Positions 1 through 64,000 of a stretch of DNA of 64,000 bases are shown here, one piece after another. Every line of letters starts with the position of its first letter. The stretch's first letter is position 1. Under the pieces are notes generated by a model. It was given only the letters and a program-made list of their open reading frames with translations, was not told where the DNA came from and ran no database searches. Source of the stretch: Eubacteriales bacterium (GTDB taxonomy: Bacteria > Bacillota > Clostridia > Christensenellales > Aristaeellaceae); assembly GCA_031556335.1 (NCBI GenBank), contig JAVBTE010000032.1:92-64091 (forward strand), in the 5' to 3' direction. A program made the position numbers and the translations under genes.

Positions 1-220
1 GGCGCCGGAAGGATGGGGAATAAGATGTGCGGTATGTGCGGTTTAGTGGATTTGTGTGGAGCATATCATACGGGGATTTGGGTGTCAATGGTTTGTGTGA
101 GTAATGATACGCCGACACACCCGATAGTCGCGACTGAGGAGGCTTTGTGCCGCTTTTGATTATGTTAGGTAGTCAATTTTGAGAATTTTACCCATTTTTA
201 CGAAGAATTTTGAGAACATA

Positions 221-252
221 AAACCCGCCGAACCTTATGATTCGGCGGGTTT
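221..252 (-). terminator. rho-independent terminator downstream of tRNA-Lys
   Basis: Perfect 12-bp stem AAACCCGCCGAA (221-232) / TTCGGCGGGTTT (241-252) with an 8-nt loop. On the minus strand the stem runs into TTTTAT. Confidence 0.75.
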
Positions 253-255
253 GAA

Positions 256-331
256 TGGTACACCATCAGGGACTCGAACCCTGGACACCCTGATTAAGAG
301 TCAGGTGCTCTACCAACTGAGCTAATGGTGC
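256..331 (-). tRNA. tRNA-Lys (anticodon CTT), CCA encoded
   Basis: The reverse complement folds as a 76-nt cloverleaf: acceptor GCACCAT/ATGGTGT, D arm GCTC-AGTTGGTA-GAGC, anticodon stem CCTGA/TCAGG with loop CT-CTT-AA, T arm CAGGG-TTCGAGT-CCCTG, discriminator A plus CCA. Confidence 0.93.
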
Positions 332-361
332 ATGGCGGTCTTTCGTTGACCGACAAAGGTT

Positions 362-389
362 ATTATACTGGATTTGGGGTAAATGTCAA
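362..389 (-). promoter_or_regulatory. consensus sigma-A type promoter for tRNA-Lys
   Basis: Minus strand reads TTGACA (389..384), 16 nt, TATAAT (367..362), about 30 nt upstream of the tRNA 5' end. Confidence 0.65.
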
Positions 390-539
390 GGCTTTTGCGG
401 CATTTTTTTCATTTTTTCTGTGGCGAATTCCTTTGGTGCAGCCATCTTGCAGTCTGTTTCACCTGCCGTTGCGGGGCATGCGTTTCCGTGGTATAATCGT
501 TCATACCATTTCTTGGATCTGAGAGACGGAGGAACGACC

Positions 540-2228
540 ATGAAGTTGACTTTTTTGGGTGCCGCGCATGAAGTGACGGGTAGCCGTTTTTTGCTGGAAG
601 CTTGCGGAAAGCGCGTGATGATCGACTACGGCATGGAACAGGGCGTGGATGTTTATGAAAACGCGCCCCTGCCGGTGGCGGCGGGGCAGATTGACTTCGT
701 GCTGCTGACCCACGCGCATATCGATCATAGCGGGTATTTGCCGCTGCTGTATAAACAGGGCTTTCAGGGGCAGGTGTTTGCCACCGAGGCTACGATGGAT
801 TTGTGCAAGATCATGCTGCTGGACTCCGCCCACATCCAGGAAATGGATGCCGAATGGAAAAACCGCAAGGCCCAGCGCAGCGGCCGCAACATGGAGGAGC
901 CGCTGTATACCCAGCAGGATGCCATGGGCGTGTGTGCGCTGTTTCAGGCATGCAAGTACAAAACCATGGTGCAGGTGTGCGAGGGCATCGAGATCCGTTT
1001 TGTGGATGTGGGGCATTTGCTGGGCTCGGCGTCCATTGAGGTGTTCGTGACCGAGAACGGCCAAAAGGAGAAGCTGGTGTTCTCCGGAGACATTGGCAAT
1101 GTGAGGCAGCCCCTGCTGAAAGACCCCGAATACATTGCGGAAGCGGACTATGTGGTGATGGAAAGCACCTATGGCGACCGCAGCCATGGCCCGGTGCCGG
1201 ATTATATCGGCAATTTGTCCCGGATTTTGCAGGCGACCTTTGACCGGGGCGGCAATGTGGTCATTCCCAGCTTTGCGGTGGGCCGCACCCAGGAGATGCT
1301 GTACTTTATCCGCCAGATCAAGCAGGAGAAGCGAATCAAGGGCCATGAGGGCTTTCCCGTTTATGTGGATAGTCCCTTGGCCATTGAGGCGACAAACGTG
1401 TTCACCGAAAACACCCTGGAATGCGCCGATGAGGACACCGTGGCGCTGATCCGCCAGGGGGTGAACCCCATCTCTTTTGAGGGCCTCAAGGTGGCGGTCA
1501 GTGCGGATGAGAGCAAGCTGATCAATGAAGACGCAACCCCCAAGGTGATCATTTCCGCCAGCGGCATGTGCGAGGCTGGGCGCATCCGGCACCATCTGAA
1601 GCATAATTTGTGGCGGCCGGAGTGTACGGTGCTGTTTGTGGGGTACCAAAGCAACGGAACCCTGGGCCGAAGCCTGGTGGACGGCGCGCAGGAGGTTAAG
1701 ATTTTTGGGGAGCCCATCGGGGTGAAGGCCTCCATTGAAAAGCTAGACAACATCAGCGGCCACGCCGATAATGCGGGTCTGATGAAGTGGGTCGGCAGCT
1801 TTGGGAACACGCCCAAGCATGTGTTTGTGGTGCATGGCGAGGACGAGGTGTGCGAGGTGTTTGCCGCTCGGGTGCGGGATGAGCTGCGTTTGGTGGTTTC
1901 CGCGCCTTATAACGGCGAGCGCTGGGATCTGACCCAGGGCGTACTGGAGCAGGAAGGCAACAAGGTGAAGCTGGAGAAACCCTCCCATGAGCTTGCGGCA
2001 ATGGACCAGGCTCCCAAGGCGGGCGTGCCCCAACCCAGAGAGGCGAAGCCGGGCAAGCCCCGGATGGAATCCGGCGCCAGCGTGGCCTATGGCCAGTTGA
2101 TGGTGGCTGCCGGACAGCTGATGTCCCTGGCCGAAGGCATGCGGGACAGGAGCCGCAAGGATCTGCAAAAGCTGACCGGGCAGATCAACGTGCTGCTGAA
2201 ACGCTTTGGCAAGCGGGGTCGGAGATAG
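540..2228 (+). CDS. MBL-fold / beta-CASP RNA-metabolising hydrolase (RNase J-like family member) with a C-terminal extension
   Basis: MKLTFLGAAHEVTGS, the HAHIDHSG metallo-beta-lactamase motif, and beta-CASP-like downstream motifs (ESTYGDR, GHAD). GGAGG lies 7 nt before the ATG at 540. The ORF-track start at 420 is a GTG with no RBS. Confidence 0.85.
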   Translation: MKLTFLGAAHEVTGSRFLLEACGKRVMIDYGMEQGVDVYENAPLPVAAGQIDFVLLTHAHIDHSGYLPLLYKQGFQGQVFATEATMDLCKIMLLDSAHIQEMDAEWKNRKAQRSGRNMEEPLYTQQDAMGVCALFQACKYKTMVQVCEGIEIRFVDVGHLLGSASIEVFVTENGQKEKLVFSGDIGNVRQPLLKDPEYIAEADYVVMESTYGDRSHGPVPDYIGNLSRILQATFDRGGNVVIPSFAVGRTQEMLYFIRQIKQEKRIKGHEGFPVYVDSPLAIEATNVFTENTLECADEDTVALIRQGVNPISFEGLKVAVSADESKLINEDATPKVIISASGMCEAGRIRHHLKHNLWRPECTVLFVGYQSNGTLGRSLVDGAQEVKIFGEPIGVKASIEKLDNISGHADNAGLMKWVGSFGNTPKHVFVVHGEDEVCEVFAARVRDELRLVVSAPYNGERWDLTQGVLEQEGNKVKLEKPSHELAAMDQAPKAGVPQPREAKPGKPRMESGASVAYGQLMVAAGQLMSLAEGMRDRSRKDLQKLTGQINVLLKRFGKRGRR

Positions 2229-2521
2229 GGGGGAAGGGCTTTCGGTCGTCGCGGCTTTCCCTGCCACGCAGCCGCCCGCTGCAAGCCCTGGCGCTCGTTC
2301 GTGTGTCCCTTCGGGGCAGGGACTAGGGGTCCACACCCCTGACGCTGCCCTTAGCCCATGCTTTCACCGCGTTTTGCGCGGTGAAAGGAGATGTGAATTC
2401 ATATACAAAGGCCTCCGCTTTTTTGCGGAGGCCTTTGCTGTGCGTAGGGAAGCTAATATTTTGCGCTGTTGTCAAGCCGGAGAAAGGAAGGGCTGCAAGG
2501 GGTGAAACCCCTTCTCCGCTC
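2229..2521. repeat. intergenic multi-hairpin cassette, copy 1 (partly degenerate)
   Basis: Contains hp3 AGGGGTccacACCCCT (2325-2340), hp1 CTTTCACCGCGttttgCGCGGTGAAAG (2361-2387), the central terminator, and hp3' AAGGGGtgaaaCCCCTT (2497-2513). Same modules as the copies at about 17.0, 25.5, 36.0 and 41.0 kb. Confidence 0.7.
2406..2437. terminator. bidirectional hairpin terminator between the MBL gene and rfbB
   Basis: CAAAGGCCTCCGC-tttttt-GCGGAGGCCTTTG, a perfect 13-bp stem between convergent genes. Confidence 0.7.
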
Positions 2522-3541
2522 CTACCGCCCCCCGTACATCCGCTCGTAATAGCCCTGATAGTCTCCGGCCAGAATCCGTTCCCACCAATCCCGGTGCTCC
2601 AAATACCAGCGGATGGTTTTCTGGATGCCGTCCTCAAAGGGGGTTTCGGGCAACCAGCCCAGCACCCGGTGGATTTTGGCGGGATCGATGGCGTAGCGCA
2701 GGTCGTGGCCGGGCCGGTCGGTTACGTAGGTGATGAGGCTTTCCGGCTTGCCTAACTCCCGAAGGATGGTTTTTACCACGGCGAGATTGCTGCGCTCGTT
2801 GTGGCCCCCCACGTTGTATATTTCCCCAGTGCGGCCTTTTCGCATCACCAGGTCGATGGCCCGGCAATGGTCCTCCACATACAGCCAGTCCCTTACGTTT
2901 TCGCCCTTGCCGTATACGGGCAGGGGCTGGTCTCCAAGGGCCCGGGTAATCATGAGGGGGATCAGCTTTTCGGGACAGTGATAGGGGCCGTAGTTGTTGC
3001 TGCACCGGGTGATGCTGACGGGCAGGCCAAAGGTGCGGGCATAGGAAAGCACCACCAGGTCGGCGGAGGCCTTGCTGGCGGAATAGGGCGAGGAAGCGTG
3101 GATGGGGGTTTCCTCAGTAAAGAACAGGTCCGGCCTGTCCAGGGGCAGATCGCCGTAGACCTCGTCAGTGGACACCTGGTGGAAGCGGACAACGCCGTGC
3201 TTGCGGCAGGCGTCCATCAGCACCTGGGTGCCCATGATGTTGGTGCGCAAAAACACCTCCGGGTCCTCAATGGAGCGGTCCACATGGCTTTCCGCCGCAA
3301 AGTTCACCACGATGTCCGGCCGCTCTTTTTGAAAAAGATCGAAGATGAAGGGCCTGTCCGCAATGTCCCCTTTCACAAACCGGAAATGGGGCGATTTCAT
3401 GGCTTCATCAAGGGTGGCCATGTTGCCCGCATAGGTAAGGGCGTCCAGCGCCAGCACCTCATCCTGCGGGTGATTCGCCAGTTGATGGTACACAAAATTG
3501 CCACCGATAAAGCCCGCGGCGCCCGTAATTAAGATTTTCAT
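2522..3541 (-). CDS. rfbB: dTDP-glucose 4,6-dehydratase
   Basis: MKILITGAAGFIGGNF Rossmann N-terminus, the YSASKASAD catalytic YxxxK region, C-terminal WWERI. The ATG at 3541 lies 10 nt after GGGAGG; a TTG at 3547 is the alternative. Confidence 0.95.
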   Translation of the reverse strand: MKILITGAAGFIGGNFVYHQLANHPQDEVLALDALTYAGNMATLDEAMKSPHFRFVKGDIADRPFIFDLFQKERPDIVVNFAAESHVDRSIEDPEVFLRTNIMGTQVLMDACRKHGVVRFHQVSTDEVYGDLPLDRPDLFFTEETPIHASSPYSASKASADLVVLSYARTFGLPVSITRCSNNYGPYHCPEKLIPLMITRALGDQPLPVYGKGENVRDWLYVEDHCRAIDLVMRKGRTGEIYNVGGHNERSNLAVVKTILRELGKPESLITYVTDRPGHDLRYAIDPAKIHRVLGWLPETPFEDGIQKTIRWYLEHRDWWERILAGDYQGYYERMYGGR

Positions 3542-3589
3542 ACGCAATTTTCCTCCCGTGCGCTTGAAGCTACAATGAGACCGGTCGTC

Positions 3590-4489
3590 TTATTCCGCGC
3601 TTTTGTCATACAAGATACGGCCCTCCGCCACCCGGCGCAGGTGTTCGCCATAGGGAGACTTGCCATAGCGGTTGGCGGAATCCAGCAGCGTCTCTTTGGA
3701 AATCCATCCTTTTTGGTAGGCGATTTCCTCCAGGGCCGCAATTTTGACGCTTTGCCGTTTCTCAATCAACTGCACAAAGTTGGCGGCGTCCACCAGGCTG
3801 TCGATGGTGCCGGTGTCCACCCAGGCAAAGCCCCGGCCCAGCACCTTGGCGCAAAGGGAACCTTCCTTAAGGTACAGGTCGTTCAGGCTGGTAATTTCCA
3901 GCTCGCCCCGATGGCTGGGCTTTACCTGCTTGGCAAAGGCCGAAGCCCGCCCGTCGTAGAAGTAAAGGCCCGTGATGCAGTAATTGCTTTTTGGGTTTTG
4001 AGGCTTTTCCTCCACGGAGAGCACCTTGCCACGGGAATCGAATTCCACAATGCCAAAGCGCTCCGGGTCGTTGACATAATAGCCGAAGATGGTGGCCTTG
4101 CCCTGCTCGGCGTTTTGCACCGCATCGGCCAGCATGGCGGAAAAGCCGTTGCCGTAAAAGATGTTGTCCCCCAATACCATGGCGCAGGGTTCACCGCCGA
4201 TGAATTCCTCGCCGATGAGGAACGCCTGGGCCAGCCCGTCGGGGGAGGGCTGCACCGCGTAGGAAAGGGAGAGGCCAAACTGGTTGCCGTCTCCCAGCAG
4301 ATCGCGAAAACGGGGCGTGTCCGTAGGCGTGGAAATGATGAGGATATCGCGGATGCCCGCCAGCATCAGGGTGGACAGGGGATAGTAGATCATGGGCTTG
4401 TCGTAGATCGGCAGCAGTTGCTTGCTGGTTACCATGGTCAGCGGATACAGCCGGGTGCCCGCGCCCCCCGCAAGGATGATTCCTTTCAT
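3590..4489 (-). CDS. rfbA: glucose-1-phosphate thymidylyltransferase
   Basis: [18 protein letters not shown]...[18 protein letters not shown] is diagnostic. The start ATG shares 1 nt with the upstream TGA. The 430-aa track ORF is an N-terminal over-extension. Confidence 0.95.
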
Positions 4490-5505
4490 CAAAAAGCCGC
4501 CTTTCTTGGTTGCACGCCCACACCCCCGGCGGGGGAGGGGGAAGATTCCACTGGAACGCCGCGGTCGGTCGGGCCAAAGTTGATGCGCTCCTGCTCCACC
4601 ACCAAAGGCCGCTTCATCAGGCGCGTGTTCATGGACATGATGTACTCGCCCATCAGGCCGATAAAAAAGAGCTGAACGCTGCCAAGCAAAAATACGCCGA
4701 TGACCGTGGGCGCCTGGCCGGCCACGAACCGGTCCCAGTAGATCAGCTTCATCACAAGATAGACCAGGGCGATGAGAAAGCCGATCAGGCTGAAAATAGC
4801 CCCGACAAACACAGCCAGCCGCAGACCGATTTTGGTGTAGGACGTGAAGGAGAGCATGGCCGCGTCGTAGAGGGAATACCAATTGTTGTGGCTTTTGCCC
4901 GCCCGCCGCCGGGCCTGTTCGTAGGGAATCTCCTTGCGGGGGCCGCCCAGTTCCGCCACGATGCCGCGAATAAAGGGCGTTGGATCATCAAGGTCGCGAA
5001 GCACCTGGATAAAGCTTTTGTCATACAGGCCAAAGCCGGTAAAGTGCTCAATCTGCTCGCAGGAGGACATGCGCTTGATCAGCTTGTAGTAGAAAGAACG
5101 CACGTGATAGACCAGCTTGTTTTCCTTGCTGGTTTTTTTCACGCCGCATACGATTTGATAGCCTTCCTCCCACGCCGCCACAAACTGGGGGATCATCTCC
5201 ACCGGGTCCTGGAAATCGGCGCAGATGCTGATCACCGCGTCCCCCTGGGTTTGGAGCAGGGCATAGTAGGGGGAGTTGAACTGCCCGAAGTTTTTGACAT
5301 TGAAGATGGCCTTGATCTTTGGGTTCGCGGCGCAGGCCTCCCGGATGCGTTCCCGGGTGCGGTCCTTGCTGCGGTTGTCGATGAAAATGATTTCATAATC
5401 ATAGGCGGGCAGTTTCTCCATTTCCGCCACCACGGCGGCGGAAATGGGCAGCACGTTGTCCTCTTCGTTGTAGCAGGGAATCATGACGGAAAGCAGCTTC
5501 TTCAT
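4489..5505 (-). CDS. family-2 glycosyltransferase with two C-terminal TM helices (GtrB / polyprenyl-phosphate glycosyltransferase type)
   Basis: [17 protein letters not shown]...[13 protein letters not shown]2 core, plus C-terminal hydrophobic segments ([46 protein letters not shown]). AAAGGAG lies 5 nt upstream. ATGA overlap with the preceding gene. Confidence 0.85.
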
Positions 5506-6428
5506 AGGTTCTCCTTTATCCACGCGATGGTTTTGCGAATGCCGTCCACATAGGCCACCTGGGGTTCAAAGCCTGTATCCGCCCGCAGCTTTTCGATGTT
5601 CGCCTCCAGGCGCATGATTTGCCCCGGAGGATAGGGGAGGTCGCCCAGGCCGACCCTTGCGGCGGGGTCCGTTTCCCGGCACAGGATGGACAGGGCATCC
5701 GACAAAAGGATGGGCTGGCCGCTGCCCAGCACATAGGTTTCGCCGTCTTTGCCCCTTTCGCCCAACAGCCGAAAGGCCCGGGCCGCGTCCGTGGCATAGA
5801 GGAAATCCCATACTTGCTCGCCTTTGGTAAAGTGGACGGGCTCGCCCCGCAGAAGCTTCAAAATGGTGGAGGGAATGAGGGTTTCCGGCTTGACCAGGGG
5901 TCCGTACACGCTGAGGATTCTGGCCCACACGAAGGAAATGCCCAGGGTATGCGCATGAAGCCTTCCCAACCGCCCCGCCGACAGCTTGGCAATGCCGTAG
6001 CCGCTGGTGGGGAAGGCGGGGGTATCCGGGGCCAGGGGAAGCGACGTTTGCGGCATGCCGTATTCCGCCTGGGAACCCGCGCCCACAAACCGGCTGCAAC
6101 CCAGCCGCTTGGCCAGGGAAACGGCCTCCAGCGTATGGCGGATATTCCCCTCCTGCAAAAAGGCGTCGTCCCGGTGGGGGCCGAAGGTGCCGGCCCAGGC
6201 AAAATGGTACAGGATCTCATAGGGAGCATCCCCCGGCACGCCCGAGAACTGGTGAAGGTCCTCCAGATCGCATTCCACAACGCGCACCCGGGGATGGCGG
6301 GGCACATACCGGGCTCCTTCCGGGCCTTTGCGCACCAGGGCCAGCACCTCCGCACCCTGGCCCAGCAATTCCCGGGTCAAGGCCACGCCCAGCATGCCGT
6401 TGGCCCCGGTGATCACGGCCCGGGTCAT
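5502..6428 (-). CDS. NAD-dependent epimerase/dehydratase (SDR) family protein, candidate nucleotide-sugar ketoreductase
   Basis: MTRAVITGANGMLGVAL Rossmann motif and a YGIAK catalytic YxxxK. ATGA overlaps at both ends. Confidence 0.85.
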   Translation of the reverse strand: MTRAVITGANGMLGVALTRELLGQGAEVLALVRKGPEGARYVPRHPRVRVVECDLEDLHQFSGVPGDAPYEILYHFAWAGTFGPHRDDAFLQEGNIRHTLEAVSLAKRLGCSRFVGAGSQAEYGMPQTSLPLAPDTPAFPTSGYGIAKLSAGRLGRLHAHTLGISFVWARILSVYGPLVKPETLIPSTILKLLRGEPVHFTKGEQVWDFLYATDAARAFRLLGERGKDGETYVLGSGQPILLSDALSILCRETDPAARVGLGDLPYPPGQIMRLEANIEKLRADTGFEPQVAYVDGIRKTIAWIKENL

Positions 6429-8251
6429 GGCTTTTTGATAGGGGCGATCAGCATGTTGGCGCGCTGTTCGTCCTCCGGCAGGAAGGGATACAAATCCTCC
6501 AGGGGCGGGGAGACCATGGTGCCGTCCGGCAGGCGCTTGGCCGCGCTGCGGGGCTCAAACACCTGGGCCTTGGTCACCAGCACCTCGCACACAACGGGCC
6601 CTTCCTGGGCCAGCGCCTGGGGCAGCACGGAGGCGAGATCGTCGTTGTTTCGGATGGCAAAGTAGGGATAGCCATAGGCCCAGGCCAGCTTTTCCAGGGA
6701 GGGGAAGCTGAGGTCGAAGCTATCCAGGCCAATGCCCACCAAGGGAGGCGGAAAAAAGTTGTTTTGGGTCTGCCGAATGCTGTGGTAGCCTTCGTTGTTG
6801 ATGATAAACAGCCGGATGGGTAGGCGATGGTGGATGATGGTTTGAAGCTCCTGCAGGTTCATTTGCAGGCTGCCGTCCCCGGAAACGCACACGATGGGGG
6901 CCTTGCCGCCGGCGACGCACGCGCCGATGGCGGCGGGAAGGTCGTAGCCCATGGAGGCCACGGCGGACTTGATCAAAAACCGCTGGCCCTTTTTCATAAC
7001 ATAGCCATGACTGCCCACCACGCAGGCGGAACCGTTGCCCACCACGGTGACCTGGCCTTCGGGCAGGCGGGAACTGAGCTCGTGAATGAAGGCGTAGACG
7101 TTGGTCTGCTCGCAGGGCGCATAGTGCCGGGGCAGAACCACCGGGTATTTTTCTTTCCAGCTTTGGCACTGGGAAAGCCAGTCTTTCCCATGGAACAGAG
7201 GCTCTTCCGGCAGGGCTGCGGCCAGCTTTTGAAGGAAGTCCGCCGCGTCCCCGCACAGGGGCAGGTCAATGTGCAGCGTGGGCTTTTTCAGCTCCTCGGG
7301 GTCGATATCCACCGCGATGACAAAGGCCTCCCGGGCCCAGGTTTGGTAGTTGTAGCCCACCTGGCGGATGCTGAGCCGGTTGCCTACGGCCAGCACTAGG
7401 TCGCTGTTTTGCACGGCGTAGTTGCCCGCCCGGTCGCCCATGATGCCGCCCCGGCCCGCGTAAAGGGGGTCGTCGGTGGTCATCAGGTCGATGCTGTTCC
7501 AGCCGGTCACCACGGGGATGTTCAGCTTTCGCACCACGGCCTGGAAGGCGTCAAAAGCCCCTGCCGTGCGAACGCCGCTGCCGGGATACAGCACAGGCCG
7601 CTTGGCCGCGGAAATCCGGCGGATCACTTCCTGGATGGCATCCTCCGGCACCGGAGCGGGAACGGCGTCCGGGCACTCGGCGGGGTCAAAGCCCACCAGG
7701 GTGTCCGTATCCACCACGGCGGCCTGCACGTTCAGGGGAATGTCCAGCCAGGAGGGGCCGGGGCGGCCACGGGTGGCCAGGTACAGCGCCTTTTCCAGGC
7801 AATAGCGGATTCTCTCCGGCTGAATGACCATTTCGCTGAACTTGCACATGCAGCCCACAGCCTTCACGATGTCAAACTCCTGGTCGCCCATGGCCCGAAG
7901 GTGGAGGCCGGTACTGCGGGCCGTGGTGTCGAACCGCACCTGACCGGAAATGACCAGCATGGGAATGCTGTCCAGCCAGCCGCCCAGAACCCCGGTGATG
8001 GCGTTGGTTCCGCCGGGGCCGGTGGTGACGCAAACGGCGGCGATTTGGTTGTTCAGCCGGGCATAGGCCTCCGCCGCGATGGCGCAGGCCTGCTCGTGGT
8101 GGTTGTACACGCACCGCAGGCCCGGATGGTGCCCCAGGCCGTCGTTCAAGTGCATGGCGCCCCCGCCTGTGACGGAGAACACCTGGGTGATGCCGTTGTC
8201 CGCCAAAAAATCGGCGATATAGTCCGCAACTCTCCGTTTGATAGCAATCAT
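6425..8251 (-). CDS. thiamine-diphosphate-binding enzyme, acetolactate-synthase-like (YerE-like candidate)
   Basis: MIAIKRRVADYIADFLADNGITQVFSVTGGGAMHLND...TTGPGGTNAITG, with a C-terminal GDGSLQMNLQEL ThDP motif. The 776-aa track ORF over-extends into the GtrA gene in another frame. Confidence 0.85.
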   Translation of the reverse strand: MIAIKRRVADYIADFLADNGITQVFSVTGGGAMHLNDGLGHHPGLRCVYNHHEQACAIAAEAYARLNNQIAAVCVTTGPGGTNAITGVLGGWLDSIPMLVISGQVRFDTTARSTGLHLRAMGDQEFDIVKAVGCMCKFSEMVIQPERIRYCLEKALYLATRGRPGPSWLDIPLNVQAAVVDTDTLVGFDPAECPDAVPAPVPEDAIQEVIRRISAAKRPVLYPGSGVRTAGAFDAFQAVVRKLNIPVVTGWNSIDLMTTDDPLYAGRGGIMGDRAGNYAVQNSDLVLAVGNRLSIRQVGYNYQTWAREAFVIAVDIDPEELKKPTLHIDLPLCGDAADFLQKLAAALPEEPLFHGKDWLSQCQSWKEKYPVVLPRHYAPCEQTNVYAFIHELSSRLPEGQVTVVGNGSACVVGSHGYVMKKGQRFLIKSAVASMGYDLPAAIGACVAGGKAPIVCVSGDGSLQMNLQELQTIIHHRLPIRLFIINNEGYHSIRQTQNNFFPPPLVGIGLDSFDLSFPSLEKLAWAYGYPYFAIRNNDDLASVLPQALAQEGPVVCEVLVTKAQVFEPRSAAKRLPDGTMVSPPLEDLYPFLPEDEQRANMLIAPIKKP

Positions 8252-8268
8252 CCTTTCTTGTCGACGAC

Positions 8269-8745
8269 TTATGGTTGGGGAGTTCCGGCGTTTTCGCCGC
8301 CTTTCTTCCCAAAAGCCCAAAACTTGTTGAGCACATAATTCAGGGGAATGGTGATGAGCAGGTTGATGACCGGGGCCAGGCTTTGGGACACGCCCAGCGC
8401 TTCCACCCACAGGGTGAGCAGGGCGGTGCCCAGCAAAAACGTGCTGCCGTAGGAAAGAAAGGCCTTGCCGTAGGCCGCCAGATGCCGGGCAAAGGAGAGG
8501 GCCCCCTGGCTTTTGAACACATAGCGGCTGTTCCAGTAGTAGGCGTTGGTCACGCTGACCACAAAGGCCAGCACGTTGGCCAGCTGATAGTGCAGATGAA
8601 GGCCGTGGAGGCACAGCTGGTATACCAAAAGGGAGATGAGCGTGTTGGAAACGCCCACGATGCCGAATTTCACAAACTGCACCAGAGAACCATACTTCGG
8701 ATTTTCCTCCAGGGCCCGAAGCCAGGCTTTGAAGCGTTTGATCAT
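8269..8745 (-). CDS. GtrA family membrane protein (putative polyprenol-linked sugar flippase)
   Basis: 158 aa with four hydrophobic segments; LVQFVKFGIVGVSNTLISLLVY and NYVLNKFWAF are typical GtrA signatures. Confidence 0.85.
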   Translation of the reverse strand: MIKRFKAWLRALEENPKYGSLVQFVKFGIVGVSNTLISLLVYQLCLHGLHLHYQLANVLAFVVSVTNAYYWNSRYVFKSQGALSFARHLAAYGKAFLSYGSTFLLGTALLTLWVEALGVSQSLAPVINLLITIPLNYVLNKFWAFGKKGGENAGTPQP

Positions 8746-10094
8746 GCCTGCCCAACCGCTTCCCGAATGACCTGTGCCATGTAATCCAGCTTGTCCTCCG
8801 TCAGGCCGGGATACACGCCCACCCAGAAGGTGTCCCGCATGATGCGGTCGGTCTCGGTCAGCTCGCCCGCCACCCGGAACCCCTGGCCGCTTTTGCGCAG
8901 CTCGTCAAAGCAGGGGTGCTTCAAAAGGTTGCCCGCAAAGAGCATCCGGGTTTGCACGCCGCTTTTTTCAATGTGGGAAACCACCTTGCGGCGGTCGACG
9001 CCTTCCCGGCAGGTGAGGAGATAGCCAAACCAGCTGGGCCGGGAATGGGGCGCGGCTTCCGGCAGGATGAGCCGGTCTGAAAGGGGCTGGAAGGCTTCGT
9101 TCAGGCGGGCAAAATTGGCCCGGCGGCGCTCCACAAAGCCGGGGAATTTTTCCAGCTGGGCGCAGCCCACGGCGGCTTGCAGATCGGTGGCCTTCAGGTT
9201 ATAGCCGAAATGGGAGTAGACGTATTTGTGGTCGTAACCGGCGGGAAGCTCGCCGTATTGCCGGTCGAACCGGTGGCCACACAGGTTGTCCACCCCGGAG
9301 GGGCACATGCAGTCCCGGCCCCAGTCCCGGAAGGAGCGGCAAATTTTGTGCAGCAGTGGGTTTTGGGTATACACCGCGCCGCCTTCGCCCATGGTCATGT
9401 GGTGAGGCGGGTAAAAGCTGCTGGTGCCCAGGTCCCCCACGGTGCCGGTGAAGCGCTCAGTGCCGTCCAGGGTGTAGCGGGAGCCCAGGGCGTCGCAGTT
9501 GTCCTCAATCAGCCAAAGCCCATGCTGGTCGCAGAAAGCCTTGACAGCGGCCAGGTCGAAGGGGTTGCCCAAGGTGTGGGCTACCATGACGGCCTTGGTT
9601 TTGGGGGAGAGGGCCAGGGCAAGCCTGGAAACGTCGATATTGTACTGGGGAATGGTAACGTCTACAAAAACGGGCACGGCGCCGTATTGCAGCACGGGGG
9701 TCACCGTGGTGGGGAAGCCTGCCGCCACCGTGATGACCTCGTCTCCCCGAAAAATGCGCCGGTCCCCCAAAAGCGGGGAAGTGAGGGTCATAAACGCCAG
9801 CAAATTGGCGGAGGAACCGCTGTTCACCAGGGAGCAATGCTTTACGCCCAGGTAGGCGGCCAGTTTTTCTTCAAAAAGATCGGTATACCGCCCGGAGGTC
9901 AGCCAAAATTCCAGGGAAGAATCCACCAGGTTCATCATTTCTCGGCGGTCATACACCCGGGAGGCATAGGGGATGCGCTGCCCTTCCTCAAAAGGCGTTG
10001 GCTGGTTGTGAAAGACATCGCAATATTCGCCCACCAGGGCCAAAATTTCTTCCCGGGCCTGGTTTGGGGTTTTTCCTTCAAAGTGCTTGCTCAT
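8742..10094 (-). CDS. rfbH: DegT/DnrJ/EryC1-family enzyme of the RfbH type (CDP-4-keto-6-deoxy-D-glucose 3-dehydrase, E1)
   Basis: MSKHFEGKT...YASRVYDRREMMNLVDSSLEFWLTSGRY...LVNSGSSANLLA resembles RfbH/DdhC. The ATG at 10094 forms an ATGA overlap with the rfbG stop. Confidence 0.8.
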   Translation of the reverse strand: MSKHFEGKTPNQAREEILALVGEYCDVFHNQPTPFEEGQRIPYASRVYDRREMMNLVDSSLEFWLTSGRYTDLFEEKLAAYLGVKHCSLVNSGSSANLLAFMTLTSPLLGDRRIFRGDEVITVAAGFPTTVTPVLQYGAVPVFVDVTIPQYNIDVSRLALALSPKTKAVMVAHTLGNPFDLAAVKAFCDQHGLWLIEDNCDALGSRYTLDGTERFTGTVGDLGTSSFYPPHHMTMGEGGAVYTQNPLLHKICRSFRDWGRDCMCPSGVDNLCGHRFDRQYGELPAGYDHKYVYSHFGYNLKATDLQAAVGCAQLEKFPGFVERRRANFARLNEAFQPLSDRLILPEAAPHSRPSWFGYLLTCREGVDRRKVVSHIEKSGVQTRMLFAGNLLKHPCFDELRKSGQGFRVAGELTETDRIMRDTFWVGVYPGLTEDKLDYMAQVIREAVGQA

Positions 10095-11158
10095 TTTGCC
10101 TCCGCTTCGCTCGCTTTCATGTATTCCTCCATTTGCCGGAGAGTAACGCTTTGCAGGGGTTCCCCAGCCTTGAAGGCCTTGGTCCATTCCACGGTTTTTT
10201 GAACAGCCTCCTCCACGTGCCAGGTGGGCTGCCAGTGGAGGGCTGCTTTCAGCTTGGAACAGTCCAGCTTCAAAAAGTTCGCCTCATGGGGGGCGTTTGC
10301 CTCCGCCAGGTTTTGCCAGGAAGCGCCCTGCCCCCAGCAGCGCACAAACAAATCCACCAGACGGCCCGTGGAGACGCAGTCGCCGTCGTCCGGGCCCACG
10401 TTATAGCTGTCCGCCAGGGCGGGGTCATCCCACTGGCGTTCCAAAATGCGCAGATAAGCGCTGAGGGGCTCCAGCACATGCTGGTAGGGCCGGGTGCTGT
10501 ACGGGTTGCGCACCTGAATGGGCGCGCCGGATAGCGCGGCCCGCACACAGTCGGGAATGATGCGGTCCGTGGCAAAGTCCCCGCCGCCGATGACATTGCC
10601 GGCCCTGGCCGTGGAAATGGCCACCCGTCCATCCGCGAAAAAAGACCGCTGATAGCTGTGGGTCACCAGCTCGGAGCAGCTTTTGCTGTTGCTGTACGGG
10701 TCAAACCCATCCAAAAAATCGGTTTCCCGGTAGCCCCAGGTCCACTCGTTGTTGCGGTATACCTTGTCCGTTGTCACGTTGAGAAGGCCCCGGACCGTGT
10801 CCGTATGCCGGGCGGCTTCCAGCACGTTGACCGTGCCCATCACGTTGGTTTCATAGGTATAGACGGGGTCTTTGTAGCTGTCCCGCACCAGGGGCTGGGC
10901 CGCCATGTGGAGGACGACGTCCGGCCTGGCCCCGGCCATGGCGGTTTGAAGCCCGGCAAGGTCCCGCACGTCCCCCGTGAGGGAGCGCATGCTGCCCGCA
11001 AGCCCCAAAAGCTCAAAAAGGCTTGGGTCTGTGGGGGCCTCCAGGGCGTAGCCGGTAACCTCCGCCCCCAGCCGCAAAAGCATCAGCGAAAGCCAGCTGC
11101 CCTTAAACCCCGTATGCCCGGTGAGAAAAACCCGTTTGCCCCGCCAAAATTCCGCCAT
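10091..11158 (-). CDS. rfbG: CDP-glucose 4,6-dehydratase
   Basis: MAEFWRGKRVFLTGHTGFKGSWLSLML...YSNSKSCSE. The start at 11158 shares 1 nt with the rfbF stop. Confidence 0.9.
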   Translation of the reverse strand: MAEFWRGKRVFLTGHTGFKGSWLSLMLLRLGAEVTGYALEAPTDPSLFELLGLAGSMRSLTGDVRDLAGLQTAMAGARPDVVLHMAAQPLVRDSYKDPVYTYETNVMGTVNVLEAARHTDTVRGLLNVTTDKVYRNNEWTWGYRETDFLDGFDPYSNSKSCSELVTHSYQRSFFADGRVAISTARAGNVIGGGDFATDRIIPDCVRAALSGAPIQVRNPYSTRPYQHVLEPLSAYLRILERQWDDPALADSYNVGPDDGDCVSTGRLVDLFVRCWGQGASWQNLAEANAPHEANFLKLDCSKLKAALHWQPTWHVEEAVQKTVEWTKAFKAGEPLQSVTLRQMEEYMKASEAEAK

Positions 11159-11931
11159 TACCAAACCCTCCAGGGGGCTTTGTTCTCGGCCCACATTTCT
11201 TCCAGCTTTTGCAAATCCCGCTGGGTATCCATGCATTGCCAAAAGCCCGTATGCCGGTAGGCCATCAGCTGGCCGTCCGCCGCCAGGCGCTCCAGGGGTT
11301 CCCGTTCAAACACCGTTTCGTCATCCTCCAGATAATCAAAAATCTCCGGGCCCATCACCATGAAGCCGCCGTTGATGGCGTTGCCGTCGTCGTCGTTCTT
11401 TTCCCGAAACGCGGTGATCTGCTCGTTTTCCTGAATGTCCAAAACGCCAAAGCGCTGGCCGATGTTGATGGCGGTGAGGGTGGCGGCTTTGCCGCTTTTC
11501 TGATGGAAATCCAGCAATTTTTGAATGTTGACGTCCGCCACGCCGTCCCCATAGGTGAGGCAGAAGGTTTCGCCCTGCACATATGGCTGGATGCGTTTGA
11601 CCCGGCCGCCGGTCATGGTGGAAAGCCCGGTGTCCACCAGCGTGACCCGCCAGGGTTCGGCGAAGTTGCTGTGCACCTCCATGGCGTTGGACCGGGTAAA
11701 GTCAAAGGTGATATCGCTGCGGTGCAGGTAGTAGTCCGCAAAAAATTGCTTGATGATGTGCTGCTTATACCCGCAGCAGATGACAAAATCATGAATGCCG
11801 TAATGGGAGTAGATTTTCATGATGTGCCAGAGAATGGGCATGCCGCCCACCTCAATCATGGGCTTGGGCTTCAAATAGCTCTCCTCCGAAATGCGGGTTC
11901 CAAAGCCTCCGGCCAAAATAACAGCTTTCAT
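11158..11931 (-). CDS. rfbF: glucose-1-phosphate cytidylyltransferase
   Basis: MKAVILAGGFGTRISEESYLKPKPMIEVGGMPILWHIMKIYSHYG is diagnostic of RfbF/DdhA. AAAGGAGG lies upstream of the ATG at 11931. Confidence 0.92.
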   Translation of the reverse strand: MKAVILAGGFGTRISEESYLKPKPMIEVGGMPILWHIMKIYSHYGIHDFVICCGYKQHIIKQFFADYYLHRSDITFDFTRSNAMEVHSNFAEPWRVTLVDTGLSTMTGGRVKRIQPYVQGETFCLTYGDGVADVNIQKLLDFHQKSGKAATLTAINIGQRFGVLDIQENEQITAFREKNDDDGNAINGGFMVMGPEIFDYLEDDETVFEREPLERLAADGQLMAYRHTGFWQCMDTQRDLQKLEEMWAENKAPWRVW

Positions 11932-12075
11932 AAGGTGAGGCGGCCTCCTTTGTAGCATCAAATTCATACCTGGGGAACGAATGAAAATATTATACAGGAA
12001 ATTGCCCAAAAAGGAAAGGCGGGGAAGGAGGGGGGAACCAAATTATGAACGCTTCGTAAACAATGCCCAAAACGC

Positions 12076-12103
12076 TTGACAATAGAAGGAAAATGGGTAC
12101 ACT
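12076..12103 (+). promoter_or_regulatory. putative sigma-A promoter of the tetR-ABC operon
   Basis: TTGACA (12076-12081), 16 nt, TACACT (12098-12103). Confidence 0.5.
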
Positions 12104-12119
12104 GAGGGTCACGGCAAGA

Positions 12120-12139
12120 TGACTGACTTACGTCAGTCA
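12120..12139. promoter_or_regulatory. perfect palindrome, candidate TetR operator
   Basis: TGACTGAC-ttac-GTCAGTCA lies between the predicted -10 and the tetR start codon. Confidence 0.6.
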
Positions 12140-12178
12140 ATGAACCGAAAGACCGAGCCAAGCGGGAAGGGGTATGGC

Positions 12179-12781
12179 ATGGCACGAATCAGCAAAGCGC
12201 CGGAGGTGCGAAGGCAGGAATTGGTGGAAGCGGCCAGGGCGCTGTTCATCCTTCACGGGTACGACCAAACCACCGTCAGCGACATCGTGAAGCGGATCGG
12301 GGTGGCGCAGGGGCTGTTTTATTACTATTTCAGCACCAAACAGGACATTTTTTTCGCGGTGGTGGACCAGTTTATTGAGGAGGCCATTTCGGGCCTGGCC
12401 GTTCAACTGCGGGACGACCAAACGCCTCCGCTGGAACGAATCCGCAACCTGATGCAAACCCTGCCGGAGTTTTTGCGGGAGCTGGAAAGCCTGTATCCAC
12501 GGCGCAAAATGGGCATGCCCCCGGAAATGTACGCGGTGATGCAAAGCCATGTGTGCGACGTGCTGGAACCTATGATTGCCAAGGTTTTCAAGGAAGGCCA
12601 TGAGCAGGGGGAGCTGGACGCGCCCTATCCGGACCGCTTGGCCCGCTTTTTCATTTACGGCTTTATTGGCATCGAAAGCATGCACAGCCCGCCGCAGTCC
12701 CATGAAATGATGCAGCTCATCATTCACGTGGCGGAGAGGCTGCTGTGCATTCCCAAGGAAACGCTGGAAACGCGGTCATAA
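12179..12781 (+). CDS. TetR/AcrR family transcriptional regulator
   Basis: MARISKAPEVRRQELVEAARALFILHGYDQTTVSDIVKRIGVAQGLFYYYFSTKQDIF is the canonical TetR N-terminal HTH. GGAAGGGG lies 6 nt before the ATG. Confidence 0.85.
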   Translation: MARISKAPEVRRQELVEAARALFILHGYDQTTVSDIVKRIGVAQGLFYYYFSTKQDIFFAVVDQFIEEAISGLAVQLRDDQTPPLERIRNLMQTLPEFLRELESLYPRRKMGMPPEMYAVMQSHVCDVLEPMIAKVFKEGHEQGELDAPYPDRLARFFIYGFIGIESMHSPPQSHEMMQLIIHVAERLLCIPKETLETRS

Positions 12782-12801
12782 GCAGGCGGGAGGAAATTGC
12801 C

Positions 12802-13503
12802 GTGGGCGATATTGTGCTGAAGGATGTATGCAAGAATTACCAAATCGGGGAAATGGCCATTCAGGCTGTGGACAACGTTAGTTTTGAGGTAAAAAAGGGC
12901 GAGTTCACGGTGGTGCTGGGCCCAAGCGGCGCGGGCAAAACCACGGTGCTGAACCTGCTGGGCGGCATGGACCGGGTCTCCAGCGGGGAAGTGTGGGTGG
13001 ATGGCCGCAACATTGTGCCGATGAACGAAAAAGAGCTGAACCTGTACCGCCGCTATGACGTGGGGTTTGTGTTCCAGTTTTACAACCTGATGCCCAACCT
13101 GACGGCCCTGGAGAACGTGGAGCTAGCCCAGCAGGTGTGCAAGCAGCCCCTGGACCCCAGGGAAATGCTGGACCGGGTGGGGCTGGAAGACCGGATGAAT
13201 AACTTTCCGGCCCAGCTGTCCGGCGGCGAGCAGCAGCGGGTGGCCATCGCCCGCGCGCTTTGCAAAAACCCCGCGCTGCTTTTGTGCGACGAGCCCACCG
13301 GCGCCCTGGACTCGGAAACGGGCCGCATGGTGCTGACGCTTTTGCAAAACGTGGGCCAGGACATGGGCAAAACGGTGATGATCATTACCCACAACGCGGC
13401 CATCGTGCCCGCGGCCCAACGGGTGATTCGCATGAAGAACGGCAAGATTCGCGAAGTGATCGTAAACGAGCATCCGACAGCCATGGAGGAGATTGTGTGG
13501 TAG
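12802..13503 (+). CDS. ABC transporter ATP-binding protein (MacB/FtsE-like)
   Basis: Walker A GPSGAGKTT, signature LSGGEQQRVAIARAL, Walker B LLLCDEPTGALD. The GTG at 12802 follows GGGAGG by 8 nt; the ATG at 12745 would overlap tetR by 37 nt. Confidence 0.88.
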   Translation: MGDIVLKDVCKNYQIGEMAIQAVDNVSFEVKKGEFTVVLGPSGAGKTTVLNLLGGMDRVSSGEVWVDGRNIVPMNEKELNLYRRYDVGFVFQFYNLMPNLTALENVELAQQVCKQPLDPREMLDRVGLEDRMNNFPAQLSGGEQQRVAIARALCKNPALLLCDEPTGALDSETGRMVLTLLQNVGQDMGKTVMIITHNAAIVPAAQRVIRMKNGKIREVIVNEHPTAMEEIVW

Positions 13504-13517
13504 GAAAGCGAAAGGCC

Positions 13518-15833
13518 ATGGGCCCGCTGACGCGCAAGCTGCTCCGGGACCTGCGGGAGGGATGGAAATCCTTCGTGGCCATTTGGATCATCTGCTTGCT
13601 GGCGGTGACGCTGTACATGGGCATCGACGCCACCTGGCGAAGCATGCAGCAAAACCTGGACGCGCAGTTTTTGCAAAGCAATATGTCCGACCTGTGGGTC
13701 AGGGGCGCGGTCAGCGACCGGATGATCCGGGACATGGAGGCGCTGCCCGGCGTTCAAACCGTGCAGCGGCGGCTTGGGGCTTCCACGAAGGCCCAGGGCC
13801 TTGCAACCGAGCCCACCGTCACGCTGATTATGAGCGACGGGGACCCGGTGGTGAACAAGCCCCTGGTGTACGAGGGCGCGTATTTCACCGAGGGCAGGAA
13901 AAACGAGTGTATTTTGCAGCACCGTTTTGCCAGGGCCCATGGGCTTCAAGTGGGGGACACCCTGCGGGTGAAGCTGGGGAACGACCAGATCGACCTGACC
14001 ATTTGCGGCCTTGGCATTTTGCCGGAATATGTGGTGACCAATGACGGAGACGAGTTCTCGCCCTCGGCGCAAAAATACGGCTACGCCTTTGTGGCGCCGG
14101 GCACCCTGGGGTTTTTGCCCTACTCGGAGGCCACGCTGACCCTGGCCCCCGGCGCGGAAGTGAAACAGGTCCGGGCCGAGGTGCAGGAACTGCTGAAAGA
14201 CCAGCAGACCGTGGTGAGCGAGCGGGACGATATTTTTGGCATCAAGATGGCCTCGGAGGAATCCCAGCAACTGCAGGCCCTGGGCACCATTTTCCCGGTG
14301 GTGTTTTTCGTGATCGCCGCCCTCATCACCTGGACCACCATGAGCCGCCTGGTGGAAAACCAGCGATTGCAAATTGGTACCCTTTTCGCCCAGGGCTACG
14401 GCAGGGGCGAATTGATCCGCCACTACACCAGCTATGGGCTGATGATTGCGGTGCTGGGTTCCCTGGGCGGGTTTGCGGGGGCGTACTTCGCCATCGGCCC
14501 CATTTTGCTGAACATCATGTGCACCATCTATGTACTGCCCGGCGCGGAGCCCTACCTGTCGCCCTGGGTGCTGGCGGCCATTACCGTCCTGGTGGCCGTC
14601 ATTACCGGCGGGGCCAGCATGCTCAGCGCCCGGTCGGCCCTGCGGCAGACGCCGGCGGCGCTGCTCCGGCCCAAGCCCCCCGGCAAGGGCACGCGGATTT
14701 TTCTGGAGAACATTAAGGGGTTGTGGTCCCGCATTCCTTTCAGCGAAAAGATGATTTTGCGGAACCTTTTGCGCAACCCCACGCGGCTTTTGATGGGCCT
14801 GGTGGGCGCGGTGGGTTGCACCGCCATGCTGCTGACGGGCTTTGGCCTGAAAGATTCCGTCGGCTATGTATTGCAAAACCATTATACGCGCACCATGCAT
14901 TATAACGCCAGGGCCACGCTGACCGGGGACGCGCCGGTGAATTACGGGCGCAGCGTGGCGCTGCGGGCCGGGGCCGACTCCTTTGAGGAGGAGATGGTGG
15001 CCAGCTGCGAAGCCTTTATTGGCGGGGCCTGGGCGGGCAAGCAGGTGTTCGTGCTTGAAAACGGCCACGACATGGTTCGCCTCAGCGACCAGGAGGGGGA
15101 GCGGATCACGTTGCCGGACCACGGGGTGGCCCTGACCCGGAAGGCGGCGGAGGACTATGACCTGACCCTGGGCGATCCGCTGGAATTGCGGGTGCCCGGA
15201 GGCCGGGCCGTGCGGACGGAAATCGTCAGCATTGTGGAAGTGCAGCTGGACCAGGGCATCTACGCCTCCCACACCGCCTGGGAAAAGCTGGATATGTTTC
15301 CCTGGCAGCCCACCTCGGTGATGCTGCGGGGGCAGAACCTGAACCTGGCCGCCGCCGAGGCGATGGACGGCGTGGACAAAGTGCGAACCCTGGACCAGGA
15401 ACGCACCAGCAACAGCATGATTCTGGACATCATGAACCTGGTGGTGCTGCTGATGGTGCTGTTTGCGGGGGCCCTGGCCCTGGTGGTTTTATACAACCTG
15501 GGGCAGCTCAACTTTTCCGAACGCATCCGGGAACTGGCCACCCTCAAGGTGCTGGGCTTTACCCCCCGGGAGATCAAAAAGCTGGTGCTGCGGGAGAACC
15601 TCATCATCACGTGGGTGGGGCTGCCCATTGGGCTGCTGCTGGGCCCGGGGCTGCACCTTTTGGTGCTGGAGGCCGGGCTGCCCAAAACCATTCAGTTCAT
15701 TCCGTATATTTCCCTGCCCAGTTGGGGGTTCACCTGCGCCCTGACCATTTTGTTCGCGCTGGTGGTGAACTGGATGCTGGGGGCCAAGTTCAAAGAAGTC
15801 AACATGGTAGAAGCGCTGAAAAGCGTAGAATAA
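13518..15833 (+). CDS. ABC transporter permease, double FtsX-domain type
   Basis: MGPLTRKLLRDLREGWKSFVAIWIICLL. Two FtsX-like blocks (ERIRELATLKVLGFTPREI) are separated by extracytoplasmic domains. An alternative GTG start at 13497 overlaps the ATPase stop. Confidence 0.85.
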   Translation: MGPLTRKLLRDLREGWKSFVAIWIICLLAVTLYMGIDATWRSMQQNLDAQFLQSNMSDLWVRGAVSDRMIRDMEALPGVQTVQRRLGASTKAQGLATEPTVTLIMSDGDPVVNKPLVYEGAYFTEGRKNECILQHRFARAHGLQVGDTLRVKLGNDQIDLTICGLGILPEYVVTNDGDEFSPSAQKYGYAFVAPGTLGFLPYSEATLTLAPGAEVKQVRAEVQELLKDQQTVVSERDDIFGIKMASEESQQLQALGTIFPVVFFVIAALITWTTMSRLVENQRLQIGTLFAQGYGRGELIRHYTSYGLMIAVLGSLGGFAGAYFAIGPILLNIMCTIYVLPGAEPYLSPWVLAAITVLVAVITGGASMLSARSALRQTPAALLRPKPPGKGTRIFLENIKGLWSRIPFSEKMILRNLLRNPTRLLMGLVGAVGCTAMLLTGFGLKDSVGYVLQNHYTRTMHYNARATLTGDAPVNYGRSVALRAGADSFEEEMVASCEAFIGGAWAGKQVFVLENGHDMVRLSDQEGERITLPDHGVALTRKAAEDYDLTLGDPLELRVPGGRAVRTEIVSIVEVQLDQGIYASHTAWEKLDMFPWQPTSVMLRGQNLNLAAAEAMDGVDKVRTLDQERTSNSMILDIMNLVVLLMVLFAGALALVVLYNLGQLNFSERIRELATLKVLGFTPREIKKLVLRENLIITWVGLPIGLLLGPGLHLLVLEAGLPKTIQFIPYISLPSWGFTCALTILFALVVNWMLGAKFKEVNMVEALKSVE

Positions 15834-15845
15834 GTGGGAGTGTAA

Positions 15846-16988
15846 ATGAAGATGAAAAACGCGAAGCGGGTGCTCAAAATCCTTTGGATGTGGACCGTGG
15901 TGGCCTCCATCGCCATGGCGGCCACAAGCTGCGCCCTGGCCGAAAAACTGGGCACCGTCATGGCGGAGAATGCCGAAACCCTGGCAAAGACTACGTTTTC
16001 CGCCAAGGGCACCATTGCCAAGCCCGACACCCTGACCCTGATCGCACCCATGGGCGGGCAGGCCGGGGACTTCACCTGGGCCACCGGAGACGCGGTGAAG
16101 GCCGACGAACTGGCCTTTGCCATTACCCCCACCCAGCTTTACGCGGCCAACGACGGCGTGGTGGTGGGGCTTCAGGCCAAGGTGGGGGATCTGGCCACGG
16201 CGGTGCAGGCCCAATACGGCGCGCTGTGTTATATTGACCGGGAGGACATCTGGCATGTGAACGCCTCCACGGTTTCCGCCTACGACGACCCGGTGAACCG
16301 GGACGTGAACATCGGCGATGTGCTGCGGGTGCGCAACGGCACCGGCAGCAACGCCATCCGGGGCATGGGCACCGTGATCTCGCGGACCGGTCGCAACTTT
16401 GTGGTGGAAATGCCCAAGGAGAAATTTGAGATCGAAAAGTCCGTCAACCTCTATTTTGGCGAGGGCGACAACTACAAGGAAAAAGAACAGGTGGGCAAAG
16501 GCACGGTGGTGCGCCCGGCCATGTTGCCCGTAAACGGCGAGGGCGTCGTTGCCCAGGTGCTGGTGAAAAACGGCGACAAGGTAAAGCGCGGACAGCCGCT
16601 TTTCACCCTGGACAGCCCCAGCGCCACCTATGGCGACAAACCCGCAAAGCCCGAAGTACGCTTCCCCGAAGCGGGCCTTGTGAATGAGGTGCTGGTGCGC
16701 CCCGGGCAGTTCCTGGCCCAAAACCAGGCCGTGGCCACCCTGTTGCCCGTGGGCGCGCTGGAAGCCGCCCTGGAGGTGGATGAGCTGGACATTGCCAAGG
16801 TGCAGGTGGGCCAGGCCGTGCGGGTGACCGTGGACGCCTATTCCGGCCAGGAGCGCACGGGTACCGTGCGGGAGATTCGCGCCATGGGCCTCACCGTGCT
16901 GGACACCACCAAGTTCCTCGTCAAAGTCGCCTTCGACAAGGCTGACGACCTGATGATCGGAATGCACGTGACCGGGTATTGGGATTGA
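15846..16988 (+). CDS. HlyD-family / efflux periplasmic adaptor subunit
   Basis: N-terminal signal/lipobox-like segment (IAMAATSC), a lipoyl-like hairpin VKNGDKVKRGQPLFTLD, and a beta-barrel region VDELDIAKVQVGQAVRVTVDA. Confidence 0.8.
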   Translation: MKMKNAKRVLKILWMWTVVASIAMAATSCALAEKLGTVMAENAETLAKTTFSAKGTIAKPDTLTLIAPMGGQAGDFTWATGDAVKADELAFAITPTQLYAANDGVVVGLQAKVGDLATAVQAQYGALCYIDREDIWHVNASTVSAYDDPVNRDVNIGDVLRVRNGTGSNAIRGMGTVISRTGRNFVVEMPKEKFEIEKSVNLYFGEGDNYKEKEQVGKGTVVRPAMLPVNGEGVVAQVLVKNGDKVKRGQPLFTLDSPSATYGDKPAKPEVRFPEAGLVNEVLVRPGQFLAQNQAVATLLPVGALEAALEVDELDIAKVQVGQAVRVTVDAYSGQERTGTVREIRAMGLTVLDTTKFLVKVAFDKADDLMIGMHVTGYWD

Positions 16989-17385
16989 CGGGGGGATGAG
17001 GGGACGGGGAGACGCCAGGGGTGCTGGTTCAGCTTTCACGGCGCGCGCATCACTGCCGTTCACGCGCACCTAAAGCTTCCCGCTTCGGGTCGCTAGCGGC
17101 TGCGCCGCTGTGTCCACCGGGCACACGCTTCCCTTTGCGCCCCAGGACCCCGTCGGGGCTTCGCCCTGAACCCATGATGACCGCGTTTCACGCGGTCAGG
17201 GGATATTCAGGAAATATAGATGAAGAGAACAACAACCCAAAACAGCAAACGAAAAGGCCGGGCAAACGCCCGGCCAATGATCTTGTTCTGACCGCGTGAA
17301 ACGCGGTCAATGATGGGGTCTGGGGGCTTGCCCCCAGGCGGGGCGCAGGGGTGAAACCCCTGCTAACCTTCCCCCCGTCCTTTCC
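16989..17385. repeat. intergenic multi-hairpin cassette, copy 2 (full palindromic copy with an extra insertion)
   Basis: G-tracts at 16990-17021, hp2 17153-17169, hp1 TGACCGCGtttcaCGCGGTCA 17178-17198, core with terminator, hp1' TGACCGCGtgaaaCGCGGTCA 17289-17309, hp2' 17320-17337, hp3' GCAGGGGtgaaaCCCCTGC 17345-17363, then a C-tract. Confidence 0.8.
17256..17275 (-). terminator. terminator in the core of cassette copy 2
   Basis: GGCCGGGC-aaac-GCCCGGCC. On the minus strand it is followed by the T-rich TTTTCGTTTGCTGTTTT. Confidence 0.6.
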
Positions 17386-17731
17386 CCCGCTTGTACGCCA
17401 CAATCTCCGCCACGAGTTCATAAGGAAAGGGCTTGGCGTGGGGAAACTGGATGCCGCCTTTGGTACGCTTGTAGTCCGCGAGCTTGTCGCCCATGGCCGC
17501 GATGGCCTCCGGGCCCGGATGCACGCCAACGTGCCGGGTTTCGCAAGCAAAGTAGATGAGGGGTTTGCCGTTCAGCTTGTAGCCGGGCATGCCGTAGGAG
17601 ATCAGTTCCGTTGCGTCGGGGGCGGCGGCAAGGATGGCGGCGCGGATATCGGACAGGCGCTGCCGCAGTTCGGCCGGCTTCAAAGCGATGTATTCGTCCA
17701 CGGTCTCAGGCGCTTTTTTAGGTTCAGTCAT
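17363..17731 (-). CDS. DUF1801 (YdhG-like) domain protein
   Basis: MTEPKKAPETVDEYIALKPAELRQRLSDIRAAILAAAPDATELISYGMPGYKLNGKPLIYFA is typical of DUF1801. Confidence 0.75.
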   Translation of the reverse strand: MTEPKKAPETVDEYIALKPAELRQRLSDIRAAILAAAPDATELISYGMPGYKLNGKPLIYFACETRHVGVHPGPEAIAAMGDKLADYKRTKGGIQFPHAKPFPYELVAEIVAYKRGKGRGEG

Positions 17732-18179
17732 GGCGCGCCTCGGGCTGGATGCCCATGCTTTCTTCCATCATCCGGCAGCGTTCATCAAAGCTCACTTCCC
17801 GGTGGATCTGGTGCAGCATCCAAAGGTAGCCGTAGGGGTCCGCGACGATGGCGTTGCTCACGCCCATTTCCGGCATTTCGGTCAGGGGCTGGACGGCGGT
17901 AAAGCCTTCGTTCATCGCCTTTTCGTAGGGGGCATGGATGTCCGGCACCACGATGTTGATCCACATGGGCTTGGGATCGCCGGGCCTGGGGGCGGTCATC
18001 TGGTATTCCGGGTTCTCGTCCAACAGATGAAACCGGCTGCCGTACATTTGAAAGACCGCCTCGTTCAGGCCCTTGGGGTAGGAGGTGACCTCCACGGGTT
18101 CCGCGCCAAACACGGCCTGGTAGGTTTTCAGGGCTTTCAGGCTATCCGCAACGATCATATCGATTTCTACGCCGATCAT
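17724..18179 (-). CDS. VOC / glyoxalase-fold family protein (PhnB-like)
   Basis: 151 aa, ...AVFQMYGSRFHLLDE...DPYGYLWML. The last motif is characteristic of PhnB-type VOC proteins. Confidence 0.7.
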   Translation of the reverse strand: MIGVEIDMIVADSLKALKTYQAVFGAEPVEVTSYPKGLNEAVFQMYGSRFHLLDENPEYQMTAPRPGDPKPMWINIVVPDIHAPYEKAMNEGFTAVQPLTEMPEMGVSNAIVADPYGYLWMLHQIHREVSFDERCRMMEESMGIQPEARHD

Positions 18180-18292
18180 CGGTTTTCTTCCTTTCTAAAA
18201 TGTGATGAGGGAGACTGGTAAAAGGATCATAGCAGAAAGCGCCTGATTATGCTATCATGAATTTTACAGGGCATACAGAGGGAGGAAACGCA

Positions 18293-18688
18293 ATGGATCA
18301 AACGATGTTTGGGAAGATGAAGGCAAAGCCCGGAATGGCGGTTTGCGTGTTGAACGCGCCGGAGGGGTACCCCGGCCTGCCGGAGGGGTGCGCCGGAGTG
18401 GATAATCAGGCGGACTTGGTGCATCTGTTTGTCAAAAGCCAGGCGGAGTTTCGGGAAAGAATCGCCGGGGCGATGGAAAGACGTAAGCCGGGCGGGCTTT
18501 TCTGGATTTCTTACCCCAAAAGCGCCGGAAAGGTGCGCTACGATATTAACCGGGACAGCCTGTGGGACGTGGCCATTCCCTGCGGCGTGCATCCGGTGGC
18601 CCAGGTGGCGCTGGACGAGGAATGGTCTGCGCTGCGCCTTGTGGACAACAAGCCCGGCGAAACCTATGAAAGGCCGGGGAAAAAGTGA
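18293..18688 (+). CDS. hypothetical cytosolic protein (possibly DUF3052-like)
   Basis: GGGAGG lies before the ATG at 18293, and codon bias matches neighbouring genes. The family assignment is tentative. Confidence 0.55.
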   Translation: MDQTMFGKMKAKPGMAVCVLNAPEGYPGLPEGCAGVDNQADLVHLFVKSQAEFRERIAGAMERRKPGGLFWISYPKSAGKVRYDINRDSLWDVAIPCGVHPVAQVALDEEWSALRLVDNKPGETYERPGKK

Positions 18689-18727
18689 GCCGGACGGCAG
18701 AACGAAGGCGGAACCCGGAAAAAAGAT

Positions 18728-18756
18728 TTGATATGAAAACAAAACGATGGTAAAAT
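18728..18756 (+). promoter_or_regulatory. putative sigma-A promoter of aqpZ
   Basis: TTGATA (18728-18733), 17 nt, TAAAAT (18751-18756). Confidence 0.5.
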
Positions 18757-18841
18757 AGCTTCGGCATTATTTCAGCGGAGGAAGCGGTCGTTTCCTCCGG
18801 CAAAAAAATCATAGGGATCGTTACAAAGGAGGACGCGGAAC

Positions 18842-19519
18842 ATGGAGAAAATGCGGAAGTATCTGGCGGAATTCCTGGGAACGTTGGTGCTGGTGTTTAT
18901 GGGCTGCGGCAGCGCGATGCTGCTGGGCTGCGATGCCAGCGGCGGCCATCTGGCGGTGGCCCTGGCCTTTGGTTTGTCCATCGTGGCCATGGCGTATGTC
19001 ATCGGCGGCGTCTCCGGCTGCCATGTGAACCCGGCGGTGTCCCTGGCGATGCTTTTGAGCCGGAAAATGAGCCTGTCGGATTTTGTGGGCTATGTGGTGG
19101 CTCAGTTTGCGGGGGCGATCGTCGGCGCGGCGCTGTTGAAGGCCTTCGTGCGTTTTGGCGCGCCGGACCTGACAGGGGCGTTGGGCTCCAACGGCCTGGG
19201 CACCATTGGCGTGGGCGGAGCGGTTTTGGCGGAGATCATTTTGACCGCCATTTTTGTGTTCACCATTTTGGGCGTGACGTCCGACCCCGGCAAGGGCAGC
19301 GTGGCCGGCATTGTGATTGGTCTGACCCTTGCGTTTGTCCATATTGTGGGCATCCCGCTGACAGGCACTTCCGTGAACCCGGCCCGCAGCTTTGGCCCGG
19401 CGCTTTGGGCGGGCGGACAGGCGCTGAGCAATGTGTGGGTGTTCCTGCTGGCCCCCCTGGTGGGCGCGGCCCTGGCGGCGCTTGCCTTCCGGTTTTTTTA
19501 CCCGGCCAAGAAGCAGTAA
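18842..19519 (+). CDS. aqpZ: aquaporin Z / MIP-family water channel
   Basis: Two NPA boxes (HVNPAVSLAM and SVNPARSFGPAL) and six hydrophobic segments. Confidence 0.92.
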   Translation: MEKMRKYLAEFLGTLVLVFMGCGSAMLLGCDASGGHLAVALAFGLSIVAMAYVIGGVSGCHVNPAVSLAMLLSRKMSLSDFVGYVVAQFAGAIVGAALLKAFVRFGAPDLTGALGSNGLGTIGVGGAVLAEIILTAIFVFTILGVTSDPGKGSVAGIVIGLTLAFVHIVGIPLTGTSVNPARSFGPALWAGGQALSNVWVFLLAPLVGAALAALAFRFFYPAKKQ

Positions 19520-19566
19520 GGAAAAATTGGCAAAAAGAGGATAGGGTAGTTAAAAGCATTGGAAAG

Positions 19567-19590
19567 CAGGCGGCCCCACGGGGTCGCCTG
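19567..19590 (+). terminator. terminator after aqpZ
   Basis: CAGGCGGCCCC-ac-GGGGTCGCCTG followed by TTTGTCCGTT. Confidence 0.6.
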
Positions 19591-19671
19591 TTTGTCCGTT
19601 CAACAATTTTTGCGGGCTTTCAAAGCGGCGAACGCCACTTTGGCCACCGCAGAAAAAACTCGGGCAAAAGC

Positions 19672-19700
19672 TTGACATAAAGCGCCCCCCTCAGTATACT
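19672..19700 (+). promoter_or_regulatory. sigma-A promoter of the rpmH-rnpA-yidD-yidC-jag operon
   Basis: TTGACA (19672-19677), 17 nt, TATACT (19695-19700). Confidence 0.6.
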
Positions 19701-19785
19701 ATAATGGTTGTTTTGTGGTTTTCTGCGCATTGCGAAAGTGAGGCGCATACGCCTACATATTTGAAACTGCAAGGAGTGTTCTGGC

Positions 19786-19920
19786 ATGTTCCGTACCTAT
19801 CAGCCCAAAAAGCGTCAGCGTAGCAAGGTGCACGGTTTCCGCGCGCGCATGTCCACCAAGAATGGCCGCCGCGTGCTGGCTGCCCGTCGCCGCCGTGGCC
19901 GCAAGGTGCTCAGCGCCTAA
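19786..19920 (+). CDS. rpmH: 50S ribosomal protein L34
   Basis: Not in the ORF track because it is under 60 aa. My translation is [50 protein letters not shown] lies upstream. Confidence 0.95.
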
Positions 19921-20063
19921 GCTGGCAGCGAGACACAAATAGTTTTTCGGTTGGCCCTGCCCATTTGTCTTGTTAAGGGGTGAAGTGGGTACGGGCCTTT
20001 CCGATATCATCGGCAAAAACTGGTTTGTTTCGCCCATTTTGCTTGAAAGAGGAGACGCCCCGC

Positions 20064-20396
20064 TTGCAACGGCAGTATCGGCTTTGTCAAAACCGGCAAT
20101 TCAGCTATGTGTATCGCCGGGGAACCCGCGGCTCCTGCAAGGATTTTATGGTCTTGTATGTGAAGAGCCAGCAAAAGCGCGTTGGTTTTTCCGTCAGCAA
20201 AAAGGTGGGCGTGGCGGTGGTTCGCAACCGCACCAAGCGGCGGCTGCGGGAAAGCATCCGGCCCCTTATTCCCCGGCTGAAAAGCGGCCTGTATGTCATC
20301 GTGGCCAGGCCTTCGGCGGCGGACAGGCCCTTTGTGGAGCTTCAAAAAAGCATGGACGCGCTCCTGAAAAAGATGAACCTGTTCCTGGCCCCATGA
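20064..20396 (+). CDS. rnpA: ribonuclease P protein component
   Basis: ...[15 protein letters not shown]...[23 protein letters not shown] contains the RNR motif. A TTG at 20064 follows AGAGGAG by 9 nt; the track start at 19980 would add an atypical 28-aa N-terminus. Confidence 0.8.
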
Positions 20397-20415
20397 AGGG
20401 GGAAACGGAGCGACA

Positions 20416-20655
20416 ATGAAACGGTTTTTGATCGCGGTGATCCGCTTTTATCAGCGGCACATTAGTGCCCATACGCTGCCGTCCTGCCGTTTTCAACCCA
20501 CCTGCTCGCAATATGCCTTGACCGCGCTGGAGCGGTTCGGCGCGCTGAGGGGGAGTTGGATGGCGTTTTGCCGTATTCTCCGCTGCAATCCTTTTTGCAA
20601 GGGCGGATATGACCCGGTGCCTGAAAACCCAGCCATGACGATAAGGAGGGATTAA
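20416..20655 (+). CDS. yidD: membrane protein insertion efficiency factor YidD
   Basis: [38 protein letters not shown] is diagnostic. Confidence 0.92.
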
Positions 20656-20661
20656 TCCCCA

Positions 20662-21660
20662 ATGAATGATTTTTTGGTCGGCATCCTCAGCGGTATTAAC
20701 TCTGTCGTGCACAATTACGGTTGGTCCATCGTGGTATTTACGTTGCTGATTCGGTTGATTCTGTCTCCCCTGGATTTCAAAAGCCGCAAAAGCATGCGCA
20801 AAATGAGCAAGCTGCAGCCCGAAATGGCCAAGCTGCAAAAGAAATACGCCAACGACAAAGAAAAGCTGAACATGAAAACATCGGAGCTGTACCGCCGGGA
20901 AAAAATCAACCCTCTGGCGGGCTGCGTTCCGATGCTTTTGTCCTTTCCGGTGCTGATCGCCATGTTCGGGGCCATGCGCCACATTGCCAACATGGAGTTG
21001 GCCAAGCAGGCCATTGACCTGATCACCACCGGCGTACAGGTGAACGAGCCCTGGCTGTGGGTGAAAAACCTGTGGATGCCGGACAGCCCCTTCTATGCCA
21101 TGATCGCCGACCATAACAGCCTGAAGCTGATCCCTGCCGATATCTGGGCCAAGGTGTTTACCGCCCTTTCGCCGGAGAAAATCAGCGCCCTGGGCAGCCT
21201 GGGCAACGGCCTGGCCATTACCGCGCAGAACATTTCCGGAGAGACCATTTTTGCCGCCCTGTCCCAAAGCCCGGTGTATGCCCAGCAGATGGAGCTGTGG
21301 TCTGTGATGCCCTCCGTGAACCTGCTGATTACCCAGGTGAAGATTTACGCCAATGCCAACGGCTGGTTTTTGCTGCCGCTGCTTTCCGGCGTTACCTCGT
21401 TCCTGCTGACCATGACCCAGCCCCAGCAGCCCATGGCGGGCGGGGAAAACACCCAGGCGGCCAGCACCAACAAGATGATGAAGTACTTTATGCCCGTTTT
21501 TTCGCTGTGGATCTGCTGGAGCTACAACGCCGGCTTCGCCCTTTACTGGGTGGCCGCCAACGTCATCTCCGGGGCGCAGGGCATTTTGTTCAACAAGTAT
21601 TTTGATGCGCAGGACAAGAAGGCCGCGCAGGTGAGCGTAGGGGAGGGAAGTGTGAAATGA
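20662..21660 (+). CDS. yidC: membrane protein insertase YidC (Oxa1/SpoIIIJ family)
   Basis: WSIVVFTLLIRLILSPLDFKSRKSMRKMSKLQPEMAKLQKKY...ELYRREKINPLAGCVPMLLSFPVLIAMF. Confidence 0.92.
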   Translation: MNDFLVGILSGINSVVHNYGWSIVVFTLLIRLILSPLDFKSRKSMRKMSKLQPEMAKLQKKYANDKEKLNMKTSELYRREKINPLAGCVPMLLSFPVLIAMFGAMRHIANMELAKQAIDLITTGVQVNEPWLWVKNLWMPDSPFYAMIADHNSLKLIPADIWAKVFTALSPEKISALGSLGNGLAITAQNISGETIFAALSQSPVYAQQMELWSVMPSVNLLITQVKIYANANGWFLLPLLSGVTSFLLTMTQPQQPMAGGENTQAASTNKMMKYFMPVFSLWICWSYNAGFALYWVAANVISGAQGILFNKYFDAQDKKAAQVSVGEGSVK

Positions 21661-22541
21661 GGTTTATCGAATCCAGTGCAAAAACGATGGAAGAAGCCGT
21701 AACCCAGGGCCTGGAAAAGCTGGGCGTGTCCCTTGGGGATGTGACCATCGATATCCTGGACGAAGGCTCCAAGGGTTTTTTGGGGCTTTTGGGCGGCAAG
21801 CCCGTGGTGGTGCGCCTGACGGTGCGCGACGGCGTGGAGGACGGGGACATTTTGTCCTCCCTGTCTTTGAAGGAAGCGGTGCAAAAGGACGAGTTTGAGC
21901 CCAGGGCGGAGAAGAAGGGCGTACGGGAAAAGGCCGAAAAGGCCAAGCAGCAGGCCCGGGACAAGGCGGACAAGCCCAAGGACAAGGCGGCGAAGCCCGC
22001 TGCGGAGAAAACCCCGGAAAGGCCCCAACCCGCGCGGAGGCCCATGGTTCAGCCCGACGGGGACAACACCCCCGCCCCCCTGTGCGACCCGGAGACCCCC
22101 GAGGGCAAGGCCCAGCAGTTTTTGCTGAAAGTGACCGAGATGATGGACGTGCATGTGAGCGTTCACGCCGGCCGGGATGAAGAAGGCAATGTGCGGGTGG
22201 ACATGTTCGGCGACACCCTGGGGATTTTGATCGGCCGCCGGGGAGAAACCCTGGACGCGCTGCAGTACCTGACCAGCCTGAACGTGAACAAGGACCGTGA
22301 GGACTATGTGCGCGTGACCCTGGACACGGAAAACTACCGCGCCAAGCGGGAGGAAGCGCTGACCCGCCTGGCCAACCGGATGGCCAACCGGGCCGTGAAA
22401 ACGGGCCGCAAGGTTGTGATGGAGCCCATGAATCCTTATGAGCGCCGCATTCTGCACAGCGCCTTGCAGCAAAACGAAGCAGTCACCACCCACAGCGAAG
22501 GGGACGAGCCCAACCGCCATGTGGTGATCACACTGAAGTAA
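21657..22541 (+). CDS. khpB: RNA-binding protein Jag/KhpB (Jag_N, KH and R3H domains) with a long K/P/A-rich linker
   Basis: N-terminal SAKTMEEAVTQGLEKLGVS, a KH-like LGILIGRRGETLDALQYL, and the R3H region EPMNPYERRILHSAL. ATGA overlap with yidC. Confidence 0.88.
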   Translation: MRFIESSAKTMEEAVTQGLEKLGVSLGDVTIDILDEGSKGFLGLLGGKPVVVRLTVRDGVEDGDILSSLSLKEAVQKDEFEPRAEKKGVREKAEKAKQQARDKADKPKDKAAKPAAEKTPERPQPARRPMVQPDGDNTPAPLCDPETPEGKAQQFLLKVTEMMDVHVSVHAGRDEEGNVRVDMFGDTLGILIGRRGETLDALQYLTSLNVNKDREDYVRVTLDTENYRAKREEALTRLANRMANRAVKTGRKVVMEPMNPYERRILHSALQQNEAVTTHSEGDEPNRHVVITLK

Positions 22542-22595
22542 AGCACCGGGCACGAAAGTTGTTACGAATATTGCATGGGCATGGGTTTTGCCTGA

Positions 22596-22632
22596 AAGCG
22601 CACGGTTTGATAGGTCAAACGGGCGCTTTTTT
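22596..22632 (+). terminator. terminator after jag
   Basis: AAAGCGCACGGTTTGA-tagg-TCAAACGGGCGCTTT (one bulge) running into TTTTTT. Confidence 0.7.
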
Positions 22633-22697
22633 CATGGGACGGTGCCGGCGTGGAGCGCTGAAAGCGGCGGGAATGCCGCCCAAAACAGCGGGCCAGC

Positions 22698-22726
22698 TTG
22701 TGAAAAAAACACCAAGATGCTATAAT
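22698..22726 (+). promoter_or_regulatory. sigma-A promoter of rex
   Basis: TTGTGA (22698-22703), 17 nt, TATAAT (22721-22726). Confidence 0.6.
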
Positions 22727-22860
22727 AAAGCCAAATGGCCGTCGCGCAGCCTTTTTAGGCGTGGGCGAAGCGCTTTGGAAAGCGACGAAAGCCGCGGTTG
22801 AGGCGCAACCAGGCATTTTGAAAGGTTCGCGCCATTTGATACCAAAGGGGAGGAAACCAT

Positions 22861-23493
22861 ATGGGGGGTTATGTATCTGAGGCGGTGATCCGCAGGCTGC
22901 CCGGATATTACAGGCATCTGAAGGAATTGGAAACGGAAGGGGTCACGCAGATCTCTTCCCAGGAGTTGGGCGGGCGCATGAAGCTGACCGCGTCCCAGAT
23001 CCGGCAGGACATCAATTGTTTCGGAGGCTTTGGCAGGCAGGGCTTCGGCTATGCCGTTTCAGATTTGCGGGAGCATATCGGCCGCATCCTGGGGGTGGAT
23101 AGGCAGCACGCCATGATCATCATCGGGGCGGGGAACATCGGGCGGGCCATTGCCTGCTCGGATTCGTTCGTGGAGAACGGCTTCAACACCCGGGCAATTT
23201 TTGACACGGACCCGCAAAAAATTGGCGTGATCGTGGGCCGGTGGGTGGTGCAACCCATGGAGAATATTCAGCGTTATATTGCGGAAAATAAAGTGGACAT
23301 TTGCGCGCTGGCCATTCCCGCCGACGGGGCCCAGGCCCTGGCGGACCGGCTGTGCGGATGGGGGATTCGGGCGTTTTGGAATTTTGTGCCTGTGGATTTG
23401 AAATTGCCCCAGGACGCGGTGGCGTATAACGTGCACTTGGACGAAGGGCTGCAGATTTTATCCTTCCGCATGCTGAAAATGATGGAGGACTGA
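22861..23493 (+). CDS. rex: redox-sensing transcriptional repressor Rex
   Basis: AVIRRLPGYYRHL...ISSQELGGRMKLTASQIRQDINCFGGFGRQGFGY...IIGAGNIGRAI. Confidence 0.92.
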   Translation: MGGYVSEAVIRRLPGYYRHLKELETEGVTQISSQELGGRMKLTASQIRQDINCFGGFGRQGFGYAVSDLREHIGRILGVDRQHAMIIIGAGNIGRAIACSDSFVENGFNTRAIFDTDPQKIGVIVGRWVVQPMENIQRYIAENKVDICALAIPADGAQALADRLCGWGIRAFWNFVPVDLKLPQDAVAYNVHLDEGLQILSFRMLKMMED

Positions 23494-23534
23494 CGGCCCG
23501 GCGGGACCCGGACGGCAAAGGGGGAACGGCAACC

Positions 23535-25385
23535 GTGTCGTGGGAAGAATTGGACATCAACAATCCGGATGTATATGCGCCCCGGGCTTACCCCCGCGTG
23601 CAAAGAGCCGTCCGCGCCATGGAAGGCGATGGGGAGGGGCGGCCGGCGGTGGGCGCGGGCAAAAGCGCGGCTTGGGCCGAGGAAGAGCCGGGCTTTGTGT
23701 TCGACCAGGACCCGGCCTGGGGGGAATCCCTTTCAACGCTGGAGATTGACCGGGCTGCCCAGGCCGCCGGAACCGGCGGGGGCAGGGCCGGACAGCAGGC
23801 CCCCCGGCAGCCCAGGGCCCCGAAGCCGGAAGCCGCGCAGCCGGCGGAGAGCAAAGCCAAGGCCCGGGGCAACCGCTCCGCAGAACGGGCGGGGCGGAAG
23901 GGCCGGAAGGATCATCCCTATTTGTATGTCAGCATCATTACGGTTTGCACGCTGCTGATGGCGGTGGTGATCGTGATGATGATGCCCCAGGTGGGCGGGT
24001 ATTTCTGGTCCGATCTGGGCAACTATGCATTTATCAACGGAGAGCTTTTGCGCTACGACCCGGAGGTGGTGGCCACATACAAGCAATACCGGGACTATAT
24101 GCAGCAAGACCAGATCTACCCCGGCGTTTTCGTGGACGGCACCCATGTGGGGGGCATGACGTTGGCGGAGGCCCAGGCGGCCCTGGCCAACACGGGGGAG
24201 CCTGCCAGCATGTTTTCGGTCACCGTGTCCATTGGCAACCAAACCTGGCCCTTTAACAGCGGCAACGTGCCCGCCACCCGGGACCTTAGCAACGTGCTGG
24301 ACCGGGCGTATGCCATTGGGCGCACCAACACCACCGCCATTTTGGGCACCCGGCAGACCCCCTTCCGGGAGCGGGTGGCCACGGCACTGGACCTTCGGGA
24401 AAGCGGCGTGAACCTGACCACCAGGGCCGCCTACGACCATGAAGCGGTGCGAAGCCGGGTGAACGAGATCGTCGCCTATGTGAACCGGCCCGCCACCAAC
24501 GCGCAGATCCAATCCTTCGACTTTGCCACCCGCACCTTTGCCTTTACCGACGGGCAGGTGGGGGTGACGGTGAACGAGGAGGAACTTTATGACAAGCTTA
24601 CCGCAAGCCTGGACAACGCCGAGCAGGGCACGGTGGTCACCGTGCAGCCGGTGCTGACCCAGCCCACCGTAACCAAGACCCAGCTGCAAAGCAGCTTTAA
24701 GATGACAGCCGCCTTCACCACGGACACCACCAGCGACAAAAACCGGAACAACAACATCGATTTGGCTTGCCAGGCCATCAACGGCACGGCCCTGATGCCC
24801 GGGGAAAGCTTCAGCTTCAACAAGGCCACCGGGCAGCGCACCACGGAGAAGGGCTACCGGGAGGCCGGGGCCATCGCTGCGGGCCAGAGCATTGAAGAGG
24901 TGGGCGGCGGCATTTGCCAGGTGTCTTCCACGCTGTTTAACGCGGTGGCCAGGGCCAACCTGGAGATTACCAGCCGAAGCCCCCACGCCTGGCCCAGCAC
25001 CTACGTCAACAAGGGCGAGGACGCCACCGTGAACTGGCCCAATCTGGATTTTCAGTTCAAAAACAACCTGTCCGCGCCGGTGTTTATCATTACCTATTAT
25101 AAAGACCGCAAGGTATCGGCGGAGGTGTGGGGCCTGTCCCTGGGGGACGGGGTGACCATTGACCTGAAATCCAACGTCGTAAAAACCATGGAGCCCTCGT
25201 CTGAGGTGAACTATGTGAACAACCAGAACCTGCCCTATGGCACCAGCAAGGAAACCATCAAAGCCCGAACCGGCTACGTGGTGGAAACCTACAAGGTGTG
25301 GTACCAGAACGGCAAGGAGTTCAAGCGGGAGAAGCTGCATACCTCCACGTACAGGGCGTATCAGCGGACGGTGGAATATAACTGA
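23535..25385 (+). CDS. VanW family protein with a disordered N-terminus, one TM helix and a C-terminal G5-like domain
   Basis: GTG start, TM segment YLYVSIITVCTLLMAVVIVMMM, VanW core GQSIEEVGGGICQVSSTLFNAV...HAWPSTYVNKGEDATV. Confidence 0.8.
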   Translation: MSWEELDINNPDVYAPRAYPRVQRAVRAMEGDGEGRPAVGAGKSAAWAEEEPGFVFDQDPAWGESLSTLEIDRAAQAAGTGGGRAGQQAPRQPRAPKPEAAQPAESKAKARGNRSAERAGRKGRKDHPYLYVSIITVCTLLMAVVIVMMMPQVGGYFWSDLGNYAFINGELLRYDPEVVATYKQYRDYMQQDQIYPGVFVDGTHVGGMTLAEAQAALANTGEPASMFSVTVSIGNQTWPFNSGNVPATRDLSNVLDRAYAIGRTNTTAILGTRQTPFRERVATALDLRESGVNLTTRAAYDHEAVRSRVNEIVAYVNRPATNAQIQSFDFATRTFAFTDGQVGVTVNEEELYDKLTASLDNAEQGTVVTVQPVLTQPTVTKTQLQSSFKMTAAFTTDTTSDKNRNNNIDLACQAINGTALMPGESFSFNKATGQRTTEKGYREAGAIAAGQSIEEVGGGICQVSSTLFNAVARANLEITSRSPHAWPSTYVNKGEDATVNWPNLDFQFKNNLSAPVFIITYYKDRKVSAEVWGLSLGDGVTIDLKSNVVKTMEPSSEVNYVNNQNLPYGTSKETIKARTGYVVETYKVWYQNGKEFKREKLHTSTYRAYQRTVEYN

Positions 25386-25391
25386 TCAATC

Positions 25392-25420
25392 AAAAACCAC
25401 CAGCTTTGCTGGTGGTTTTG
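25392..25420. terminator. bidirectional terminator after the VanW gene
   Basis: AAAAACCACCAGC-tttg-GCTGGTGGTTTT, a perfect stem with flanking A and T runs. Confidence 0.8.
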
Positions 25421-25464
25421 ATATGGATCAAATCCAACGCTGCGTGAAAGGCACGTTCGCTTTT

Positions 25465-25561
25465 TCCTTTTCACCGCGTGAAACGCGGCGAAATCAGGGG
25501 TTCAGGGCGTAGCCCTGACGGGGTGCAGGGGTGGAACCCCTGCATACGTATCCCCCTCCTA
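25465..25561. repeat. intergenic multi-hairpin cassette, copy 3 (half copy facing uppP)
   Basis: hp1' TCACCGCGtgaaaCGCGGCGA 25471-25491, hp2' TCAGGGCGTAGCCCTGA 25502-25518, hp3' GCAGGGGtggaaCCCCTGC 25525-25543, and a C-tract abutting the uppP stop. Confidence 0.8.
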
Positions 25562-26428
25562 CCCCAGCAGCCCTTTCACCGCCATGGCCACCTCGGGGAT
25601 GTGAGCCCCGGCGTCCGGAACGTCGGTCAGCACGCCGGTGGCCTGAAGAATGATGACCAGGATGCCCAGAAGGATCACATACAGGGCAAACCCGTTGAGG
25701 GAAGCCTTGCTGATGATTCGCAGCATAAAGCGGATGGCAAAATAGCCGCTGAGGCCCGCCACCACCATGCCCGCCAGAATGGGGCCGAAATCGCCCACGG
25801 CGCCCAGGCCGCCGTCTTTGACGACGGACATGCCCTCGCTGAGCATGCCGGCCACAATGGCGGGGGCGCTCATCATGAAGCTAAATTTGGCGGCCTTCTC
25901 CCGGGTGAGGCCGGAAGCCACGCCCCCGAAGATGGTGGAGCCGCTGCGGCTGATGCCCGGAAGCATGCCGATCACCTGCACGCAGCCCATGGCCAGGGCC
26001 TGGGGAATGCGAACCTCTTTGCCTTCCAGATGGAGGCGCTCCCGGCGGCGGGCCAGGGCCTGGGTCAAAATCAGGAACAGGCCGGTCAGCAGGAAGCAAA
26101 CGCCCAGGATGATGTTGTGGGTCTCAAAATAATCGATCTGGTCGCCAAACAGAACCTTGGCGGCCAGCGCGGGAAGAGACGCGATGAAAAGCAGCAGCAA
26201 GGTTTTGTTTTGAATGGGATGGCGCAGCATCTGCCACCAGTCCTTCCAAAACACGATCAGCACCGGGATGAGGGTGGCCACGTGGAGCAGGATATTGAAC
26301 AGAAGCTGGTTTTCCACATTGACATGAAACAGCGCTTGCAACAGGTTCAGGTGACCGCTGGAAGAAATGGGCAAAAACTCTGCCAGACCTTGAATCAAAC
26401 CGAGAAACGCAGCCATCAGAACGCTCAT
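25559..26428 (-). CDS. uppP: undecaprenyl-diphosphate phosphatase
   Basis: LGLIQGLAEFLPISSSGHL...PGISRSGSTI are diagnostic BacA/UppP motifs. Confidence 0.92.
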   Translation of the reverse strand: MSVLMAAFLGLIQGLAEFLPISSSGHLNLLQALFHVNVENQLLFNILLHVATLIPVLIVFWKDWWQMLRHPIQNKTLLLLFIASLPALAAKVLFGDQIDYFETHNIILGVCFLLTGLFLILTQALARRRERLHLEGKEVRIPQALAMGCVQVIGMLPGISRSGSTIFGGVASGLTREKAAKFSFMMSAPAIVAGMLSEGMSVVKDGGLGAVGDFGPILAGMVVAGLSGYFAIRFMLRIISKASLNGFALYVILLGILVIILQATGVLTDVPDAGAHIPEVAMAVKGLLG

Positions 26429-26625
26429 CTTTTTCGATCCTTCCTCAAATTCGCATTGGACTGACGCAAAACAAACGAGTTCAGTATACTACATTTTGCC
26501 CGGGCTGTCACGACGGATGCGGAAAGATTGCGGTTGATGGTTGATTGCCAGGGAAAGTTTGCTATAATGAAGGCGGAACAAAACCCGCCGCCCGTTGGCG
26601 GCAAGCCGAAAGGAGCGTGGGCCGG

Positions 26626-27522
26626 ATGAAAAGGAAAACCGCGTGGGTCCGCTGGTATCGGAGGGCGCTGGTGCTGCTGGTGGCTCTGGCGGTCTGCTTT
26701 GTGGTGGCCACGGCCGAGCCGGCCACTCCCGATGCGGCTCAGCCGCAAAGCCCCTCCGCACTGTTTTTGAATGTGGGCAAAGCGGATGCGGCGCTGTATT
26801 TTTTAAGTGGACAGGTGTATCTGATTGACACGGGCACCAAAGACTCGGCCCCGGCCCTTTTGAAGGGGCTGGAAACCTATGGGATTAAGAAGCTGCATGG
26901 CGTTTTCATCACCCACACGGACAAGGACCACGTGGGCGGGCTGAAAACCCTGCTGGAGTCCGGAATGGCGGTGGACCAGCTGTACGCCCCCCGGTTTCAT
27001 AGCGAAAAAAGCGACGAAAAACACCCGGTGTACAAGGCGGCCCAGGAGTTTGACCTGCCCATGACCTGGCTTCAAGCGGGAGACGGGGTGGTTGTGGACG
27101 AGGGCACAAGCTTTACCGTGCTGGGGCCGCTGACGAAGGACCCGGAAAACGAGAACAATAACTCGCTGGTGCTGGATTTGCAGACCCCGGAGGGCAATAT
27201 GCTGCTGGTGGGGGACATGGAGTTTGCCGAGGAGGAGGCGCTGCTGCGGGCCGGGGCCATTCCCAAGGCGACCGTTTTGAAGGTGGGGCACCATGGGGAG
27301 GACGACGCCTCCGGCGTGGCTTTCTTATCCACGGTCAAGCCCCAGTGGGCGGTTATCTCCACCAGCACCGAGGAAGAAAAGGATACCCCAGACCCCAAGG
27401 TGATGGGGCTTTTGTGGCAGGTGAAGGCGAACGTGGCCGTTACCCAGGAGGCCACCTGCGGCATTTTGGTCACCCTTGCGGCAGGGACGGCCACGGCCCA
27501 AAAGATCGATTACAAGCCCTAG
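26626..27522 (+). CDS. membrane-anchored or secreted MBL-fold hydrolase (ComEC C-terminal-domain-like)
   Basis: MKRKTAWVRWYRRALVLLVALAVCFVVA signal/anchor, ITHTDKDHVGGL, VLKVGHHGEDDAS. Confidence 0.75.
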   Translation: MKRKTAWVRWYRRALVLLVALAVCFVVATAEPATPDAAQPQSPSALFLNVGKADAALYFLSGQVYLIDTGTKDSAPALLKGLETYGIKKLHGVFITHTDKDHVGGLKTLLESGMAVDQLYAPRFHSEKSDEKHPVYKAAQEFDLPMTWLQAGDGVVVDEGTSFTVLGPLTKDPENENNNSLVLDLQTPEGNMLLVGDMEFAEEEALLRAGAIPKATVLKVGHHGEDDASGVAFLSTVKPQWAVISTSTEEEKDTPDPKVMGLLWQVKANVAVTQEATCGILVTLAAGTATAQKIDYKP

Positions 27523-27631
27523 GCGCACATTTCCTCCGTTCAGTCATAGGATGGTTTGAAGCCCTGAAAGGCTTCAGATGGCAGCCCGGATTCCCGGGAG
27601 GGCGGCCTGCCACCCTTTCCATGAAGGAGGA

Positions 27632-28318
27632 ATGATGATGCAACATCCGCCATGCGGTTGTGGGGCCTGCGGCCAGCATAAACCGATGGACCCCTGTGTA
27701 CATCCCCAGCCCCCAAAACCGCCCAGGCCGCCTAAACCCCCTGTGGCCCAGGGCATTTTGGTGGACAAAATCATCGCTTGCGAGCGAAAGTTCATCCCCT
27801 CCCTGTGCACGCAGCTTCAGGTGGAGGGCCTTCCCTGCTGCGCGCAGCCGCCCTTTGTGCTGACCATGGTACAACAAAGCAGCGCCCAACCTTGGTGGAC
27901 GCCGCTGGAAAGCAAAGGGCCCTATGCCCGGATCTGTATGCGGGTGTGCATTCCCGTTTGCTGTCAGGTGAAGGATGCCTGCGGGCAGTTCTACGCGGCC
28001 ACCGCCGTGGTGGAAGTGGATGCGTGCCTTTCTCCCGCCTGCCCGCCCTCGGACTGGTGGAGGCACCGCATTGTGATCGTGCCCTGCGTGCGGCTGTGCT
28101 CGCCGCCGGTGTGCTCGGAAGACTGCTGCTTCCCGGTGCAGCTGGAGGTGTCTTTGGAACTGTACCTGACCAAGCCGGAGCCCTGCATGATGCGCGCGCC
28201 CGCGCCGCCCTGCCCCGATCTGCCCCTGTACCCCCAACCCTGCAAGCCGCCTACTCCACCTTGTTGGCAACAATGCCCAGGAGGCCCGGACCCGTGTGGA
28301 TGGCCAAGACAGGGCTGA
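27632..28318 (+). CDS. hypothetical Cys/Pro-rich protein (26 Cys in about 228 aa)
   Basis: GAAGGAGG lies immediately before three in-frame ATGs (27632/27635/27638). Codon usage resembles neighbouring genes (CTG, GTG, CCC, TGC). No family recognised. The 3' end overlaps degV by 68 nt. Confidence 0.5.
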   Translation: MMMQHPPCGCGACGQHKPMDPCVHPQPPKPPRPPKPPVAQGILVDKIIACERKFIPSLCTQLQVEGLPCCAQPPFVLTMVQQSSAQPWWTPLESKGPYARICMRVCIPVCCQVKDACGQFYAATAVVEVDACLSPACPPSDWWRHRIVIVPCVRLCSPPVCSEDCCFPVQLEVSLELYLTKPEPCMMRAPAPPCPDLPLYPQPCKPPTPPCWQQCPGGPDPCGWPRQG

Positions 28319-29108
28319 CGGGGGAGATAAACGAATCCGCCACGTTCAGGGTTTCTTTCAGCCTTTCCAGCAGTTGTTGGGCCTCCTCCAGGGCGCGCCC
28401 ATGAACAACGGAAAGGCTGATTTTTGCTTGGCCGAATTTTTTCGCGGCCTCTTGCGCCATGGTTTCCACGGCGGATTTATAGCCCCGGGCCTTGGCCAGG
28501 GTTTCGTAAATGCCGTCCGGGTTGATAAAAATGATGGGCTTGATCTGCAAAATGCTGCCCACAACGCCTTCTACCAGGCCGATGCGGCCGCCCTTGCGCA
28601 AAAATTCCAGCGTGCGGATCACAAACATGCCCAGCTGGGAGCTGCGCACTTCCATGGCCTTTTGGATGGCCTCGTCCGGGGACAGGCCGCCGTCCAGCGC
28701 TCGGGCCGCGGCCAACACCATCAGGCCCAGGCCGGTGGACAGGGTTTTGCTATCCACCACCCGGATGTTCATCCGCGCCCCAAAGTCCTCCGCAATCATG
28801 CGCACCATGTTGTAGGTGCCGCTGAGGCCGGAGGAGATGCACAGGTGAACCACATCCGTAACGCCTTCCGCCGCCAGGGATTCGTACAGCAAAGATACGT
28901 CCTCCGGCAAGGGCAGGCTGGTTTTGGGCAGTTCCTGCTCCAAAAGGGCATACAGCTCGTCCTGGCCGATGTCGATCCGGTCACGGTATTCCGCGTTCTG
29001 GCACACCACCCGCAGGGAGATCATGCGGATTTGATGGGCCGCCAGTTGTTCATCGCTTAAGTCGCAGGAGGAATCCGTGATGATCACCGTTTTGCGTTCC
29101 TTGTCCAT
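28251..29108 (-). CDS. DegV family fatty-acid-binding protein
   Basis: VIITDSSCDLSDEQL...LCISSGLSGTYN...LRKGGRIG. Confidence 0.9.
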   Translation of the reverse strand: MDKERKTVIITDSSCDLSDEQLAAHQIRMISLRVVCQNAEYRDRIDIGQDELYALLEQELPKTSLPLPEDVSLLYESLAAEGVTDVVHLCISSGLSGTYNMVRMIAEDFGARMNIRVVDSKTLSTGLGLMVLAAARALDGGLSPDEAIQKAMEVRSSQLGMFVIRTLEFLRKGGRIGLVEGVVGSILQIKPIIFINPDGIYETLAKARGYKSAVETMAQEAAKKFGQAKISLSVVHGRALEEAQQLLERLKETLNVADSFISPVSPVLAIHTGPGLLGIVANKVE

Positions 29109-29152
29109 GGGCGCCCTCCTTGGCTTGCTGGATGAGTTTTCACCGATGGTCT

Positions 29153-29180
29153 ATTATAACACGCACCCGGGGATAGTCAA
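29153..29180 (-). promoter_or_regulatory. putative sigma-A promoter of degV
   Basis: Minus strand reads TTGACT (29180..29175), 16 nt, TATAAT (29158..29153), preceded by TGT. Confidence 0.55.
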
Positions 29181-29269
29181 TGCGGCGAAACCGCAAAGAC
29201 TGTCATTTTATGGTTTGTTCATATTTTTTCAGGCGGGCTGTAACCTTCATCAACAAATGGGGGAATCGG

Positions 29270-29298
29270 TTGACAAAGGGACCCTGTTGGATTAGTAT
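29270..29298 (+). promoter_or_regulatory. putative sigma-A promoter of the giant repeat-protein gene
   Basis: TTGACA (29270-29275), 17 nt, TAGTAT (29293-29298). Confidence 0.55.
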
Positions 29299-29352
29299 TA
29301 AAATTGGTTTGTTGTGCATATCAGCGTTGATTTTGAAGGCGGAGGCGAAGGA

Positions 29353-32300
29353 ATGATGGTCTTCACCGCAAATATTCCATTCGGGAAAAGCAGGGCTCTT
29401 TCCAAGGCGTGCGCGTTGCTTGTGGCGCTTTGCATGCTGATGGGGGCGTTCGCTTTTGCGTCCGCGGAAGGGGTCACCACCCTGACCGTGGGGCTGAAGG
29501 GCGTTTCTTCCGACGACGCGCAGGTTTGGCGTTCCCTGTCCATCAGCGGCAGATTTGACGTGCAAACCCCCGACGGCCGCGTGCTGGGACGGGTGCGGGC
29601 CAACCCTTCCGATAAGGAAGAGGCGGCCGGAGAGAGCGACACCCTTGTCATTTCCGACGCCTCCCTGAGGACCGTGACCCTGGTGCCTGTGGCGGAGGAC
29701 TTTGCGGAGGGCTTTGCCTGCCAGGGTAACACCGAGGTGGAGATCAAGCCCGGCGAAAATAACATGGCGACGGTGCTGGCCTATGCGAAGCAGGGCCTTT
29801 TCACCCTGCGGGACACCCTGGAAAACGGCAAGCCCGCCCCCGGCGGGGAATATGTGGTGCTGGATGAGACCGGCGCCATGATGCTCAGCGTTTTGACGGA
29901 CGACCAGGGCCGCTATGCCTCCGCCAAGGCTTTGCCCAGCGGGCAGTATCAGCTGGTACAGATGCGGGCCGCCGAGGGTGCGGTTCCAAACGGCCAGGGC
30001 ACGCCTTTCACCATTCAGACCTATTTTGGCAACGAAACGGACATCGCTGCGGTGACGGTTTCAAGCAAACCGGCGCCCAGCCTGGGCGGCGAGGGCCTGA
30101 AAGCGCTGGAAACACAGCCCTTTGAGCAGGGCGACGACGAGGATACCAACGCTTATTTTTCAAAGCTTGTGGTTACAACGGGCAGCGACGGAACCAACAC
30201 CGTGCCTCTGAAAGATTTTACGGTCACGCTTTTGCCCACGGCCCTGAAGGACAAGGTGGGAGAAAGCCGCGCCCCCGGGGTGGCCGTGGTGGTGGAAAGC
30301 GTCACCCCGCGCATTGAAACGGAAGGCGTCGCGGTGAAAGCCCAGGGGCTGAACAGCCAGGGCGTTCCGGTGGGGCAGCCCAAAACCGGCGCTTCCGGGG
30401 AGACCCTGGTGCTGGAGGACGCGGTGGGCGCGGCCATCACCTATGTGGACGCGGCCACCGGGGAAGCCGTGGTGCCGGAAGGCTTCAAGGGCGGCGACAT
30501 CACCGCTTCGCTTGTGTACCTGCCCATCACCGCGTCGCCCACGGAGTACGCGCCCAGCGAAGCCCAGATTCGCGCGGAGGTCAGTTGCAGCGTTCAGTAT
30601 CCCGACCGGGACGGCAACAGCCTGGTGACCGCCAAATCGGAAGCGGAACCGCTTCCCATCGATCTGGTGATTGACGATGGCAAACTGGACGTTGCCTACT
30701 CCGCCGAAGCCTTGCTAAACGGCGCGGGTGGCGGCAGCGTTCGCCTCACCTTGCAGGATATGGAAAACGGCGGCCTGCCCCAGAATACGGCTCTGGCCGT
30801 GGTGTTGCCTCAGGGGGCCAGGGCGGTGGATACCGGCCTTGGGGAGGGCCTTCGGCTGATTCGCACGGCGGAGCAGGACATGGTGGCGTTCTCCTTGGAT
30901 CAGCTTTCCAAAAGCCAGGTGGAGATCCCCATCAAGGCCGGGCGGATGAGCAGCCTGGAGCTGCTTGTGCTGGACCCCCAGGGATTTCCCAAAACCCTGG
31001 ACAATCCGGAAGGCGCGTCCATCAACGCGCCGGAGCACCGGAAAAGCCCGCTGCTGGACACCCTGCTGGGCCAGGCCCAGGGGCTGTACGCCGTTGTTCC
31101 CTGTACCCTTGCCAGCAGCCTGGACCTGGGCGAAGCCGCGCCCTGCGACAAGCAGCTGCTGACGGGCACCATGTATGAGGACGGCGACCAGAGCGGCTCC
31201 CGCACCCAGGACGAGCCCGCCGCAGTGAACCGGGGCGTGCTGCTTCGGGGGGATATTTCGGGCTGCTATTATGGCGCGGTGACGGACGAGGACGGCAAAT
31301 ACGCCATTTTTGGACAGGCGGACGAGGCGGACGCGTCCGGCATGCTGATTGCGGTGATGCCGGACAACACCATGAGCGTGGGCGCCCACCAAACGGGCAA
31401 GGTGGAGCGCAAGGGCATCGCCATTCCCGATACCGACTATCCCATCTCTTATTTGAAAATGGGCATGATTCGCGGGCAGGTGGCCCTGGACGAAGGCCAG
31501 CCCTTTGCCGGCGCCACGCTGACGCTGAGTTTTAACGGCCAGGATTTGGCCACGGTGGAAACCAGTTCCACGGGCGCATACAGCTTTGGCGGGCTTTCCA
31601 CTGGCAATTTCCGCCTGAGCGTAAGCATTCCGAAGGAGCAGGATTTGGCCCTGGTGGCCAAAGAGAACGCCAAGCAGGAAAACAACTGGCAAATGGTGCT
31701 GGAAGAGGTGCCCCTGGTGTATGGCCAGGAAGCGGAAATCCCCTTCCAGGTGGCGTCTTTGGGCGCGGTGGAAGGCACGCTGACCCGGGGGGGCCAGCCC
31801 GCAAAGGACATGGCCGTGACCCTGAAAACCCCCAAGGGCGAAACGCTTTCGACAAAGGCGGACGAAAAAGGCGGCTATCGGTTTGAAGGGCTGCAGGCGG
31901 GCCAGTATGAACTGTCCCTGGAACTGACGGGGAACCTGTCGGTGGTGGCCGTGGACGGCCAACCCGCCGAGGCCCGCAGCGGCTACCAAGCGACGCTGGC
32001 CTTGGCTGCCGGCGCGACGGTGGAAAGCGCCATTGCCCTGGAGGAGACCGCGTCCATCACCGGGCGCATCAGCCAGCTGGGCGGGGGCCAGGACATTGCC
32101 GTGGCCTCCCTGAACGTGCAGCAAAGCGTAAAGACCCAGGATGACGGCAGCTTTGCCTTTGAGGGCCTGCCCGCCGGGGATTATACCGTATACGCCCCCC
32201 TGCCGGAGGGGAAGGACCTGCCGGGGGATTCCCCCTGGAAGGTGACCCAGCGGGGGGACATGATGTGGACCTCCGTGGCCCTGGAGGCGGGCAGCGCCTT

Positions 32301-35300
32301 TGCGTTGCCCGAGGCGGAAACCATCGAGATGACCAGCATTGAGGGGGTCGCCTATCAGGACGTGAACGGCGACCTGAGCTACCAGCAGGGCGAGCAGCTG
32401 ATGAGCGGCGTGACCGTGGCACTGCAAAAAAAGCAGGGCGATTCCTGGACGGACATTGCCACAGCCCAAACCAACGATTATGGCGTGTTTTGTTTCCGCA
32501 ATCTGGAGGAGGGCGTATACCGCGTTTCTTCCATGGTGAACACCCAGGGGTTCTACGTGGCGGCGGTGGGCGGCAAAAGCCTGACCATTGGCGACAGCGG
32601 CGTGATGACCACCGGAGAGATTCGCCTGAGCACCGGAAAGCGACTGACCGGGGTGGCGGACGTAGCCCTGGGCATGCCGGGGCGGCTGCACTTTGCGGCT
32701 TTCAGCGACAGCAACGAAAACGGCGCCCGGGGCGAGTATGAGCGGCCCATCGCCGGGGTGCTGGTGGAGGTGCTGGAGGCGGACGGCGAGACCGCCATGG
32801 CCTCCGGAACCACAAACACCACGGGCGAGGTGGTGTTGGAGGGCATCCGTCCCGGCCAGCACGCGCTGCGGGTATCCCTGCCGGACGGCTATATGTTCAG
32901 CAAAAAGGGCGAAGGCAGCGGCCTTGGGGTAAGCTGCGTGGAGGGCGAGGAAGCCACGGCGGTGAGCGAGCCCTTCAATTTCACGGGCGGCCAGGCCGTG
33001 GAGGCCGGGGTGGGCGCCGTTCCGGTGGGCTCCTTTTCCGGCAAGGTATGGAGCGACGACGACAACAACGGCATCATGGACCCGCAGGAGGCCGGCGTGG
33101 CCGGGGTCACCCTGAGCCTTGCGGGGGAAAAAACCAAAAGCGAGTATACCCTCGTGACGGACGCCACGGGGGAGTACCGGTTTTCTAGGTTGCGCAACGA
33201 TACCTATCACCTGACCGCTCAGTTGCCCGACGGGATGCTGTTTGCCAGGTATTCCCTGGAGGGGGGCGACAAACGGTCGGTTTTTACGGTGGAGGGCACC
33301 AAGGCCACCAGGGATTTTCCGGTGGTGGGCGCGGCGGATGTAATGAACAAAAACGTGGGCGTCATTCTGAAAGGCGTTGTCGAGGGCATCGCCTTTTTGG
33401 ATGAGAATTACAACGGCGTCTATGACGAGGGCGAAAAGGGCTACAAAAACGTGACGCTGGAATTGATCAAGGCCAGCAACAGCAAATCCATGGGCAAGAC
33501 CGTGACCGACGAGAACGGGGCCTTTCGGTTTGAAAACCTGCGGGGCGGGGAATACCGCCTGCGGGCTGTTTTGCCGGACGACGGCAGCATCTTTACCCTG
33601 GTGCCGGATGCCCGGGAAGGGCAAGTGAACCTGTTTGCCCAGCGGGAAGGCCGCCGGGAAAACACCATCGCGCCCATTACCATCGGCAACGGCGGCAGCG
33701 CCCATGCGGTGGTGGGCGTGGCCCGGGGCGCGACCCTCAAGGGCACCGTGTTTTTGGACCCCAACTACGACGGCATTATGAAAGGGAAGGAAAAGAAAGC
33801 CTCCGGCGTAAAGGTGGAGCTGGTGGACAGCCATGGGCGGCTGGCGGCGGCGGACACCACCAACGCCAACGGCACCTATCTACTGGAAGGCGTGATGCCG
33901 GGCGAGTATGTGCTGCGGGTGCTTCGCAAGGACAACTACGCGTTTACCCGCCTGCGTCCCGACGAAAACGGCGGCAGCTGGATTAAAAAGCTGGAAGGTG
34001 ACTATGGCGTGACCGATCCCATTCCCGTGGTGATGGGCCAGGAGATTGACGGCGTCAACGCGGGCATGCTGCCCTCCTCCACCGTCACAGGCGTGCTGTT
34101 TGACGACCTGAACGACAACGGCCTGCGAGATGAGGGCGAAATGGGCATGGAGGACGCGAAGGCCCGCCTGGTGTCCAAGGACGCGGAGATCGACCTGACG
34201 GCGGCGGTGAACGCCGACGGCGCCTATTTCTTTGACGGCGTTATGCCTGGCAAGTATACCATCACCTACCTTTTGCCCCAAAACGTGGAGATGGCCAAGG
34301 TGGTGAAGGACGGCAACACCCTGAAACATCAGGGCCTGGAAAACACCACCGATTCCTTCTCCGTGGAAATGGGCGTGGAAGACCAGCGGCCCCTGGTGGG
34401 CGCGGTGCGCCTGGGCACCTTTGAGGGCGTTTTGTTCCACGACGCCAACGCCAACGGGGAGCGGGACGAGGCAGAGGAACCCCTCGGCGGCATGGAAATC
34501 ACCCTGACCCCGGACAAGAAGGACCTGGAGATCGCCACGGCCAAAGCCGACAAGGACGGCCACTTCAGCGTGACGAACCTGCGCCCTGCCGGATATCAGC
34601 TGGGCCTGAAGCTTCCCGATGGATATATTTTCAGCGCGGACATCCAGGCCTCCAGCCTGACCATGGACACCGTGCAGGAGCAGAAGCTGACCCTTCCCTG
34701 GAAAGCGCTGATCAATCGCCAGGAAAACCAGGTGGGTGCGGTGAAGCCCGCCACGGTGACCGGCTACGCCTGGCTGGATGAGAACCGGGACGGCCAACAG
34801 GGCAGCGAGGAAAGGCTGCTGAGCGGCCTCGGGTTTGAACTGGTGAACGAGGCGGACGGCAAGGTGGCGAAGCGGGGGAACTCGGCGGAGGACGGAAAAA
34901 TGACCTTCGCGGCCGTGCGGCCCGGTACCTATACCGTGCGGTTCCGCATTCCCAGCCAGTCGGAGCCTGCCGGGGAGAGCGACGCCACCCTGCTGCCCGA
35001 AAGCGGCATGATGGTGCAAAAGGGCATCGTGGTGCCGGAAGGCGGCAGCTTTGGCGAGATTCACGCCGGCCTTGTATGCAAAACCAGCATCGCCGGCGCC
35101 CTCACCCTGGAGGAAAACGGCGCTGCCGACAAGCTGGAAGGCCTGACTGTGAAGCTGTACGAAAGCGGGCAGGACGACCCGGTGCAAACCCAAAAGACGG
35201 GCGCAAACGGCGGCTATCGCTTTGACGGCCTGTGGCCCGGCCAGTACCGCGTGGAAGCGGAGCTGCCCGCGGGGATGATCTTTGTGAAACCCGGCGACCC

Positions 35301-35853
35301 CAACTACCCGGAGGGCGCTTCCATCATAACGGCTACCGTGGGCGGCGTGGGAACCAGCAGCGAGTTTGAGCTGCGCATGGCCCAGCACCGCCTTGCCGAG
35401 AACATCATCTATATCCGGCCCGCCAAGCTGGGCGACATTGCCTGGCTGGACCTGAACAAGAACGGCCTTGTGGACGGCGGCGAGCCCATGATTCCGGGCG
35501 TGACCGTGACGCTGATGAAGGACGGCAAGGCCGTTGCAGAAACCACCACCGACGTCTACGGCTACTACCTCTTCCCGGACGTGTACCCGGGCGAGTATAC
35601 CTTGCAGGTGAAAGCCTATCCGGAGCTGAGCATCACAAAGCCGGTGCCGGAGCTGCGCATGATCAGCAGCTGCCTTACCAGCGGCGACGGAAACAGCGCC
35701 GCCAGCGAGTCTTTCACCGTGGCAAGCGGCACCACCCATTTTGATTTTGACTTGGGCTACGTGCTGCTGGACGGCCAAACCATGCCAAGCGCCATCGTCG
35801 CCCCGCCCCAGCAGGACTGGACCGGCGCTTATGTGTCGGGCTCGGGGAACTAG
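29353..35853 (+). CDS. giant secreted repeat protein with many SdrD-B-like / Cna-B (prealbumin-fold) domains and no recognisable anchor
   Basis: Signal peptide MMVFTANIPFGKSRALSKACALLVALCMLMGAFAFASAEG. At least 15 units of about 100 aa carry the signature D-x-N-x-N/D-G-x-x-D...GV.V.L...G......TD..G.Y.F..L..G.Y. Confidence 0.85.
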   Translation: MMVFTANIPFGKSRALSKACALLVALCMLMGAFAFASAEGVTTLTVGLKGVSSDDAQVWRSLSISGRFDVQTPDGRVLGRVRANPSDKEEAAGESDTLVISDASLRTVTLVPVAEDFAEGFACQGNTEVEIKPGENNMATVLAYAKQGLFTLRDTLENGKPAPGGEYVVLDETGAMMLSVLTDDQGRYASAKALPSGQYQLVQMRAAEGAVPNGQGTPFTIQTYFGNETDIAAVTVSSKPAPSLGGEGLKALETQPFEQGDDEDTNAYFSKLVVTTGSDGTNTVPLKDFTVTLLPTALKDKVGESRAPGVAVVVESVTPRIETEGVAVKAQGLNSQGVPVGQPKTGASGETLVLEDAVGAAITYVDAATGEAVVPEGFKGGDITASLVYLPITASPTEYAPSEAQIRAEVSCSVQYPDRDGNSLVTAKSEAEPLPIDLVIDDGKLDVAYSAEALLNGAGGGSVRLTLQDMENGGLPQNTALAVVLPQGARAVDTGLGEGLRLIRTAEQDMVAFSLDQLSKSQVEIPIKAGRMSSLELLVLDPQGFPKTLDNPEGASINAPEHRKSPLLDTLLGQAQGLYAVVPCTLASSLDLGEAAPCDKQLLTGTMYEDGDQSGSRTQDEPAAVNRGVLLRGDISGCYYGAVTDEDGKYAIFGQADEADASGMLIAVMPDNTMSVGAHQTGKVERKGIAIPDTDYPISYLKMGMIRGQVALDEGQPFAGATLTLSFNGQDLATVETSSTGAYSFGGLSTGNFRLSVSIPKEQDLALVAKENAKQENNWQMVLEEVPLVYGQEAEIPFQVASLGAVEGTLTRGGQPAKDMAVTLKTPKGETLSTKADEKGGYRFEGLQAGQYELSLELTGNLSVVAVDGQPAEARSGYQATLALAAGATVESAIALEETASITGRISQLGGGQDIAVASLNVQQSVKTQDDGSFAFEGLPAGDYTVYAPLPEGKDLPGDSPWKVTQRGDMMWTSVALEAGSAFALPEAETIEMTSIEGVAYQDVNGDLSYQQGEQLMSGVTVALQKKQGDSWTDIATAQTNDYGVFCFRNLEEGVYRVSSMVNTQGFYVAAVGGKSLTIGDSGVMTTGEIRLSTGKRLTGVADVALGMPGRLHFAAFSDSNENGARGEYERPIAGVLVEVLEADGETAMASGTTNTTGEVVLEGIRPGQHALRVSLPDGYMFSKKGEGSGLGVSCVEGEEATAVSEPFNFTGGQAVEAGVGAVPVGSFSGKVWSDDDNNGIMDPQEAGVAGVTLSLAGEKTKSEYTLVTDATGEYRFSRLRNDTYHLTAQLPDGMLFARYSLEGGDKRSVFTVEGTKATRDFPVVGAADVMNKNVGVILKGVVEGIAFLDENYNGVYDEGEKGYKNVTLELIKASNSKSMGKTVTDENGAFRFENLRGGEYRLRAVLPDDGSIFTLVPDAREGQVNLFAQREGRRENTIAPITIGNGGSAHAVVGVARGATLKGTVFLDPNYDGIMKGKEKKASGVKVELVDSHGRLAAADTTNANGTYLLEGVMPGEYVLRVLRKDNYAFTRLRPDENGGSWIKKLEGDYGVTDPIPVVMGQEIDGVNAGMLPSSTVTGVLFDDLNDNGLRDEGEMGMEDAKARLVSKDAEIDLTAAVNADGAYFFDGVMPGKYTITYLLPQNVEMAKVVKDGNTLKHQGLENTTDSFSVEMGVEDQRPLVGAVRLGTFEGVLFHDANANGERDEAEEPLGGMEITLTPDKKDLEIATAKADKDGHFSVTNLRPAGYQLGLKLPDGYIFSADIQASSLTMDTVQEQKLTLPWKALINRQENQVGAVKPATVTGYAWLDENRDGQQGSEERLLSGLGFELVNEADGKVAKRGNSAEDGKMTFAAVRPGTYTVRFRIPSQSEPAGESDATLLPESGMMVQKGIVVPEGGSFGEIHAGLVCKTSIAGALTLEENGAADKLEGLTVKLYESGQDDPVQTQKTGANGGYRFDGLWPGQYRVEAELPAGMIFVKPGDPNYPEGASIITATVGGVGTSSEFELRMAQHRLAENIIYIRPAKLGDIAWLDLNKNGLVDGGEPMIPGVTVTLMKDGKAVAETTTDVYGYYLFPDVYPGEYTLQVKAYPELSITKPVPELRMISSCLTSGDGNSAASESFTVASGTTHFDFDLGYVLLDGQTMPSAIVAPPQQDWTGAYVSGSGN

Positions 35854-36125
35854 GGGGCGGGGGGACGGAGGGGGACGAAGGGGACGCCAGGGGCGTCGCC
35901 CCTGGATCCCATCAGGGCTACGCCCTGAACCCCTTATTTCACCGCGTTTCACGCGGTGAAAGGGAAATGAATGAAAACGCTCCGGCATGGACCGGGGCGT
36001 TTTCAATTTAAATTCTTCGTAAATGAATCAGACCGCGTGGAACGCGGTCTGAAAACGGGTCCAGGGCGTAGCCCTGGGCGGGGTTCTAGGGGCGCAGCCC
36101 CTAGGGTTCCCGTCCCTCCCCCCGC
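35854..36125. repeat. intergenic multi-hairpin cassette, copy 4 (best-preserved full palindromic copy)
   Basis: G-tracts 35853-35893, hp3 35887-35905, hp2 35912-35928, hp1 35937-35961, core terminator, hp1' 36029-36051, hp2' 36061-36077, hp3' 36086-36104, C-tract 36109-36123. Confidence 0.85.
35974..36004. terminator. bidirectional terminator in the core of cassette copy 4
   Basis: AAAACGCtCCGG-catgga-CCGGgGCGTTTT with A and T runs on either side. Confidence 0.7.
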
Positions 36126-38482
36126 TCCGGGGCCTCGGAGCGGTGTCGGTCCACCATGAGCAAAGTGAGGATGGTCATGTCGTCCCTGGGGGTGCCGCCG
36201 CTGGCCAGCAGGGCGGCGCGGAGCAGCGCGTCGGCCATGCGCTGGGGCTGAATGTAGAGGTTGTCTAAAATGGCGCGTTCCATTTGCTCTGCGTCGCAAA
36301 GCACGTCGGCCACGCCGTCGCTCATCACGATGAGGATGTCCCCGCTGTGCATGCGAAAGCTTTGGCTGGTGGGCTGCACTTCCTCCAAAATGCCCAGGGG
36401 CAGGGAGGAGCCGTGAACCTCTTTCAGATAATTGCCGCGCACCACCCAGGAGGCGCAGGCCCCCAGCTTTTCGCTCTGCACCTCGCCGGACCACAGGCTG
36501 AGGTCAAAAAGATCCACGGTGGCGAAGCGTTCCTCGTCCATGACGGAAAGGATCATGCCGTTTACCGCGCTGATGGCCTGCTTGCGGGTATAGCCGGCCT
36601 CCAGGCACAGCAGCATCAGCTCCAGGGTTTTGTTGCTGATTTGGTGGGCCCCGCCGCCGTGGCCCATGCCGTCGCTGAGCAACAGCAGAAAGCGTCCGCC
36701 CTGGCACTGCTTGGCGGCCATGGCGTCGCCGCTGACCGCCGCTTCCTCCCAGGCGCTGGGCTGCCCCGCGCAAAGGGTGGCCACGCCAAGCTCCACGCTG
36801 TACAGGGGCAGTTCTTCCAGCTCGATGCGGTTTTTGATGGTGCGCACAGCGCCCAGGGACAGGCCGGAATCCTGCTCCAGATAGCGCAGCAGCTTTTCAG
36901 GCTTGTTGCCTATGGGCCGCAGGGCGTCTACCTCAATGGCGGCCTGCAGGTGCCCGTCCACCCGGCGGGCATAGCATAGGGTGCCGGGAAAGCGGATGTC
37001 CCGCATGGCTTTGTTGATTTGGTAGGCGGAGTGCAAATCGCTGAGGGTTTCCCCGCAGGTGAGGGTGCGAATTTCCGAGATGGCCCCGGCCATGGCCTCC
37101 AGGTGGGTGACGGTCATATCCCGCTCGAAGCGGGCTTTGGCCTTGGCGGCCAGAACAGACTGCCGGCTTTTCAGCAGTTGCGCCAGGGCGGCGGGAACGG
37201 CCTGCAACCGGACACAGGGGCAGTCGTGGATTTTCGCCAGGATTTCATGGGGCGTTTCGTGGGCCAGGGCAATGCGCATCAGCTCCGCCAGGGTCAGCTC
37301 GGTGCGCTGCTGGTTGCGGCTCCAGCAAAGTTCCCGGTCGGGACAGTCCACGCACAGCACGTTGCCAAGCTCGGCCGGGGTGGGCGCTCCGGTCTGAATG
37401 GGCGCCACGGCAGGCAGGGCGGCGGCCATGCCCCGCATGGCGCTTTCCCAGCGCAAAAGCCGCTGCTGCACAAACAGGCCCTCCATGTTGCGGGCAGCGG
37501 GGGCCGGGCCTACCCCCAGGGACCGCAGCCGTTCGGTGACCCGGTCGCCGGTGAAGGGAAAGATCAGGCAGCCGAGAAGCACCGTCACATGGGGCAGGGA
37601 AGGGGAGGCCAGCGGGGTCAGGTAGAAGGCGAACATGTGGGCGGCCAGATAGCACAGGCCGGAAAGCCAGCGTTTTTTTTGCCCGGAAACCAGCCCGGCA
37701 AGGAACCCGCCCAGGGCCAGGTGGATGGTGAGGCGGCCGTCGTGGCCGCACAGGGCCAACGTCAGCCCGCACAGCAGCCCCCCCGCCGCCCCGGCCATGC
37801 CCCCCAGGGCATAGGAAAACATCAGCGTGCAAACTACGGCCAGCAGCTGGCCCAGGTTGAGGGTGGCAATGCGCAAATAGCCCAGGCCGGAAAGCAAAGT
37901 GAGCAAAAAGAGAAGCACGCAGGCTTTATCCTCCAGGGTCAGCATGGGTCGGGCGTCCTTCAAAAGGCGAAGTCCCCGCTGATAGGCAAGGGTCAGCCCC
38001 ATGCACAGGGGCACGGCGGCGCAAGAAAGCAGAATGAAAAGGCTGTTGCCGGAAAACAGCGAGACGACGGCCCGGGGCATCATGGAAAGGCCGGCCAGCA
38101 GGATGAGGCCCACCGGGGTTTTGGGGCGCTGCAACAGGCAAAAGCTCCAAATGGCGAAGCAGCCCGCATATTGCCAAATGTCCAGGGAAATGCCCCAAAT
38201 CAGCCGCAACACAAAGGACGCCACCAGCCCCAGCAGGGGGAAGAGCGCGTCCAGACCCCGGGTTTCCCGGGCCAGCAAAAAGGCCGCGGCGCAGGGCGAG
38301 GGCACGCCGAACCAGGTGACAAAGGTAGACAGAAAGGCGCACAGGGAAACGCCCACAGGACGGCTGGAGACCTGGGCGAACGCGCACAGAAATTCCCACA
38401 GTTTTCGCCAGCCCGAAGGATGGTATTCTTTTCTGGCCACCGCCGGATTCGGCCCCATGCCATGCTCAGTGCCGATTTGCAT
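36101..38482 (-). CDS. spoIIE: stage II sporulation protein E (PP2C phosphatase with a polytopic membrane domain)
   Basis: About 10 N-terminal hydrophobic segments, then the PP2C region LLLLSDGMGHGGGAHQISNKTLE...GDILIVMSDGVADV. The start is uncertain: ATG at 38482 chosen, ATG at 38458 and TTG at 38584 are possible. Confidence 0.85.
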   Translation of the reverse strand: MQIGTEHGMGPNPAVARKEYHPSGWRKLWEFLCAFAQVSSRPVGVSLCAFLSTFVTWFGVPSPCAAAFLLARETRGLDALFPLLGLVASFVLRLIWGISLDIWQYAGCFAIWSFCLLQRPKTPVGLILLAGLSMMPRAVVSLFSGNSLFILLSCAAVPLCMGLTLAYQRGLRLLKDARPMLTLEDKACVLLFLLTLLSGLGYLRIATLNLGQLLAVVCTLMFSYALGGMAGAAGGLLCGLTLALCGHDGRLTIHLALGGFLAGLVSGQKKRWLSGLCYLAAHMFAFYLTPLASPSLPHVTVLLGCLIFPFTGDRVTERLRSLGVGPAPAARNMEGLFVQQRLLRWESAMRGMAAALPAVAPIQTGAPTPAELGNVLCVDCPDRELCWSRNQQRTELTLAELMRIALAHETPHEILAKIHDCPCVRLQAVPAALAQLLKSRQSVLAAKAKARFERDMTVTHLEAMAGAISEIRTLTCGETLSDLHSAYQINKAMRDIRFPGTLCYARRVDGHLQAAIEVDALRPIGNKPEKLLRYLEQDSGLSLGAVRTIKNRIELEELPLYSVELGVATLCAGQPSAWEEAAVSGDAMAAKQCQGGRFLLLLSDGMGHGGGAHQISNKTLELMLLCLEAGYTRKQAISAVNGMILSVMDEERFATVDLFDLSLWSGEVQSEKLGACASWVVRGNYLKEVHGSSLPLGILEEVQPTSQSFRMHSGDILIVMSDGVADVLCDAEQMERAILDNLYIQPQRMADALLRAALLASGGTPRDDMTILTLLMVDRHRSEAPERGEGREP

Positions 38483-38625
38483 ATGCCGCCCCCCATACCA
38501 TGCTTGTAAAACCAGTATAGCCACTGGGTTTGCGGCAATATGTCGGAAGAGGGTAAAAAGCTTGTCGTTTTTGGACGGGAGCAAGGCAAACCGGCGGGTA
38601 TTGGAATGGAAACTTCCGCCCGGGG

Positions 38626-38654
38626 TTGCGAAAGACCGCGCAAACCGCTATAAT
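38626..38654 (+). promoter_or_regulatory. putative sigma-A promoter of the apbE / FMN-binding pair
   Basis: TTGCGA (38626-38631), 17 nt, TATAAT (38649-38654). Confidence 0.55.
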
Positions 38655-38680
38655 GGCAGGCGGATACAGGAGGGGTGAAC

Positions 38681-39757
38681 ATGCTGAAACGATTGATTGG
38701 CGTGCTTTTGACCGCATGCGTCCTGGCCGGGTGTATGGCATGCGCCGGCGCGGAAATGGAAAAGCGCACCACCTATTTTTTTGACGCTTTTGATACCATC
38801 ATCACCATCATGGGGTATACCGAGGACCAGGAAACCTTCGACAAGGTGGCGGAGCAGGCCAGGCAGCGTTTTTTGGAGCTGCACAAGCTGTACGACGCCT
38901 ACAATGAATATGAAGGCGTGCAGAACATTTATACCATCAACCGGGACGGGGCCAAGGGCCCGGTGAAGGTGGCCCCGGAGCTGATGAACATGCTTCTGTT
39001 TGCCAGGAAATGGCAGCCTGTGACCGGCGGCGCCATGAACGTGGCCCTGGGCAGCGTGCTGCAAATTTGGCACGAGTACCGCCAGGCGGGCATCGATCAT
39101 CCGGAAAGCGCCGCCCTGCCGCCCATGGGGGACCTTGAGGAGGCGGACAAGCACACGAATTTTGACGACGTGGTGCTCAGTGAGGCGGACAGCACGGTGT
39201 TTTTCAGCGACCCCAAGGTGCAGCTGGACGTGGGCGGGCTGGCCAAAGGCTATGCCACGGAACTGGTGGCCCGGGAGATGCTGGCCTCGGAAATGCCGCA
39301 TTTTATCATCAACGCGGGGGGCAATGTGCGGGTGGGCCTGAAGCCCCTGGACGGAAGAGAACGTTGGGGCGTAAGCCTGCAAAACCCGGACGCGGCCCTG
39401 GACCTGACCGTGAAGGAGCAAACGGCGGAAACGCTGTACCTGAACGATACCTCGGTGGTGACCAGCGGCGATTACCAGCGGTTTTACGTGGTGGACGGCG
39501 TGCGCTATCCCCACATTGTGGACCCCGCGACGCTGATGCCCGCGGACCGGTTCCGGGCGGTGACCGTGGTGTGCCAGGACAGCGGCTTGGCGGACCTTCT
39601 CTCCACAGCGGTGTTCATTTTGCCCTACGAGGAAGGACGGGCCCTGGTGGAGAGCATCGAGGGCGCGGAGGCGCTGTGGATTCAAACGGACGGCACGATT
39701 CAGATGACGGACGGGCTATACAAGCAAAGCAAAAGCGGTGGCGCAGCGGCAAAATGA
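38681..39757 (+). CDS. apbE: FAD:protein FMN transferase (ApbE family) lipoprotein
   Basis: Lipobox LLTACVLAGC. ApbE core FDAFDTIITI...LDVGGLAKGYA...VTSGDYQRFY. AGGAGG lies 7 nt before the ATG at 38681. Confidence 0.85.
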   Translation: MLKRLIGVLLTACVLAGCMACAGAEMEKRTTYFFDAFDTIITIMGYTEDQETFDKVAEQARQRFLELHKLYDAYNEYEGVQNIYTINRDGAKGPVKVAPELMNMLLFARKWQPVTGGAMNVALGSVLQIWHEYRQAGIDHPESAALPPMGDLEEADKHTNFDDVVLSEADSTVFFSDPKVQLDVGGLAKGYATELVAREMLASEMPHFIINAGGNVRVGLKPLDGRERWGVSLQNPDAALDLTVKEQTAETLYLNDTSVVTSGDYQRFYVVDGVRYPHIVDPATLMPADRFRAVTVVCQDSGLADLLSTAVFILPYEEGRALVESIEGAEALWIQTDGTIQMTDGLYKQSKSGGAAAK

Positions 39758-39847
39758 GCCGTGAACCATGAACCGATCGGCGTTTCCAAAACTGTGAATA
39801 AGAAACCAAATCCCTCCGCATGCTGAAGCACGTGGAGGGATTGCGCA

Positions 39848-40726
39848 ATGGAAAAGAAGAAATGGGCGGGCTGGATCGTGCTGGTGACGCTGGTGCTGGT
39901 GGCGGCGGTGGCGTTGGCGGTGACCAACGCGGTGACGGAGCAGCGGGTCGCCGACCAGAACCTGGCCGGGGCCCAGGAAGGCCTGAAAAAAATCTTTCCC
40001 GATGCGGAGGAAGGCGCGAAGGGCTTTGAGCCGATTCCTCTGGAAGAAGGCAGCGGGCTGGACTTTGCCTATATTGTGAAAAAAGGGCCCGATGTGATCG
40101 GGTATGCGGGCAAGACCACGGCGCAGGGCTATGGAGGGCCTGTGGAGGTGACCGTTGGCATTGCGCCGGAAGGCCCGCTGAAAGGCATTTATGTGGGCGG
40201 GGCCAACTTCAAGGAGACGGAAGGGCTGGGCAGCAAGGCGAAAGAAGAGCCGTTTTTGGGTCAGTTTGCGGGCAAGCAGCCGCCCATGACCTTGGGGGAT
40301 AATGTGGACGCCATTTCCGGGGCCACGGTTACCAGCCGGGCGGTGGCGGAGGGGGTCAACACCGCCTATGAAAAGCTGACGGTGCTGGTGGGCATTGTGC
40401 CCGGCCAAAGCCCGGGGGGCTCTGCGCAGCCCGCGGCCAACGGGCGCGCCGTGAACGCCAGCGTGATTGGCTATGGCGGGCCGGTGCTGGTACAGCTGAC
40501 CCTGGACGATAGCGGCGTGATTACGGCCATCGCCGTAGGCGGAGCACGGTTTGCGGAAACCGACGGCGTGGGCAGCAAGGTGAAGGAAGCCGCGTTTACC
40601 CAGCAGTTTGTGGGCAAAAAGCCCCCGCTTTCCATGGGGGACGTGGACGCGGTGTCCGGCGCGACGGTTTCCAGCCAGGCTGTGGTGGACGCGGTAAACG
40701 CGGCCTATGGGTTTTTGAATGAGTAA
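39848..40726 (+). CDS. membrane-anchored protein with two FMN-binding (FMN_bind) domains
   Basis: N-terminal TM WIVLVTLVLVAAVALAV. Two flavinylation motifs, VDAISGATVTSRAV and VDAVSGATVSSQAV. Confidence 0.82.
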   Translation: MEKKKWAGWIVLVTLVLVAAVALAVTNAVTEQRVADQNLAGAQEGLKKIFPDAEEGAKGFEPIPLEEGSGLDFAYIVKKGPDVIGYAGKTTAQGYGGPVEVTVGIAPEGPLKGIYVGGANFKETEGLGSKAKEEPFLGQFAGKQPPMTLGDNVDAISGATVTSRAVAEGVNTAYEKLTVLVGIVPGQSPGGSAQPAANGRAVNASVIGYGGPVLVQLTLDDSGVITAIAVGGARFAETDGVGSKVKEAAFTQQFVGKKPPLSMGDVDAVSGATVSSQAVVDAVNAAYGFLNE

Positions 40727-40877
40727 GGCGGAAGGCCCCAAACCCTATGACCGAATGCGGCTGAAATTGATCCGCCTGGGGCTGCATGGGCCGAGCCGGA
40801 TTCTTTTGCACCGGGGCATTACGCCTCCGCCCCTGGCCGGGCAGAGTGACCCGGAGGCCAAACAGCAGGAGAAAGAA

Positions 40878-40914
40878 AAGAGCGAGTAGCCTTTCGGCCA
40901 CCGCTCTTTTTTTA
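40878..40914 (+). terminator. terminator after the FMN-binding gene
   Basis: AAGAGCG...(inner GCC-tttc-GGC)...CGCTCTT followed by TTTTTTT. Confidence 0.6.
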
Positions 40915-41035
40915 CTTTTCTTTTTCACCGCGTGAAACGCGGTGAAAGAAGGGTTCAGGGGCGTTGCCCCTGGGCGGGGTTTTAGGGGCGGCAGCCCCTA
41001 AACGCCCCCCGCATCGTCCTCCCCATTCGCCCCCC
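40915..41035. repeat. intergenic multi-hairpin cassette, copy 5 (half copy facing nagA)
   Basis: hp1' TTTCACCGCGtgaaaCGCGGTGAAA 40923-40947, hp2' CAGGGGCGTTGCCCCTG 40956-40972, hp3' TTAGGGGCggcaGCCCCTAA 40982-41001, and C-tracts up to the nagA stop. Confidence 0.8.
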
Positions 41036-42148
41036 TTACACCGTCCCCACGAAGGCCCAGTCCTTGCGGAACCGGGTGAGGATGGCGGAAGAACCCTGGC
41101 GAAGCACGCCAAAGTCGCCGTTGTGAATGGAGAGGGCTGGGGTGCGGGTGGTCATGAGCGCGGCGTCTTCGGGAGCGACGCCAAAGGCGATGAGGTTTTG
41201 CAGGGCGCGGACAAGGGTAAGGGTGCTGCCGGCCAGGGTGCCGTTTTGAAGCCGGGCCGCGCCGCCACTTACAAACACATCCTGGCCGCCCAGCTGATAG
41301 GTTCCGTCGGGCATGCCGGCGGCCTCCATGGCGTCGGTGATGGCCACGGCCAGGCGGGGTCCCTTGCAGCGAACGATGAGCCGCACGATGTCCGGATGCA
41401 GGTGAATGCCGTCGCAGATGAACTCGCAGGCCAGGCGGTCGTCCACCAGGGCCGCGCCGGGCACGCCGGGGGCCCGGTGGCTGAGCGGCGACTGGGCGTT
41501 GAAGGTGTGGGTCACATGGTTGGCGCCGGCCTTGGCCGCCTGGTGCACCACCTCGGCGGTGGCGTCGGTGTGGCCCAGGCTGACGGAGATGCCGCTTTTT
41601 TGAAGGCGGGCGATGAAGTCCAGCGCGCCGGGCAGTTCCGGGGCCAGGGTCACCAGCCGCACGATTTCCTCATGGTCGCCCACGTAGTTTTTCCAGTTTT
41701 CTTCCGTGGGCGGCACAAAAAACTCTTTTCGCTGTGCGCCTGCCTTTGAGGGTTCCATGAAGGGCGCTTCCATGTGAGCGCCAAGCACCACTGCGCCTTC
41801 GGGTTCGGGCCGCTGCATCACGGCATGAATGCCCTCAAGGGCGGCGCGGGTATCCGCAGGGCTGGCGCTCATGGTGGTGGGGCAAAAGGCCGCCACGCCA
41901 AACTTGCGCAGTTCCCGGCTCATGTGCCGAACAGCCTCTTCGCCGTTCATGGTGTCCTTGCCCTTGAAGGCGTGGATGTGCACATCCACAAAGCCGGGCA
42001 GAAGGAAGTCTCCCTGAAAATCCAAAGTTTCTTCCCGCGGGGCGGAGAGGTCCGGCCCGATGGCGGCGATCTGTCCGCCTTTGAGAAGCACTTGGGTGTG
42101 CGGCACGAAGGTCTCGTTCATAAAGGCGTTGGCGTTGGTAATGAGCAT
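41036..42148 (-). CDS. nagA: N-acetylglucosamine-6-phosphate deacetylase
   Basis: MLITNANAF...LLPGFVDVHIHAFKG...SLGHTDAT...THTFNAQS. Confidence 0.9.
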   Translation of the reverse strand: MLITNANAFMNETFVPHTQVLLKGGQIAAIGPDLSAPREETLDFQGDFLLPGFVDVHIHAFKGKDTMNGEEAVRHMSRELRKFGVAAFCPTTMSASPADTRAALEGIHAVMQRPEPEGAVVLGAHMEAPFMEPSKAGAQRKEFFVPPTEENWKNYVGDHEEIVRLVTLAPELPGALDFIARLQKSGISVSLGHTDATAEVVHQAAKAGANHVTHTFNAQSPLSHRAPGVPGAALVDDRLACEFICDGIHLHPDIVRLIVRCKGPRLAVAITDAMEAAGMPDGTYQLGGQDVFVSGGAARLQNGTLAGSTLTLVRALQNLIAFGVAPEDAALMTTRTPALSIHNGDFGVLRQGSSAILTRFRKDWAFVGTV

Positions 42149-42184
42149 GGGGATTCTTCCTTTCCTGCGCTTTTTAAAATGGGT

Positions 42185-42214
42185 CCGGGCGCGGCGCATA
42201 AGCGACGCGCCCGG
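42185..42214 (-). terminator. hairpin after potD (possible partial terminator before nagA)
   Basis: CCGGGCGCG, 12-nt loop, CGCGCCCGG. On the minus strand it is followed by ACCCATTTTAAAAA. Confidence 0.45.
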
Positions 42215-42223
42215 CAAGAACCG

Positions 42224-43273
42224 TTACTGAAGTTTGAAAGCCGTGTAAAGCTCTTGGATGTCGGTTTCGGTGGCCCCTACGTCCTGGATGAACTCGGCGT
42301 TTTGGAGCAGGTCGGCGGGGATAAAGACCACGGGGTTGGCCAGGTATTCCGGAGACAGGAAAGCCTCCGCCGCCTGGTTCACACACAGATAGCCCTGCTT
42401 TTCAGCGTTGTGGGCCGCCACTTCGGGGCGCATGAGGTAGTCCAGGAACAGGTGGGCGTTATCGATGTTTTCCGCCTTGGAGGGGATGGCCAGACCGTCG
42501 ATGCCAAAGCCCAGGCCTTCCTTGGGATAGACCACCTTCATGTCCGGGCGCTGGCCGAGAACCACGCAGGCCTGGGAAGTGAACACATAGCCCACGGCGG
42601 CTTCGCCGCTGACCAGGGCCGCGTCCGGCGCGTTGTAGTCAAAGGCGCGGATGTTGGGGAACAGGGGCATCAGCTTTTCCTTGGCCGCGGCCAGCACGGC
42701 GGGGTCCGTTTCGTTGAAGCTTTTGCCCAGGGTTTTCAGGGTGATGCCCACCACGTTGCGGGCGTCGTCCATGATGACGACGCTGTCCTTGAGGGCGGGG
42801 TTCCACAGATCCTCGTAGCCGGTGATTTCAAAATCCACCTTGGCGGGATCGTAGACGATGACAGGGGTGCCGGCCATGTAGGGCACAACGTATTCGCTGT
42901 CCGGATCGAAATACTGACCGATGAAGCTTGCGCCCAGGTTGCCAAAGTTTGGAAGCTTTGCTTTGTCCAGCTTTTGGATGAGGCCTTCCTTGCGGAGGAT
43001 GCTGAGGGCATAGTCGCTGCCCAGCACCAGGTCGTATCCGCCGCCGCCGCCCTGGGTCAGCTTGTTGATCATGTCGTCGTTGGTTTCCATGGGGGAGTAG
43101 ACCACGTCGACGCCGGTTTCCTGCTCGAAGGCAGCGATGGTTTCGTCGTCGATGTAGGTTTCCCAGGTGAGCAGGTTGAGCACCTGGGGGGCCTGGGCGG
43201 CCTCGGCCAGGGCCGCGCAGGAGGTGGTTACCAGGAGGAGCGCCAATACCAGGGAAATGAGCTTTTTGTTCAT
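42224..43273 (-). CDS. potD: spermidine/putrescine ABC transporter substrate-binding lipoprotein
   Basis: MNKKLISLVLALLLVTTSCAALAEA (lipobox), then LNLLTWETYIDDETIAAFEQETG. The 611-aa track ORF is an over-extension. Confidence 0.88.
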   Translation of the reverse strand: MNKKLISLVLALLLVTTSCAALAEAAQAPQVLNLLTWETYIDDETIAAFEQETGVDVVYSPMETNDDMINKLTQGGGGGYDLVLGSDYALSILRKEGLIQKLDKAKLPNFGNLGASFIGQYFDPDSEYVVPYMAGTPVIVYDPAKVDFEITGYEDLWNPALKDSVVIMDDARNVVGITLKTLGKSFNETDPAVLAAAKEKLMPLFPNIRAFDYNAPDAALVSGEAAVGYVFTSQACVVLGQRPDMKVVYPKEGLGFGIDGLAIPSKAENIDNAHLFLDYLMRPEVAAHNAEKQGYLCVNQAAEAFLSPEYLANPVVFIPADLLQNAEFIQDVGATETDIQELYTAFKLQ

Positions 43274-43368
43274 GGGAGGGTTCTCCTTTCCAATTCGTGA
43301 ATCCTTTGGACATGGTTGTGATTTTATGTCAAAAACGGGGAAGTTCCCGTTTGAGACCGAAGGAAGGT

Positions 43369-44202
43369 TCAGGCGGGATGGGCGCCCCGGCGCAGCCTGG
43401 CCGCCCGCAGGGAGGAAAGATACTGGCTGAACGCCACCGCCAGGAAGGCCACGCCCATCATGACCGTGCACAGCGCGTTCACCTGGGGGGACACCCCCAC
43501 CCGGACGCTGGAGTAGATCTTCACCGGCAGGGTGACAGACCCAGCGCCGTTGACGAAGAAGCTGATGATGAAATCGTCCAGGGACATGGCAAAGGCCAGG
43601 AAGCCCCCGGAGATGATGGCCGGGCGCACCAGGGGCAGGGTGATGTCCCAAAGCACCCTGCCGGGGCCGGCCCCCAGGTCCCGGGCCGCGTCGAACAGGG
43701 CCGGGTCCATGCCCGTAAGGCGGCTTTTGACGGTCAGAAAGATGTAAGGAATGCAAAAGGTGGTGTGGGAAAGCACCAGGGTCAGCTCGCCGAAGGGGAA
43801 ACCCAGGGCGTAGAAGATGGCCATAAAGGCCATGGCCAGGATGATTTCCGGAATCATGATGGGCAAGGCCACCAGGGTCTCCATCCAGCCCTCGCTTTTG
43901 GAAACGGCCCCTTCCTGGGCCAGGGCCCGCTGGGACATGCCCACGGCCCCCAGGGTGCCGATGACGGCGGAGAGCAGGGTGGAGATCAGCGCCACGCGGA
44001 TGCTGACCATCAGGGCCTCCCCATAGCCCCGGGCGCCGGAAAAGAGGTCGGTATACCACTGGGTGGTAAAGCCGGTGAACGCGATGGGGTTGCGGGCGGG
44101 GTTGGCGTTGAAGGAGTAAGCCACCACGGTGATGACGGGCAGGTAGAGCACCGCAAGCACCAAAGCCAGAAACAGGAGGGAGAAAACCGAATGCTTTTTC
44201 AT
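43369..44202 (-). CDS. potC: spermidine/putrescine ABC transporter permease
   Basis: Six TM segments and the EAA-type loop FDAARDLGAGPGRVLWDITLP. Confidence 0.88.
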   Translation of the reverse strand: MKKHSVFSLLFLALVLAVLYLPVITVVAYSFNANPARNPIAFTGFTTQWYTDLFSGARGYGEALMVSIRVALISTLLSAVIGTLGAVGMSQRALAQEGAVSKSEGWMETLVALPIMIPEIILAMAFMAIFYALGFPFGELTLVLSHTTFCIPYIFLTVKSRLTGMDPALFDAARDLGAGPGRVLWDITLPLVRPAIISGGFLAFAMSLDDFIISFFVNGAGSVTLPVKIYSSVRVGVSPQVNALCTVMMGVAFLAVAFSQYLSSLRAARLRRGAHPA

Positions 44203-44215
44203 GGCGTTCTCCTTT

Positions 44216-45073
44216 CTAAAACATGCTCATGTCGTTGGTGCCGCCAAGCTTGCGATAGACGGCGATCACCGCGGCGGTTACGGCCAGCAGTAGCACGCTG
44301 AGGGCCGCCGCCAGGGGCAGGTCCCGGCTGGAGATAAGCTTTTGAATGAGCCCGCCCGCCAGCACGCTTTTGCCGCCCCCCAGTAGATCGCTGAGGAAGA
44401 ACAGCCCCATGGAGGGGATGAACACCAGCACGCAGCCCGCGAGCAGCCCCGCCAGGGTCAGGGGCACGGTGACGGTGAAAAACGCCCTCAGCGGGGTGGC
44501 CCCCAGGTCCCGGGCGGCCTCCACCACGGAAAAGTCCAGCTTTTCCACGGCGGTAAAGGTGGGCAAAATCATGAAGGGGATGAGGGCGTACACCATACCC
44601 AGCAGTACCGCGCCATCGGTGTTGAGCAGCTTGAGGGGCGCGGAGGGAAGCCCCAGGGCCATGAGCGCGTTGTTGATGGGCCCCCCCGCAATGAGCAGGA
44701 TGCGCCAGCCGTAGATGCGGATGAGCGCGTTGGTCCAAAAGGGCACGATCACCAGCAGCATTACCACGGACCGGGCCACGGGGCCCAAGCGGGCCATGAA
44801 ATAGCCGAAGGGATAGCCCACCAGGATGCAAAGGAAAGTGGTGACGACAGCCAGCCGCAGGCTGTTTGCAAGCACCCGCAGGTATTGGGGGTCCAGTAGC
44901 CGGGCATAGTTGCTGAGCGTCACCTGCCCCGTCACGCCGATGTTCTCGCCCCGGGTGAGGAAGCTGAGGCCGATGACATACAAAAGCGCCACAAACACGA
45001 AGGCGATGGCCCACAGATACATGGGCAGCCGCAAAAGCCGGGAAAAGGTCAAATCGCGCTTTTGGCTGTCCAT
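44216..45073 (-). CDS. potB: spermidine/putrescine ABC transporter permease
   Basis: TM-rich, with the loop VVEAARDLGATPLRAFFTVTVP. Confidence 0.88.
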   Translation of the reverse strand: MDSQKRDLTFSRLLRLPMYLWAIAFVFVALLYVIGLSFLTRGENIGVTGQVTLSNYARLLDPQYLRVLANSLRLAVVTTFLCILVGYPFGYFMARLGPVARSVVMLLVIVPFWTNALIRIYGWRILLIAGGPINNALMALGLPSAPLKLLNTDGAVLLGMVYALIPFMILPTFTAVEKLDFSVVEAARDLGATPLRAFFTVTVPLTLAGLLAGCVLVFIPSMGLFFLSDLLGGGKSVLAGGLIQKLISSRDLPLAAALSVLLLAVTAAVIAVYRKLGGTNDMSMF

Positions 45074-46203
45074 CAGCGGTCACCTTCTTTGGCGGAGGGC
45101 ATGGGCACCAGCGGGGCGTGCCGCACGTCCCAGCCGATGTGCACAGCCTCGCCGATACGGTATGTGTCCAGTTCGGCGGCCTGTGAAACCGCCGTCAGGG
45201 TCAGTGTGGGAGAAAGCTGGATGCGGGTATGCTGCACGCCGCCCGCGTATTCCTTGGAGCGGATGGTTCCGGAGAGGGACATACCACACACGGGTTGTTG
45301 ATCGTAAAACACCCGCTGGGGACGCAGGCACAGGGCCACCGGGTCGCCCGTTTTCAGGGGAAAGCGGCCGCCTGAAAAGGCGGGCAGCAAAGCGCCGTCC
45401 ACGTTCAAGGTCAGGTGGGTTTCATCCTGAACGGCCTCCACCGTGCCGGTGAGCAGGTTGCTTTGGCCAATAAAACCTGCGCAAAACAGGGTGGCCGGAT
45501 GCTCGTACACATCCTCCGGGGTGCCGATTTGCTCGATTTTTCCATCCCGCATGATGACGATGCGGGTGGACATGTTCAAGGCCTCTTCCTGGTCGTGGGT
45601 GATGTAGATGAAGGTGATGCCCAGCTGCTGTTGCAGCTTTTTCAATTCGCTCTGCATATCCTGGCGCAGTTTCAGGTCCAGCGCGCCCAGGGGTTCGTCC
45701 AGCAGCAAAATTTTGGGCCGCAGCACCAGGGCCCGGGCAATGGCCACCCGCTGCCGCTGGCCGCCGGAAAGCTGCTGGGGCATGCGGCGCTCGTAGCCGG
45801 GAAGCTGCACCAACTCCAACGCCTCGCAGACCCGCCGCTTTTGCTCCGCCTTTGGCACCTTTTGCACTTTCAGCCCATAGGCGATGTTTTGGAACACGTT
45901 CATATGCGGAAACAGGGCGTAATTTTGGAACACAGTGTTCACGCCCCGTTTTTCCGGGGGCAGGCCCGTTACGTCCTGGTCCTCCAAAAACACCCGGCCC
46001 CCGCTGGGGCGTTCCAGCCCCGCGATGATCCGAAGGGTGGTGGTTTTGCCGCAGCCGGAAGGGCCCAGCAGGGTCAAAAATTCGCCGGGGTACACATCCA
46101 GATCCATGCCATGGAGCACTTCGCCCTGTCCATAATCCTTTTTCAGCCCGGAAAGGCGCAAGATCGGCTGGCTTTCCGGGGCCGTTCCATTCGTCGTCGT
46201 CAT
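45073..46203 (-). CDS. potA: spermidine/putrescine ABC transporter ATP-binding protein
   Basis: GPSGCGKTT, LSGGQRQRVAIARAL, LLLDEPLGALD, plus a C-terminal TOBE-like domain. Confidence 0.9.
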   Translation of the reverse strand: MTTTNGTAPESQPILRLSGLKKDYGQGEVLHGMDLDVYPGEFLTLLGPSGCGKTTTLRIIAGLERPSGGRVFLEDQDVTGLPPEKRGVNTVFQNYALFPHMNVFQNIAYGLKVQKVPKAEQKRRVCEALELVQLPGYERRMPQQLSGGQRQRVAIARALVLRPKILLLDEPLGALDLKLRQDMQSELKKLQQQLGITFIYITHDQEEALNMSTRIVIMRDGKIEQIGTPEDVYEHPATLFCAGFIGQSNLLTGTVEAVQDETHLTLNVDGALLPAFSGGRFPLKTGDPVALCLRPQRVFYDQQPVCGMSLSGTIRSKEYAGGVQHTRIQLSPTLTLTAVSQAAELDTYRIGEAVHIGWDVRHAPLVPMPSAKEGDR

Positions 46204-46559
46204 GCCTGGACTCCTTCATTGGTCAATTGGTTTTCCTTTTGTTTTTGCCGCTCCACCTCGCACAGCACCTTCAGAAGGGCCTGCACGCTGGGCCAAACGG
46301 CGGGGTTTGCGGAGTAGATCATCAGGCAGCCCTCCCGGCGGGCAAGCACCAGCCGCGTATCCACCAGCAGCCGCATGTGGTAGCTGATGGTGGGCTGGGT
46401 ACAGCGGAACGCTTTGTTGATTTCGCAGGCGCTCATCTCCTGGTGGGACAGCATGGAGAGGATATGCAGACGGGTTTCGTCGCAGAGCGCTTTGAGAATC
46501 GGAATGGAAGCTTTGAAACAGTCCAAGGGCGTTCCTCCTGCCGGTTGATGCATCGACAT
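46200..46559 (-). CDS. ArsR/SmtB family transcriptional regulator
   Basis: ILKALCDETRLHILSMLSHQEMSACEINKAFRCTQPTISYHMRLL is a winged-HTH of the ArsR type. ATGA overlap with potA. Confidence 0.8.
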   Translation of the reverse strand: MSMHQPAGGTPLDCFKASIPILKALCDETRLHILSMLSHQEMSACEINKAFRCTQPTISYHMRLLVDTRLVLARREGCLMIYSANPAVWPSVQALLKVLCEVERQKQKENQLTNEGVQA

Positions 46560-46575
46560 AGAAGAATTTCTATGT
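46556..46575. promoter_or_regulatory. perfect palindrome, candidate ArsR-family operator
   Basis: ACATAGAA-gaat-TTCTATGT spans the predicted TSS region and the arsR-like start codon (46559..46557). Confidence 0.55.
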
Positions 46576-46582
46576 TGTGGAC

Positions 46583-46611
46583 ATTGTAATGCAAAGATAG
46601 AGAGTTGTCAA
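46583..46611 (-). promoter_or_regulatory. sigma-A promoter of the ArsR-potABCD operon
   Basis: Minus strand reads TTGACA (46611..46606), 17 nt, TACAAT (46588..46583). Confidence 0.6.
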
Positions 46612-46643
46612 TATCGCTTAGGGAGAAAAAGAAACCAAAACAA

Positions 46644-46678
46644 GCGCCCCGCCGGGCCATAGAGGGCCTGCGGGGCGC
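46644..46678 (-). terminator. terminator after rsfS
   Basis: GCGCCCCGC (46644-46652) pairs with GCGGGGCGC (46670-46678). On the minus strand it is followed by TTGTTTTGGTTTCTTTTT. Confidence 0.7.
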
Positions 46679-46692
46679 GCTCAATGAATTTG

Positions 46693-47049
46693 TTACACCT
46701 CTTCCTGCTCAAAGGGCAGGGGAATCCGGTTCATGTCGTGCTCCCACAGCTTATCCAGCCGGTAAAAGTCCCGCTCCTCGGCGTGGAACACGTGCACCAG
46801 AACAGAGCTGTAATCCAGCACCACCCAGCGCCCGTCCTGGTGCCCTTCCTTGCGAAGGGGCTGGACGCCAAGCTCTGACAGGCGGTCTTCCACTTCCTCG
46901 GCCAGGGTTTTGACCTGAATGGCGCTGCGGCCGCTGGCGATGACCATGCAGTCGGTAATCACGGTGAGGGAGGAAACGTCCAGGGCCACGATGTTTTGGG
47001 CCTTTTTGTCATAGAGGATGGTGGCGATCCGGGTGACGAGTTCATTCAT
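46693..47049 (-). CDS. rsfS: ribosome silencing factor RsfS
   Basis: KKAQNIVALDVSSLTVITDCMVIASGRS...WVVLDYSSVLVHVFHAEERDFYRLDKLW. Confidence 0.92.
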   Translation of the reverse strand: MNELVTRIATILYDKKAQNIVALDVSSLTVITDCMVIASGRSAIQVKTLAEEVEDRLSELGVQPLRKEGHQDGRWVVLDYSSVLVHVFHAEERDFYRLDKLWEHDMNRIPLPFEQEEV

Positions 47050-48250
47050 GCACTTCGCTCCTTTGATATTCTTGATTGGGCAGGCGGCTGAGCCAGTGGG
47101 CCACGCGCTGGGTCATGGGGTGAGGTTGTGTTTTTTGCTGAACCACGTATTCCAGGGTGGAGCCGAGGCAGTAGCGCATGGCTTCGACCAGGCTGACCTC
47201 CGCCAGAGAACGAACGGTTTCCAGGGCCGGATAGGCGCGGCGGGAAGGCTCGATCTTGTCCGCCAGAAAAAGCACCATATCCAGGGGTAGCATGCCCACT
47301 TTTCCCGTGGTGTGGCAGGCAATGGCGGACAATACGTTGGGGTCTGTCACGCCATACTGGGTTTCCGCCAGCACCGCGCCGACGGGGCCGTGGAGCAGGT
47401 TACCGCTTTGCAGGGTTTCTTTGTCCAGCAAAAGCCGGTGTTCCCGGGCAATTTGTTGCAGGCTGGAAAGGGGAAGGCATTTGGCGGAATCGTGCAAAAG
47501 CCCGGCCAGGGCCGCCTGCGAGGGGTTTAGGTGATGGATTTCCGCCAGGCGACGGGCGGTGGCGGCCACCAGAATGGAGTGCAAAAACCGTTTGTCGGTA
47601 AGGGCTTGCCGCAACAGAGGGTAGGCCTTGGGGCCCTCGGCCGGAGAGGCGGCGAGGCCATACAGCCCCATTAGTCGAATATATTCCGTCACCTGCGGCG
47701 CTAGTTCTGCGGGGGTCTGTTTCAGACGCAGTTTTTCCCGAACCTGGGTGGAGGAAATGTTCACGGGAGGCAGGGACAGGAAGGTAAACCGCGCGCCCCG
47801 GGCTTCCAGCTCCCGGCAAACCGGGTGGGCCCGGGCATCCATGGTGGAGCGGCGGCACACCAAAAAGCGGCACAGAGAAAAAACCCGGTCCGGCTCCCGC
47901 CAATTGGGCAGGTCCAGCAGGGTGTCCTCGCCGATGATGTAAAAAAGCTCCGCCCCGGGGAACTGGGATTTGAGCTGCGTTAGGGTATCCACGGTATAAA
48001 TGACGCCGGAACGGTCCAGCTCGATCCGGGAAGCGGTAAAATGAGGTTTGTCCAGCACCATGAGCCGAGTCATTTCAAAGCGGTGCTCCGCCGGTTCCAG
48101 CCCTTCGTGTTTGTGGGGGGGATTGCCCGTGGGCAGAAAAACAACCCGGGACAGACCGCTTTCCGTCAGCGCGCAGGCAGCAATGTCCAAGTGCCGCTGG
48201 TGGATGGGATTGAAACTGCCGCCCATGATGCCGATGCGTTCTTTTGGCAA
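47042..48250 (-). CDS. nadD: fused nicotinate-nucleotide adenylyltransferase (NadD) and HD-domain YqeK
   Basis: N-terminal half IGIMGGSFNPIHQRHL...ISSTQVR (NadD). C-terminal half FLHSILVAATARRLA...LAGLLHDSAK...HGPVGA...IACHTTG (YqeK HD domain), in one uninterrupted frame. A TTG at 48250 lies 8 nt after GAAGGAGG. Confidence 0.82.
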   Translation of the reverse strand: MPKERIGIMGGSFNPIHQRHLDIAACALTESGLSRVVFLPTGNPPHKHEGLEPAEHRFEMTRLMVLDKPHFTASRIELDRSGVIYTVDTLTQLKSQFPGAELFYIIGEDTLLDLPNWREPDRVFSLCRFLVCRRSTMDARAHPVCRELEARGARFTFLSLPPVNISSTQVREKLRLKQTPAELAPQVTEYIRLMGLYGLAASPAEGPKAYPLLRQALTDKRFLHSILVAATARRLAEIHHLNPSQAALAGLLHDSAKCLPLSSLQQIAREHRLLLDKETLQSGNLLHGPVGAVLAETQYGVTDPNVLSAIACHTTGKVGMLPLDMVLFLADKIEPSRRAYPALETVRSLAEVSLVEAMRYCLGSTLEYVVQQKTQPHPMTQRVAHWLSRLPNQEYQRSEVHE

Positions 48251-48405
48251 TGCCGCGTCCTCCTTCGCGTGGGGCGTGCCCCAGCGTAGCCACATTATAC
48301 TAAAAAAAGCGAAAAAGGGGAATACTTGCTTGCGAAGCGGAATGAAGCGCGAACCCGCGACGCTGCCCGGGCCGGGTCACGGGCAGCAAAGGAGGCAGGG
48401 CACAC

Positions 48406-49239
48406 ATGGAAAAGTATGCGCAAAAAACGCCTTTTGCCGCCGTGGCCGACAAAATTTTATGGCGGCTGCTGGTGAGCGGCGTCAGCGCGGGCTGGTTCAT
48501 TTATTTGTGGGGCGTATCGCTGGCCAGCCTGGCGGCGGGCGTGTCGCTGGGCGTTCTTCTTTGGCTGTGCGTTCGCCGCTTTGAGAAGATGAGCGTGCAA
48601 AAAAAAGAGCAGCAAATGCGCCGGGCCATCGGCGGGGAGTTGGCTTTGGACAAGCTGCTGCTGATTCCCTCCCGGCACGCGGCGTTTCAGACCGCCATGT
48701 GGCTGATGCCCAAAGCGCCCCTGGAATTGCAGAAAACAACGGAATGGGGCGTGCTTTGCAAGCTGAAGGAGGAAACCCTGCTGGTGCGGCTGATTGCCCA
48801 GCACAAGAGCCTGCCGGTGACCGTGCAGCAGGTGATTGACGCCCACAAAGAGAGCCTGGAGCACAAGGTGAACCGCTGCGTGATTTGCCTGACCGCCCCG
48901 GCCAGCCGGGAGGCCAAGGCCTACGCCGAGCGCTGCGACCCCAAGCTGCGGCTTGTCCCCCGGGAGGAGATGGTCCGCCTGGCCGGGCTGACCAGCCCCG
49001 CCACGGACGAACAGCTCAGCGCCCTGGGAAACCGCCGCAAAGGCCCTGTGGGCTGGCGGCGGTGGGTGGAGCATGTGCTGGCGCCCAAACGGGCCAGGCA
49101 TTATTTTTTCTATGGCCTGGGCCTGGCGGTTTTGTATTTTTTAACGGGATTGTGGTACTATCCCATTCCCGCCATTCTGTGCCTTTTGCTGTGCGTTTTG
49201 TGCCGGGTGTACCGGCCCAGGGAAGAGGCGTTTTTGTAG
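48406..49239 (+). CDS. hypothetical membrane protein (2 N-terminal and 2 C-terminal TM helices around a soluble core)
   Basis: Hydrophobic segments LLVSGVSAGWFIYLWGVSLASLAAGVSLGVLLWL and FFYGLGLAVLYFLTGLWYYPIPAILCLLLCVL. No family recognised. Confidence 0.55.
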   Translation: MEKYAQKTPFAAVADKILWRLLVSGVSAGWFIYLWGVSLASLAAGVSLGVLLWLCVRRFEKMSVQKKEQQMRRAIGGELALDKLLLIPSRHAAFQTAMWLMPKAPLELQKTTEWGVLCKLKEETLLVRLIAQHKSLPVTVQQVIDAHKESLEHKVNRCVICLTAPASREAKAYAERCDPKLRLVPREEMVRLAGLTSPATDEQLSALGNRRKGPVGWRRWVEHVLAPKRARHYFFYGLGLAVLYFLTGLWYYPIPAILCLLLCVLCRVYRPREEAFL

Positions 49240-49249
49240 GCGGGCGGGC

Positions 49250-50389
49250 CTACAACCCGCTTTTCATCAGCCGCCGCACCATGGCGCAGAAGGCGTCCAC
49301 CTCTTCCTCCGTGTTGTAAATGCCCACGCTGGCCCGGCAAGCGCCGGTTTGAAGGGTGCCTAGCCACTGGTGCACGGCGGGCGCGCAATGCAGGCCCGCC
49401 CGAATGGCGAAGCCGTGCTGGTTCAGCGCGTCGGCCAAGGCCCCGCCGTCCACGTTTTGGGGCACAAAACTGATGACGCCCACCTTGGGCGCGCCCGGGT
49501 CGCCCAGCAGGCGAATGCCGGGGATGGCCGAAAGCTGGCCGCGCATGCGTTCCGCCAGCTCGTTTTCATATTCCTCGATTTCCTTGCGATGGGAAAGGGC
49601 AAACCTTGCGCCCACCAGCAGGCCGGCAATGCCGGGCAGGTTGCAGGTGCCGCTTTCATACCGGTCCGGCAGGGACATGGGCTGCAGCATGCTTTCGCTT
49701 TGGGAGCCCGTGCCGCCAAACAGAAGGGGCCGGGGCAAAACGCCTTTGGTCAGCAGCAGCACGCCTGTGCCATGGGGGCCCAGCAGGCCCTTGTGGCCGG
49801 GCATGGCCACCATGTCCGCACCCAACTGGGCGGGGGACACATCCAGAATGCCCGAGGTTTGGGCCGCGTCCACCAGGAGGGGAATGCCATAGGATTTCAG
49901 CGCCTGGGCCAGCCGGGAAATGGGCTGCACCACCCCGGTGACGTTGCTGGCGTGGTTTAACACGCACAGGGCCGTCCGGGCCGTGATGGCGGAGCGAAGC
50001 CCTTCCGGGGTCAACAGCCCCCGGGCATCCGGCTCCAGCACCCGAATTTTGATGGAACCCATCTGCTCAAAGGTTTTCAGCACGCGCATGACCGCGTTAT
50101 GCTCCGCGTGGGAGCAGATCACCTCGTCGCCTTCAAACAGCATGCCCCCAATGGCCAGGTTCAGCGCCTCGGTACAGTTGGCGGTGAAAATGACATACTC
50201 CGGCCCCGGCAGCCCATAGGCTCTGGCCAGATAGTCGCGGCAGGTTTCCATCACCCGGCCGCCGCAAAGCGACAGGCGGTGCCCCGCCCGGCCCGGATTG
50301 CCCCCAATCCGCTGCAGGGCGCCGGCCATGGCCCTGGCCACCATGGGCGGTTTGGGATAGGAAGTTGCCGCGTTGTCCAGATAAATCAT
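49250..50389 (-). CDS. class-V aminotransferase / cysteine desulfurase family protein
   Basis: MIYLDNAATSYPKP..., a PLP region AMPGHKGLLGPHGTG, and a C-terminal GLHCAP catalytic-Cys loop. Confidence 0.85.
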   Translation of the reverse strand: MIYLDNAATSYPKPPMVARAMAGALQRIGGNPGRAGHRLSLCGGRVMETCRDYLARAYGLPGPEYVIFTANCTEALNLAIGGMLFEGDEVICSHAEHNAVMRVLKTFEQMGSIKIRVLEPDARGLLTPEGLRSAITARTALCVLNHASNVTGVVQPISRLAQALKSYGIPLLVDAAQTSGILDVSPAQLGADMVAMPGHKGLLGPHGTGVLLLTKGVLPRPLLFGGTGSQSESMLQPMSLPDRYESGTCNLPGIAGLLVGARFALSHRKEIEEYENELAERMRGQLSAIPGIRLLGDPGAPKVGVISFVPQNVDGGALADALNQHGFAIRAGLHCAPAVHQWLGTLQTGACRASVGIYNTEEEVDAFCAMVRRLMKSGL

Positions 50390-50503
50390 CCGAAAGCCCC
50401 CTTTTCACCGGGGCCTTTCCCCCGGTTTCCGTCTCTTTTGCACACTCACCAAAATGGGCATGCCGCCGTATACTGTATGAGGAAGGAAGGGGGATATGAA
50501 CCC

Positions 50504-50773
50504 ATGAATGAAGCTTTTGGCATTGCCTCGTTTCGCTCGCGCCAGCAGGTGTTGAAATTTGAAAGCGCGCTGCGCCGGGAAGGCGTGCGCGCGTCCATCA
50601 TTACTACGCCCAGAGATGTGGCCGTGGGCTGCGGCCTCAGCGTGCGCTTTGAGCTGGAGGATTTTGATAAAATTCATAACGCGTACCAGCGCTACCGGCC
50701 TAGCAACCTGATCGGCTTTTACCAGGTGAACCGCTCCGATGGCAACCGGACGGTGACCCGGCCTTTGGTATAA
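50504..50773 (+). CDS. DUF3343 domain protein (putative S/Se carrier-like)
   Basis: FRSRQQVLKFESALRREGVRASIITTPRDVAVGCGLSVRF. The track ORF 50099.. is an over-extension antisense to the desulfurase gene. Confidence 0.65.
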   Translation: MNEAFGIASFRSRQQVLKFESALRREGVRASIITTPRDVAVGCGLSVRFELEDFDKIHNAYQRYRPSNLIGFYQVNRSDGNRTVTRPLV

Positions 50774-50777
50774 CACG

Positions 50778-50812
50778 AAAACGCCCTGCTTCTTGATCGA
50801 AGCAGGGCGTTT
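50778..50812. terminator. bidirectional terminator between the DUF3343 gene and rpmB
   Basis: AAAACGCCCTGCTTC-ttgatc-GAAGCAGGGCGTTT. Confidence 0.8.
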
Positions 50813-50849
50813 CAGGCCGCAAGGCCAGGCAAAACAATTCCAAATCCCA

Positions 50850-51065
50850 TCAGGCTTCCGCGTCGGACTTGGTGGGCAAGGCGCGCTGCACAAAACCGCT
50901 GCGCAGACAACGGGTGCACACATTCAGCCGCTTGGCTTGACCGTTCACCAGCACGCGCACGCGCTGCACGTTCGGCGCCCAAACACGGTTCGTCTTGCGG
51001 TTGGAGTGGCTGACGTTGTGACCGCTCATCGTGCCTTTTTCACACACTTCACAAAAATGGCCCAT
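50850..51065 (-). CDS. rpmB: 50S ribosomal protein L28
   Basis: CEVCEKGTMSGHNVSHSNRKTNRVWAPNVQRVRV. Confidence 0.9.
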   Translation of the reverse strand: MGHFCEVCEKGTMSGHNVSHSNRKTNRVWAPNVQRVRVLVNGQAKRLNVCTRCLRSGFVQRALPTKSDAEA

Positions 51066-51111
51066 TTACTTACACCTCCTAACGGGAGTTTGCATTCATT
51101 ACAGCCTGTCT

Positions 51112-51140
51112 ATTCTAGCACCGATCGGCGGTTTTGGCAA
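51112..51140 (-). promoter_or_regulatory. putative sigma-A promoter of rpmB
   Basis: Minus strand reads TTGCCA (51140..51135), 17 nt, TAGAAT (51117..51112), preceded by TGC. Confidence 0.5.
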
Positions 51141-51217
51141 GTGCCAAAGGAAATATTTTTCGACAAAGCGGAACAAATGGCGCAAGGCGCAACCCAAAGC
51201 CGGATATTCTGCCGCGC

Positions 51218-53026
51218 TTATTTGTCGTCCATCTTCAAAACCGCCAGGAAGGCCTCGCTTGGCACCTCCACGCTGCCAAACTGCCGCATGCGTTTTTTGC
51301 CTTCCTTTTGCTTTTCCAGCAGCTTCTTTTTGCGGGTGATGTCGCCGCCGTAGCACTTGGCCAGCACGTCCTTGCGCATGGCCTTCACGGTTTCCCGGGC
51401 GATGACCTTGCCGCCGATGGCCGCCTGAATGGGGATTTCAAACATCTGCCGGGGGATGACGTCCCGAAGCTTTTCGGCGATGCTGCGGCCCCGGGCGTAG
51501 GCCTTGTCCCGGTGAACGATGATGGAAAAAGCGTCGCAGATATCGCCGTTCAAAAGGATGTCCAGCTTCACCAGGTCGCTTTCCTGGTAGCCCTTCATTT
51601 CGTAGTCAAAGCTAGCATAGCCCCGGCTGCGGCTTTTGATCTGGTCGAAAAACTCAAAGATCACCTCGTTCAGGGGCAATTCATAGAGCAGTTTCACCCG
51701 GCCGCCTTCGTATTGCATGTCCAGGAAGGTGCCGCGCTTTTCCACGCAGATGTCCATAATGGCGCCCACATAGTCCTGGGGCGTGTAGATGGTGGCGGAC
51801 ACGAAGGGCTCTTCCATACGATCGATTTCGCCCACGTTTGGCAAATTGGTGGGGTTGTCAATGGAAAGCTCCGTGCCGTCCAGCTTGAACACGTGATAGA
51901 TGACGCTGGGGGCGGTGGTGACCAGGTCCAGGTCAAACTCCCGCTCCAGCCGCTGCTGGATGATTTCCATATGCAAAAGGCCCAAAAAGCCGCAGCGGTA
52001 GCCATAGCCCAGGGCCACGGAGGTTTCCGGGTCAAAGGACAAGGAGGCGTCGTTCATGCGCAGCTTTTCCAAAGCGTCCCGCAGGTTGTCGTAGTCCGCG
52101 CCGTCGGCGGGATAGATGCCGCAAAACACCATGGGGGTCACCTGGCGGTAGCCAGGCAGGGGCGCGGCGGCGGGCCGGGCCGCGTCGGTGACGGTGTCGC
52201 CCACCCGGGTTTCGCCCACGTCCTTGATGGAAGCGGAAATATAGCCCACGTCCCCGGCCAGCAGTTCGGGGCAGGGCACATAGCCGGGATGGAACGTGCC
52301 CACCTCCACGATGTCAAACTCGTTTTTGCTGGCCATCAGGCGCATGCGCATGCCGGCCTTTACCCGGCCCTGCATGACCCGTACAAAACAGATGGCGCCT
52401 TTATAGTTGTCATAATAGGCGTCAAACACCAAGGCCTGCAAGGGGGCCTCGGCGTCCCCCTTGGGCGGCGGAACGTTCGTTACAATGGCTTCCAGCACAT
52501 CCCCGCAGTTCAGGCCGGTCTTGGCGGAAATCATGGGCGCTTGCGACGTGTCCAGGCCGATGACGTCCTCGATTTCGCTTTTCACCTCTTCGGGGCGGGC
52601 GCTGGCCAGGTCGATTTTGTTGATGACAGGCACGGTTTCCAAATCGTGCTCCAACGCCATGTATACGTTGGCCAGGGTTTGGGCCTCAATGCCCTGGGTG
52701 GCGTCCACCACCAAAAGCGCGCCCTCGCAGGCGGCCAGCGCGCGGCTGACCTCATAGCTGAAGTCCACATGCCCAGGGGTGTCGATCAGGTTGAGGATAT
52801 ACGTCTCGCCGTTTTGGGCCGCGTATTGCATGCGCACGGCCTTGGACTTGATGGTGATGCCCCGCTCCCGTTCCAGCTCCATGCTGTCCAAAATTTGTTC
52901 CACCATCTCCCGGTGTTCAAACACGCCGGTCATCTCCAGCAGACGATCCGCCAGGGTGGATTTGCCGTGGTCGATGTGGGCGATGATGCAAAAATTCCGA
53001 ATATGAGAAAGCCGCTGATCCTGCAA
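51218..53026 (-). CDS. lepA: translation elongation factor 4
   Basis: [23 protein letters not shown]...[10 protein letters not shown]...NKIDL, with the C-terminal LepA-specific region. Confidence 0.96.
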
Positions 53027-53119
53027 AAAAACCCCTCCAGCAAAAGCAATGAAGATTCAAAGCGAAACGCCAGCGCCGGCCGCCCTTCGCGGTTCGCAAA
53101 ATGCGTGAGCAACAAAGGT

Positions 53120-53148
53120 ATCATATCGGATTTTCCACGAAAATGCAA
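53120..53148 (-). promoter_or_regulatory. putative sigma-A promoter of lepA
   Basis: Minus strand reads TTGCAT (53148..53143), 17 nt, TATGAT (53125..53120). Confidence 0.5.
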
Positions 53149-53250
53149 CCGAGGAGCGCAAGTTCTGCCAAATGCGGTTGTGACGGCATACGCGGCAGAA
53201 TGACCGCATATGGTGAGAAAACAACGGACGGGTAAGGTGTGTGATGGGGG

Positions 53251-53979
53251 ATGCCAAAGGCTTGGGGAGGGTGGCTGGCGCTGGTCTGCTGCCTTATGGT
53301 GGCGGCTGTGGCGGTCACGGGCATGGGCAACGCGGCGGGCAGCGTAGCGGACGGCGAACAAAGCGCCAAAGAGGCCGCCCGGCGGGCCAATGTGCCGGAA
53401 GGCAAGTGGATCTTGATCAGCCTGCACCAAAAAACCCTGTACCTGTACCAGGGGGTGGCGCTGCTGAAACGGTACGCCATTGCCTCGGGAGCCTTTGACA
53501 CGCCTTCGCCCATCGGCGTGTACCGGGTGAACGACCGTTTTGCGGGAGATTTGGGGGGCTTTGGCACCCGGTTTTTGGGGCTGAGCGTGCCCTGGGGCAG
53601 GTTTGGCATCCATGGCACCAACAAGCCCGGCAGCATCGGCTCCAATGCCTCCCACGGATGCTTCCGCATGTTTGTGAAGGATTCGGAGGCGCTGTACGCC
53701 GCCGTGCCAAACGGGGCCAAAGTGGTGATTGAGGGCGGGCCCTATGGCTTTTTGGATACTTATTTAAGGCCCCTGGCCCCCGGGGACCGGAACAACCATG
53801 TGGCTGCCCTGCAAAACAGGTTGCGGGCGTTGGGGTACTATTTTGGTTCCTCGGACGGCATTTACGGCTCGGGCACCCAGCAGGCGGTGCTGGCGGCCCG
53901 GAAGGCCCTGGGCATGCCAAGGACCGCCAATGTGGACTCCGCGTTTTACAAGGCCATCGGGGTGATTTTGTTTGAATGA
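53251..53979 (+). CDS. L,D-transpeptidase (YkuD domain) with a C-terminal peptidoglycan-binding domain
   Basis: FGIHGTNKPGSIGSNASHGCFRM is the catalytic HxxxxxxxxSxGC motif. PG_binding_1-like VAALQNRLRALGYYFGSSDGIYGSGTQQAV. Confidence 0.85.
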   Translation: MPKAWGGWLALVCCLMVAAVAVTGMGNAAGSVADGEQSAKEAARRANVPEGKWILISLHQKTLYLYQGVALLKRYAIASGAFDTPSPIGVYRVNDRFAGDLGGFGTRFLGLSVPWGRFGIHGTNKPGSIGSNASHGCFRMFVKDSEALYAAVPNGAKVVIEGGPYGFLDTYLRPLAPGDRNNHVAALQNRLRALGYYFGSSDGIYGSGTQQAVLAARKALGMPRTANVDSAFYKAIGVILFE

Positions 53980-53994
53980 TGAAGGAGCGTGCCT

Positions 53995-54909
53995 ATGACG
54001 TGGCAAGAGACCGTGAACTTTTTTTCCCTGTGCCTGCCCAAAAACCTTGGCAAGGCCATCGGGGCCCTGCCCGCCGGGGAGCTGCGGGAAATTCGCGTTC
54101 GGGCCGGGCGGCCCGCCCAGCTGATGGTGGGCAGGGAGGAAAAGACCATTGGGGCCCTGGTGCCCTCGCCGGAACAGGTGAACGCCATTGCGGAGTCCCT
54201 ATCTGAACATGCATTGTACGCCCGGGCGGAGGAAACCCGCCAGGGGTTTGTCACACTGAGGGGCGGGCACCGCATGGGCCTTTGCGGCCGGGTCATCGCC
54301 CAGGGGGGCACGGTGCGGTCCCTTCGGGAGATCAGCTCCCTGTGCATTCGGGTGGCGGGCCAGTGGACAGGCACTGCCGACCCGCTGGCGGCCCGCCTGA
54401 AAAGCGACGCGGGCCGGCCGCAAAGCCTGCTGGTGATCGGCCTGCCGGGCACGGGAAAAACCACGCTGCTTCGGGACGCCTGCCGCCAGCTTTCCGACGG
54501 AGGCCTGCGGATGTGCGTGTCCGATGAGCGCAGCGAGCTGGCCGCAGTGTACCGGGGCATGCCGCAGCTGGACGTGGGACGGAACACGGATATCCTGGAC
54601 GGCGCGGGCAAGGAGCTGGGCCTTCGGTGGCTGCTTCGGGCCATGGCCCCGGACGCGCTGGTCACCGATGAGATCGGCGGGCTGGCGGACGCCCAGGCGG
54701 TGCTGGAAGCGGCCCAAAGCGGGGTGGGGGTTTTGACCAGCGTGCACGGCAGGGACATTGAAAGCGTCATGGACCGGGGCGCGCTGTACCACCTGATGCG
54801 GCGCCATGTGTTTTCGCTGTTCGCCGTGATGGATGAAACCCGCACGGGGACGGTGGCGGCCCTGTATGACGGCCGCATGCAGCCTTTGCAAATGGAGGCG
54901 AAAGCCTGA
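53995..54909 (+). CDS. spoIIIAA: stage III sporulation protein AA (AAA+ ATPase)
   Basis: Walker A GLPGTGKTTLLRD, Walker B LVTDEIG. First gene of a collinear spoIIIA operon. Confidence 0.85.
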   Translation: MTWQETVNFFSLCLPKNLGKAIGALPAGELREIRVRAGRPAQLMVGREEKTIGALVPSPEQVNAIAESLSEHALYARAEETRQGFVTLRGGHRMGLCGRVIAQGGTVRSLREISSLCIRVAGQWTGTADPLAARLKSDAGRPQSLLVIGLPGTGKTTLLRDACRQLSDGGLRMCVSDERSELAAVYRGMPQLDVGRNTDILDGAGKELGLRWLLRAMAPDALVTDEIGGLADAQAVLEAAQSGVGVLTSVHGRDIESVMDRGALYHLMRRHVFSLFAVMDETRTGTVAALYDGRMQPLQMEAKA

Positions 54910-55439
54910 TGCTGGGCGGTTTTGGGGCGCTGTGCTGCTTCGCGGCGTGCACGGGGGTGGGGCTGATGGCCCGGGACCGTTGCCGGGAGCGGCTGGACGC
55001 GCTGATGGCCTGGACGGACGCGCTTTCCGCCATGCGGCTGCTGTTTCGGGAGGAGCGGCTGCCCATGGACGAATTGCTATTGGAATGCGCCAAGGCGGCG
55101 GACAGCCATGGGGCGGCGGGAAAGGTGCGCCAGCGGCTGCAGGGCGCGGGCCGGGGCCTGGCCCTGGAACCCTCCCTGACCGTGGCGGAGGCGTATGGCA
55201 GGGCTTGCCGGGACACGCCCCTTCCGGCGGAGGGCCAGGAGGAGAAAAGCGCATTGGACGTGCTGTTCCGGCAGCTTGGCAGCGGCACGGCGGCCATGCG
55301 GGAACAGGCGGCGGCAGGGTGCCTGCGGCGGCTGGCCCTGACTGTGGAAAAAGCCAGGGAAAAGGCGGAAAAAAGCGGGCAGCTATACGCAAAACTGGGC
55401 GCACTGGGCGGGCTGATGCTGGCCATTGCGCTATGGTAG
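54909..55439 (+). CDS. spoIIIAB: stage III sporulation protein AB
   Basis: N-terminal TM, size, and position between AA and AC. TGATG overlap with AA. Confidence 0.78.
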   Translation: MLGGFGALCCFAACTGVGLMARDRCRERLDALMAWTDALSAMRLLFREERLPMDELLLECAKAADSHGAAGKVRQRLQGAGRGLALEPSLTVAEAYGRACRDTPLPAEGQEEKSALDVLFRQLGSGTAAMREQAAAGCLRRLALTVEKAREKAEKSGQLYAKLGALGGLMLAIALW

Positions 55440-55451
55440 GGAGGAACACGA

Positions 55452-55652
55452 ATGGTACAGGTGGATGTGCTGTTTCGGCTGGCTGGGCTTGGCATTATTG
55501 TGGCGGTCATCAGCCAGGTGCTGAACCGGGCGGGCCGGGAGGAGCTGGGCACGCTGACCACGGTGGTGGGGCTGGTGATTGCGCTGTTTATGGTGGTGGA
55601 GCTGGTGAGCCAGCTGTTTAGCAGCGTCAAGAGCATTTTCCAGCTCTATTAA
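55452..55652 (+). CDS. spoIIIAC: stage III sporulation protein AC
   Basis: 66 aa, two TM segments, FRLAGLGIIVAVISQVLNRAGREE. Confidence 0.85.
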   Translation: MVQVDVLFRLAGLGIIVAVISQVLNRAGREELGTLTTVVGLVIALFMVVELVSQLFSSVKSIFQLY

Positions 55653-55656
55653 GGCC

Positions 55657-56043
55657 ATGGAACTTTGGCAATGGACGGGCCTGGCGGTGGCGGCGGCCAT
55701 CCTGTGCATGGCGGTGCGCAAGCAGCAGCCCGAAATCGCGGGCCTGTGCGCCCTGGCGGCGGGGGCCATGCTGCTTGTAAGCGCCCTGGAGAGCGTGGCC
55801 GCCGTGCGGGAGACCTTTCAGCGCATCGCCGCCATGAGCGGCTTGCATGAGGGGTATCTGAACCTGATGTTGAAAATTTTGGGCATCGCTTACGTGGCGG
55901 AGTTTGCGGCCCAAACCTGCCTGGACATGGGCGAAAGCGGCCTGGCCATGAAGGTGGGCCTGTGCGGAAAGCTGACGATTTTCGCCTTGGCGGCCCCCAT
56001 GCTTTTGAGCCTTTTGGAAATGATCCTGGAGTTGGCGCCATGA
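55657..56043 (+). CDS. spoIIIAD: stage III sporulation protein AD
   Basis: 128 aa, LKILGIAYVAEFAAQTCLDMGESGLAMKVGLCGKL. Confidence 0.85.
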   Translation: MELWQWTGLAVAAAILCMAVRKQQPEIAGLCALAAGAMLLVSALESVAAVRETFQRIAAMSGLHEGYLNLMLKILGIAYVAEFAAQTCLDMGESGLAMKVGLCGKLTIFALAAPMLLSLLEMILELAP

Positions 56044-57194
56044 GAAACACAAAAATCGTATTCCTGGTGTGCGTGGCGGCGATCAGCCTTTGGCTGGCCC
56101 TGCCCGCCCAAGGGGAAGGCCTGCAAAAGGCCGTCACCGACCAGCTGGCCACCCTGGATTTGGGTCGGCTTTCAAAGGCGGTTTCGGAGCAGGAGCTGGT
56201 GCACGGGAACGCGGGGGATCTGCTGAAAAGCCTGGCCAGCGGCAAGCCCATTCTGGACGGGCAACAGTTGATGGACTGGGTGATGAACAAGGCCACGGGG
56301 GTTTTTCAGGACAGCCTGTGGCGCATGACCCGGCTTTTGATCCCCGCGCTGCTGCTGGGCATTCTGGCCCATTTGCGGGCCGATCTGGGGAAGGAGTTCG
56401 TGCTGAAAGCCTGCAATTACGCGGGCATGCTGCTGGTGCTGGGCTTTTTGGTGGCGGACATGAACGAGCATGTGCGGCTGGCCCAAAGCGCCATTTCGGA
56501 CATGGCCACCACCATGCAGGCCCTGTTCCCCTTGCTGGTAACGCTGCTGGCCGCCGTGGGCGGCACGGCCAGTGCCGCGTTTTTTCAGCCCACGGTGGTG
56601 GCCGCCAGCGGCACCATGACCGCCCTGATTCAAAACGTGACGCTGCCTTTGGCGGTGGGCACGGCGGTGCTGACCATGGTGGGCGGCCTGTGCGAGAATT
56701 TGAAAATTTCCCGGCTGTGCAAGCTGTTTCAGCAGGTGGCCCACTGGACGCTGGGGTTCAGCTTTACGGTGTTTATCGGGGTGATGATGGTGCAGGGCCT
56801 GGGCACGGCGGCGGTGGACGGGGTCAGCATCCGCACGGCCAAGTACGCCATCGACAACTTCATTCCCATCGTGGGCGGCATGTTTGCCGACACGGTGGAC
56901 ACGCTGGTGGGCTGCTCCCTTCTCATTAAAAACGCGGTGGGCATTTTGGGGCTTCTGCTGCTGGCGGGCAAGCTGCTGACGCCCATTTTGCAAACGGTGT
57001 GCACCTTGCTACTATACAACGCCACCGCCGCCGTGCTGGAACCCGTGGCGGACTCGCCCCTAAGCCGCCTGATTGGCGATTTTTCCCAGGTGTATACGCT
57101 GCTGTTCATCATCCAGCTGAGCGTAGGGGCCATGTTTGTGCTGCTGGTGGCCCAAATGTTGGTGGTGGGGACTTTGACGGTGATGCTGAGGTGA
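56040..57194 (+). CDS. spoIIIAE: stage III sporulation protein AE
   Basis: Signal peptide MRNTKIVFLVCVAAISLWLALPAQGEG, then a polytopic region with IRTAKYAIDNFIPIVGGMFADTVDT. ATGA overlap with AD. Confidence 0.85.
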   Translation: MRNTKIVFLVCVAAISLWLALPAQGEGLQKAVTDQLATLDLGRLSKAVSEQELVHGNAGDLLKSLASGKPILDGQQLMDWVMNKATGVFQDSLWRMTRLLIPALLLGILAHLRADLGKEFVLKACNYAGMLLVLGFLVADMNEHVRLAQSAISDMATTMQALFPLLVTLLAAVGGTASAAFFQPTVVAASGTMTALIQNVTLPLAVGTAVLTMVGGLCENLKISRLCKLFQQVAHWTLGFSFTVFIGVMMVQGLGTAAVDGVSIRTAKYAIDNFIPIVGGMFADTVDTLVGCSLLIKNAVGILGLLLLAGKLLTPILQTVCTLLLYNATAAVLEPVADSPLSRLIGDFSQVYTLLFIIQLSVGAMFVLLVAQMLVVGTLTVMLR

Positions 57195-57198
57195 GGAA

Positions 57199-57711
57199 AT
57201 GGCCGGTTTTTTGCGGAACATCGTGGCCCTTTCGGGGATCTGGGCCCTGTGCGAGCTGCTGCTGCCGGAGGGCGGCGTGCAGAAAATGGCCCGGCTGTTC
57301 ATCAGCCTGTTGGTGATGACGGTTTTGGTGGCCTCCCTGGCGGACGCGCTGTCGGAGTTGGGCGGCAAAAGCCTGCCCTCCTTGGCAGGGGCCCTGGGGG
57401 ACGTGGCCAGGGAAAGCGCCTCCGCCCCCTTGGCGGCGGAGGCTGGCTATACCCAGGCCTATTTGCGGTCCCAGGCCAACCAGGCGGAGGACGCCTGCGT
57501 GCGCATCGCCAAAAACGCCGGGTATGTCGCCCGGGCGAAGGTCTACCTGCAGGCCGGCGGAGCCCTGGAAAGGATCGAGCTGTTGGTGGAAGGCCCCCTC
57601 CGGCAGGACAGCCCGCCGCTGATTGACCCGGAGCAGCTTCGGCAGACCATTACAAAGGCTTTTCAGGCGGAGGATGCCCGCGTGAGGCTGGATGGGGATG
57701 AGACACGGTGA
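57199..57711 (+). CDS. spoIIIAF: stage III sporulation protein AF
   Basis: N-terminal LRNIVALSGIWALCELLLPEGGVQKMARLFISLLVM, and its position in the operon. Confidence 0.75.
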   Translation: MAGFLRNIVALSGIWALCELLLPEGGVQKMARLFISLLVMTVLVASLADALSELGGKSLPSLAGALGDVARESASAPLAAEAGYTQAYLRSQANQAEDACVRIAKNAGYVARAKVYLQAGGALERIELLVEGPLRQDSPPLIDPEQLRQTITKAFQAEDARVRLDGDETR

Positions 57712-58082
57712 AAGCATTGCTTGGGGGGCTGAAAGGAAAGCGCCTGTGGTGGGTTTTGGCGGGGCTGCTGGTGATTGTCTGCGCGTTTGCGGCTTTTCAG
57801 GGGCCGGGCACCACGGCCACGGGCGGCAGCACAGAGGAAAAGCGCATTGCCCAGGTGCTGTCCGCCATTGCGGGGGCGGGGCAGGTGGAGGTGGCGCTGT
57901 TTTATGAAACAGAAGTCGCGGCCTTTGGGGGCGGCGGGAAAGCAAGGCCCATTGGCGCGGTGGTGGTGGCCCAGGGCGCGGAGGACATGGGGGTGCGGCT
58001 GTCCCTGATTCGCGCCATGCGAACGCTGCTGGGCCTGCCGGAAACCGCGGTCGATGTATTTGTAATGGAGGAGAGAAAATGA
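57708..58082 (+). CDS. spoIIIAG: stage III sporulation protein AG, short form
   Basis: One TM plus the C-terminal GAVVVAQGAEDMGVRLSLIRAMRTLLGLPETAVDVFVME, which is typical of SpoIIIAG. GTGA overlap with AF. Confidence 0.7.
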   Translation: MKALLGGLKGKRLWWVLAGLLVIVCAFAAFQGPGTTATGGSTEEKRIAQVLSAIAGAGQVEVALFYETEVAAFGGGGKARPIGAVVVAQGAEDMGVRLSLIRAMRTLLGLPETAVDVFVMEERK

Positions 58083-58624
58083 CAAACACATGGAAGAAGC
58101 AGGAAAAACCAAAGCGCAAGGGCTCCGGGGCGCGGATTTTGGTGCTGTCCGGCCTGTTGGCCCTGGCGGGCGTTCTTTTGTGGACGCAGCAAGGGGGCCT
58201 GTTTACCGGCGCAAGCAAAGGCGGCGGGTCTGCCGCGCAGCCGCCCGCAACCACCCGGCAACCCCAGCCCACGGCCCAGGGCCGGAGAACCCTGCGGGAA
58301 GAGGCCTATGACAAGGACATGGCCTCTTTGAAGGCGCTGACGGAAAACCAGGGGGTGAACGCCGACATCCGGGAGGACGCGGCCAAGCGGATAGAGCAAA
58401 TGGTGGCCGGGCACCAAACGGAGCTTGCCATTGACGAAGCCCTGCGCGGCGCGGGCTTTGCCCCCAGCCTGACCTTGCTTGAAAACGGCGCCCTCACCGT
58501 GATGGTGGAGGCGCAGACGTTGACCGGAACGCAAAGCGCCACGATCCTGTCGCTGTGCGCGTCTCATACGGACGTGGGGGTGGAGAATATTCGCATTATG
58601 ACCGGGGAAACAATGGAAAAGTGA
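58079..58624 (+). CDS. spoIIIAH: stage III sporulation protein AH
   Basis: N-terminal TM, coiled region, and C-terminal ...TVMVEAQTLTGTQSATILSL...ENIRI, consistent with the SpoIIIAH RBM. ATGA overlap with AG. Confidence 0.75.
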   Translation: MTNTWKKQEKPKRKGSGARILVLSGLLALAGVLLWTQQGGLFTGASKGGGSAAQPPATTRQPQPTAQGRRTLREEAYDKDMASLKALTENQGVNADIREDAAKRIEQMVAGHQTELAIDEALRGAGFAPSLTLLENGALTVMVEAQTLTGTQSATILSLCASHTDVGVENIRIMTGETMEK

Positions 58625-58648
58625 GCGAACAAAAGAAAAACGCGCTTC

Positions 58649-59062
58649 TTATTCTTTCGCTGTTTTTTCGTCTTTGCTTCCTTCTTCTTTTTCCTTGCTG
58701 TGGGCAAGCAGGGGAAACACATCCCTGGCCTGCAGCTTTTTCCGCTCCAGGTGCTTTTCCTCCACGCCGATTTCCCAATGCAGCAGCAGCGTCAACAGGC
58801 TGCGCAGCAAAATGACCGCCGCAAGGGTGCCCAGCTCGTTCCAGCCGCTGACGATGACCGAGCGCAGCACCTCGCTACCCACCTTAAACTCCAGGCCCAG
58901 CATAATGCCCTGGGCCAGCTGGATGCGGGTGTGCTCGTCCTTGCGAAGATAGCCGACAAACCCCCGAATCATGCTGATGACGATGACCGCGATGCCCGCC
59001 AGTTCGATGAGCAGGATGCAGCCCCGCACAAAAAGGTCAAAGTAATGCTCTAAAGGCGCCAT
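58649..59062 (-). CDS. DUF1622 membrane protein
   Basis: RIQLAQGIMLGLEFKVGSEVLRSV...LAAVILLRSLLTLLLHWE. Confidence 0.7.
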   Translation of the reverse strand: MAPLEHYFDLFVRGCILLIELAGIAVIVISMIRGFVGYLRKDEHTRIQLAQGIMLGLEFKVGSEVLRSVIVSGWNELGTLAAVILLRSLLTLLLHWEIGVEEKHLERKKLQARDVFPLLAHSKEKEEGSKDEKTAKE

Positions 59063-59120
59063 GCACAATACTCCTTTGCAGGTGAATTTGTGTTACAATG
59101 CTTCCGAGGTGGAAGAGCAC

Positions 59121-60302
59121 ATGATACTTCAATTATACATACATATCCCGTTTTGTAAATCCAAATGCTTATATTGCGATTTTTGCTCCCATCCCGCGCC
59201 CGTGGGGGAGATGGAGGCGTACGGCGAATGCCTGCAAAAGGAAATCGCGCTGGCGGCGGCGCGGTACCCGGAAAGCGAGGTGTCCACCGTTTTTGTGGGG
59301 GGCGGAACCCCCTCTTTGCTGCCCCCGGCGGTGTTGGAAGGCATCCTTGGGGCTGTGAAACGGCATTTTGTTTTGCTGCCAAACGCGGAGTTCACCGCCG
59401 AGGCCAACCCAGGCACCCTGACGGCGCAGTGGCTGGAAACAGCCCGGCGCTATGGGCTGAACCGTTTGTCCCTGGGCATGCAAGCGGCCCAGGACCGACT
59501 GCTTCAGGGGGTGGGGCGCATCCACCGGTTTCCGGATGTGCAGGCCGCCGCCGCCCTGGCGAAAAGCCAGGGAATTTTGAATATGAACCTGGACGTGATG
59601 TTCGGCCTGCCGGAGCAAAGCCTTCAGGATTACCTGGAAACCCTGGAGGCGGCCCATTCCCTGGCCCCGGCCCATGTGTCCGCGTACAGCCTGATCGTGG
59701 AGGAGGGCACGCCGCTTTTGGACCGGGTGGAACAAGGAACCGTCAGGCTTCCCCCAGAGGACGAGACGGCGGAAATGGCGCAAAAGGGCGGGGAATGGCT
59801 GGAAAACCGGGGATATGCCCGTTATGAGATCAGCAATTACGCACGGCCCGGGTTTGCATGCAGGCATAACCTGGGCTATTGGCATGGGGCCTGGTATGCG
59901 GGCCTGGGCCTGGGCGCCCACAGCATGCTGCCGCTTGCGGACGGGCGGGAAGGCAGCTATCTTCGGTGTGAAAACACCACAAGCATGGAAGCATACGCAA
60001 ACAGCGTGGCAAGCGGCCGGCTGCCCCGGGCGGCGGCAACGCCGGTTCCCTTGGAGGACGCCATGTTTGAAACCATGATGCTGGGGCTGCGCACCCTTGG
60101 GGGCGTGGGGGAAAAGGAATTTGAGGCGCGGCACCAAAAGGCTTTAAGCGCCGTGTATGGGCCGCAAATGGAGCGGCTGCTGGCGGAAGGGCTGGCGGTT
60201 TGGCGGCAAGGTCCGGAGAATTTCAAAGAAGGCCGTTTTTTTGCTTTGACGCCCCGGGGCATGGACGTTCAAAACGGCGTTTTGCTCCGGCTGATGGAGT
60301 GA
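59121..60302 (+). CDS. hemW: radical SAM heme chaperone HemW (HemN-like, oxygen-independent coproporphyrinogen oxidase family)
   Basis: LYIHIPFCKSKCLYCDFCS contains the CxxxCxxC motif, then GGGTPSLL. GAGGTGGA lies 7 nt before the ATG at 59121. Confidence 0.9.
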   Translation: MILQLYIHIPFCKSKCLYCDFCSHPAPVGEMEAYGECLQKEIALAAARYPESEVSTVFVGGGTPSLLPPAVLEGILGAVKRHFVLLPNAEFTAEANPGTLTAQWLETARRYGLNRLSLGMQAAQDRLLQGVGRIHRFPDVQAAAALAKSQGILNMNLDVMFGLPEQSLQDYLETLEAAHSLAPAHVSAYSLIVEEGTPLLDRVEQGTVRLPPEDETAEMAQKGGEWLENRGYARYEISNYARPGFACRHNLGYWHGAWYAGLGLGAHSMLPLADGREGSYLRCENTTSMEAYANSVASGRLPRAAATPVPLEDAMFETMMLGLRTLGGVGEKEFEARHQKALSAVYGPQMERLLAEGLAVWRQGPENFKEGRFFALTPRGMDVQNGVLLRLME

Positions 60303-60376
60303 AAGAATGAATTTGACCTTATTTTACCTTCGTTTCAAACAAATATGAACAAATGAAAAATTGGATGGAAAAAGGC

Positions 60377-60405
60377 TTGACAAAATCAAGCGTGGAGCAT
60401 ATGAT
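60377..60405 (+). promoter_or_regulatory. sigma-A promoter of the hrcA-grpE-dnaK operon
   Basis: TTGACA (60377-60382), 17 nt, TATGAT (60400-60405). Confidence 0.7.
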
Positions 60406-60414
60406 ATGCATGTG

Positions 60415-60441
60415 TTAGCACTCAAACGGAACGAGTGCTAA
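60415..60441. promoter_or_regulatory. CIRCE operator (HrcA binding site)
   Basis: TTAGCACTC-aaacggaac-GAGTGCTAA is a perfect match to the TTAGCACTC-N9-GAGTGCTAA consensus, 10 nt downstream of the -10. Confidence 0.93.
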
Positions 60442-60536
60442 CAACCGGAAGGTCAGAGTCCCGGCCGAAGGCCAAAGGCCGTGGGGCGGGCGAAATCCGA
60501 GGGACGCCGAAAGGCGGAAGGGAGGTGTTGCGGCTT

Positions 60537-61565
60537 ATGAGCATGGATGCGCGGAAGTTTCGCATTTTGCAGGCGATTATTGACGACTATATTCTGACCG
60601 CCATTCCCGTGGGCAGCCGCACCATTTCCAAAAAGTATGAAACGGGCCTGTCCTCCGCCACCATTCGCAATGAAATGAGCGACCTGGAGGAGCTGGGCTA
60701 TTTGGACCAGCCCCACGTCAGCGCGGGGCGGGTGCCAAGCCCCAAGGCTTATCGCCTGTACGTGGACCAGCTTTTGAAGCAGGGCAAAATCAGCGAGGCC
60801 GACGTGGCGGGCATTCGGGAGCATTTTTCGGACCGGGTTCGGCAAATGGAGGACGTCATCGGCCACGCGGCCCAGGTGCTTTCCAGCCTGACCCACTATA
60901 CGGGCCTGGTGATGAGCCCCAAGGGCGTGGAGATGCGCATTCGCAATTTGCAGCTGGTGCCCGTGTCCGCCGCCAGCGCGCTGGTGGTGATCGTCACCGA
61001 CGGCGGCATCGTGCGGGATACGGTGATCCGGGTGGGAAACGATATGGACGCGGACGCGCTGTATGCCATCAGCCGGATGCTGACGGAGCAATTGGGCGGC
61101 CATACCCTGTCCGAGGCAAGGCGGCTGATTGCCGGGGCCAGCGCGGATGTGCAGCGGAAGCAGGAGATGCTCAGCGGCATTTCCGAGCTGATCGCCGATG
61201 TGGAGCAGCAGCAGGGCAAGGGCAAGCTGGCGGTGGTGGGTACCAGCAACATCCTTAATTTTCCCGAGTATAGCGACGTGGAGAAGGCCAAAAGCTTTCT
61301 TTCCGTACTGGAGGGCAAGGAGCGGCTTTTGGGGCTGCTGGAGCAGCACCAGGAAATGGCCTTTACCGTGCGCATCGGCCCGGAAACAGGCATCCCGGAG
61401 CTTTCGGACTGCTCGCTGGTGACGGCCACCTACCGGCTTGGAGACCACCAGCATGGCACCATCGGCGTGATTGGCCCCACCCGGATGCAGTACGGCCACG
61501 TGCTGGGCGTGCTGGGCGCCATGGGCGACATGCTGACCCAGCTGCTTCGGCCGGAGAAGGAGTGA
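60537..61565 (+). CDS. hrcA: heat-inducible transcriptional repressor HrcA
   Basis: MSMDARKFRILQAIIDDYILTAIPVGSRTISKKY...SSATIRNEMSDLEELGYL. Confidence 0.92.
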   Translation: MSMDARKFRILQAIIDDYILTAIPVGSRTISKKYETGLSSATIRNEMSDLEELGYLDQPHVSAGRVPSPKAYRLYVDQLLKQGKISEADVAGIREHFSDRVRQMEDVIGHAAQVLSSLTHYTGLVMSPKGVEMRIRNLQLVPVSAASALVVIVTDGGIVRDTVIRVGNDMDADALYAISRMLTEQLGGHTLSEARRLIAGASADVQRKQEMLSGISELIADVEQQQGKGKLAVVGTSNILNFPEYSDVEKAKSFLSVLEGKERLLGLLEQHQEMAFTVRIGPETGIPELSDCSLVTATYRLGDHQHGTIGVIGPTRMQYGHVLGVLGAMGDMLTQLLRPEKE

Positions 61566-61570
61566 CCCCC

Positions 61571-62233
61571 ATGGCAAAGAAAAAGAATCAACAACATAGC
61601 AAAGGAACGCCGCAGGACATGGAAAACACACAGGAAATGATGAACGACGGGAACCTGGAAGCCATCGATACTTTGGGAAGCGAGCTGGAAGCCCTGACGG
61701 ATGCGGCCGCAGGCCGCGAAGCGGCGGACGCGGAGGAAAGCGCCCGCGCCCTGATGGAGGCCCAAACCCGGGCCGCGGAGCTGACCTGTGCGCTGGAAGC
61801 CGCGAAGGAAAAGCAGGACGAATACCTGAACATGGCCCAACGGGTGCAGGCGGATTTTGAAAACTTCCGCCGCCGGAACCAGAACGTGCGCAAGGAAGCC
61901 TTTGACGAAGGGGCCAGAGGGCTGGCCACGGTGCTGTTGCCCGTTTTGGACAATTTGGAGCGAGCCCTGGGCGCGGCCAAAGAAACCCCTGACCCGGCCC
62001 TTCGGGAGGGCGTGGAAATGGTATGCCGCCAGCTGCTGGAAGTGTTTGACAAGCGCGGCATCACCCCCATTGACCGCCTGGGGGAGAAGTTTGACCCCAA
62101 CCTGGAAAACGCCGTGCTGCAAGGCGCGCCCGAGGACGGAGAGCCGGGCACGGTGTGCGAGGTGTTCCAGAAGGGGTACCAGATGGGCGACGCCATCCTT
62201 CGCCACGCCATGGTGAAGGTTGTGCCCGAATAA
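61571..62233 (+). CDS. grpE: nucleotide exchange factor GrpE
   Basis: YLNMAQRVQADFENFRRRN...GYQMGDAILRHAMVKV. AAGGAG lies 8 nt before the ATG at 61571. Confidence 0.92.
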   Translation: MAKKKNQQHSKGTPQDMENTQEMMNDGNLEAIDTLGSELEALTDAAAGREAADAEESARALMEAQTRAAELTCALEAAKEKQDEYLNMAQRVQADFENFRRRNQNVRKEAFDEGARGLATVLLPVLDNLERALGAAKETPDPALREGVEMVCRQLLEVFDKRGITPIDRLGEKFDPNLENAVLQGAPEDGEPGTVCEVFQKGYQMGDAILRHAMVKVVPE

Positions 62234-62332
62234 AGAAGGTAGTGGCGGGGAGAAAGCCTCCCTGTTCTACATAGATTCGCTGAATATTGAAAAAATCGCG
62301 TATGAAACGCATGTCTGAGGAGGATACACTTA

Positions 62333-64000
62333 TGGGAAAAATTATCGGCATCGACCTTGGAACCACCAATAGCTGCGTGGCGGTGATGGAGGGCGGCGAG
62401 CCCGTCGTTATCCCCAACGCGGAAGGCGCGCGCACCACCCCCTCCGTTGTGGCTTTTACCAGGGAGGGCGAGCGGCTGGTGGGCCAGATCGCCAAGCGCC
62501 AGGCTGTGACCAATCCCGACCGCACCGTGATCTCCATCAAGCGGGAAATGGGCAGCGCATATAAAGTCAAAATCGACAGCAAGGAATACAACCCCCAGGA
62601 AATCAGCGCCATGGTGCTGCAAAAGCTGAAAACCGACGCCGAGGCGTATCTGGGCGAAACCGTGACCCAGGCGGTCATCACCGTGCCCGCGTATTTCAGC
62701 GACAGCCAGCGCCAGGCCACCAAGGACGCGGGCCGCATCGCGGGGCTGGAAGTGCTGCGCATCATCAACGAGCCCACCGCCGCGTCGCTGGCCTATGGCC
62801 TGGACAAGGAATGCAGCCAGAAAATTCTGGTGTACGACCTGGGCGGCGGCACCTTTGACGTGAGCCTTTTGGAAATCGGCGACGGCGTGTTTGAAGTGCT
62901 GGCCACCAACGGCAACAACCGCCTGGGCGGCGACGATTTCGACGACCGGGTCATCAACTTTATCGCCGACACCTTTAAAAAGGAAAACGGCATTGACCTG
63001 CGCCAGGACAAGATGGCCTTCCAGCGCCTGAAAGAAGCCGCGGAAAAGGCCAAGATCGACCTGTCCGGCGTGATGACCGCCAATATCAACCTGCCCTTCA
63101 TCACCAGCGACGCCAACGGCCCCAAGCACCTGGATATGACGCTGACCCGGGCCAAGTTTGACGAGCTGACCGCCGATCTGGTAGAAAAGACCATCGAACC
63201 CATGACCAAGGCCCTGAAAGACGCCGGGCTGACGGCCGACCAGATCGAAAAGGTGATTTTGGTGGGCGGTTCCACCCGCATCCCCGCCGTGCAGACCGCG
63301 GTGAAAAAAATCACCAACAAGGAGCCTTTCAAGGGCATCAACCCCGACGAGTGCGTGGCGGTGGGCGCGGCCATCCAGGCCGGCGTGCTGGGCGGCGAGG
63401 TGAAGGACGTTCTTTTGCTGGACGTTACCCCCCTCAGCCTGGGCCTGGAAACCGAAGGCCATATCTTTACCCGCCTCATCGACCGGAACACCACCATCCC
63501 CACCACCAAGTCCCAGGTGTTTTCCACCGCCGCCGACGGCCAGACCACCGTGGAGATCCACGTATTGCAGGGTGAGCGCCCCATGGCCTACGACAACAAA
63601 ACCCTGGGCCGCTTCCAGCTGACGGGCATCCCCGCCGCGCCCCGGGGCGTGCCGCAAATTGAGGTCACCTTCAACATTGACCGCAACGGCATCGTGAACG
63701 TGTCCGCCAAGGACAAGGGCACCGGCAACGAGCAGAAGATTACCATCTCGGCCTCCACCAACATGACCGAGGACGAGATCAACCAGCGCATCAAGGAAGC
63801 CGAGCAGTACGCCGAGGAAGACAAGAAGCGCAAGGATGAAGTGGAAACCATGAACCGCGCGGATACGCTGATTTACGAAATGGAAAAGCAGCTGCGGGAG
63901 AACGGCGAGAAGCTGAGCGAGGAAGACAAGCAAACCGTGCAAAGCGAGATCGACGCCTTCAAGAAGGTTCGGGAAGGCAACGACGCCCAGGCCGTGAAGG
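62333..64000 (+). CDS. dnaK: molecular chaperone DnaK (3' end truncated by the window)
   Basis: My translation from the ATG at 62333 is [42 protein letters not shown]...[20 protein letters not shown]...[10 protein letters not shown]. The frame stays open to the window end. It is absent from the ORF track because no stop lies within the window. Confidence 0.96.

Follow-up and report, generated by a model that had tools for sequence, protein, structure and literature searches.

The route to CDP-yersiniose A in Yersinia pseudotuberculosis O:VI has a front end of CDP-glucose, a 4,6-dehydratase and an E1 3-dehydrase, followed by YerE, a ThDP carboligase of the AHAS-like decarboxylase superfamily, and then by the NAD(P)H reductase YerF (PMC9306805, PMC12247030). 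Related to it are the ErwE/ErwF/ErwI/ErwJ cluster for erwiniose in Pectobacterium atrosepticum and MMAR_2332 for caryophyllose in Mycobacterium marinum. A further YerE-like ThDP carboligase has been characterised, JanthE from Janthinobacterium sp. HH01 (PDB 8RPH, 8RPI, 8RPJ), which takes pyruvate, 2-oxobutyrate, 2-oxovalerate and 4-methyl-2-oxopentanoate (PMC12247030).

Transmembrane glycosylation systems include GtrA/GtrB/GtrC of Shigella and Salmonella phages, CsbB/GtcA/YfhO of Bacillus and Staphylococcus, GtlA/GtcA/GtlB of Listeria, and ArnC/ArnT. They have a membrane-anchored GT-A GT2 enzyme with two C-terminal helices, and the sugars that they transfer, taken from UDP-linked donors, are Glc, Gal, GlcNAc or Ara4FN; all of the characterised GtrB/CsbB/GtlA-type enzymes that we found in the literature use UDP-sugars, and the use of a CDP-sugar is without precedent there (PMC8035078).

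We analysed a window of 64,000 nucleotides, the whole stretch of DNA examined, from a spore-forming, gut-type Clostridia genome, the assembly of which is 81% complete. One operon in it resembles the YerE/YerF route in its CDP-glucose front end and in a ThDP carboligase gene followed by a reductase gene, and resembles the transmembrane systems in a GT2 enzyme of the same build and a GtrA-family protein. The likeness to YpYerE, YerF, ErwE and ErwF is one of pathway description. Unlike the YerE/YerF, Erw and MMAR_2332 systems, the operon has no E3 (DdhD/AscD) gene, and its host is a spore-forming Bacillota rather than a proteobacterium or a mycobacterium; the sugar genes are accompanied by genes for a GtrB-type GT2 and GtrA instead of one for a Leloir O-antigen transferase. 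The known transmembrane systems differ in turn, as the linked donor pathway here is CDP-based and would give a branched dideoxy sugar, and the GT-C partner in this genome is unlinked and not a YfhO.

The seven genes from rfbF to the GT2 gene most likely build a carbon-branched dideoxy sugar and load it onto a lipid carrier for surface decoration. On balance, their sequences favour a reading as one accessory cassette, in which a CDP-activated, C4-acyl-branched 3,6-dideoxyhexose would pass to the carrier, with rfbA-rfbB lying outside this chemistry.

Organization of the operon

The operon comprises nine intact, co-directional genes on the minus strand (2522-11931; coordinates include the stop codon), and ORF listing together with a reading of starts and stops found all of them where the initial annotation had placed them. 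The six short overlaps described there are real: two are of 1 nt, between rfbF and rfbG at 11158 and between the GT2 stop codon and rfbA at 4489, and four are 4-nt ATGA overlaps (10091-10094, 8742-8745, 6425-6428 and 5502-5505); the remaining junctions are gaps of 17 nt (gtrA to the ThDP gene) and 42 nt (rfbA to rfbB). For RfbF, RfbG, RfbH, GtrA, RfbA and RfbB, profile matches above curated cut-offs confirmed the family. The neighbours of the operon are a convergent RNase J-like gene on one side (420-2228, plus strand) and, on the other, a divergent TetR/ABC exporter unit, which begins at 12119 (plus strand).

RfbF, RfbG, RfbH and the reductant

RfbF (11158-11931, minus strand; 257 aa) matches the glucose-1-phosphate cytidylyltransferase model TIGR02623 with 408 bits against a cut-off of 300, and by homology would form CDP-D-glucose; its orthologues, at 60-71% identity, stand at the head of the cassette in 50 related loci. 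RfbG (10091-11158, minus strand; 355 aa) is a CDP-glucose 4,6-dehydratase (TIGR02622, 459 bits against a cut-off of 278), the homology of which predicts CDP-4-keto-6-deoxyglucose as product. The C3 hydroxyl would then be removed by RfbH (8742-10094, minus strand; 450 aa), which is assigned as an E1-type, PMP- and [2Fe-2S]-dependent CDP-4-keto-6-deoxyglucose 3-dehydrase (NF011936, 705 bits against a cut-off of 423). That RfbH is of the E1 type with the His-for-Lys signature, as had been proposed, is borne out by alignment to Yersinia E1 (PDB 3BCX; 519 bits over residues 11-446): equivalents of His220 and of all four Fe-S cysteines (Cys193, Cys251, Cys253 and Cys261) are retained, and these five residues are invariant in 62/62 cassette RfbH homologues.

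The initial annotation saw no E3 partner for RfbH, and a search for a DdhD/AscD-type reductase found none in this genome, at its 81% completeness, nor beside any of the related cassettes. This lack across the genome and the neighbourhoods of related cassettes is a new point, and it counts against the pathway that we favour, since C3 deoxygenation would have to rest on a reductant other than a dedicated E3. A general ferredoxin or flavodoxin, or another reductase of the cell, would reduce E1 at this step. A parallel is SpnQ, an E1 homologue of spinosyn biosynthesis whose partners are general cellular ferredoxin or flavodoxin reductases. RfbH and SpnQ are both 3-dehydrases of the E1 type that have the Fe-S ligands and no E3 gene of their own; the substrate of SpnQ, unlike that of RfbH, is a TDP-2,6-dideoxy sugar, and SpnQ belongs to an actinomycete secondary-metabolite cluster.

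The ThDP enzyme and the SDR

The ThDP enzyme (6425-8251, minus strand; 608 aa, with three TPP_enzyme domains) is presumed to be a YerE-like carboligase that makes the C4 branch. Its top match in the PDB is JanthE (8RPH; PMC12188165), at 445 bits and end to end (residues 5-597 against 6-597), compared with 249 bits for PpYerE (5AHK) and about 235 bits for the best AHAS, and it shares with JanthE the C-terminal extension ...DGT-VSPPLEDL-P..P. By profile scores and PDB matches, the protein groups with the YerE-like sugar carboligases and not with AHAS. Its motif at residue 458 (GDG-x26-NN) has the canonical GDG, whereas JanthE has an unusual CDG (PMC12247030).

The notion that this protein is the organism's acetolactate/acetohydroxyacid synthase, caught up in a sugar operon by chance, is scarcely credible, and we rejected it. 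It would be in keeping with the gene being the sole AHAS-family gene found in the genome, and with a leuA fragment on contig C119, but the protein reaches none of the AHAS cut-offs (for TIGR00118, 337 bits where 538 are needed) and is far nearer to JanthE than to any AHAS. No ilvN was found in the genome, the ThDP gene is tied to rfbH and an SDR gene in more than 50 loci, and a true AHAS is present in only one of 25 congeners, so that the genus is mostly without one.

As a YerE-like carboligase, the enzyme would decarboxylate a common 2-oxo acid, and the resulting acyl anion would be added to the ketone at C4. With no aldolase gene in the cassette, pyruvate is the simplest donor; a dehydrogenase or other donor-making gene is likewise missing, and ErwE-type systems that need long donors have such genes within the cluster (PMC9306805). 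These absences weigh against a possible, though less probable, variant of the same pathway, in which another 2-oxo acid (2-oxobutyrate, 2-oxovalerate, or a hydroxylated one made elsewhere) would give a longer branch and a sugar closer to erwiniose, or a new one. JanthE, the closest characterised homologue, does accept several 2-oxo acids (PMC12247030), and an HMGL-like aldolase adjoins the ThDP gene in 15 loci, the enzymes of which are among the nearest clades, including that of L002 at 67% identity, and interleave with the window enzyme in the tree. Of the yersiniose-like sugar originally proposed, the YerE-like carboligase stands, while the promiscuity of JanthE and this interleaving make the two-carbon branch tentative.

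In the pathway that we favour, the branched product would be reduced by the extended SDR (5502-6428, minus strand; 308 aa; PF01370, 131 bits), as YerF and ErwF do, to yield a yersiniose-like sugar. The protein has the motifs TGxxGxxG and YGIAK, and SDRs of the same cluster occur in 55 related loci; none of the NCBIfam equivalog models matched it above its cut-off, and it is presumed from gene position alone to be a YerF-like reductase of the branched intermediate.

GtrA, the GT2 enzyme and the GT-C partner

The GT2 protein (4489-5505, minus strand; 338 aa; PF00535, 81 bits) is presumed to be a polyprenyl-phosphate glycosyltransferase. It has two C-terminal transmembrane helices (230-248 and 268-286), full-length matches to PgfS (160 bits) and ArnC (120 bits) that both lie under the cut-off, and PDB matches to Synechocystis GtrB (5EKE, 152 bits) and ArnC (106 bits), a pattern most like GtrB and ArnC that agrees with its initial reading as a GtrB-type enzyme. 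It would transfer the sugar from CDP to undecaprenyl phosphate, and the small membrane protein of the GtrA family (8269-8745, minus strand; 158 aa; PF04138, 89 bits against a cut-off of 26), a presumed flippase for polyprenyl-phosphate sugars, would flip the lipid-linked product; an unlinked GT-C enzyme may then place the sugar on a wall polymer or surface protein.

No GT-C/YfhO gene was found on this contig, just as none had been seen in the window, and the genome, 81% complete, yielded no homologue of YfhO, of GT87-like proteins, or of the 692-aa protein that follows the GT2 in L001; the missing YfhO and the lack of a linked GT-C gene count against the pathway that we favour. At least seven GT-C-type candidates are nevertheless encoded elsewhere, none linked to the cassette, so that absence from the window is not absence from the genome. 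In relatives the predicted partner is real: a GT-C gene (YfhO, GT87-like or GtrII) adjoins the cassette in 34/80 related loci, YfhO (326 bits) accounting for 24 of the 34, which supports the lipid-carrier route.

The precedent of UDP-sugar use in all the characterised GtrB-type enzymes found (PMC8035078) counts against the route that we favour and would suit an arrangement that we think unlikely. In it, GtrA and the GT2 would be a conventional Gtr module for a common UDP-sugar, and the CDP-branched sugar would go directly to a cytoplasmic Leloir glycosyltransferase encoded at an unlinked site, as in the Yersinia and Pectobacterium O-antigens. Two congeners (G010 and G020), the only ones of 36 with the ThDP gene, carry rfbF-rfbG-rfbH-ThDP-SDR without GtrA or the cassette GT2, which implies that the sugar is usable without a Gtr module. 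However, the operon has no other glycosyltransferase, and gtrA separates rfbH from the ThDP gene, as it does in 16 related loci. A GT2 of the same cluster is present in 51/76 ThDP-bearing loci and stands immediately after the SDR gene in 30, with ThDP, SDR and GT2 genes directly adjacent, and here overlaps the SDR gene by 4 nt; this subfamily is conserved across families, at 60-72% identity among cassette orthologues against 27-33% to the three paralogues in the genome.

Origin of the operon

Dozens of Clostridia, and members of other phyla, have the core rfbF-rfbG-rfbH-(gtrA)-ThDP-SDR-GT2, and its order is conserved across dozens of species. Among the carriers in culture are Lachnospira intestinalis CLA-AA-H89B, Anthropogastromicrobium aceti H6_35 and Desulfosporosinus metallidurans OL. 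The last two genes of the operon are distributed differently. rfbB (2522-3547, minus strand; 341 aa), a dTDP-glucose 4,6-dehydratase (TIGR01181, 479 bits against a cut-off of 365), is a core gene of the genus, found in 30/36 congeners at 72-84% identity and in single copy in this genome. rfbA (3590-4489, minus strand; 299 aa), a glucose-1-phosphate thymidylyltransferase (TIGR01207, 468 bits against a cut-off of 361), is 86% identical to the copy in congener G013, where RNase J, rfbB and rfbA are arranged as they are here, with no cassette; homology to G013 starts exactly at the rfbA ATG. Judged by these comparisons, the operon is a chimera, a new point: a patchily distributed accessory cassette of seven genes is fused onto the resident housekeeping pair rfbA-rfbB, in place of the single nine-gene pathway of the initial annotation. 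Joined directly upstream of rfbA-rfbB, the cassette would now be co-transcribed with them.

It is quite unlikely that transcription of rfbA-rfbB is the sole selected effect of this fusion and that the cassette is a recent, incomplete acquisition; lacking a GT-C partner and an E3, the final transfer would fail or the pathway lie idle. Such an origin would account for the missing homologues of YfhO, GT87-like and L001 proteins, the rarity of the ThDP gene among congeners and the loss of rfbA's own upstream region. Against it, the seven genes are all intact and translationally coupled, the genome is incomplete and its other GT-C-type genes could serve, and a single flippase in Lactococcus is shared by several unlinked GT pairs (PMC8035078).

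The dTDP stream had also been thought to have no finishing enzymes, but a WecE-type transaminase gene lies on another contig (592 bits against a cut-off of 375). From sequence, the dTDP-4-keto-6-deoxyglucose made by RfbA and RfbB most likely feeds this unlinked transaminase, a finishing enzyme that is a new point; WecE-type transaminases are present in 30/36 congeners, and rmlC in 4/36.

Upstream of rfbF, a consensus scan gave a weak sigma-70-like promoter candidate (12042..12069, minus strand; TGGGCA-16-CATAAT, 9/12 positions), which lies back-to-back with a promoter candidate for tetR.

Gene content of the operon and its fusion to resident rfbA-rfbB

Nine intact minus-strand genes span 2522-11931, as judged from the ORF listing and from reading their start and stop codons: rfbF (11158-11931), rfbG (10091-11158), rfbH (8742-10094), a GtrA-family gene (8269-8745), a ThDP-dependent enzyme of 608 aa with three TPP_enzyme domains (6425-8251), an extended SDR (5502-6428), a GtrB/ArnC-like glycosyltransferase with the GT2 domain PF00535 (4489-5505), rfbA (3590-4489) and rfbB (2522-3547). 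The five rfb genes score above their curated NCBIfam equivalog cut-offs and the GtrA-family gene above its own Pfam cut-off. All six overlaps reported in the initial annotation were found again: single nucleotides at 11158 and at 4489, where the stop of the GT2 gene overlaps the start of rfbA, and ATGA at 10091-10094, 8742-8745, 6425-6428 and 5502-5505. Upstream of rfbF, positions 12042-12069 bear a weak resemblance to a promoter, and the operon is flanked by a convergent RNase J-like gene on one side and a divergent TetR/ABC exporter on the other. The RNase J-like orthologue contains one or two in-frame stops (TGA, TAG or TAA) in five congeners (G004, G008, G015, G016 and G018), which may be assembly errors or pseudogenes. 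The host assembly (2.7 Mb in 211 contigs, 81% complete, 4% contamination) encodes SpoVAC and SpoVAD, and the organism is thus an endospore-forming member of the Bacillota.

The initial annotation treated the nine genes as one pathway; their distribution divides them into two units. The ThDP gene is found in only two of 36 congeners, at 60% identity, with relatives in other families reaching 75%, and in both of these congeners the core comprises five genes, lacking GtrA and the GT2 type of the window cassette. In a tree of cassette homologues and AHAS-like outgroups, the ThDP enzyme of the window is sister to that of L001, a locus from a distant Eubacteriales MAG (support 98), and the congener G020 falls elsewhere; the sequence from the second congener, G010, was discounted as a wrong-frame ORF (branch length 10). 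The rfbB gene, on the other hand, is present in 30 of the 36 congeners at 72-84% identity. Congener G013, which has no cassette, keeps RNase J, rfbB and rfbA in the same arrangement, with the rfb pair about 4.9 kb farther from RNase J and a tyrosine phosphatase gene upstream of rfbA. Homology between the window and G013 begins exactly at the rfbA start codon; alignment of the rfbA upstream regions revealed no junction remnant that might mark an insertion scar, and on the other side of the cassette the upstream synteny is not kept. The distribution, the layout in G013 and the start of homology at the ATG together indicate that a seven-gene accessory cassette, rfbF to GT2, now abuts the resident rfbA-rfbB pair. 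Judged by this alignment, rfbA is without its former upstream region; the host offers a case in which core sugar-nucleotide genes can come under the transcription of an accessory sugar cassette.

Fate of the dTDP-sugar stream

The resident pair had been described as lacking visible finishing enzymes, and for the rhamnose branch this stands: the RmlABCD set for dTDP-L-rhamnose is incomplete in the host assembly, in which rmlC (PF00908) gave no match and no RmlD scored above its cut-off. An RmlD-like SDR on contig C119 is at most a possible finisher for the stream: it lies within an EPS locus, and its score is just 58 bits (cut-off 224). The rmlC gene is found in four of 36 congeners. The description does not hold for the genome as a whole, since outside the window a gene at C182:3062-4186 (plus strand; L114:3062-4186) clears two models, that for dTDP-4-amino-4,6-dideoxygalactose transaminase with 592 bits (cut-off 375) and that for WecE with 582 bits (cut-off 435). 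Like rfbB, this WecE-type gene is conserved in 30 of the 36 congeners. On C182 it is an orphan: its neighbours are dnaK and unannotated ORFs, and no glycan genes lie nearby. Because the product of RfbB is the substrate of the WecE class, the most likely end product of the stream is a dTDP-4-amino-4,6-dideoxyhexose and not rhamnose.

Related cassettes and identity of the ThDP enzyme

A scan limited to one genome per species recovered 80 loci encoding relatives of the ThDP enzyme. Their neighbourhoods were reconstructed by tblastn together with ORF calling and clustering, each cluster being scanned against Pfam through its representatives. Because greedy ORF picking sometimes settled on the wrong strand where the locus was GC-rich, all locus counts are lower bounds; the GT2, for example, was missed in L016, L030, L059 and L078, where tblastn finds it. 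ThDP genes were thus called in at least 76 loci, rfbH in 63, rfbG in 58, the SDR in 55, GT2 in 51, rfbF in 50 and GtrA in 16, and the ThDP, SDR and GT2 genes are directly adjacent in at least 30. Carriers of the cassette include many gut Clostridia (Lachnospira, Acetatifactor, Acutalibacteraceae, Oscillospiraceae) as well as members of other phyla.

The kinship of the ThDP enzyme with YerE-like proteins, implied in the initial annotation, is supported by sequence similarity. The protein misses every NCBIfam cut-off for acetolactate synthases (TIGR00118, 337 bits against 538), and its best solved-structure match by far is 8RPH (445 bits, aligned over residues 5-597), followed by PpYerE (5AHK; 249 bits) and only then by AHAS, the best at about 235 bits. 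The 8RPH structure is JanthE from Janthinobacterium sp. HH01, a characterised YerE-like carboligase joining 2-oxo acids to ketones (PMC12188165). A C-terminal extension is common to JanthE and the window protein, whereas the ThDP motif is the canonical GDG in the latter and CDG in the former (PMC12247030). A housekeeping role can be set aside: the gene is the only one of the AHAS family in the 81% complete host assembly, a search of the same assembly for ilvN found none, and an AHAS large subunit above the NCBIfam cut-off occurs in only one of 25 congeners (G001-G025). By sequence, then, the protein is a putative YerE-like sugar carboligase, nearer to the characterised YerE-like enzymes than to AHAS. 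Its gene is linked in the window to rfbF, rfbG, rfbH and the presumed reductase gene that follows, and ThDP, rfbH and either rfbG or rfbF occur together in 55 related loci; the enzyme is presumed to decarboxylate a 2-oxo acid and add it to a keto-sugar.

Two minor observations concern this gene family. In the host genome, where neither a true AHAS nor ilvN was found, a leuA fragment is present on C119; branched-chain amino acid synthesis may be largely missing from the genus. At L049:10001-about 12800 the ThDP ORF was called at 931 aa, some 300 aa longer than elsewhere; either a fusion or an artefact of ORF calling could account for the difference.

RfbH and the absence of an E3 partner

RfbH matches the Yersinia E1 (3BCX) with 519 bits. 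The alignment sets SFYPPHH against SFYPAHH and the His-His pair is kept in RfbH; His220 of the Yersinia enzyme stands in place of the Schiff-base Lys. Residues matching Cys193, Cys251, Cys253 and Cys261 are also kept, spaced C-x57-C-x-C-x7-C, the Fe-S ligand motif of E1. The His and the four Cys are invariant in 62 of 62 cassette homologues, so that the His-for-Lys signature, whose absence would have refuted the initial annotation, is retained here and throughout.

The E3 (DdhD/AscD) [2Fe-2S] flavoprotein reductase said to be absent from the operon was sought more widely, with Pfam NAD_binding_1, FNR-like BLAST and a plant-type 2Fe-2S motif, and no dedicated E3 was found. In the 81% complete host genome the only three NAD_binding_1 proteins are all PyrK/NfnA-like with a DHODB Fe-S domain. 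Within 7 kb of the related cassettes there was neither an FNR-like ORF nor an ORF of suitable size with a plant-type 2Fe-2S motif, which makes the absence a trait of the whole cassette family and not of the window alone. SpnQ is an Fe-S-bearing E1 that works without an E3, running on general ferredoxin or flavodoxin reductases. By analogy, we infer that RfbH may be reduced in the same manner.

The GT2, GtrA and the final transferase

The GT2 is full-length similar to Synechocystis GtrB (5EKE; 152 bits, residues 5-303) and to ArnC (106 bits), and has two C-terminal TM helices at 230-248 and 268-286; domain, helices and similarity point to a polyprenyl-phosphate glycosyltransferase of the GtrB/CsbB/ArnC type. 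The NCBIfam PgfS and ArnC models both match below their cut-offs, and the protein is therefore an equivalog of neither. Cassette orthologues from different families share 60-72% identity with it, against 27-33% for three other GtrB-like genes in the same genome, a pattern that fits a dedicated donor specificity. That donor, for a C55-P-sugar, would be the CDP-sugar.

[quoted passage not shown] Such systems encode a GT-A-type GT2, a GtrA-type flippase and a GT-C together, whereas the window has the first two: the reported lack of a YfhO/GT-C final transferase was confirmed, and no GT-C gene lies on the window's contig. Elsewhere in the family, a GT-C gene stands beside the cassette in at least 34 of 80 loci. 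YfhO (a 905-aa protein; PF09586, 326 bits) adjoins it in at least 24, GT87-like proteins of two groups occur in at least 15 and at least six, and a GtrII-type protein in at least two. The genome-wide search suggested in the initial annotation found neither YfhO nor homologues of the GT-C proteins flanking related cassettes in the 81% complete host genome. It did reveal seven PMT_2 matches, spread over four other contigs, and a single GT87 match; an unlinked final transferase is thus possible.

The contigs concerned are C116, C32, C68, C202 and C126. Among the PMT_2 matches are two tandem pairs, and one ORF of 1432 aa is matched twice. None of these genes shares a contig with a GtrB-like GT2, and GT-A and GT-C partners appear to be generally unlinked in this genome; three more GtrA-family genes are found elsewhere in it. 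In L001, the closest relative of the window's cassette, the GT2 is directly followed by a 692-aa ORF (L001:15965-18040, plus strand) with no Pfam match and no homologue in the host genome, which may be a GT-C partner of unrecognised kind.

Novelty and significance of the cassette family

Taken separately, the chemistry of the cassette follows the known YerE/YerF pattern and its export the known Gtr/CsbB-YfhO pattern. In literature searches no paper turned up that links rfbH to YfhO, or a dideoxyhexose to GtrB, YfhO or CsbB; the coupling of YerE-type chemistry to Gtr export, the CDP donor and the absence of E3 are undescribed in the literature searched, although a 2024 survey may cover part of this. 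The window cassette is an ordinary member of the family; it contributes three features of its own, namely its fusion to core rfbA-rfbB, the link to WecE and the lack of a linked GT-C.

To our knowledge, lipid-carrier systems of this sort have been found only for plain Glc, Gal and GlcNAc. The boldest reading would be a first GtrB-type subfamily for a CDP-branched 3,6-dideoxyhexose, an E1 free of E3, and a common gut-commensal epitope attached by YfhO; we put this tentatively, as slightly less likely than not. If true, it would add two points of enzymology: a polyprenyl-phosphate transferase taking a CDP-sugar instead of a UDP-sugar, and an E1 dehydrase that needs no E3 and runs on the general reductants of anaerobes. 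On Gram-negative and mycobacterial surfaces, branched 3,6-dideoxy sugars are known to be strongly antigenic, and we know of none from Clostridia; should the cassette work as read, many gut commensals would display such a sugar as a common, unrecognised surface epitope, attached on the outer side of the membrane by enzymes of the YfhO type. The sugar can be sought directly in carriers that are in culture, among them Lachnospira intestinalis CLA-AA-H89B (L014), Anthropogastromicrobium aceti H6_35 (L024) and Desulfosporosinus metallidurans OL (L073).

Branch chemistry and variant loci

The cassette has no aldolase or other donor-making gene, and the likely donor is therefore a common 2-oxo acid, most simply pyruvate; a pyruvate-derived branch, then reduced by the SDR, would give a yersiniose-like sugar. 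JanthE accepts several 2-oxo acids (PMC12247030), and ErwE, which refuses pyruvate, has its own aldolase within the cluster (PMC9306805). An HMGL-like aldolase adjoins the ThDP gene in about 15 of the related loci, and the ThDP enzymes of these loci interleave with that of the window in the tree. With some relatives adding an aldolase and others a C-methyltransferase and a Zn-dehydrogenase, the family as a whole probably makes a range of sugars.

Among the aldolase loci (for example L062:7911-12761, L065, L066, L068, L071 and L073), seven add a dehydroquinate-synthase-like gene and a classical SDR; the aldolase-bearing group points to longer or cyclised branches of the caryophyllose or erwiniose type. 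A Zn-dependent dehydrogenase and a C-methyltransferase lie between the SDR and the GT2 in L001 (L001:12555-14980), L017, L019, L021, L022 and L024, and these would be loci for a further-modified variant of the sugar. Loci of the L017 group continue with a LicD-family gene and a gene for a GT87/EpsG-like membrane protein.

Follow-up and report, generated by a model that had tools for sequence, protein, structure and literature searches.

A cysteine- and proline-rich gene in the window, the whole 64,000-nucleotide stretch of DNA that was analysed, probably codes for a structural component of the spore's outer envelope, be it coat, crust or exosporium; it would be transcribed by sigma-K and its product held in a disulfide-locked layer. 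A Cys-rich coat or exosporium protein had been proposed for this locus from the letters of the DNA, and the proposal is supported by conserved homologues, by dN/dS values, by a sigma-K-type promoter and by co-occurrence with SpoIVA. We infer the expression timing, the location on the spore, the self-assembly and the disulfide cross-linking of the protein.

The gene and its product

The gene comes from an uncultured MAG that is 81% complete, and is present there in one copy. The open frame at 27632-28318 on the forward strand gives a product of 228 aa when ATG1 is used, with 26 cysteines (11.4%) and 45 prolines (19.7%) and with CxC, CC and CxxxC clusters. By cysteine content it ranks third among its own genome's 2,200 ORFs with 80 aa or more, whose median is 1.35% Cys. 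The ORF with its 26 cysteines, the quoted peptide blocks, the strong ribosome binding site and the triple ATG described in the sequence-only reading were all found in the sequence. The DNA is GC-rich and holds many long spurious ORFs, several of them overlapping the region of this gene.

A Shine-Dalgarno sequence, GAAGGAGG, can be read at 27623..27630 (+), and the orthologues are similar, with AGGAGG or GGAGG 5-8 nt upstream of the start codon. The triple ATG lies at 27632-27640; between the GGAGG core and ATG1 there is a gap of 1 nt, and between the core and ATG3 (27638) one of 7 nt. Because of the 7-nt gap, and because the orthologues begin MQH..., the true start is most likely ATG3 rather than ATG1, which had been taken as the start; the triple ATG behind the ribosome binding site stands. 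The CDS from ATG3, 27638..28318 (+, stop included), backed by family conservation and dN/dS, would encode 226 aa. The protein has no transmembrane segment or signal peptide (highest 19-residue Kyte-Doolittle mean 1.14), which bears out what had been said of it. A secreted adhesin was ruled out since there is no signal peptide. An Rfam search of 27450-28400 found no RNA family.

The family and its conservation

Fifty-five homologues were found, with identities of 36-77%. The family comprises about 165 representative clusters in 1.84 billion proteins and occurs in 47 species genomes, and every member is annotated only as "hypothetical". Its members were found in Clostridia only. Conserved relatives keep the frame, also at loci without an adjacent degV, and the dN/dS of 16 orthologue pairs, some from loci without any overlapping gene, is well below 1 (0.09-0.34); these were the two checks that had been proposed for the frame. 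The gene is, as judged from these comparisons, real and under purifying selection. Long spurious ORFs are common in GC-rich DNA, with several over this same region, and the frame could in principle have been one of them or a shadow of degV. The chance of this is negligible, and the reading is ruled out by the conservation data, namely the frame kept in 47 species at these identities, the low dN/dS, and a gene that changes its genomic context independently of degV.

No model of Pfam (E up to 1, in a set without PF27077, CsxA) or NCBIfam matches the protein, in line with the earlier remark that the family was not recognised. With the 56 relatives and E up to 10, Pfam gave scattered chance matches only, and no metal-binding family was seen in Pfam or NCBIfam. 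A PDB sequence search with the family profile returned nothing beyond a noise-level match to bacterioferritin (E 1.1). Searches found no longer or fused relatives, which is weak evidence. Two other Cys-rich ORFs of the genome, P0203 and P0204, are not paralogues, because their hhalign probabilities against the family are 0.1% and 2.6%.

Architecture of the protein

The N-terminal Cys/Pro-rich region, aa 1-38 (27632..27745, +), has low predicted order (pLDDT 54-78), and across the family the length of this C/P-rich repeat segment lies between about 10 and over 100 aa. It is followed by an all-beta core domain, aa 40-190 (27749..28201, +), of about 150 residues, which AlphaFold2 predicts with confidence. 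A RiPP precursor was ruled out, the protein being too long and its core folded. The predicted beta core had no match in the PDB, and neither sequence nor fold linked the protein to a proven coat protein. A homodimer prediction with two copies of residues 36-228 scored 0.01, a value that is uninformative on self-assembly either way.

Behind the core lies the family signature, C-P-D/E-L-P-L-Y-P-x-P, recognised by its conservation at aa 194-203 (28211..28240, +) and retained in the remotest members. In a set of 33 sequences C194, P195, P198, Y200 and P201 never vary; a set of 56 diverse sequences still shows no change at P198 and P201, and conservation of 90% or more at C194 and Y200. This motif is likely a docking or cross-linking site. 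The same 56 members have 8-45 cysteines, and the cysteine content is kept while most of the cysteine positions drift. Since the median content is 10.8% yet only two Cys columns, C194 and one N-terminal, are at least 90% conserved, the pattern suits bulk cross-linking and not a fixed metal site.

The overlap with degV

The convergent neighbour is degV (28251..29108, -), a housekeeping gene of the fatty-acid-binding DegV family (Pfam PF02645, E 2.9e-79). The dual-coding overlap of the two 3' ends is exactly the 68 nt that had been reported, 28251..28318. In the 21 genomes where a full-length degV follows downstream and the overlap was measured, it keeps a length of 53-74 nt; a value of 128 nt at one locus (L002) is probably an artefact of the stop-codon search. 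The overlap had been called unusual, but long convergent overlaps are not rare here: by crude gene calls that include dubious short ORFs, 29 of the 323 convergent pairs in the genome overlap by at least 50 nt, which shows only that the degV overlap is not unique in its own genome.

Within the overlap, position 3 of the codons of the Cys-rich gene is position 2 of the degV codons. Across the 22 codons of degV that are overlapped, synonymous diversity at third positions is 0.26, against a median of 0.41 for 22-codon windows, and this stretch is the least diverse of all such windows in degV. The overlapped codons look to be under double constraint. On the other strand they encode most of the C-terminal tail, ...PPCWQQCPGGPDPCGWPRQG (aa 204-228, 28241..28315, +), which is mostly antisense to the DegV C-terminus. 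In more distant loci degV does not adjoin the gene. The full tail is found only at loci with the degV overlap; at loci without degV the protein ends soon after the PLYP motif, and five of these retain a short GWP end. The 68-nt overlap concerns only a lineage-specific C-terminal tail.

Promoter and leader

The search for a sigma-E- or sigma-K-type promoter that the sequence-only reading had proposed found a conserved candidate of the sigma-K type upstream of the gene. Sigma-K promoters have AC at -35 where sigma-E promoters have ATA, and the sigma-K consensus is a -35 AC, a 16-17 nt spacer and a CATAnnnTA-like -10 (PMC3789822). The candidate fits this pattern, with a -35 element GCAC at 27526..27529 (+), whose AC (27528-27529) is 16 nt upstream of CATA, and a -10 element CATAGGATG at 27546..27554 (+) of the sigma-E/K type CATAnnnT. 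Of the 46 orthologue upstream regions examined, 44 have retained the -10 in the form CATAGGATG or CATAnnCTG, and AC-N16/17-CATAnnnT is present in all 44 regions that have the CATA motif. The two blocks are kept beside differing neighbours (glpA-like genes; yajC and thrS; esterase and ATP-grasp genes), the ORFs on these related loci having been called by GC3-GC2 score. At spoIVA of the same genome the motif carries ATA, as in sigma-E promoters. By its -10 element alone a promoter cannot be assigned to sigma-E or sigma-K, and the -35 AC is two bases only.

A 7-bp stem-loop, TGAAGCC-CTGAAA-GGCTTCA, can be read at the start of the predicted leader (27558..27577, +). An inverted repeat occupies this site in the orthologues too and covaries, with compensatory changes in 7 of the 14 predicted pairs; the stem-loop may act as an mRNA stabiliser.

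Across the genome the promoter motif has 23 intergenic, gene-proximal matches, compared with 0-11 for permuted cores. The genes behind it include a collagen-like BclA-type gene, rubrerythrin, Amidase_6, two further Cys-rich orphan genes, and asd and aspartokinase, which feed dipicolinate (DPA) synthesis. Three of the ten most Cys-rich ORFs are among the 22 motif genes (hypergeometric P about 1e-4). These matches suggest that the motif marks late-sporulation genes in this genome. A scan with AA at -35 gave as many gene-proximal matches as with AC, so the scan by itself does not discriminate between sigma-E and sigma-K.

Sporulation setting

The immediate neighbours of the gene are uppP, an MBL-fold gene and degV. 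The sporulation genes that had been named in the window are present as a spoIIE-like gene (36167-38047, -) and a spoIIIAA-like gene (54088-54870, +), both scoring below the curated cut-offs. The genome also has SpoIVA, the coat morphogenetic ATPase, at 728 bits, an intact SigE and a SipL-like protein with three DUF3794 repeats; of sigK, only the N-terminal half was found in the assembly.

Co-occurrence with SpoIVA was counted over 121 genomes belonging to the same GTDB family: of the 37 that carry the gene, 35 also have SpoIVA (odds ratio 17.5, a statistic inflated by kinship among the genomes). The two carriers without SpoIVA are genomes that are 91% and 72% complete, and the SpoIVA-negative genomes number 44. 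Within one genus, genome G375 has both the Cys-rich gene and SpoIVA and genome G315 (97% complete) has neither. In an order-level sample all 23 carriers have SpoIVA, and of the 14 genomes in it from the family of the present organism exactly the same 3 have both. The gene occurs almost only in SpoIVA-positive genomes, as expected of a gene restricted to spore formers. About half of the SpoIVA-positive genomes in the family are without it, so the gene is not essential for sporulation.

Proposed role and alternatives

The protein combines high cysteine content (11.4%) with the lack of an export signal, as expected of the functional class of Cys-rich self-assembling spore-envelope proteins (CsxA, CdeC/CdeM, CotY/ExsY). 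In the proposed mechanism, RNA polymerase with sigma-K, the late mother-cell sigma factor, would transcribe the gene as a single-gene unit. Lacking an export signal, the protein would arise in the cytoplasm of the mother cell and then be deposited on the developing spore. Its compact beta-rich core may pack with its own copies or with other coat proteins, and disulfide bonds of its roughly 20-26 cysteines, many of which sit in the flexible Cys/Pro arms at the N- and C-termini, would lock the layer in the manner of CsxA, CdeC/CdeM and CotY/ExsY in other spore formers.

The protein could instead be specific to sporulation but non-structural, a Cys-rich redox or metal protein that is produced by the mother cell or ends up packaged within the spore. 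It might, for example, act as a thiol buffer, as a small Fe-S protein or as a Zn/Cu sink of the metallothionein type. The very high cysteine content with its clusters, the rubrerythrin gene behind the same promoter type and the two well conserved Cys columns would fit such a protein. Metal centres need fixed ligands, however, and only two of about 26 Cys positions are conserved; no metal-binding family turned up among the 56 members, the core is a confidently predicted beta domain and not a metallothionein-like coil, and the variable Pro/Cys-rich arms resemble those of structural proteins. This function is accordingly improbable. More improbable still is that the protein has no spore role and is a vegetative cytoplasmic or surface protein, the upstream motif being some other conserved element. 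The housekeeping neighbours, the absence of the gene from half of the SpoIVA-positive relatives, and the inverted repeat overlapping the -10 region, which could be an operator, speak for it. Against it stand the two-block motif kept at a fixed 16/17-nt spacing across unrelated genomic contexts, the same motif upstream of BclA-like and DPA-pathway genes, the presence of the gene in only 2 of the 44 genomes without SpoIVA, and the missing signal peptide that a vegetative surface protein would need.

Two further readings concern the ancestry of the spore-envelope protein. It may be a divergent CsxA, a Cys-rich member of the SPOCS (DUF3794) fold homologous to the exosporium lattice protein of Clostridium sporogenes; this is possible but rather doubtful. 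Such an ancestry would imply interlocked trimers tiling into a lattice and is compatible with an envelope protein. The nearest named neighbours in the ESM Atlas include clusters that carry PF27077 CsxA (on 58% of members), PF07029 CryBP1 and DUF8305, with scores of 0.91-0.94 and 182-204 of 256 features in common, and CsxA, CsxC and CdeC are described in a preprint as Cys-rich SPOCS-fold trimers (bioRxiv 10.64898/2026.09.03.749163). On the other side, no Pfam model was matched by any family member at E up to 10 (PF27077 lay outside the searched set), hhalign against a DUF3794/SipL alignment gave a probability of 0.06%, and the Atlas itself warns that when at most five of the ten best matches share a family, that family is probably wrong. 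PF12673 (DUF3794/SipL) matched 0 of 56 members at E up to 10, its match in the genome being the SipL-like gene only, and a sequence search found no SPOCS structure in the PDB. The link to CsxA is unconfirmed, language-model similarity being its only source. A comparably tentative view is that of an independent and hitherto undescribed fold family of Cys-rich spore-envelope proteins, specific to Christensenellales-like gut Clostridia and unrelated to CsxA/SPOCS and to CotY/ExsY. In one of its sub-lineages, read-through into the strand opposite the conserved degV C-terminus would have added a functional C-terminal arm, with stable dual coding over about 70 nt.

Relation to known spore proteins

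CsxA and CsxC are exosporium basal-layer and parasporal lattice proteins of C. sporogenes and of group I C. botulinum, and CsxA, with 25 Cys, self-assembles into a disulfide-locked spore layer (PMC7333573). The protein described here would resemble them, by sequence and model, in being small, cytoplasmically made, beta-rich and spore-specific with about 24-25 cysteines, and both kinds of organism have a BclA-like collagen protein. It differs from CsxA in having no detected sequence or profile similarity, in size (about 25 kDa, compared with 33 kDa), and in its Pro/Cys-rich arms and C-terminal PLYP motif, of which there is no mention for CsxA in PMC7333573 or the preprint; its gene is not clustered with collagen-like or glycosyltransferase genes.

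CdeC and CdeM, the exosporium morphogenetic proteins of Clostridioides difficile, are also high in cysteine, at 9% and 8.7% (PMC6101409) compared with 11.4% here. They too have no conserved domains by sequence and are lineage-restricted, and their proposed role, disulfide cross-linking of the outermost spore layer, is the one suggested here by analogy. There is no sequence similarity, however, and they belong to the Peptostreptococcaceae and not to Christensenellales-like uncultured gut Clostridia. CdeC has conserved Cys motifs and repeats, whereas most Cys positions drift in the present family.

In Bacillus, CotY/ExsY-type proteins form disulfide-locked self-assembled hexagonal arrays (PMC7333573), and in fold the Cys-rich spore proteins of Bacillus are quite unlike their clostridial counterparts (bioRxiv 10.64898/2026.09.03.749163). 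Like CotY and CotZ of the B. subtilis crust and ExsY and CotY of the B. cereus group exosporium, the protein is Cys-rich and, to judge from its promoter, late mother-cell; unlike them, it does not match Pfam Spore-coat_CotZ and its family was found in Clostridia only. With the SPOCS (DUF3794) morphogenetic proteins SipL, SpoVID and CotE it would share, on the predicted model, the character of a beta-rich spore-envelope protein, but these are Cys-poor organisers and the hhalign probability is negligible.

Significance

Spores let many strict anaerobes of the gut withstand oxygen and move from one host to the next. To our knowledge, the molecular detail of their outer layers is available for a few Bacillus and Clostridium species only, and the rapid evolution of coat proteins means that homology searches seldom detect them across lineages. 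The Cys-rich protein is most likely a spore building block of a known kind that has so far gone without annotation; it carries a known design principle over into a new lineage and leaves the current picture of spore assembly unchanged. If the family proves independent of CsxA/SPOCS and CotY/ExsY, it would mean that the "cysteine-rich tile" strategy was invented independently once more. The tail, present only with the overlap, is an example from nature of how overprinting on the end of a conserved gene gives rise to a protein segment. The gene is a testable outer-layer candidate in abundant uncultured gut Clostridia related to Candidatus Limiplasma, and the conserved AC-N16/17-CATA promoter gives a practical route to listing the rest of the late mother-cell regulon.

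Gene and protein family

The open frame at 27632-28318 (+ strand) encodes 228 residues, of which 26 are cysteines (11.4%) and 45 prolines (19.7%); its translation is identical to that quoted in the sequence-only reading. That reading had placed a strong ribosome binding site before a triple ATG. Both are present, but the Shine-Dalgarno sequence GAAGGAGG (27623-27630, + strand) lies 1 base before the first ATG, making it an unlikely start, and 7 bases before the third. Because of these distances, and because orthologues begin with MQH... 5-8 nt after AGGAGG, the real start is most likely the third ATG at 27638, giving 226 residues. Mean hydropathy over 19 residues never exceeds 1.14, and the protein thus has no signal peptide or membrane segment.

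Comparison shows that the frame is a real gene and belongs to a conserved family. Among 5.8 billion proteins, 55 relatives with 36-77% identity were found, all unnamed or "hypothetical protein" and none with a Pfam domain, and a family profile run against 1.84 billion cluster representatives matched 165 clusters. The gene is present in 47 species-level genomes, uncultured Clostridia throughout (Candidatus Limiplasma, Egerieenecus, Ventricola and MAGs labelled Eubacteriales or Christensenellales), and in one copy in the source genome, a MAG of 2.7 Mb with a completeness of 81%. Conserved homologues and a dN/dS below 1, which the sequence-only reading had proposed as checks, were thus both found, the latter at 0.09-0.34 over 16 orthologue pairs (Nei-Gojobori). 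The family, unrecognised in that reading, was likewise not found in Pfam or NCBIfam with the protein itself, nor in Pfam with 56 diverse relatives at E up to 10.

The family has a Cys/Pro-rich N-terminal arm of variable length, a β-rich core, a nearly invariant C-terminal motif, C-P-(D/E)-L-P-L-Y-P-x-P (the PLYP motif), and, in certain lineages only, an extra Cys/Pro tail. AlphaFold2 gave the same topology from two alignments (mean pLDDT 84.9 and 86.2; residues 40-190 mostly above 90), with a predicted core of eight strands, two of them longer than 20 residues, and one short helix. Cysteine counts in the 56 diverse members run from 8 to 45, with a median of 20 (10.8%). Just two cysteine columns reach 90% conservation, one being C194, the first residue of the PLYP motif; each remaining column is occupied in 10-50% of members. 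Since cysteine content is kept while most positions vary, selection maintains many cysteines rather than particular ones, and bulk disulfide cross-linking fits better than a metal centre.

Promoter, leader and neighbourhood

The motif AC-N16/17-CATAnnnT, most commonly gCAC-N16-gCATAGGATG, is found in 44 of the 46 orthologue upstream regions examined, in line with the sigma-E/sigma-K-type promoter that had been suggested as worth seeking. In the window the -35 AC is at 27528-29 and the -10 CATAGGATG at 27546-54 (+ strand). The motif persists where the surrounding genes differ, and in the most distant loci it is just 28-34 nt upstream of the start codon, a distance that suits a promoter and not a leader element. 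TCATAG-N16-CATATCTT lies about 40-70 nt upstream of the source genome's spoIVA (contig C35, start 19708), which in model organisms belongs to sigma-E. The -35 element is AC in sigma-K promoters and ATA in sigma-E promoters (Saujet et al., PMC3789822), and spoIVA carries the ATA version; the two mother-cell promoter classes are therefore distinguishable in this organism. A genome scan gives as many hits for a -35 AA as for AC, so the assignment of the gene's promoter to sigma-K rather than sigma-E rests mainly on the conservation of gCAC in orthologues.

Directly 3' of the -10 lies a covarying inverted repeat, which reads GCTTGACGG...CCGTCAAGC in most orthologues and is at 27558-27577 in the window (region compared, 27555-27637 and the matching leaders of orthologue loci L001-L036); its complementarity extends into the -10 (GGATGGC/GCCATCC). 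A conserved CCATCCTT lies between the repeat and the Shine-Dalgarno. The repeat, which has no Rfam match, may form a hairpin that stabilises the 5' end of the mRNA, or may serve as a site for a regulator, in the predicted leader.

About 25 of the closest genomes share the gene order uppP (-), MBL-fold gene (+), Cys/Pro-rich gene (+), degV (-). In more distant genomes the gene lies 3' of glpA-like oxidoreductase genes, a DUF1667 gene and yajC, and 5' of thrS; in still others it adjoins esterase and ATP-grasp genes. Because the neighbours change, the gene behaves as an autonomous single-gene unit amid housekeeping genes. Coat genes are typically lone units scattered in this way. Downstream of degV, the window has a gene for a 2,179-residue repeat protein (29314-35853, + strand), syntenic with this locus in many relatives, with 28-45% N-terminal identity in at least 10 loci.

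Overlap with degV

The convergent degV (28251-29108, - strand) is clearly a DegV gene (Pfam E 2.9e-79), and the two frames have 68 nt in common, as originally described. The description of this overlap as unusual holds in part: it is notable yet not unique, because crude gene calls give 29 of the source genome's 323 convergent pairs an overlap of 50 nt or more. Where a full-length degV lies downstream, the overlap is 53-74 nt, and 68-74 nt in nearly all loci; an apparent 128-nt overlap in one orthologue locus (L002) is probably an artefact of the stop-codon search. Terminator-like hairpins occur at 28415-28433 (+), inside degV about 100 nt past the stop of the Cys/Pro-rich gene, and at 27906-27878 (-), inside the Cys/Pro-rich gene downstream of degV.

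The 25-residue tail, ...PPCWPQCPxxPxPCGWPxxG, is complete only in loci with the overlap. Where degV is not downstream, or adjoins without overlap (L017), the protein stops a few residues past PLYPxP; five non-overlap loci have a short ...GWP(R/A)R end. The Gly/Pro codons of the DegV C-terminus give Pro/Gly/Cys/Trp on the opposite strand, and on the simplest reading the frame extended into the antisense of this conserved end (...HTGPGLLG...), creating a tail that was then kept. Position 3 of each gene is position 2 of the other, the most mutually constraining phase. In 21 genomes with the overlap, degV synonymous third-position diversity over the 22 overlapped codons is 0.26, the lowest of all 22-codon degV windows (median 0.41, 5th percentile 0.34), the pattern that would be expected were the tail also selected. 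No evidence was seen of functional coupling of the two genes through the overlap, though late transcripts might run antisense into degV.

Sporulation genes and other motif-bearing genes

The sporulation genes pointed out earlier are indeed in the window, as spoIIE-like and spoIIIAA-like genes, and the source genome encodes SpoIVA (728 bits), SigE and a SipL-like protein that carries three DUF3794 repeats. The protease YabG (TIGR02855), counted in the sporulation signature, was not found in this 81%-complete MAG, which may reflect an assembly gap. Of sigK, only the N-terminal half was found (SigK model positions 2-115; L070:1426-1860, - strand; contig C119:6173-6514): the frame departs from the model past ...AARCIEK and stops 25 codons on, and the next gene, convergent, encodes a sugar-binding protein. 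The C-terminal half was not found in the MAG; either a skin-like interruption or an assembly gap could account for this.

In a sample of 121 genomes from the source organism's GTDB family, the gene occurs in 37 and SpoIVA in 77. SpoIVA is present in 35 of the 37 carriers (the exceptions are 91% and 72% complete), and only 2 of 44 SpoIVA-less genomes have the gene (odds ratio 17.5, with a P value inflated by relatedness among genomes). Genus g165 is split between a genome with both genes and another, 97% complete, that lacks both. All 23 carriers in an order-wide sample encode SpoIVA, and strong matches there are limited to the source organism's GTDB family. This distribution indicates a lineage-specific gene, not needed for sporulation as such and lost along with it, as expected for an outer-layer component.

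AC-N16/17-CATA-N3-T[AG] occurs 91 times in the source genome, 41 times between genes, and 23 hits lie 10-200 nt 5' of a same-strand gene; 11 permuted CATA cores gave 0-11 such hits each. The motif thus appears to mark late-sporulation genes. One is a BclA/Scl-like collagen-triple-helix repeat gene (L061, C158:5833-6909; Pfam Collagen E 2.6e-32), a candidate exosporium "hairy nap" protein. Others encode aspartate-semialdehyde dehydrogenase (L055, C89:14092-15174) and aspartokinase (L051, C46:499-1818), enzymes that feed dipicolinate synthesis, which would fit mother-cell supply of its precursors. Rubrerythrin, Amidase_6 and SH3 plus peptidoglycan-binding protein genes also follow the motif, as do four ORFs without a family. 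Two of these four, L056 (C105:15465-16325; 9.1% Cys) and L066 (C207:4114-4845; 7.8% Cys), with no Pfam or NCBIfam match, are likely candidates for further spore-envelope proteins; with the gene under study they make up 3 of the genome's 10 most Cys-rich ORFs (0.1 expected, P ~1e-4). As paralogues of that gene they were ruled out (hhalign probabilities 0.1% and 2.6%).

Relation to known spore-envelope proteins

Functionally closest, by analogy, would be the Cys-rich self-assembling spore-envelope proteins, the role also played by CotY/CotZ/ExsY of Bacilli. CsxA has 25 cysteines, compared with 26 here, and its arrays dissolve only by boiling in 2 M DTT (PMC7333573); CdeC and CdeM have 9% and 8.7% cysteine (PMC6101409), compared with 11.4%. 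CsxA, CsxC and CdeC have been described as Cys-rich versions of the SPOCS/DUF3794 fold forming interlocked trimers (2026 preprint, bioRxiv 10.64898/2026.09.03.749163). In an ESM Atlas feature search the nearest named neighbours, scoring 0.91-0.94, included clusters labelled CryBP1, DUF8305 and CsxA (PF27077, carried by 58% of members). The PF12673 (SipL/DUF3794) model did not match the gene, and alignment of the family to DUF3794 gave an hhalign probability of 0.06%. Foldseek found no PDB neighbour of the AlphaFold2 model (best E 0.03, TM at most 0.15), a result that says nothing on the SPOCS fold because a sequence search found no SPOCS structure in the PDB. Membership of the CsxA/SPOCS superfamily is less likely than not, and with that link unconfirmed by PF12673 or hhalign the protein is filed under the functional class instead.

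The sigma-K-type promoter, the co-occurrence with SpoIVA and the maintained cysteine content make the coat/exosporium-type reading first proposed the best-supported one: a late mother-cell gene, lineage-specific and unannotated, that encodes a Cys-rich spore-envelope protein, whose late expression, envelope location and assembly are predicted at the level of sequence. As such, the protein would extend the known functional class of Cys-rich spore-envelope proteins by an unannotated member.

Follow-up and report, generated by a model that had tools for sequence, protein, structure and literature searches.

Much work has been devoted to the interspersed palindromic repeats of Proteobacteria and of a small number of Firmicutes, but not to those of the large uncultured clades of Clostridia in gut and digester microbiomes. 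The BIMEs of Escherichia coli are bound by gyrase, IHF and Pol I. E. coli REPs act both as terminators and as stabilisers and go along with raised expression of convergent gene pairs (bioRxiv 10.64898/2026.03.23.713779), and REP termini are known donors of TAG stop codons to adjacent ORFs (PMC3733652). RAYT group 1 has been reported in Clostridia (PMC5581495). The BOX elements of Streptococcus pneumoniae have the organisation boxA-boxB(n)-boxC (PMC3049150), and the heptamer repeats of Xanthomonas, (GGGAATC)n, and Nostoc, (GGGGAYT)n, form G-quadruplexes (G4) and have their 5' end 0-50 nt from an ORF, in any orientation (PMC4692102).

The window, i.e. the whole 64,000-nt stretch of DNA analysed here, belongs to an uncultured, gut-type, spore-forming lineage of Clostridia of roughly 60% GC that is related to Candidatus Limiplasma. 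A first-pass annotation had described at 35854-36125 an imperfect palindrome of about 270 bp built from discrete hairpin modules, and both the sequence and inverted-repeat analysis agree with this description. The two halves, designated arms wA and wB, form inverted repeats of 45 nt and 48 nt with 84% and 71% complementarity, respectively. Arm wA (35851..35966, + strand; 92.9 bits with the covariance model) lies 3' of the gene for a 2179-aa SdrD/CarboxypepD_reg repeat protein. The TAG stop of this gene (35851-35853) is followed by a G-rich tandem head of the form (G4-6AC)n with GGAGG inside (35854-35886), hairpins hp3 (35887-35905) and hp2 (35912-35928), an ACCC linker, and hp1 (35937-35961), which has an 11-bp perfect stem and a 3-nt loop. 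The RNA fold calculated for wA has an energy of -63.3 kcal/mol (z = -4.3). The central hairpin (35972..36005, no strand assigned) includes an A-tract, a T-tract, and a 14-bp stem with 8 GC pairs; it is a candidate bidirectional intrinsic terminator, specific to this locus and outside the repeated family. Arm wB (36023..36128, - strand; 91.5 bits) occupies the 3' end of spoIIE, with hp1' at 36028-36052, hp2' at 36061-36077, and hp3' at 36086-36104.

The palindrome had been placed wholly between two convergent stop codons, which is not the case on the spoIIE side. The SpoIIE stop codon TAG (36101-36103) is inside the hp3' stem of wB, and the G-rich head of this arm (the C-tract at 36104-36128) is within the SpoIIE ORF, where it codes for the tail ERGEGREP. 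Nor is the palindrome a single unit, since wA and wB are only 73% identical and resemble one another no more than they resemble arms from other loci and genomes. The terminator that makes up the centre between arms differs from locus to locus. The 270-bp palindrome is two copies of one ordered three-hairpin repeat, and its palindromic appearance is due to two arms flanking one bidirectional terminator between convergent genes. The repeated unit is a polar arm of ~100 nt.

A covariance model built from the arms was applied, with filters switched off, to the entire 64 kb. Exactly seven arms scored above 35 bits (range 35-93), all at the five loci named previously, and the remaining matches, mostly hp1 on the opposite strand, scored no more than 22.5 bits. 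The window includes seven arms of ~100 nt each and one relic, at five convergent junctions, which corresponds to about one arm every 9 kb. There are 7 occurrences of the hp1 core ACCGCGN5CGCGGT, as compared with 0.38 expected, and none of 100 shuffles reached this number. The earlier counts of 7 hp1, 6 hp2 and 8 hp3 are unchanged, and a GC3-based gene map with Pfam-supported flanking genes confirmed that all five loci are convergent. The same modules had been reported in the same order at the other loci, of which the copy at 2229-2521 is degenerate and the left arm at 16989-17205 is interrupted. The window arms occupy most of the roomy convergent junctions, are intergenic or reach only into the last codons of genes, and lie upstream of terminators.

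The degenerate arm wG (2226..2392, + strand; 35.6 bits) lies 3' of the gene for RNase J (Beta-Casp/RMMBL). Its stop TAG (2226-2228) and short G head (2229-2239) are separated by ~85 nt of extra sequence from hp3 (2323-2343); a clean hp2 is absent, and hp1 (2362-2386) has the loop TTT and a T.G pair. A terminator-like hairpin, AAAGGCCTCCGC-TTTTTT-GCGGAGGCCTTT (2407..2436, no strand assigned), was read from the sequence and was unflagged by a simple scan. The relic arm wH (2457..2524, - strand), 3' of a dTDP-glucose-dehydratase-like gene, scored 9.1 bits only and retains the stop (2522-2524), the head GGAGCGGAGAA, and hp3 (2498-2514) as its sole remaining hairpin. Arm wC (16986..17205, + strand; 63.2 bits), 3' of an HlyD-family gene, has the stop TGA (16986-16988), a G head (16989-17014), and an hp3 split (17015-17021 / 17140-17146) by an insert of ~118 nt from another repeated module (17022-17139), which is homologous to sequences in contigs L005 and L002; hp2 with a G.U pair (17153-17169) and hp1 (17178-17198) follow. 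Beyond a central intrinsic terminator, GGCCGGGC-GTTT-GCCCGGCC then TTTTCGTTTG (17256..17275, - strand), arm wD (17282..17392, - strand; 82.5 bits) occupies the 3' end of a DUF1801 gene, with hp1 at 17289-17309, hp2 at 17320-17337, and hp3 at 17345-17363. Its stop TAG (17363-17365) abuts hp3, and its G head (17366-17392) codes for the tail KRGKGRGEG.

The two remaining junctions have solo arms. Arm wE (25464..25561, - strand; 87.4 bits) lies 3' of uppP/bacA (Pfam BacA) and consists of the stop TAG (25559-25561), the head GAGGGGGAT (25550-25558) with AGGAGG overlapping the stop, hp3 (25525-25543), hp2 (25502-25518), and hp1 (about 25469-25493). Directly 3' of the VanW-family gene at the same junction, a bidirectional terminator-like hairpin, AAAAACCACCAGC-TTT-GCTGGTGGTTTT (25393..25419, no strand assigned), was read from the sequence. 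Arm wF (40918..41038, - strand; 91.8 bits), 3' of an amidohydrolase gene, includes the stop TAA (41036-41038), a G head (41003-41035), hp3 (40981-41002), hp2 (40955-40973), and hp1 (40923-40947). The gap between wF and the FMN_bind gene contains a terminator-like hairpin with a T-run (40876..40915, no strand assigned to the feature; stem 40902-40885, - strand).

The elements of an arm follow in the order G-rich tandem head, hp3, CCCCGC, hp2, ACCC, and hp1, and then comes a locus-specific intrinsic terminator. The head is a variable (G3-6 A C/N)n tandem repeat with somewhat irregular units (GGGGAC, GGGAGGAC, GGGGAGTAC), in which GGAGG is frequent; GGAGG-like motifs are present in most heads, and the head is missing altogether from some arms (L013, L012, L017). 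The ACCC linker is invariant and CCCCGC is conserved. Hairpin hp1, TTTSACCGCGT-TTC-ACGCGGTSAAA, is 25 nt long and hp2 and hp3 are 17-20 nt long, with seven arms (21 hairpins) in 64 kb. Of the earlier statement that stems are conserved and loops variable, the part on stems was upheld; the hp1 loop, however, is not variable, being TTC (TTTCA, sense) in 5 of the 7 window arms and TCC and TTT in the other two.

Selection on structure in a modular, dispersed hairpin family, as proposed in the first-pass annotation, is borne out by covariation across 29 arms. The paired positions amount to 94.8% of cells, as compared with 82.5% in shuffles, and 15 of 20 pairs show compensatory change on both sides (61 cells); when the alignment was slid by 1-3 columns, no more than 50% were paired. 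One hp1 pair is split 9 to 8 between C-G and G-C with zero breaks, and in L002 and L005 CCGCG/CGCGG is replaced by CCGTG/CACGG. RNA folding indicated pairing of the G head with the C-rich linkers in 5 of the 7 window arms (z -3.2 to -5.0). The number of G.U pairs, 23, only moderately exceeds that of A.C pairs, 11 (p = 0.058), and hence folding of the sense-strand RNA is suggested rather than shown; every stem is close to a perfect palindrome and has a 3-nt loop, which suits DNA hairpins equally well. The sequence after hp1, hp2, and hp3 is A-rich or C-rich, so that these hairpins do not have the form of intrinsic terminators. Only the locus-specific central hairpins have this form, with hp1' of wB flagged once, weakly.

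Along the mRNA, every arm had been said to read stop codon, G-tract, hp3, hp2, hp1, terminator. This is true of every window arm but not of 8 of the 35 arms in the window and other genomes taken together, whose G-rich head abuts the start of an opposite-strand gene and is thus antisense. Given these heads at start codons, the polarity follows the central terminator and not strictly the mRNA. In all 35 arms the head is towards a gene, and the general rule is that the head points to the neighbouring gene and hp1 to the central terminator. In at least eight arms from several genomes the head begins 0-2 nt past the stop codon. Such tight placement of heads at gene boundaries is not accounted for by passive tolerance of selfish DNA and hints at a function. 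In one related genome, some arms lie beyond a terminator-like hairpin (L005:7368-7494 and L024:324-514), hence a pure 3'-UTR reading is not universal.

Two arms, wB and wD, provide the C-terminal codons and the TAG stop of SpoIIE and of the DUF1801 protein, respectively. The Pfam SpoIIE domain ends at residue 808 of 827, and the head-encoded SpoIIE tail APERGEGREP stands, after the conserved LLMVDRxRSE, where orthologs have a variable tail of 8-10 aa. The genes flanking the arms have no common functional theme.

At least six other genomes of uncultured Clostridia carry arms, which were found at non-homologous loci in EPI_MAG_00147, EPI_MAG_00301, Ca. Limiplasma CA_117, RGIG7318, Zod_Metabat.1384, and GCA_031548115. 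Phage contigs (L032, L034) have arms at both ends of a capsid-like gene. The uppP/vanW junction is without an arm in L023 (plain terminator) and L027 (35-nt gap), and so is the 3' end of spoIIE in L035/L036 (4-nt gap) and L037 (plain terminator). Conversely, rsfS has an arm in L037 and just a plain terminator in the window. Thus, individual junctions have acquired and lost copies in the course of evolution. The five full window arms share 67-82% identity, and the best cross-genome identities are 83-85%, with flanking proteins only 64-78% identical; arm conservation is as high between genomes as within one genome. Judged from these identities, the arms appear to be an old, constrained population. 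Near-identical pairs of copies are absent, so nothing points to recent transposition. Intact solo arms are common (wE, wF, L037, L007, L008). A scan of JGI metagenomes with the hp1 pattern gave only 8 contigs. Two of them (L015, L017) are members of the family, four from soil share an unrelated element with the hp1 core, and one, of proteobacterial origin, has classical GTAG REPs; the family is therefore rare in this collection. Matches to the hp1 core in L001, L003, and L010 from a GTDB scan were set aside as due to chance or unrelated.

The whole window and the locus were scanned against Rfam 15, and the cassette has no Rfam match. At gathering thresholds the sole match in the window was a tRNA; with a permissive E-value, the locus gave only noise far below threshold, the best being Pab19 at 25 bits, as compared with a gathering score of 55. 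A blastn search of GenBank phages and PLSDB plasmids with the whole cassette gave zero matches. Scanning of 50 ORFs against Pfam likewise supported the earlier statement that a transposase, RAYT or integrase is absent from the window. No Y1/RAYT-like ORF was detected by tblastn in the Clostridia loci among 354 kb, a weak search with IS608 TnpA and E. coli RAYT sequences as queries; the sole RAYT-like match was in L020, an unrelated proteobacterial contig bearing classical GTAG REPs. No target-site duplications or sharp element ends could be defined and no direct repeats were seen at the stop-codon borders, a weak test given the fuzzy borders of the element.

Several other assignments were rejected. 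Integron attC sites do not fit the flanking genes, which are housekeeping and convergent, and the spacing is irregular for a CRISPR array. The half-site spacing is wrong for parS or Rex operators, whose motif is missing in G-type hp1. ARAGORN finds no tRNA-like structure there, and TTGACC in hp1 is without a -10 partner and does not make a promoter. Strand-specific insertion of the IS200/IS605 type was discarded as GC skew is positive window-wide and the arms are split between the strands, 3 on + and 4-5 on -.

On balance, the arms probably represent a family of intergenic repeats of the REP/BIME/BOX-like type, previously undescribed, whose copies are interspersed, mosaic and hairpin-forming and reside in Ca. 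Limiplasma-related Clostridia and in at least one of their phages. Three options had been offered earlier, a 3'-UTR stabiliser or insulator, a REP-like element, and a protein-binding platform, of which the REP-like one is the best. Such repeats would have spread via a trans-acting activity or recombination, and their sequence would be kept close to the family consensus. As all window arms are located between a stop codon and a terminator, they should be transcribed as 3'-UTR. In the transcript, the G head is predicted to pair with the two C-rich linkers to give a three-way junction bearing hp3 and hp2, followed by hp1. This stable block may shield the upstream coding region from 3'-to-5' decay, as documented for E. 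coli REPs, and may reinforce termination between convergent genes. By analogy with REPs, the arm would most likely be a structured 3'-UTR block that protects the upstream coding mRNA, and, since the structure begins at the stop codon, the terminating ribosome is probably affected too.

The close fit of heads to stop codons would also be expected if the arm were a dedicated host cis-acting RNA, a "gene-end cap" with a ~100-nt domain (the three-way junction and hp1) and an SD-like G-rich head. It would be recognised by the ribosome through anti-SD pairing, by a GGA/GGAC-reading RNA-binding protein or by an RNase, and would govern mRNA fate at the 3' end, mirrored at the 5' end, with phages copying it for late-gene expression. 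Consistent with this are the heads 0-2 nt past the stop in many arms of several genomes, the GGAGG-like motifs in most heads, the single-stranded linkers with ACCC invariant and CCCCGC conserved, the strong covariation, the prevalence of G.U over A.C pairs (23 to 11), a cross-genome conservation equal to that within a genome, and the arms at both ends of the phage capsid gene. However, the occurrence is patchy, with orthologous junctions of relatives managing without an arm, the flanking genes lack a common theme, 8 of 35 arms are antisense beside start codons, some arms lie beyond a terminator-like hairpin, and degenerate or interrupted copies (wG, wH, wC) persist, which makes this reading rather unlikely. 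More doubtful still is its extension to a lineage-wide RNA cap that, rather than being junk, engages the terminating ribosome or a dedicated RNA-binding protein, is mirrored at 5' ends, and has been borrowed by phages for capsid expression. If true, hundreds of genes would have their termination, read-through, and decay determined by the cap, and an uncultured gut clade would possess in it a portable module of general use in post-transcriptional control.

A polarity tied to the gene boundary and the central terminator, and not to the direction of transcription, is a property that would suit DNA as well. The G-rich head (as a G-quadruplex or i-motif) and the cruciform-prone palindromes could together form a structural or protein-binding platform, with candidate roles as a binding site (for a nucleoid protein, gyrase or topoisomerase) or as a transcription or replication barrier insulating neighbours; the binding of gyrase, IHF, and Pol I by E. 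coli BIMEs is in line with this. The stems are near-perfect palindromes with 3-nt loops, and several heads have at least 4 G-runs with short loops. The polarity relative to the gene boundary has the same geometry as that of the G4 heptamer repeats of Xanthomonas and Nostoc, some of which overlap stop codons (PMC4692102). However, the 28 G4 motifs in the window equal the first-order Markov expectation (26 +/- 5), hence G4 was kept only as a hypothesis for the head, and L013, L012, and L017 have no G head at all. The slight excess of G.U over A.C pairs favours a single folded strand, and no candidate binding protein is known; a DNA-level element is accordingly regarded as improbable. Lowest in probability, and very improbable, are ordinary MITEs with the arms as long TIRs, a DDE transposase located elsewhere, and solo arms as decayed halves. 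The inverted repeat with 71-84% complementarity of its arms, the intergenic location with presence or absence between genomes, and the other module nested in wC hp3 are in line with MITEs. Against these stand a centre that is locus-specific and terminator-like, partner arms no more alike (73%) than unrelated arms (67-85%), the common intact solo arms, cassette borders that coincide with stop codons and at which direct repeats were not seen, and the absence of a transposase from the window and from the loci examined.

An interspersed repeat family of the REP/BIME/BOX-like type, the reading preferred here, extends the REP/BIME concept in that its three hairpins keep a fixed order, its head is a G-rich tandem repeat, and this head strictly faces a gene. 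The family has rewritten the C-terminus and the stop codon of actual genes, those for SpoIIE and the DUF1801 protein, and is shared with a phage. The arms will mislead gene-end calling, terminator prediction, and MAG assembly, are usable as a strain-typing marker, and provide a natural setting in which to ask whether elements of the REP type are selfish or serve as portable regulators in 3'-UTRs.

Among the described systems, MITEs share with the arms TIR-like ends (71-84% complementary), but here the interior is not conserved, and neither flanking direct repeats nor a transposase were found. Correia elements (NEMIS) are likewise ~100-150-bp intergenic inverted repeats that are co-transcribed, form hairpins, and alter mRNA processing or stability. 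Their TIRs are defined, their target duplication is TA, and their interior is conserved, whereas in the present family the interior is locus-specific, no TSD was seen, and single arms are complete. The Xanthomonas and Nostoc heptamers resemble the head only, in their tandem G-rich units of 6-9 nt, an ORF-adjacent 5' end that in some cases overlaps the stop codon, poor conservation between related species, and lack of linkage to IS elements. The heads match the geometry and tandem structure of G4 heptamers, with G4 motifs not enriched window-wide. In contrast to these stand-alone repeats, the G tract heads a three-hairpin arm, its units are less regular, and G4 is only putative.

Similarly to the arms, BOX is a Gram-positive, ordered modular mosaic with a variable number of internal modules, intergenic, with a stable predicted fold, co-transcribed with neighbours, and without its own transposase. 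BOX elements are AT-rich and probably unrelated in sequence to the arms. Unlike the arms, BOX has no G-rich head and no polar tie to stops or terminators, and with ~65% GC here homology to BOX is very unlikely.

The arms differ from REPs in having zero sequence similarity to known REPs and no general GTAG/CGTC tag: the stem bases are TTTC/TTTG in hp1, YCAG in hp2, and CCAG, CTAG, TTAG or GCAG in hp3, which co-vary with their partners, and GTAG was found only in a few hp3 copies of EPI_MAG_00147. Each arm joins three dissimilar hairpins, always in the same order and with the same orientation, instead of alternating copies of one unit as in BIMEs, and has a G-rich tandem-repeat head. Unlike REPINs, the doublets are irregularly spaced (66 nt and 90 nt between hp1 and hp1', with unrelated terminators as spacers) and do not co-evolve (73% for wA/wB), and solo arms are intact. 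REP hosts are Enterobacteria and Pseudomonas, whereas the host here is a Firmicute. On the other hand, the hairpins are GC-rich, extragenic, multicopy palindromes of the REP size, 20-40 nt. As in REP/BIME, the imperfect palindromes are short, dense, intergenic, and mostly between convergent genes, and form mosaics with conserved linkers at positions that differ between related genomes. Like REP termini, those of the arms may overlap ORFs and give a TAG stop (PMC3733652), and arms would share with REPs transcription within 3'-UTRs, where REPs are decay barriers and partial terminators (bioRxiv 10.64898/2026.03.23.713779). The repeat therefore looks most like E. coli REP/BIME, rather than like a new kind of system.

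The reference cassette is bounded by two stop codons, the TAG at 35851-35853 of the gene for a 2179-aa SdrD/CarboxypepD_reg repeat protein and the spoIIE stop at 36101-36103 (minus strand). G-runs are followed by the hairpins hp3 (35887-35905), hp2 (35912-35928) and hp1 (35937-35961) and a central hairpin with A and T tracts (35972-36005), after which the mirror image begins, as described in the first-pass annotation. Seven occurrences of the hp1 core, ACCGCGN5CGCGGT, were counted across the window, as compared with 0.38 expected. A scan of the whole window, with filters off, using a covariance model (R1) of 17 aligned arms revealed exactly seven arms at 35–93 bits, all other matches scoring ≤22.5 bits and none of the copies lying inside a gene body. 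The arms occupy the five loci named in that annotation, and the convergent arrangement claimed for all five holds on a GC3-based gene map with Pfam-supported neighbours: RNase J/sugar dehydratase (2226-2392), HlyD/DUF1801 (16986-17205 and 17282-17392), VanW/UppP (25464-25561), giant surface protein/SpoIIE (35851-35966 and 36023-36128) and FMN_bind/amidohydrolase (40918-41038). At the window's other four convergent junctions, the genes are separated by 10–24 nt or, at one of them, by a plain terminator.

What is repeated is not the palindrome but an arm of ~100 nt. In the reference cassette the two arms share 73% identity, and arms of unrelated loci 67–85%. Partner arms being no closer than unrelated ones, the palindrome represents two independent arms facing one terminator, and the single palindromic cassette first proposed as the unit was abandoned. 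The terminator-like hairpin at the cassette centre differs from locus to locus. Reading away from the neighbouring gene, an arm opens with a head of variable G-rich tandem units (GGGGAC, GGGAGGAC, GGGGAAC, GGGGAGTAC; the last is present five times at L002:3449-3497), followed by hp3 (NNAGGGG-loop-CCCCTNN), a CCCCGC linker, hp2 (YCAGGG-CNNNG-CCCTGR), an invariant ACCC linker and hp1 (TTTSACCGCGT-TTC-ACGCGGTSAAA). The loops of all stems are 3 nt; that of hp1 is conserved and orientation-specific, contrary to the earlier statement that loops vary. Modules can be swapped or interrupted. Some copies carry GAAACGCCCAT-NNN-ATGGGCGTTTC as a substitute for hp1, the terminator itself replaces hp1 at L037:2726-2810, and ~118 nt of another repeated module lies within hp3 of the arm at 16986-17205. 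This insert (17022-17139) is one of the modules of EPI_MAG_00147, where intergenic regions of several hundred nt (L005:7620-8000, L002:1420-1660) consist wholly of short palindromic modules, e.g. GGGGCTGCCGC-AGTT-GCGGCAGCCCC and GCGTGCGCAGTGCGCAC. The three hairpins are a small part of the clade's repeat repertoire. Some arms of EPI_MAG_00147 come after a terminator-like hairpin, a repeated module in its own right.

Among 29 arms from eight genomes, standard pairs fill 94.8% of cells as compared with 82.5% in column shuffles, the alignment having been fitted to the model and thus somewhat favouring structure; sliding it by 1–3 columns left ≤50% paired. Selection on structure, as suggested initially, is borne out by changes on both sides in 15 of 20 pairs. 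Of 17 arms, nine have C-G and eight have G-C as the hp1 flank pair, and in none is it broken. G·U pairs outnumber A·C pairs (23 vs 11, p = 0.058), which weakly suggests that folding takes place on the sense strand. Single-sequence folding gave five of seven arms z-scores between −3.2 and −5.0; the folds predicted for these five place the G head on the two C-rich linkers, forming a three-way junction with hp3 and hp2, then hp1. Such pairing would explain the conservation of the linkers; however, the linkers are also kept in arms that have no G head (L013).

A GTDB-wide scan with the exact hp2-hp1 pattern confined it, save three unrelated matches, to uncultured Clostridia: Eubacteriales EPI_MAG_00147 and EPI_MAG_00301, Candidatus Limiplasma CA_117, Clostridia RGIG7318 and Clostridiales Zod_Metabat.1384. 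DNA flanking the arms in these MAGs is not alignable to the window. Their proteins are 73–84% (UppP) and 60–73% (SpoIIE) identical to those of the window, which therefore belongs to the same group. The ~350 kb examined with the covariance model, window included, contains 35 arms. In agreement with the view that the repeat was not a described one, Rfam, GenBank phages and PLSDB plasmids gave no match to the family, and a literature search gave nothing on repeats of this clade.

On two near-identical IMG/VR phage contigs, hp2-hp1 arms flank a capsid-like gene (395 aa) on both sides with heads inward (L032:788-2126, UViG_3300023371_001598; L034:1644-2982, UViG_3300029705_002597). The first arm directly follows the stop codon (TAA|CCAGGGG) and the second is antisense and precedes the RBS by ~45 nt; after each comes the same extra hairpin, CCGCCGGAGG...CCTCCGGC, found also in chromosomal copies of RGIG7318 (L004, L012). 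Unrelated soil metagenome contigs (L016:2736-2822, L018:1543-1620, L019:1300-1377, L022:618-695) share a different element, ...CCCCGGAATGACCGCGTTTCACGCGGTCA(G/A)TTC(G/C)ACCGTCT, which contains the exact hp1 core; hence a second repeat family, in other bacteria, uses this 21-nt palindrome too. A G-rich, hairpin-rich element shared by two Alphaproteobacteria MAGs (L001:6120-6290, L003:3190-3360) has an hp1 core CCACCGCGTTTCACGCGGTCC flanked by GGGGAGGGGGACCATGCGAAGCATGGTGGAGGGGC and is otherwise unrelated to the Clostridia family.

The spoIIIA operon at 53989-58624 (SpoIIIAA, AB, AE and AH by Pfam) and spoIIE at 36101-38584 confirm that the source, of ~61% GC, is an endospore-forming Firmicute. 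A 784-aa minus-strand ORF at 61588-63942 matches PF10712 (NAD-GH, E = 2.6e-141). Given its atypical codon-position GC and the DnaK coding on the plus strand (62332-64000, running off the window end), it was rejected as a gene and assigned as an antisense shadow of dnaK, a well-known type of ORF. An 89-nt tRNA-Gln called by ARAGORN at 7636-7724 (minus strand), within a TPP-enzyme CDS (6425-8755), was not reported by Rfam and is probably a false positive.

Heads in the window directly follow a stop codon (TAG|GGGG, TAA|GGGG, TAG|GAGG, TGA|CGGG), except for two inside an ORF. SpoIIE ends in ...LLMVDRHRSEAPERGEGREP*, with ERGEGREP coded by the head and the TAG within the hp3 stem; its orthologs have unrelated tails of equal length after a conserved RSE. 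The DUF1801 protein ends in KRGKGRGEG*, its TAG abutting hp3. REP termini likewise donate TAG stops (PMC3733652). Of the 35 arms, ~24 have the head facing the stop codon of a gene on their own strand, and eight have it facing the start and RBS of a gene on the other strand (L006, L009, L002:3217, L015 at ftsY, L012:2763, L012:6732, L004 and the phage capsid gene). The hp1 side is never close to a gene, except where an arm fills the whole gap (L024:14362-14443). Thus, the orientation with the incoming mRNA noted earlier applies within the window but not overall, and the rule is that the head faces the gene and hp1 the central terminator. Stop-proximal heads and compensated stems speak for, and the start-facing arms against, a dedicated RNA "gene-end cap", which appears unlikely. 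The same head-to-gene geometry, regardless of gene orientation, is known from the G4-forming heptamer repeats in Xanthomonas and Nostoc (PMC4692102); set against the hint of a folded sense strand, a DNA-level G4/cruciform platform is a still weaker candidate.

Arm presence is not conserved at orthologous sites, the comparison of junctions proposed at the outset revealing polymorphism at all three. The uppP/vanW junction has an arm in the window, only a plain terminator in GCA_031548115 (L023) and a 35-nt gap in GCA_031556815 (L027). The 3' end of spoIIE has an arm in the window, a 4-nt gap in the closest relative (L035/L036) and a plain terminator in L037, whereas in the L037 genome a full arm (818-920) lies 3' of rsfS, where the window has an ordinary terminator. 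Arms resemble one another across genomes (83–85% identity at best) as closely as within the window (67–82%). These data indicate an old population that turns over while staying close to a consensus, as REP/REPIN populations are described to do, and neither a recent burst nor a position-conserved regulator. Assignment of the arm as a terminator, an Rfam family or a classical MITE was rejected in each case on membership tests; for all their palindromic form, it is very improbable that these are ordinary MITEs.

The arms constitute a dispersed, structured, modular and polar repeat family that is gained and lost, overlaps gene ends and is shared with a phage. In the window they would form a transcribed 3'-UTR block ahead of the terminator. 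REPs of E. coli protect messages from 3' exonucleases and strengthen termination (bioRxiv 10.64898/2026.03.23.713779). By analogy, the arm probably guards the transcript upstream of it against such exonucleases and makes termination stronger where genes converge. A structure of this stability that begins at the stop codon would also be expected to affect the terminating ribosome; stop-proximal REPs in E. coli reportedly do so (Liang, Rudd and Deutscher, 2015).

In this manner of working the family resembles REP/BIME elements. However, it has neither the GTAG nor the CGTC tag of RAYT-type REPs and does not behave as REPINs. RAYT group 1 occurs in Clostridia (PMC5581495); no RAYT was found in 354 kb, using approximate query sequences, or among 50 window ORFs (Pfam). 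In a proteobacterial contig (L020:31-250), classical GTAGGGTGCG... REPs lie on either side of a truncated RAYT-like ORF (59% identity with E. coli YafM over 34 aa), in contrast to the GTAG-less arm hairpins. The family is real and previously undescribed, and belongs among interspersed mosaic palindromic repeats, among which it stands out by a fixed three-hairpin order, a G-rich tandem head and strict head-to-gene polarity, by supplying genes with C-terminal tails and stop codons, and by its occurrence in a phage.
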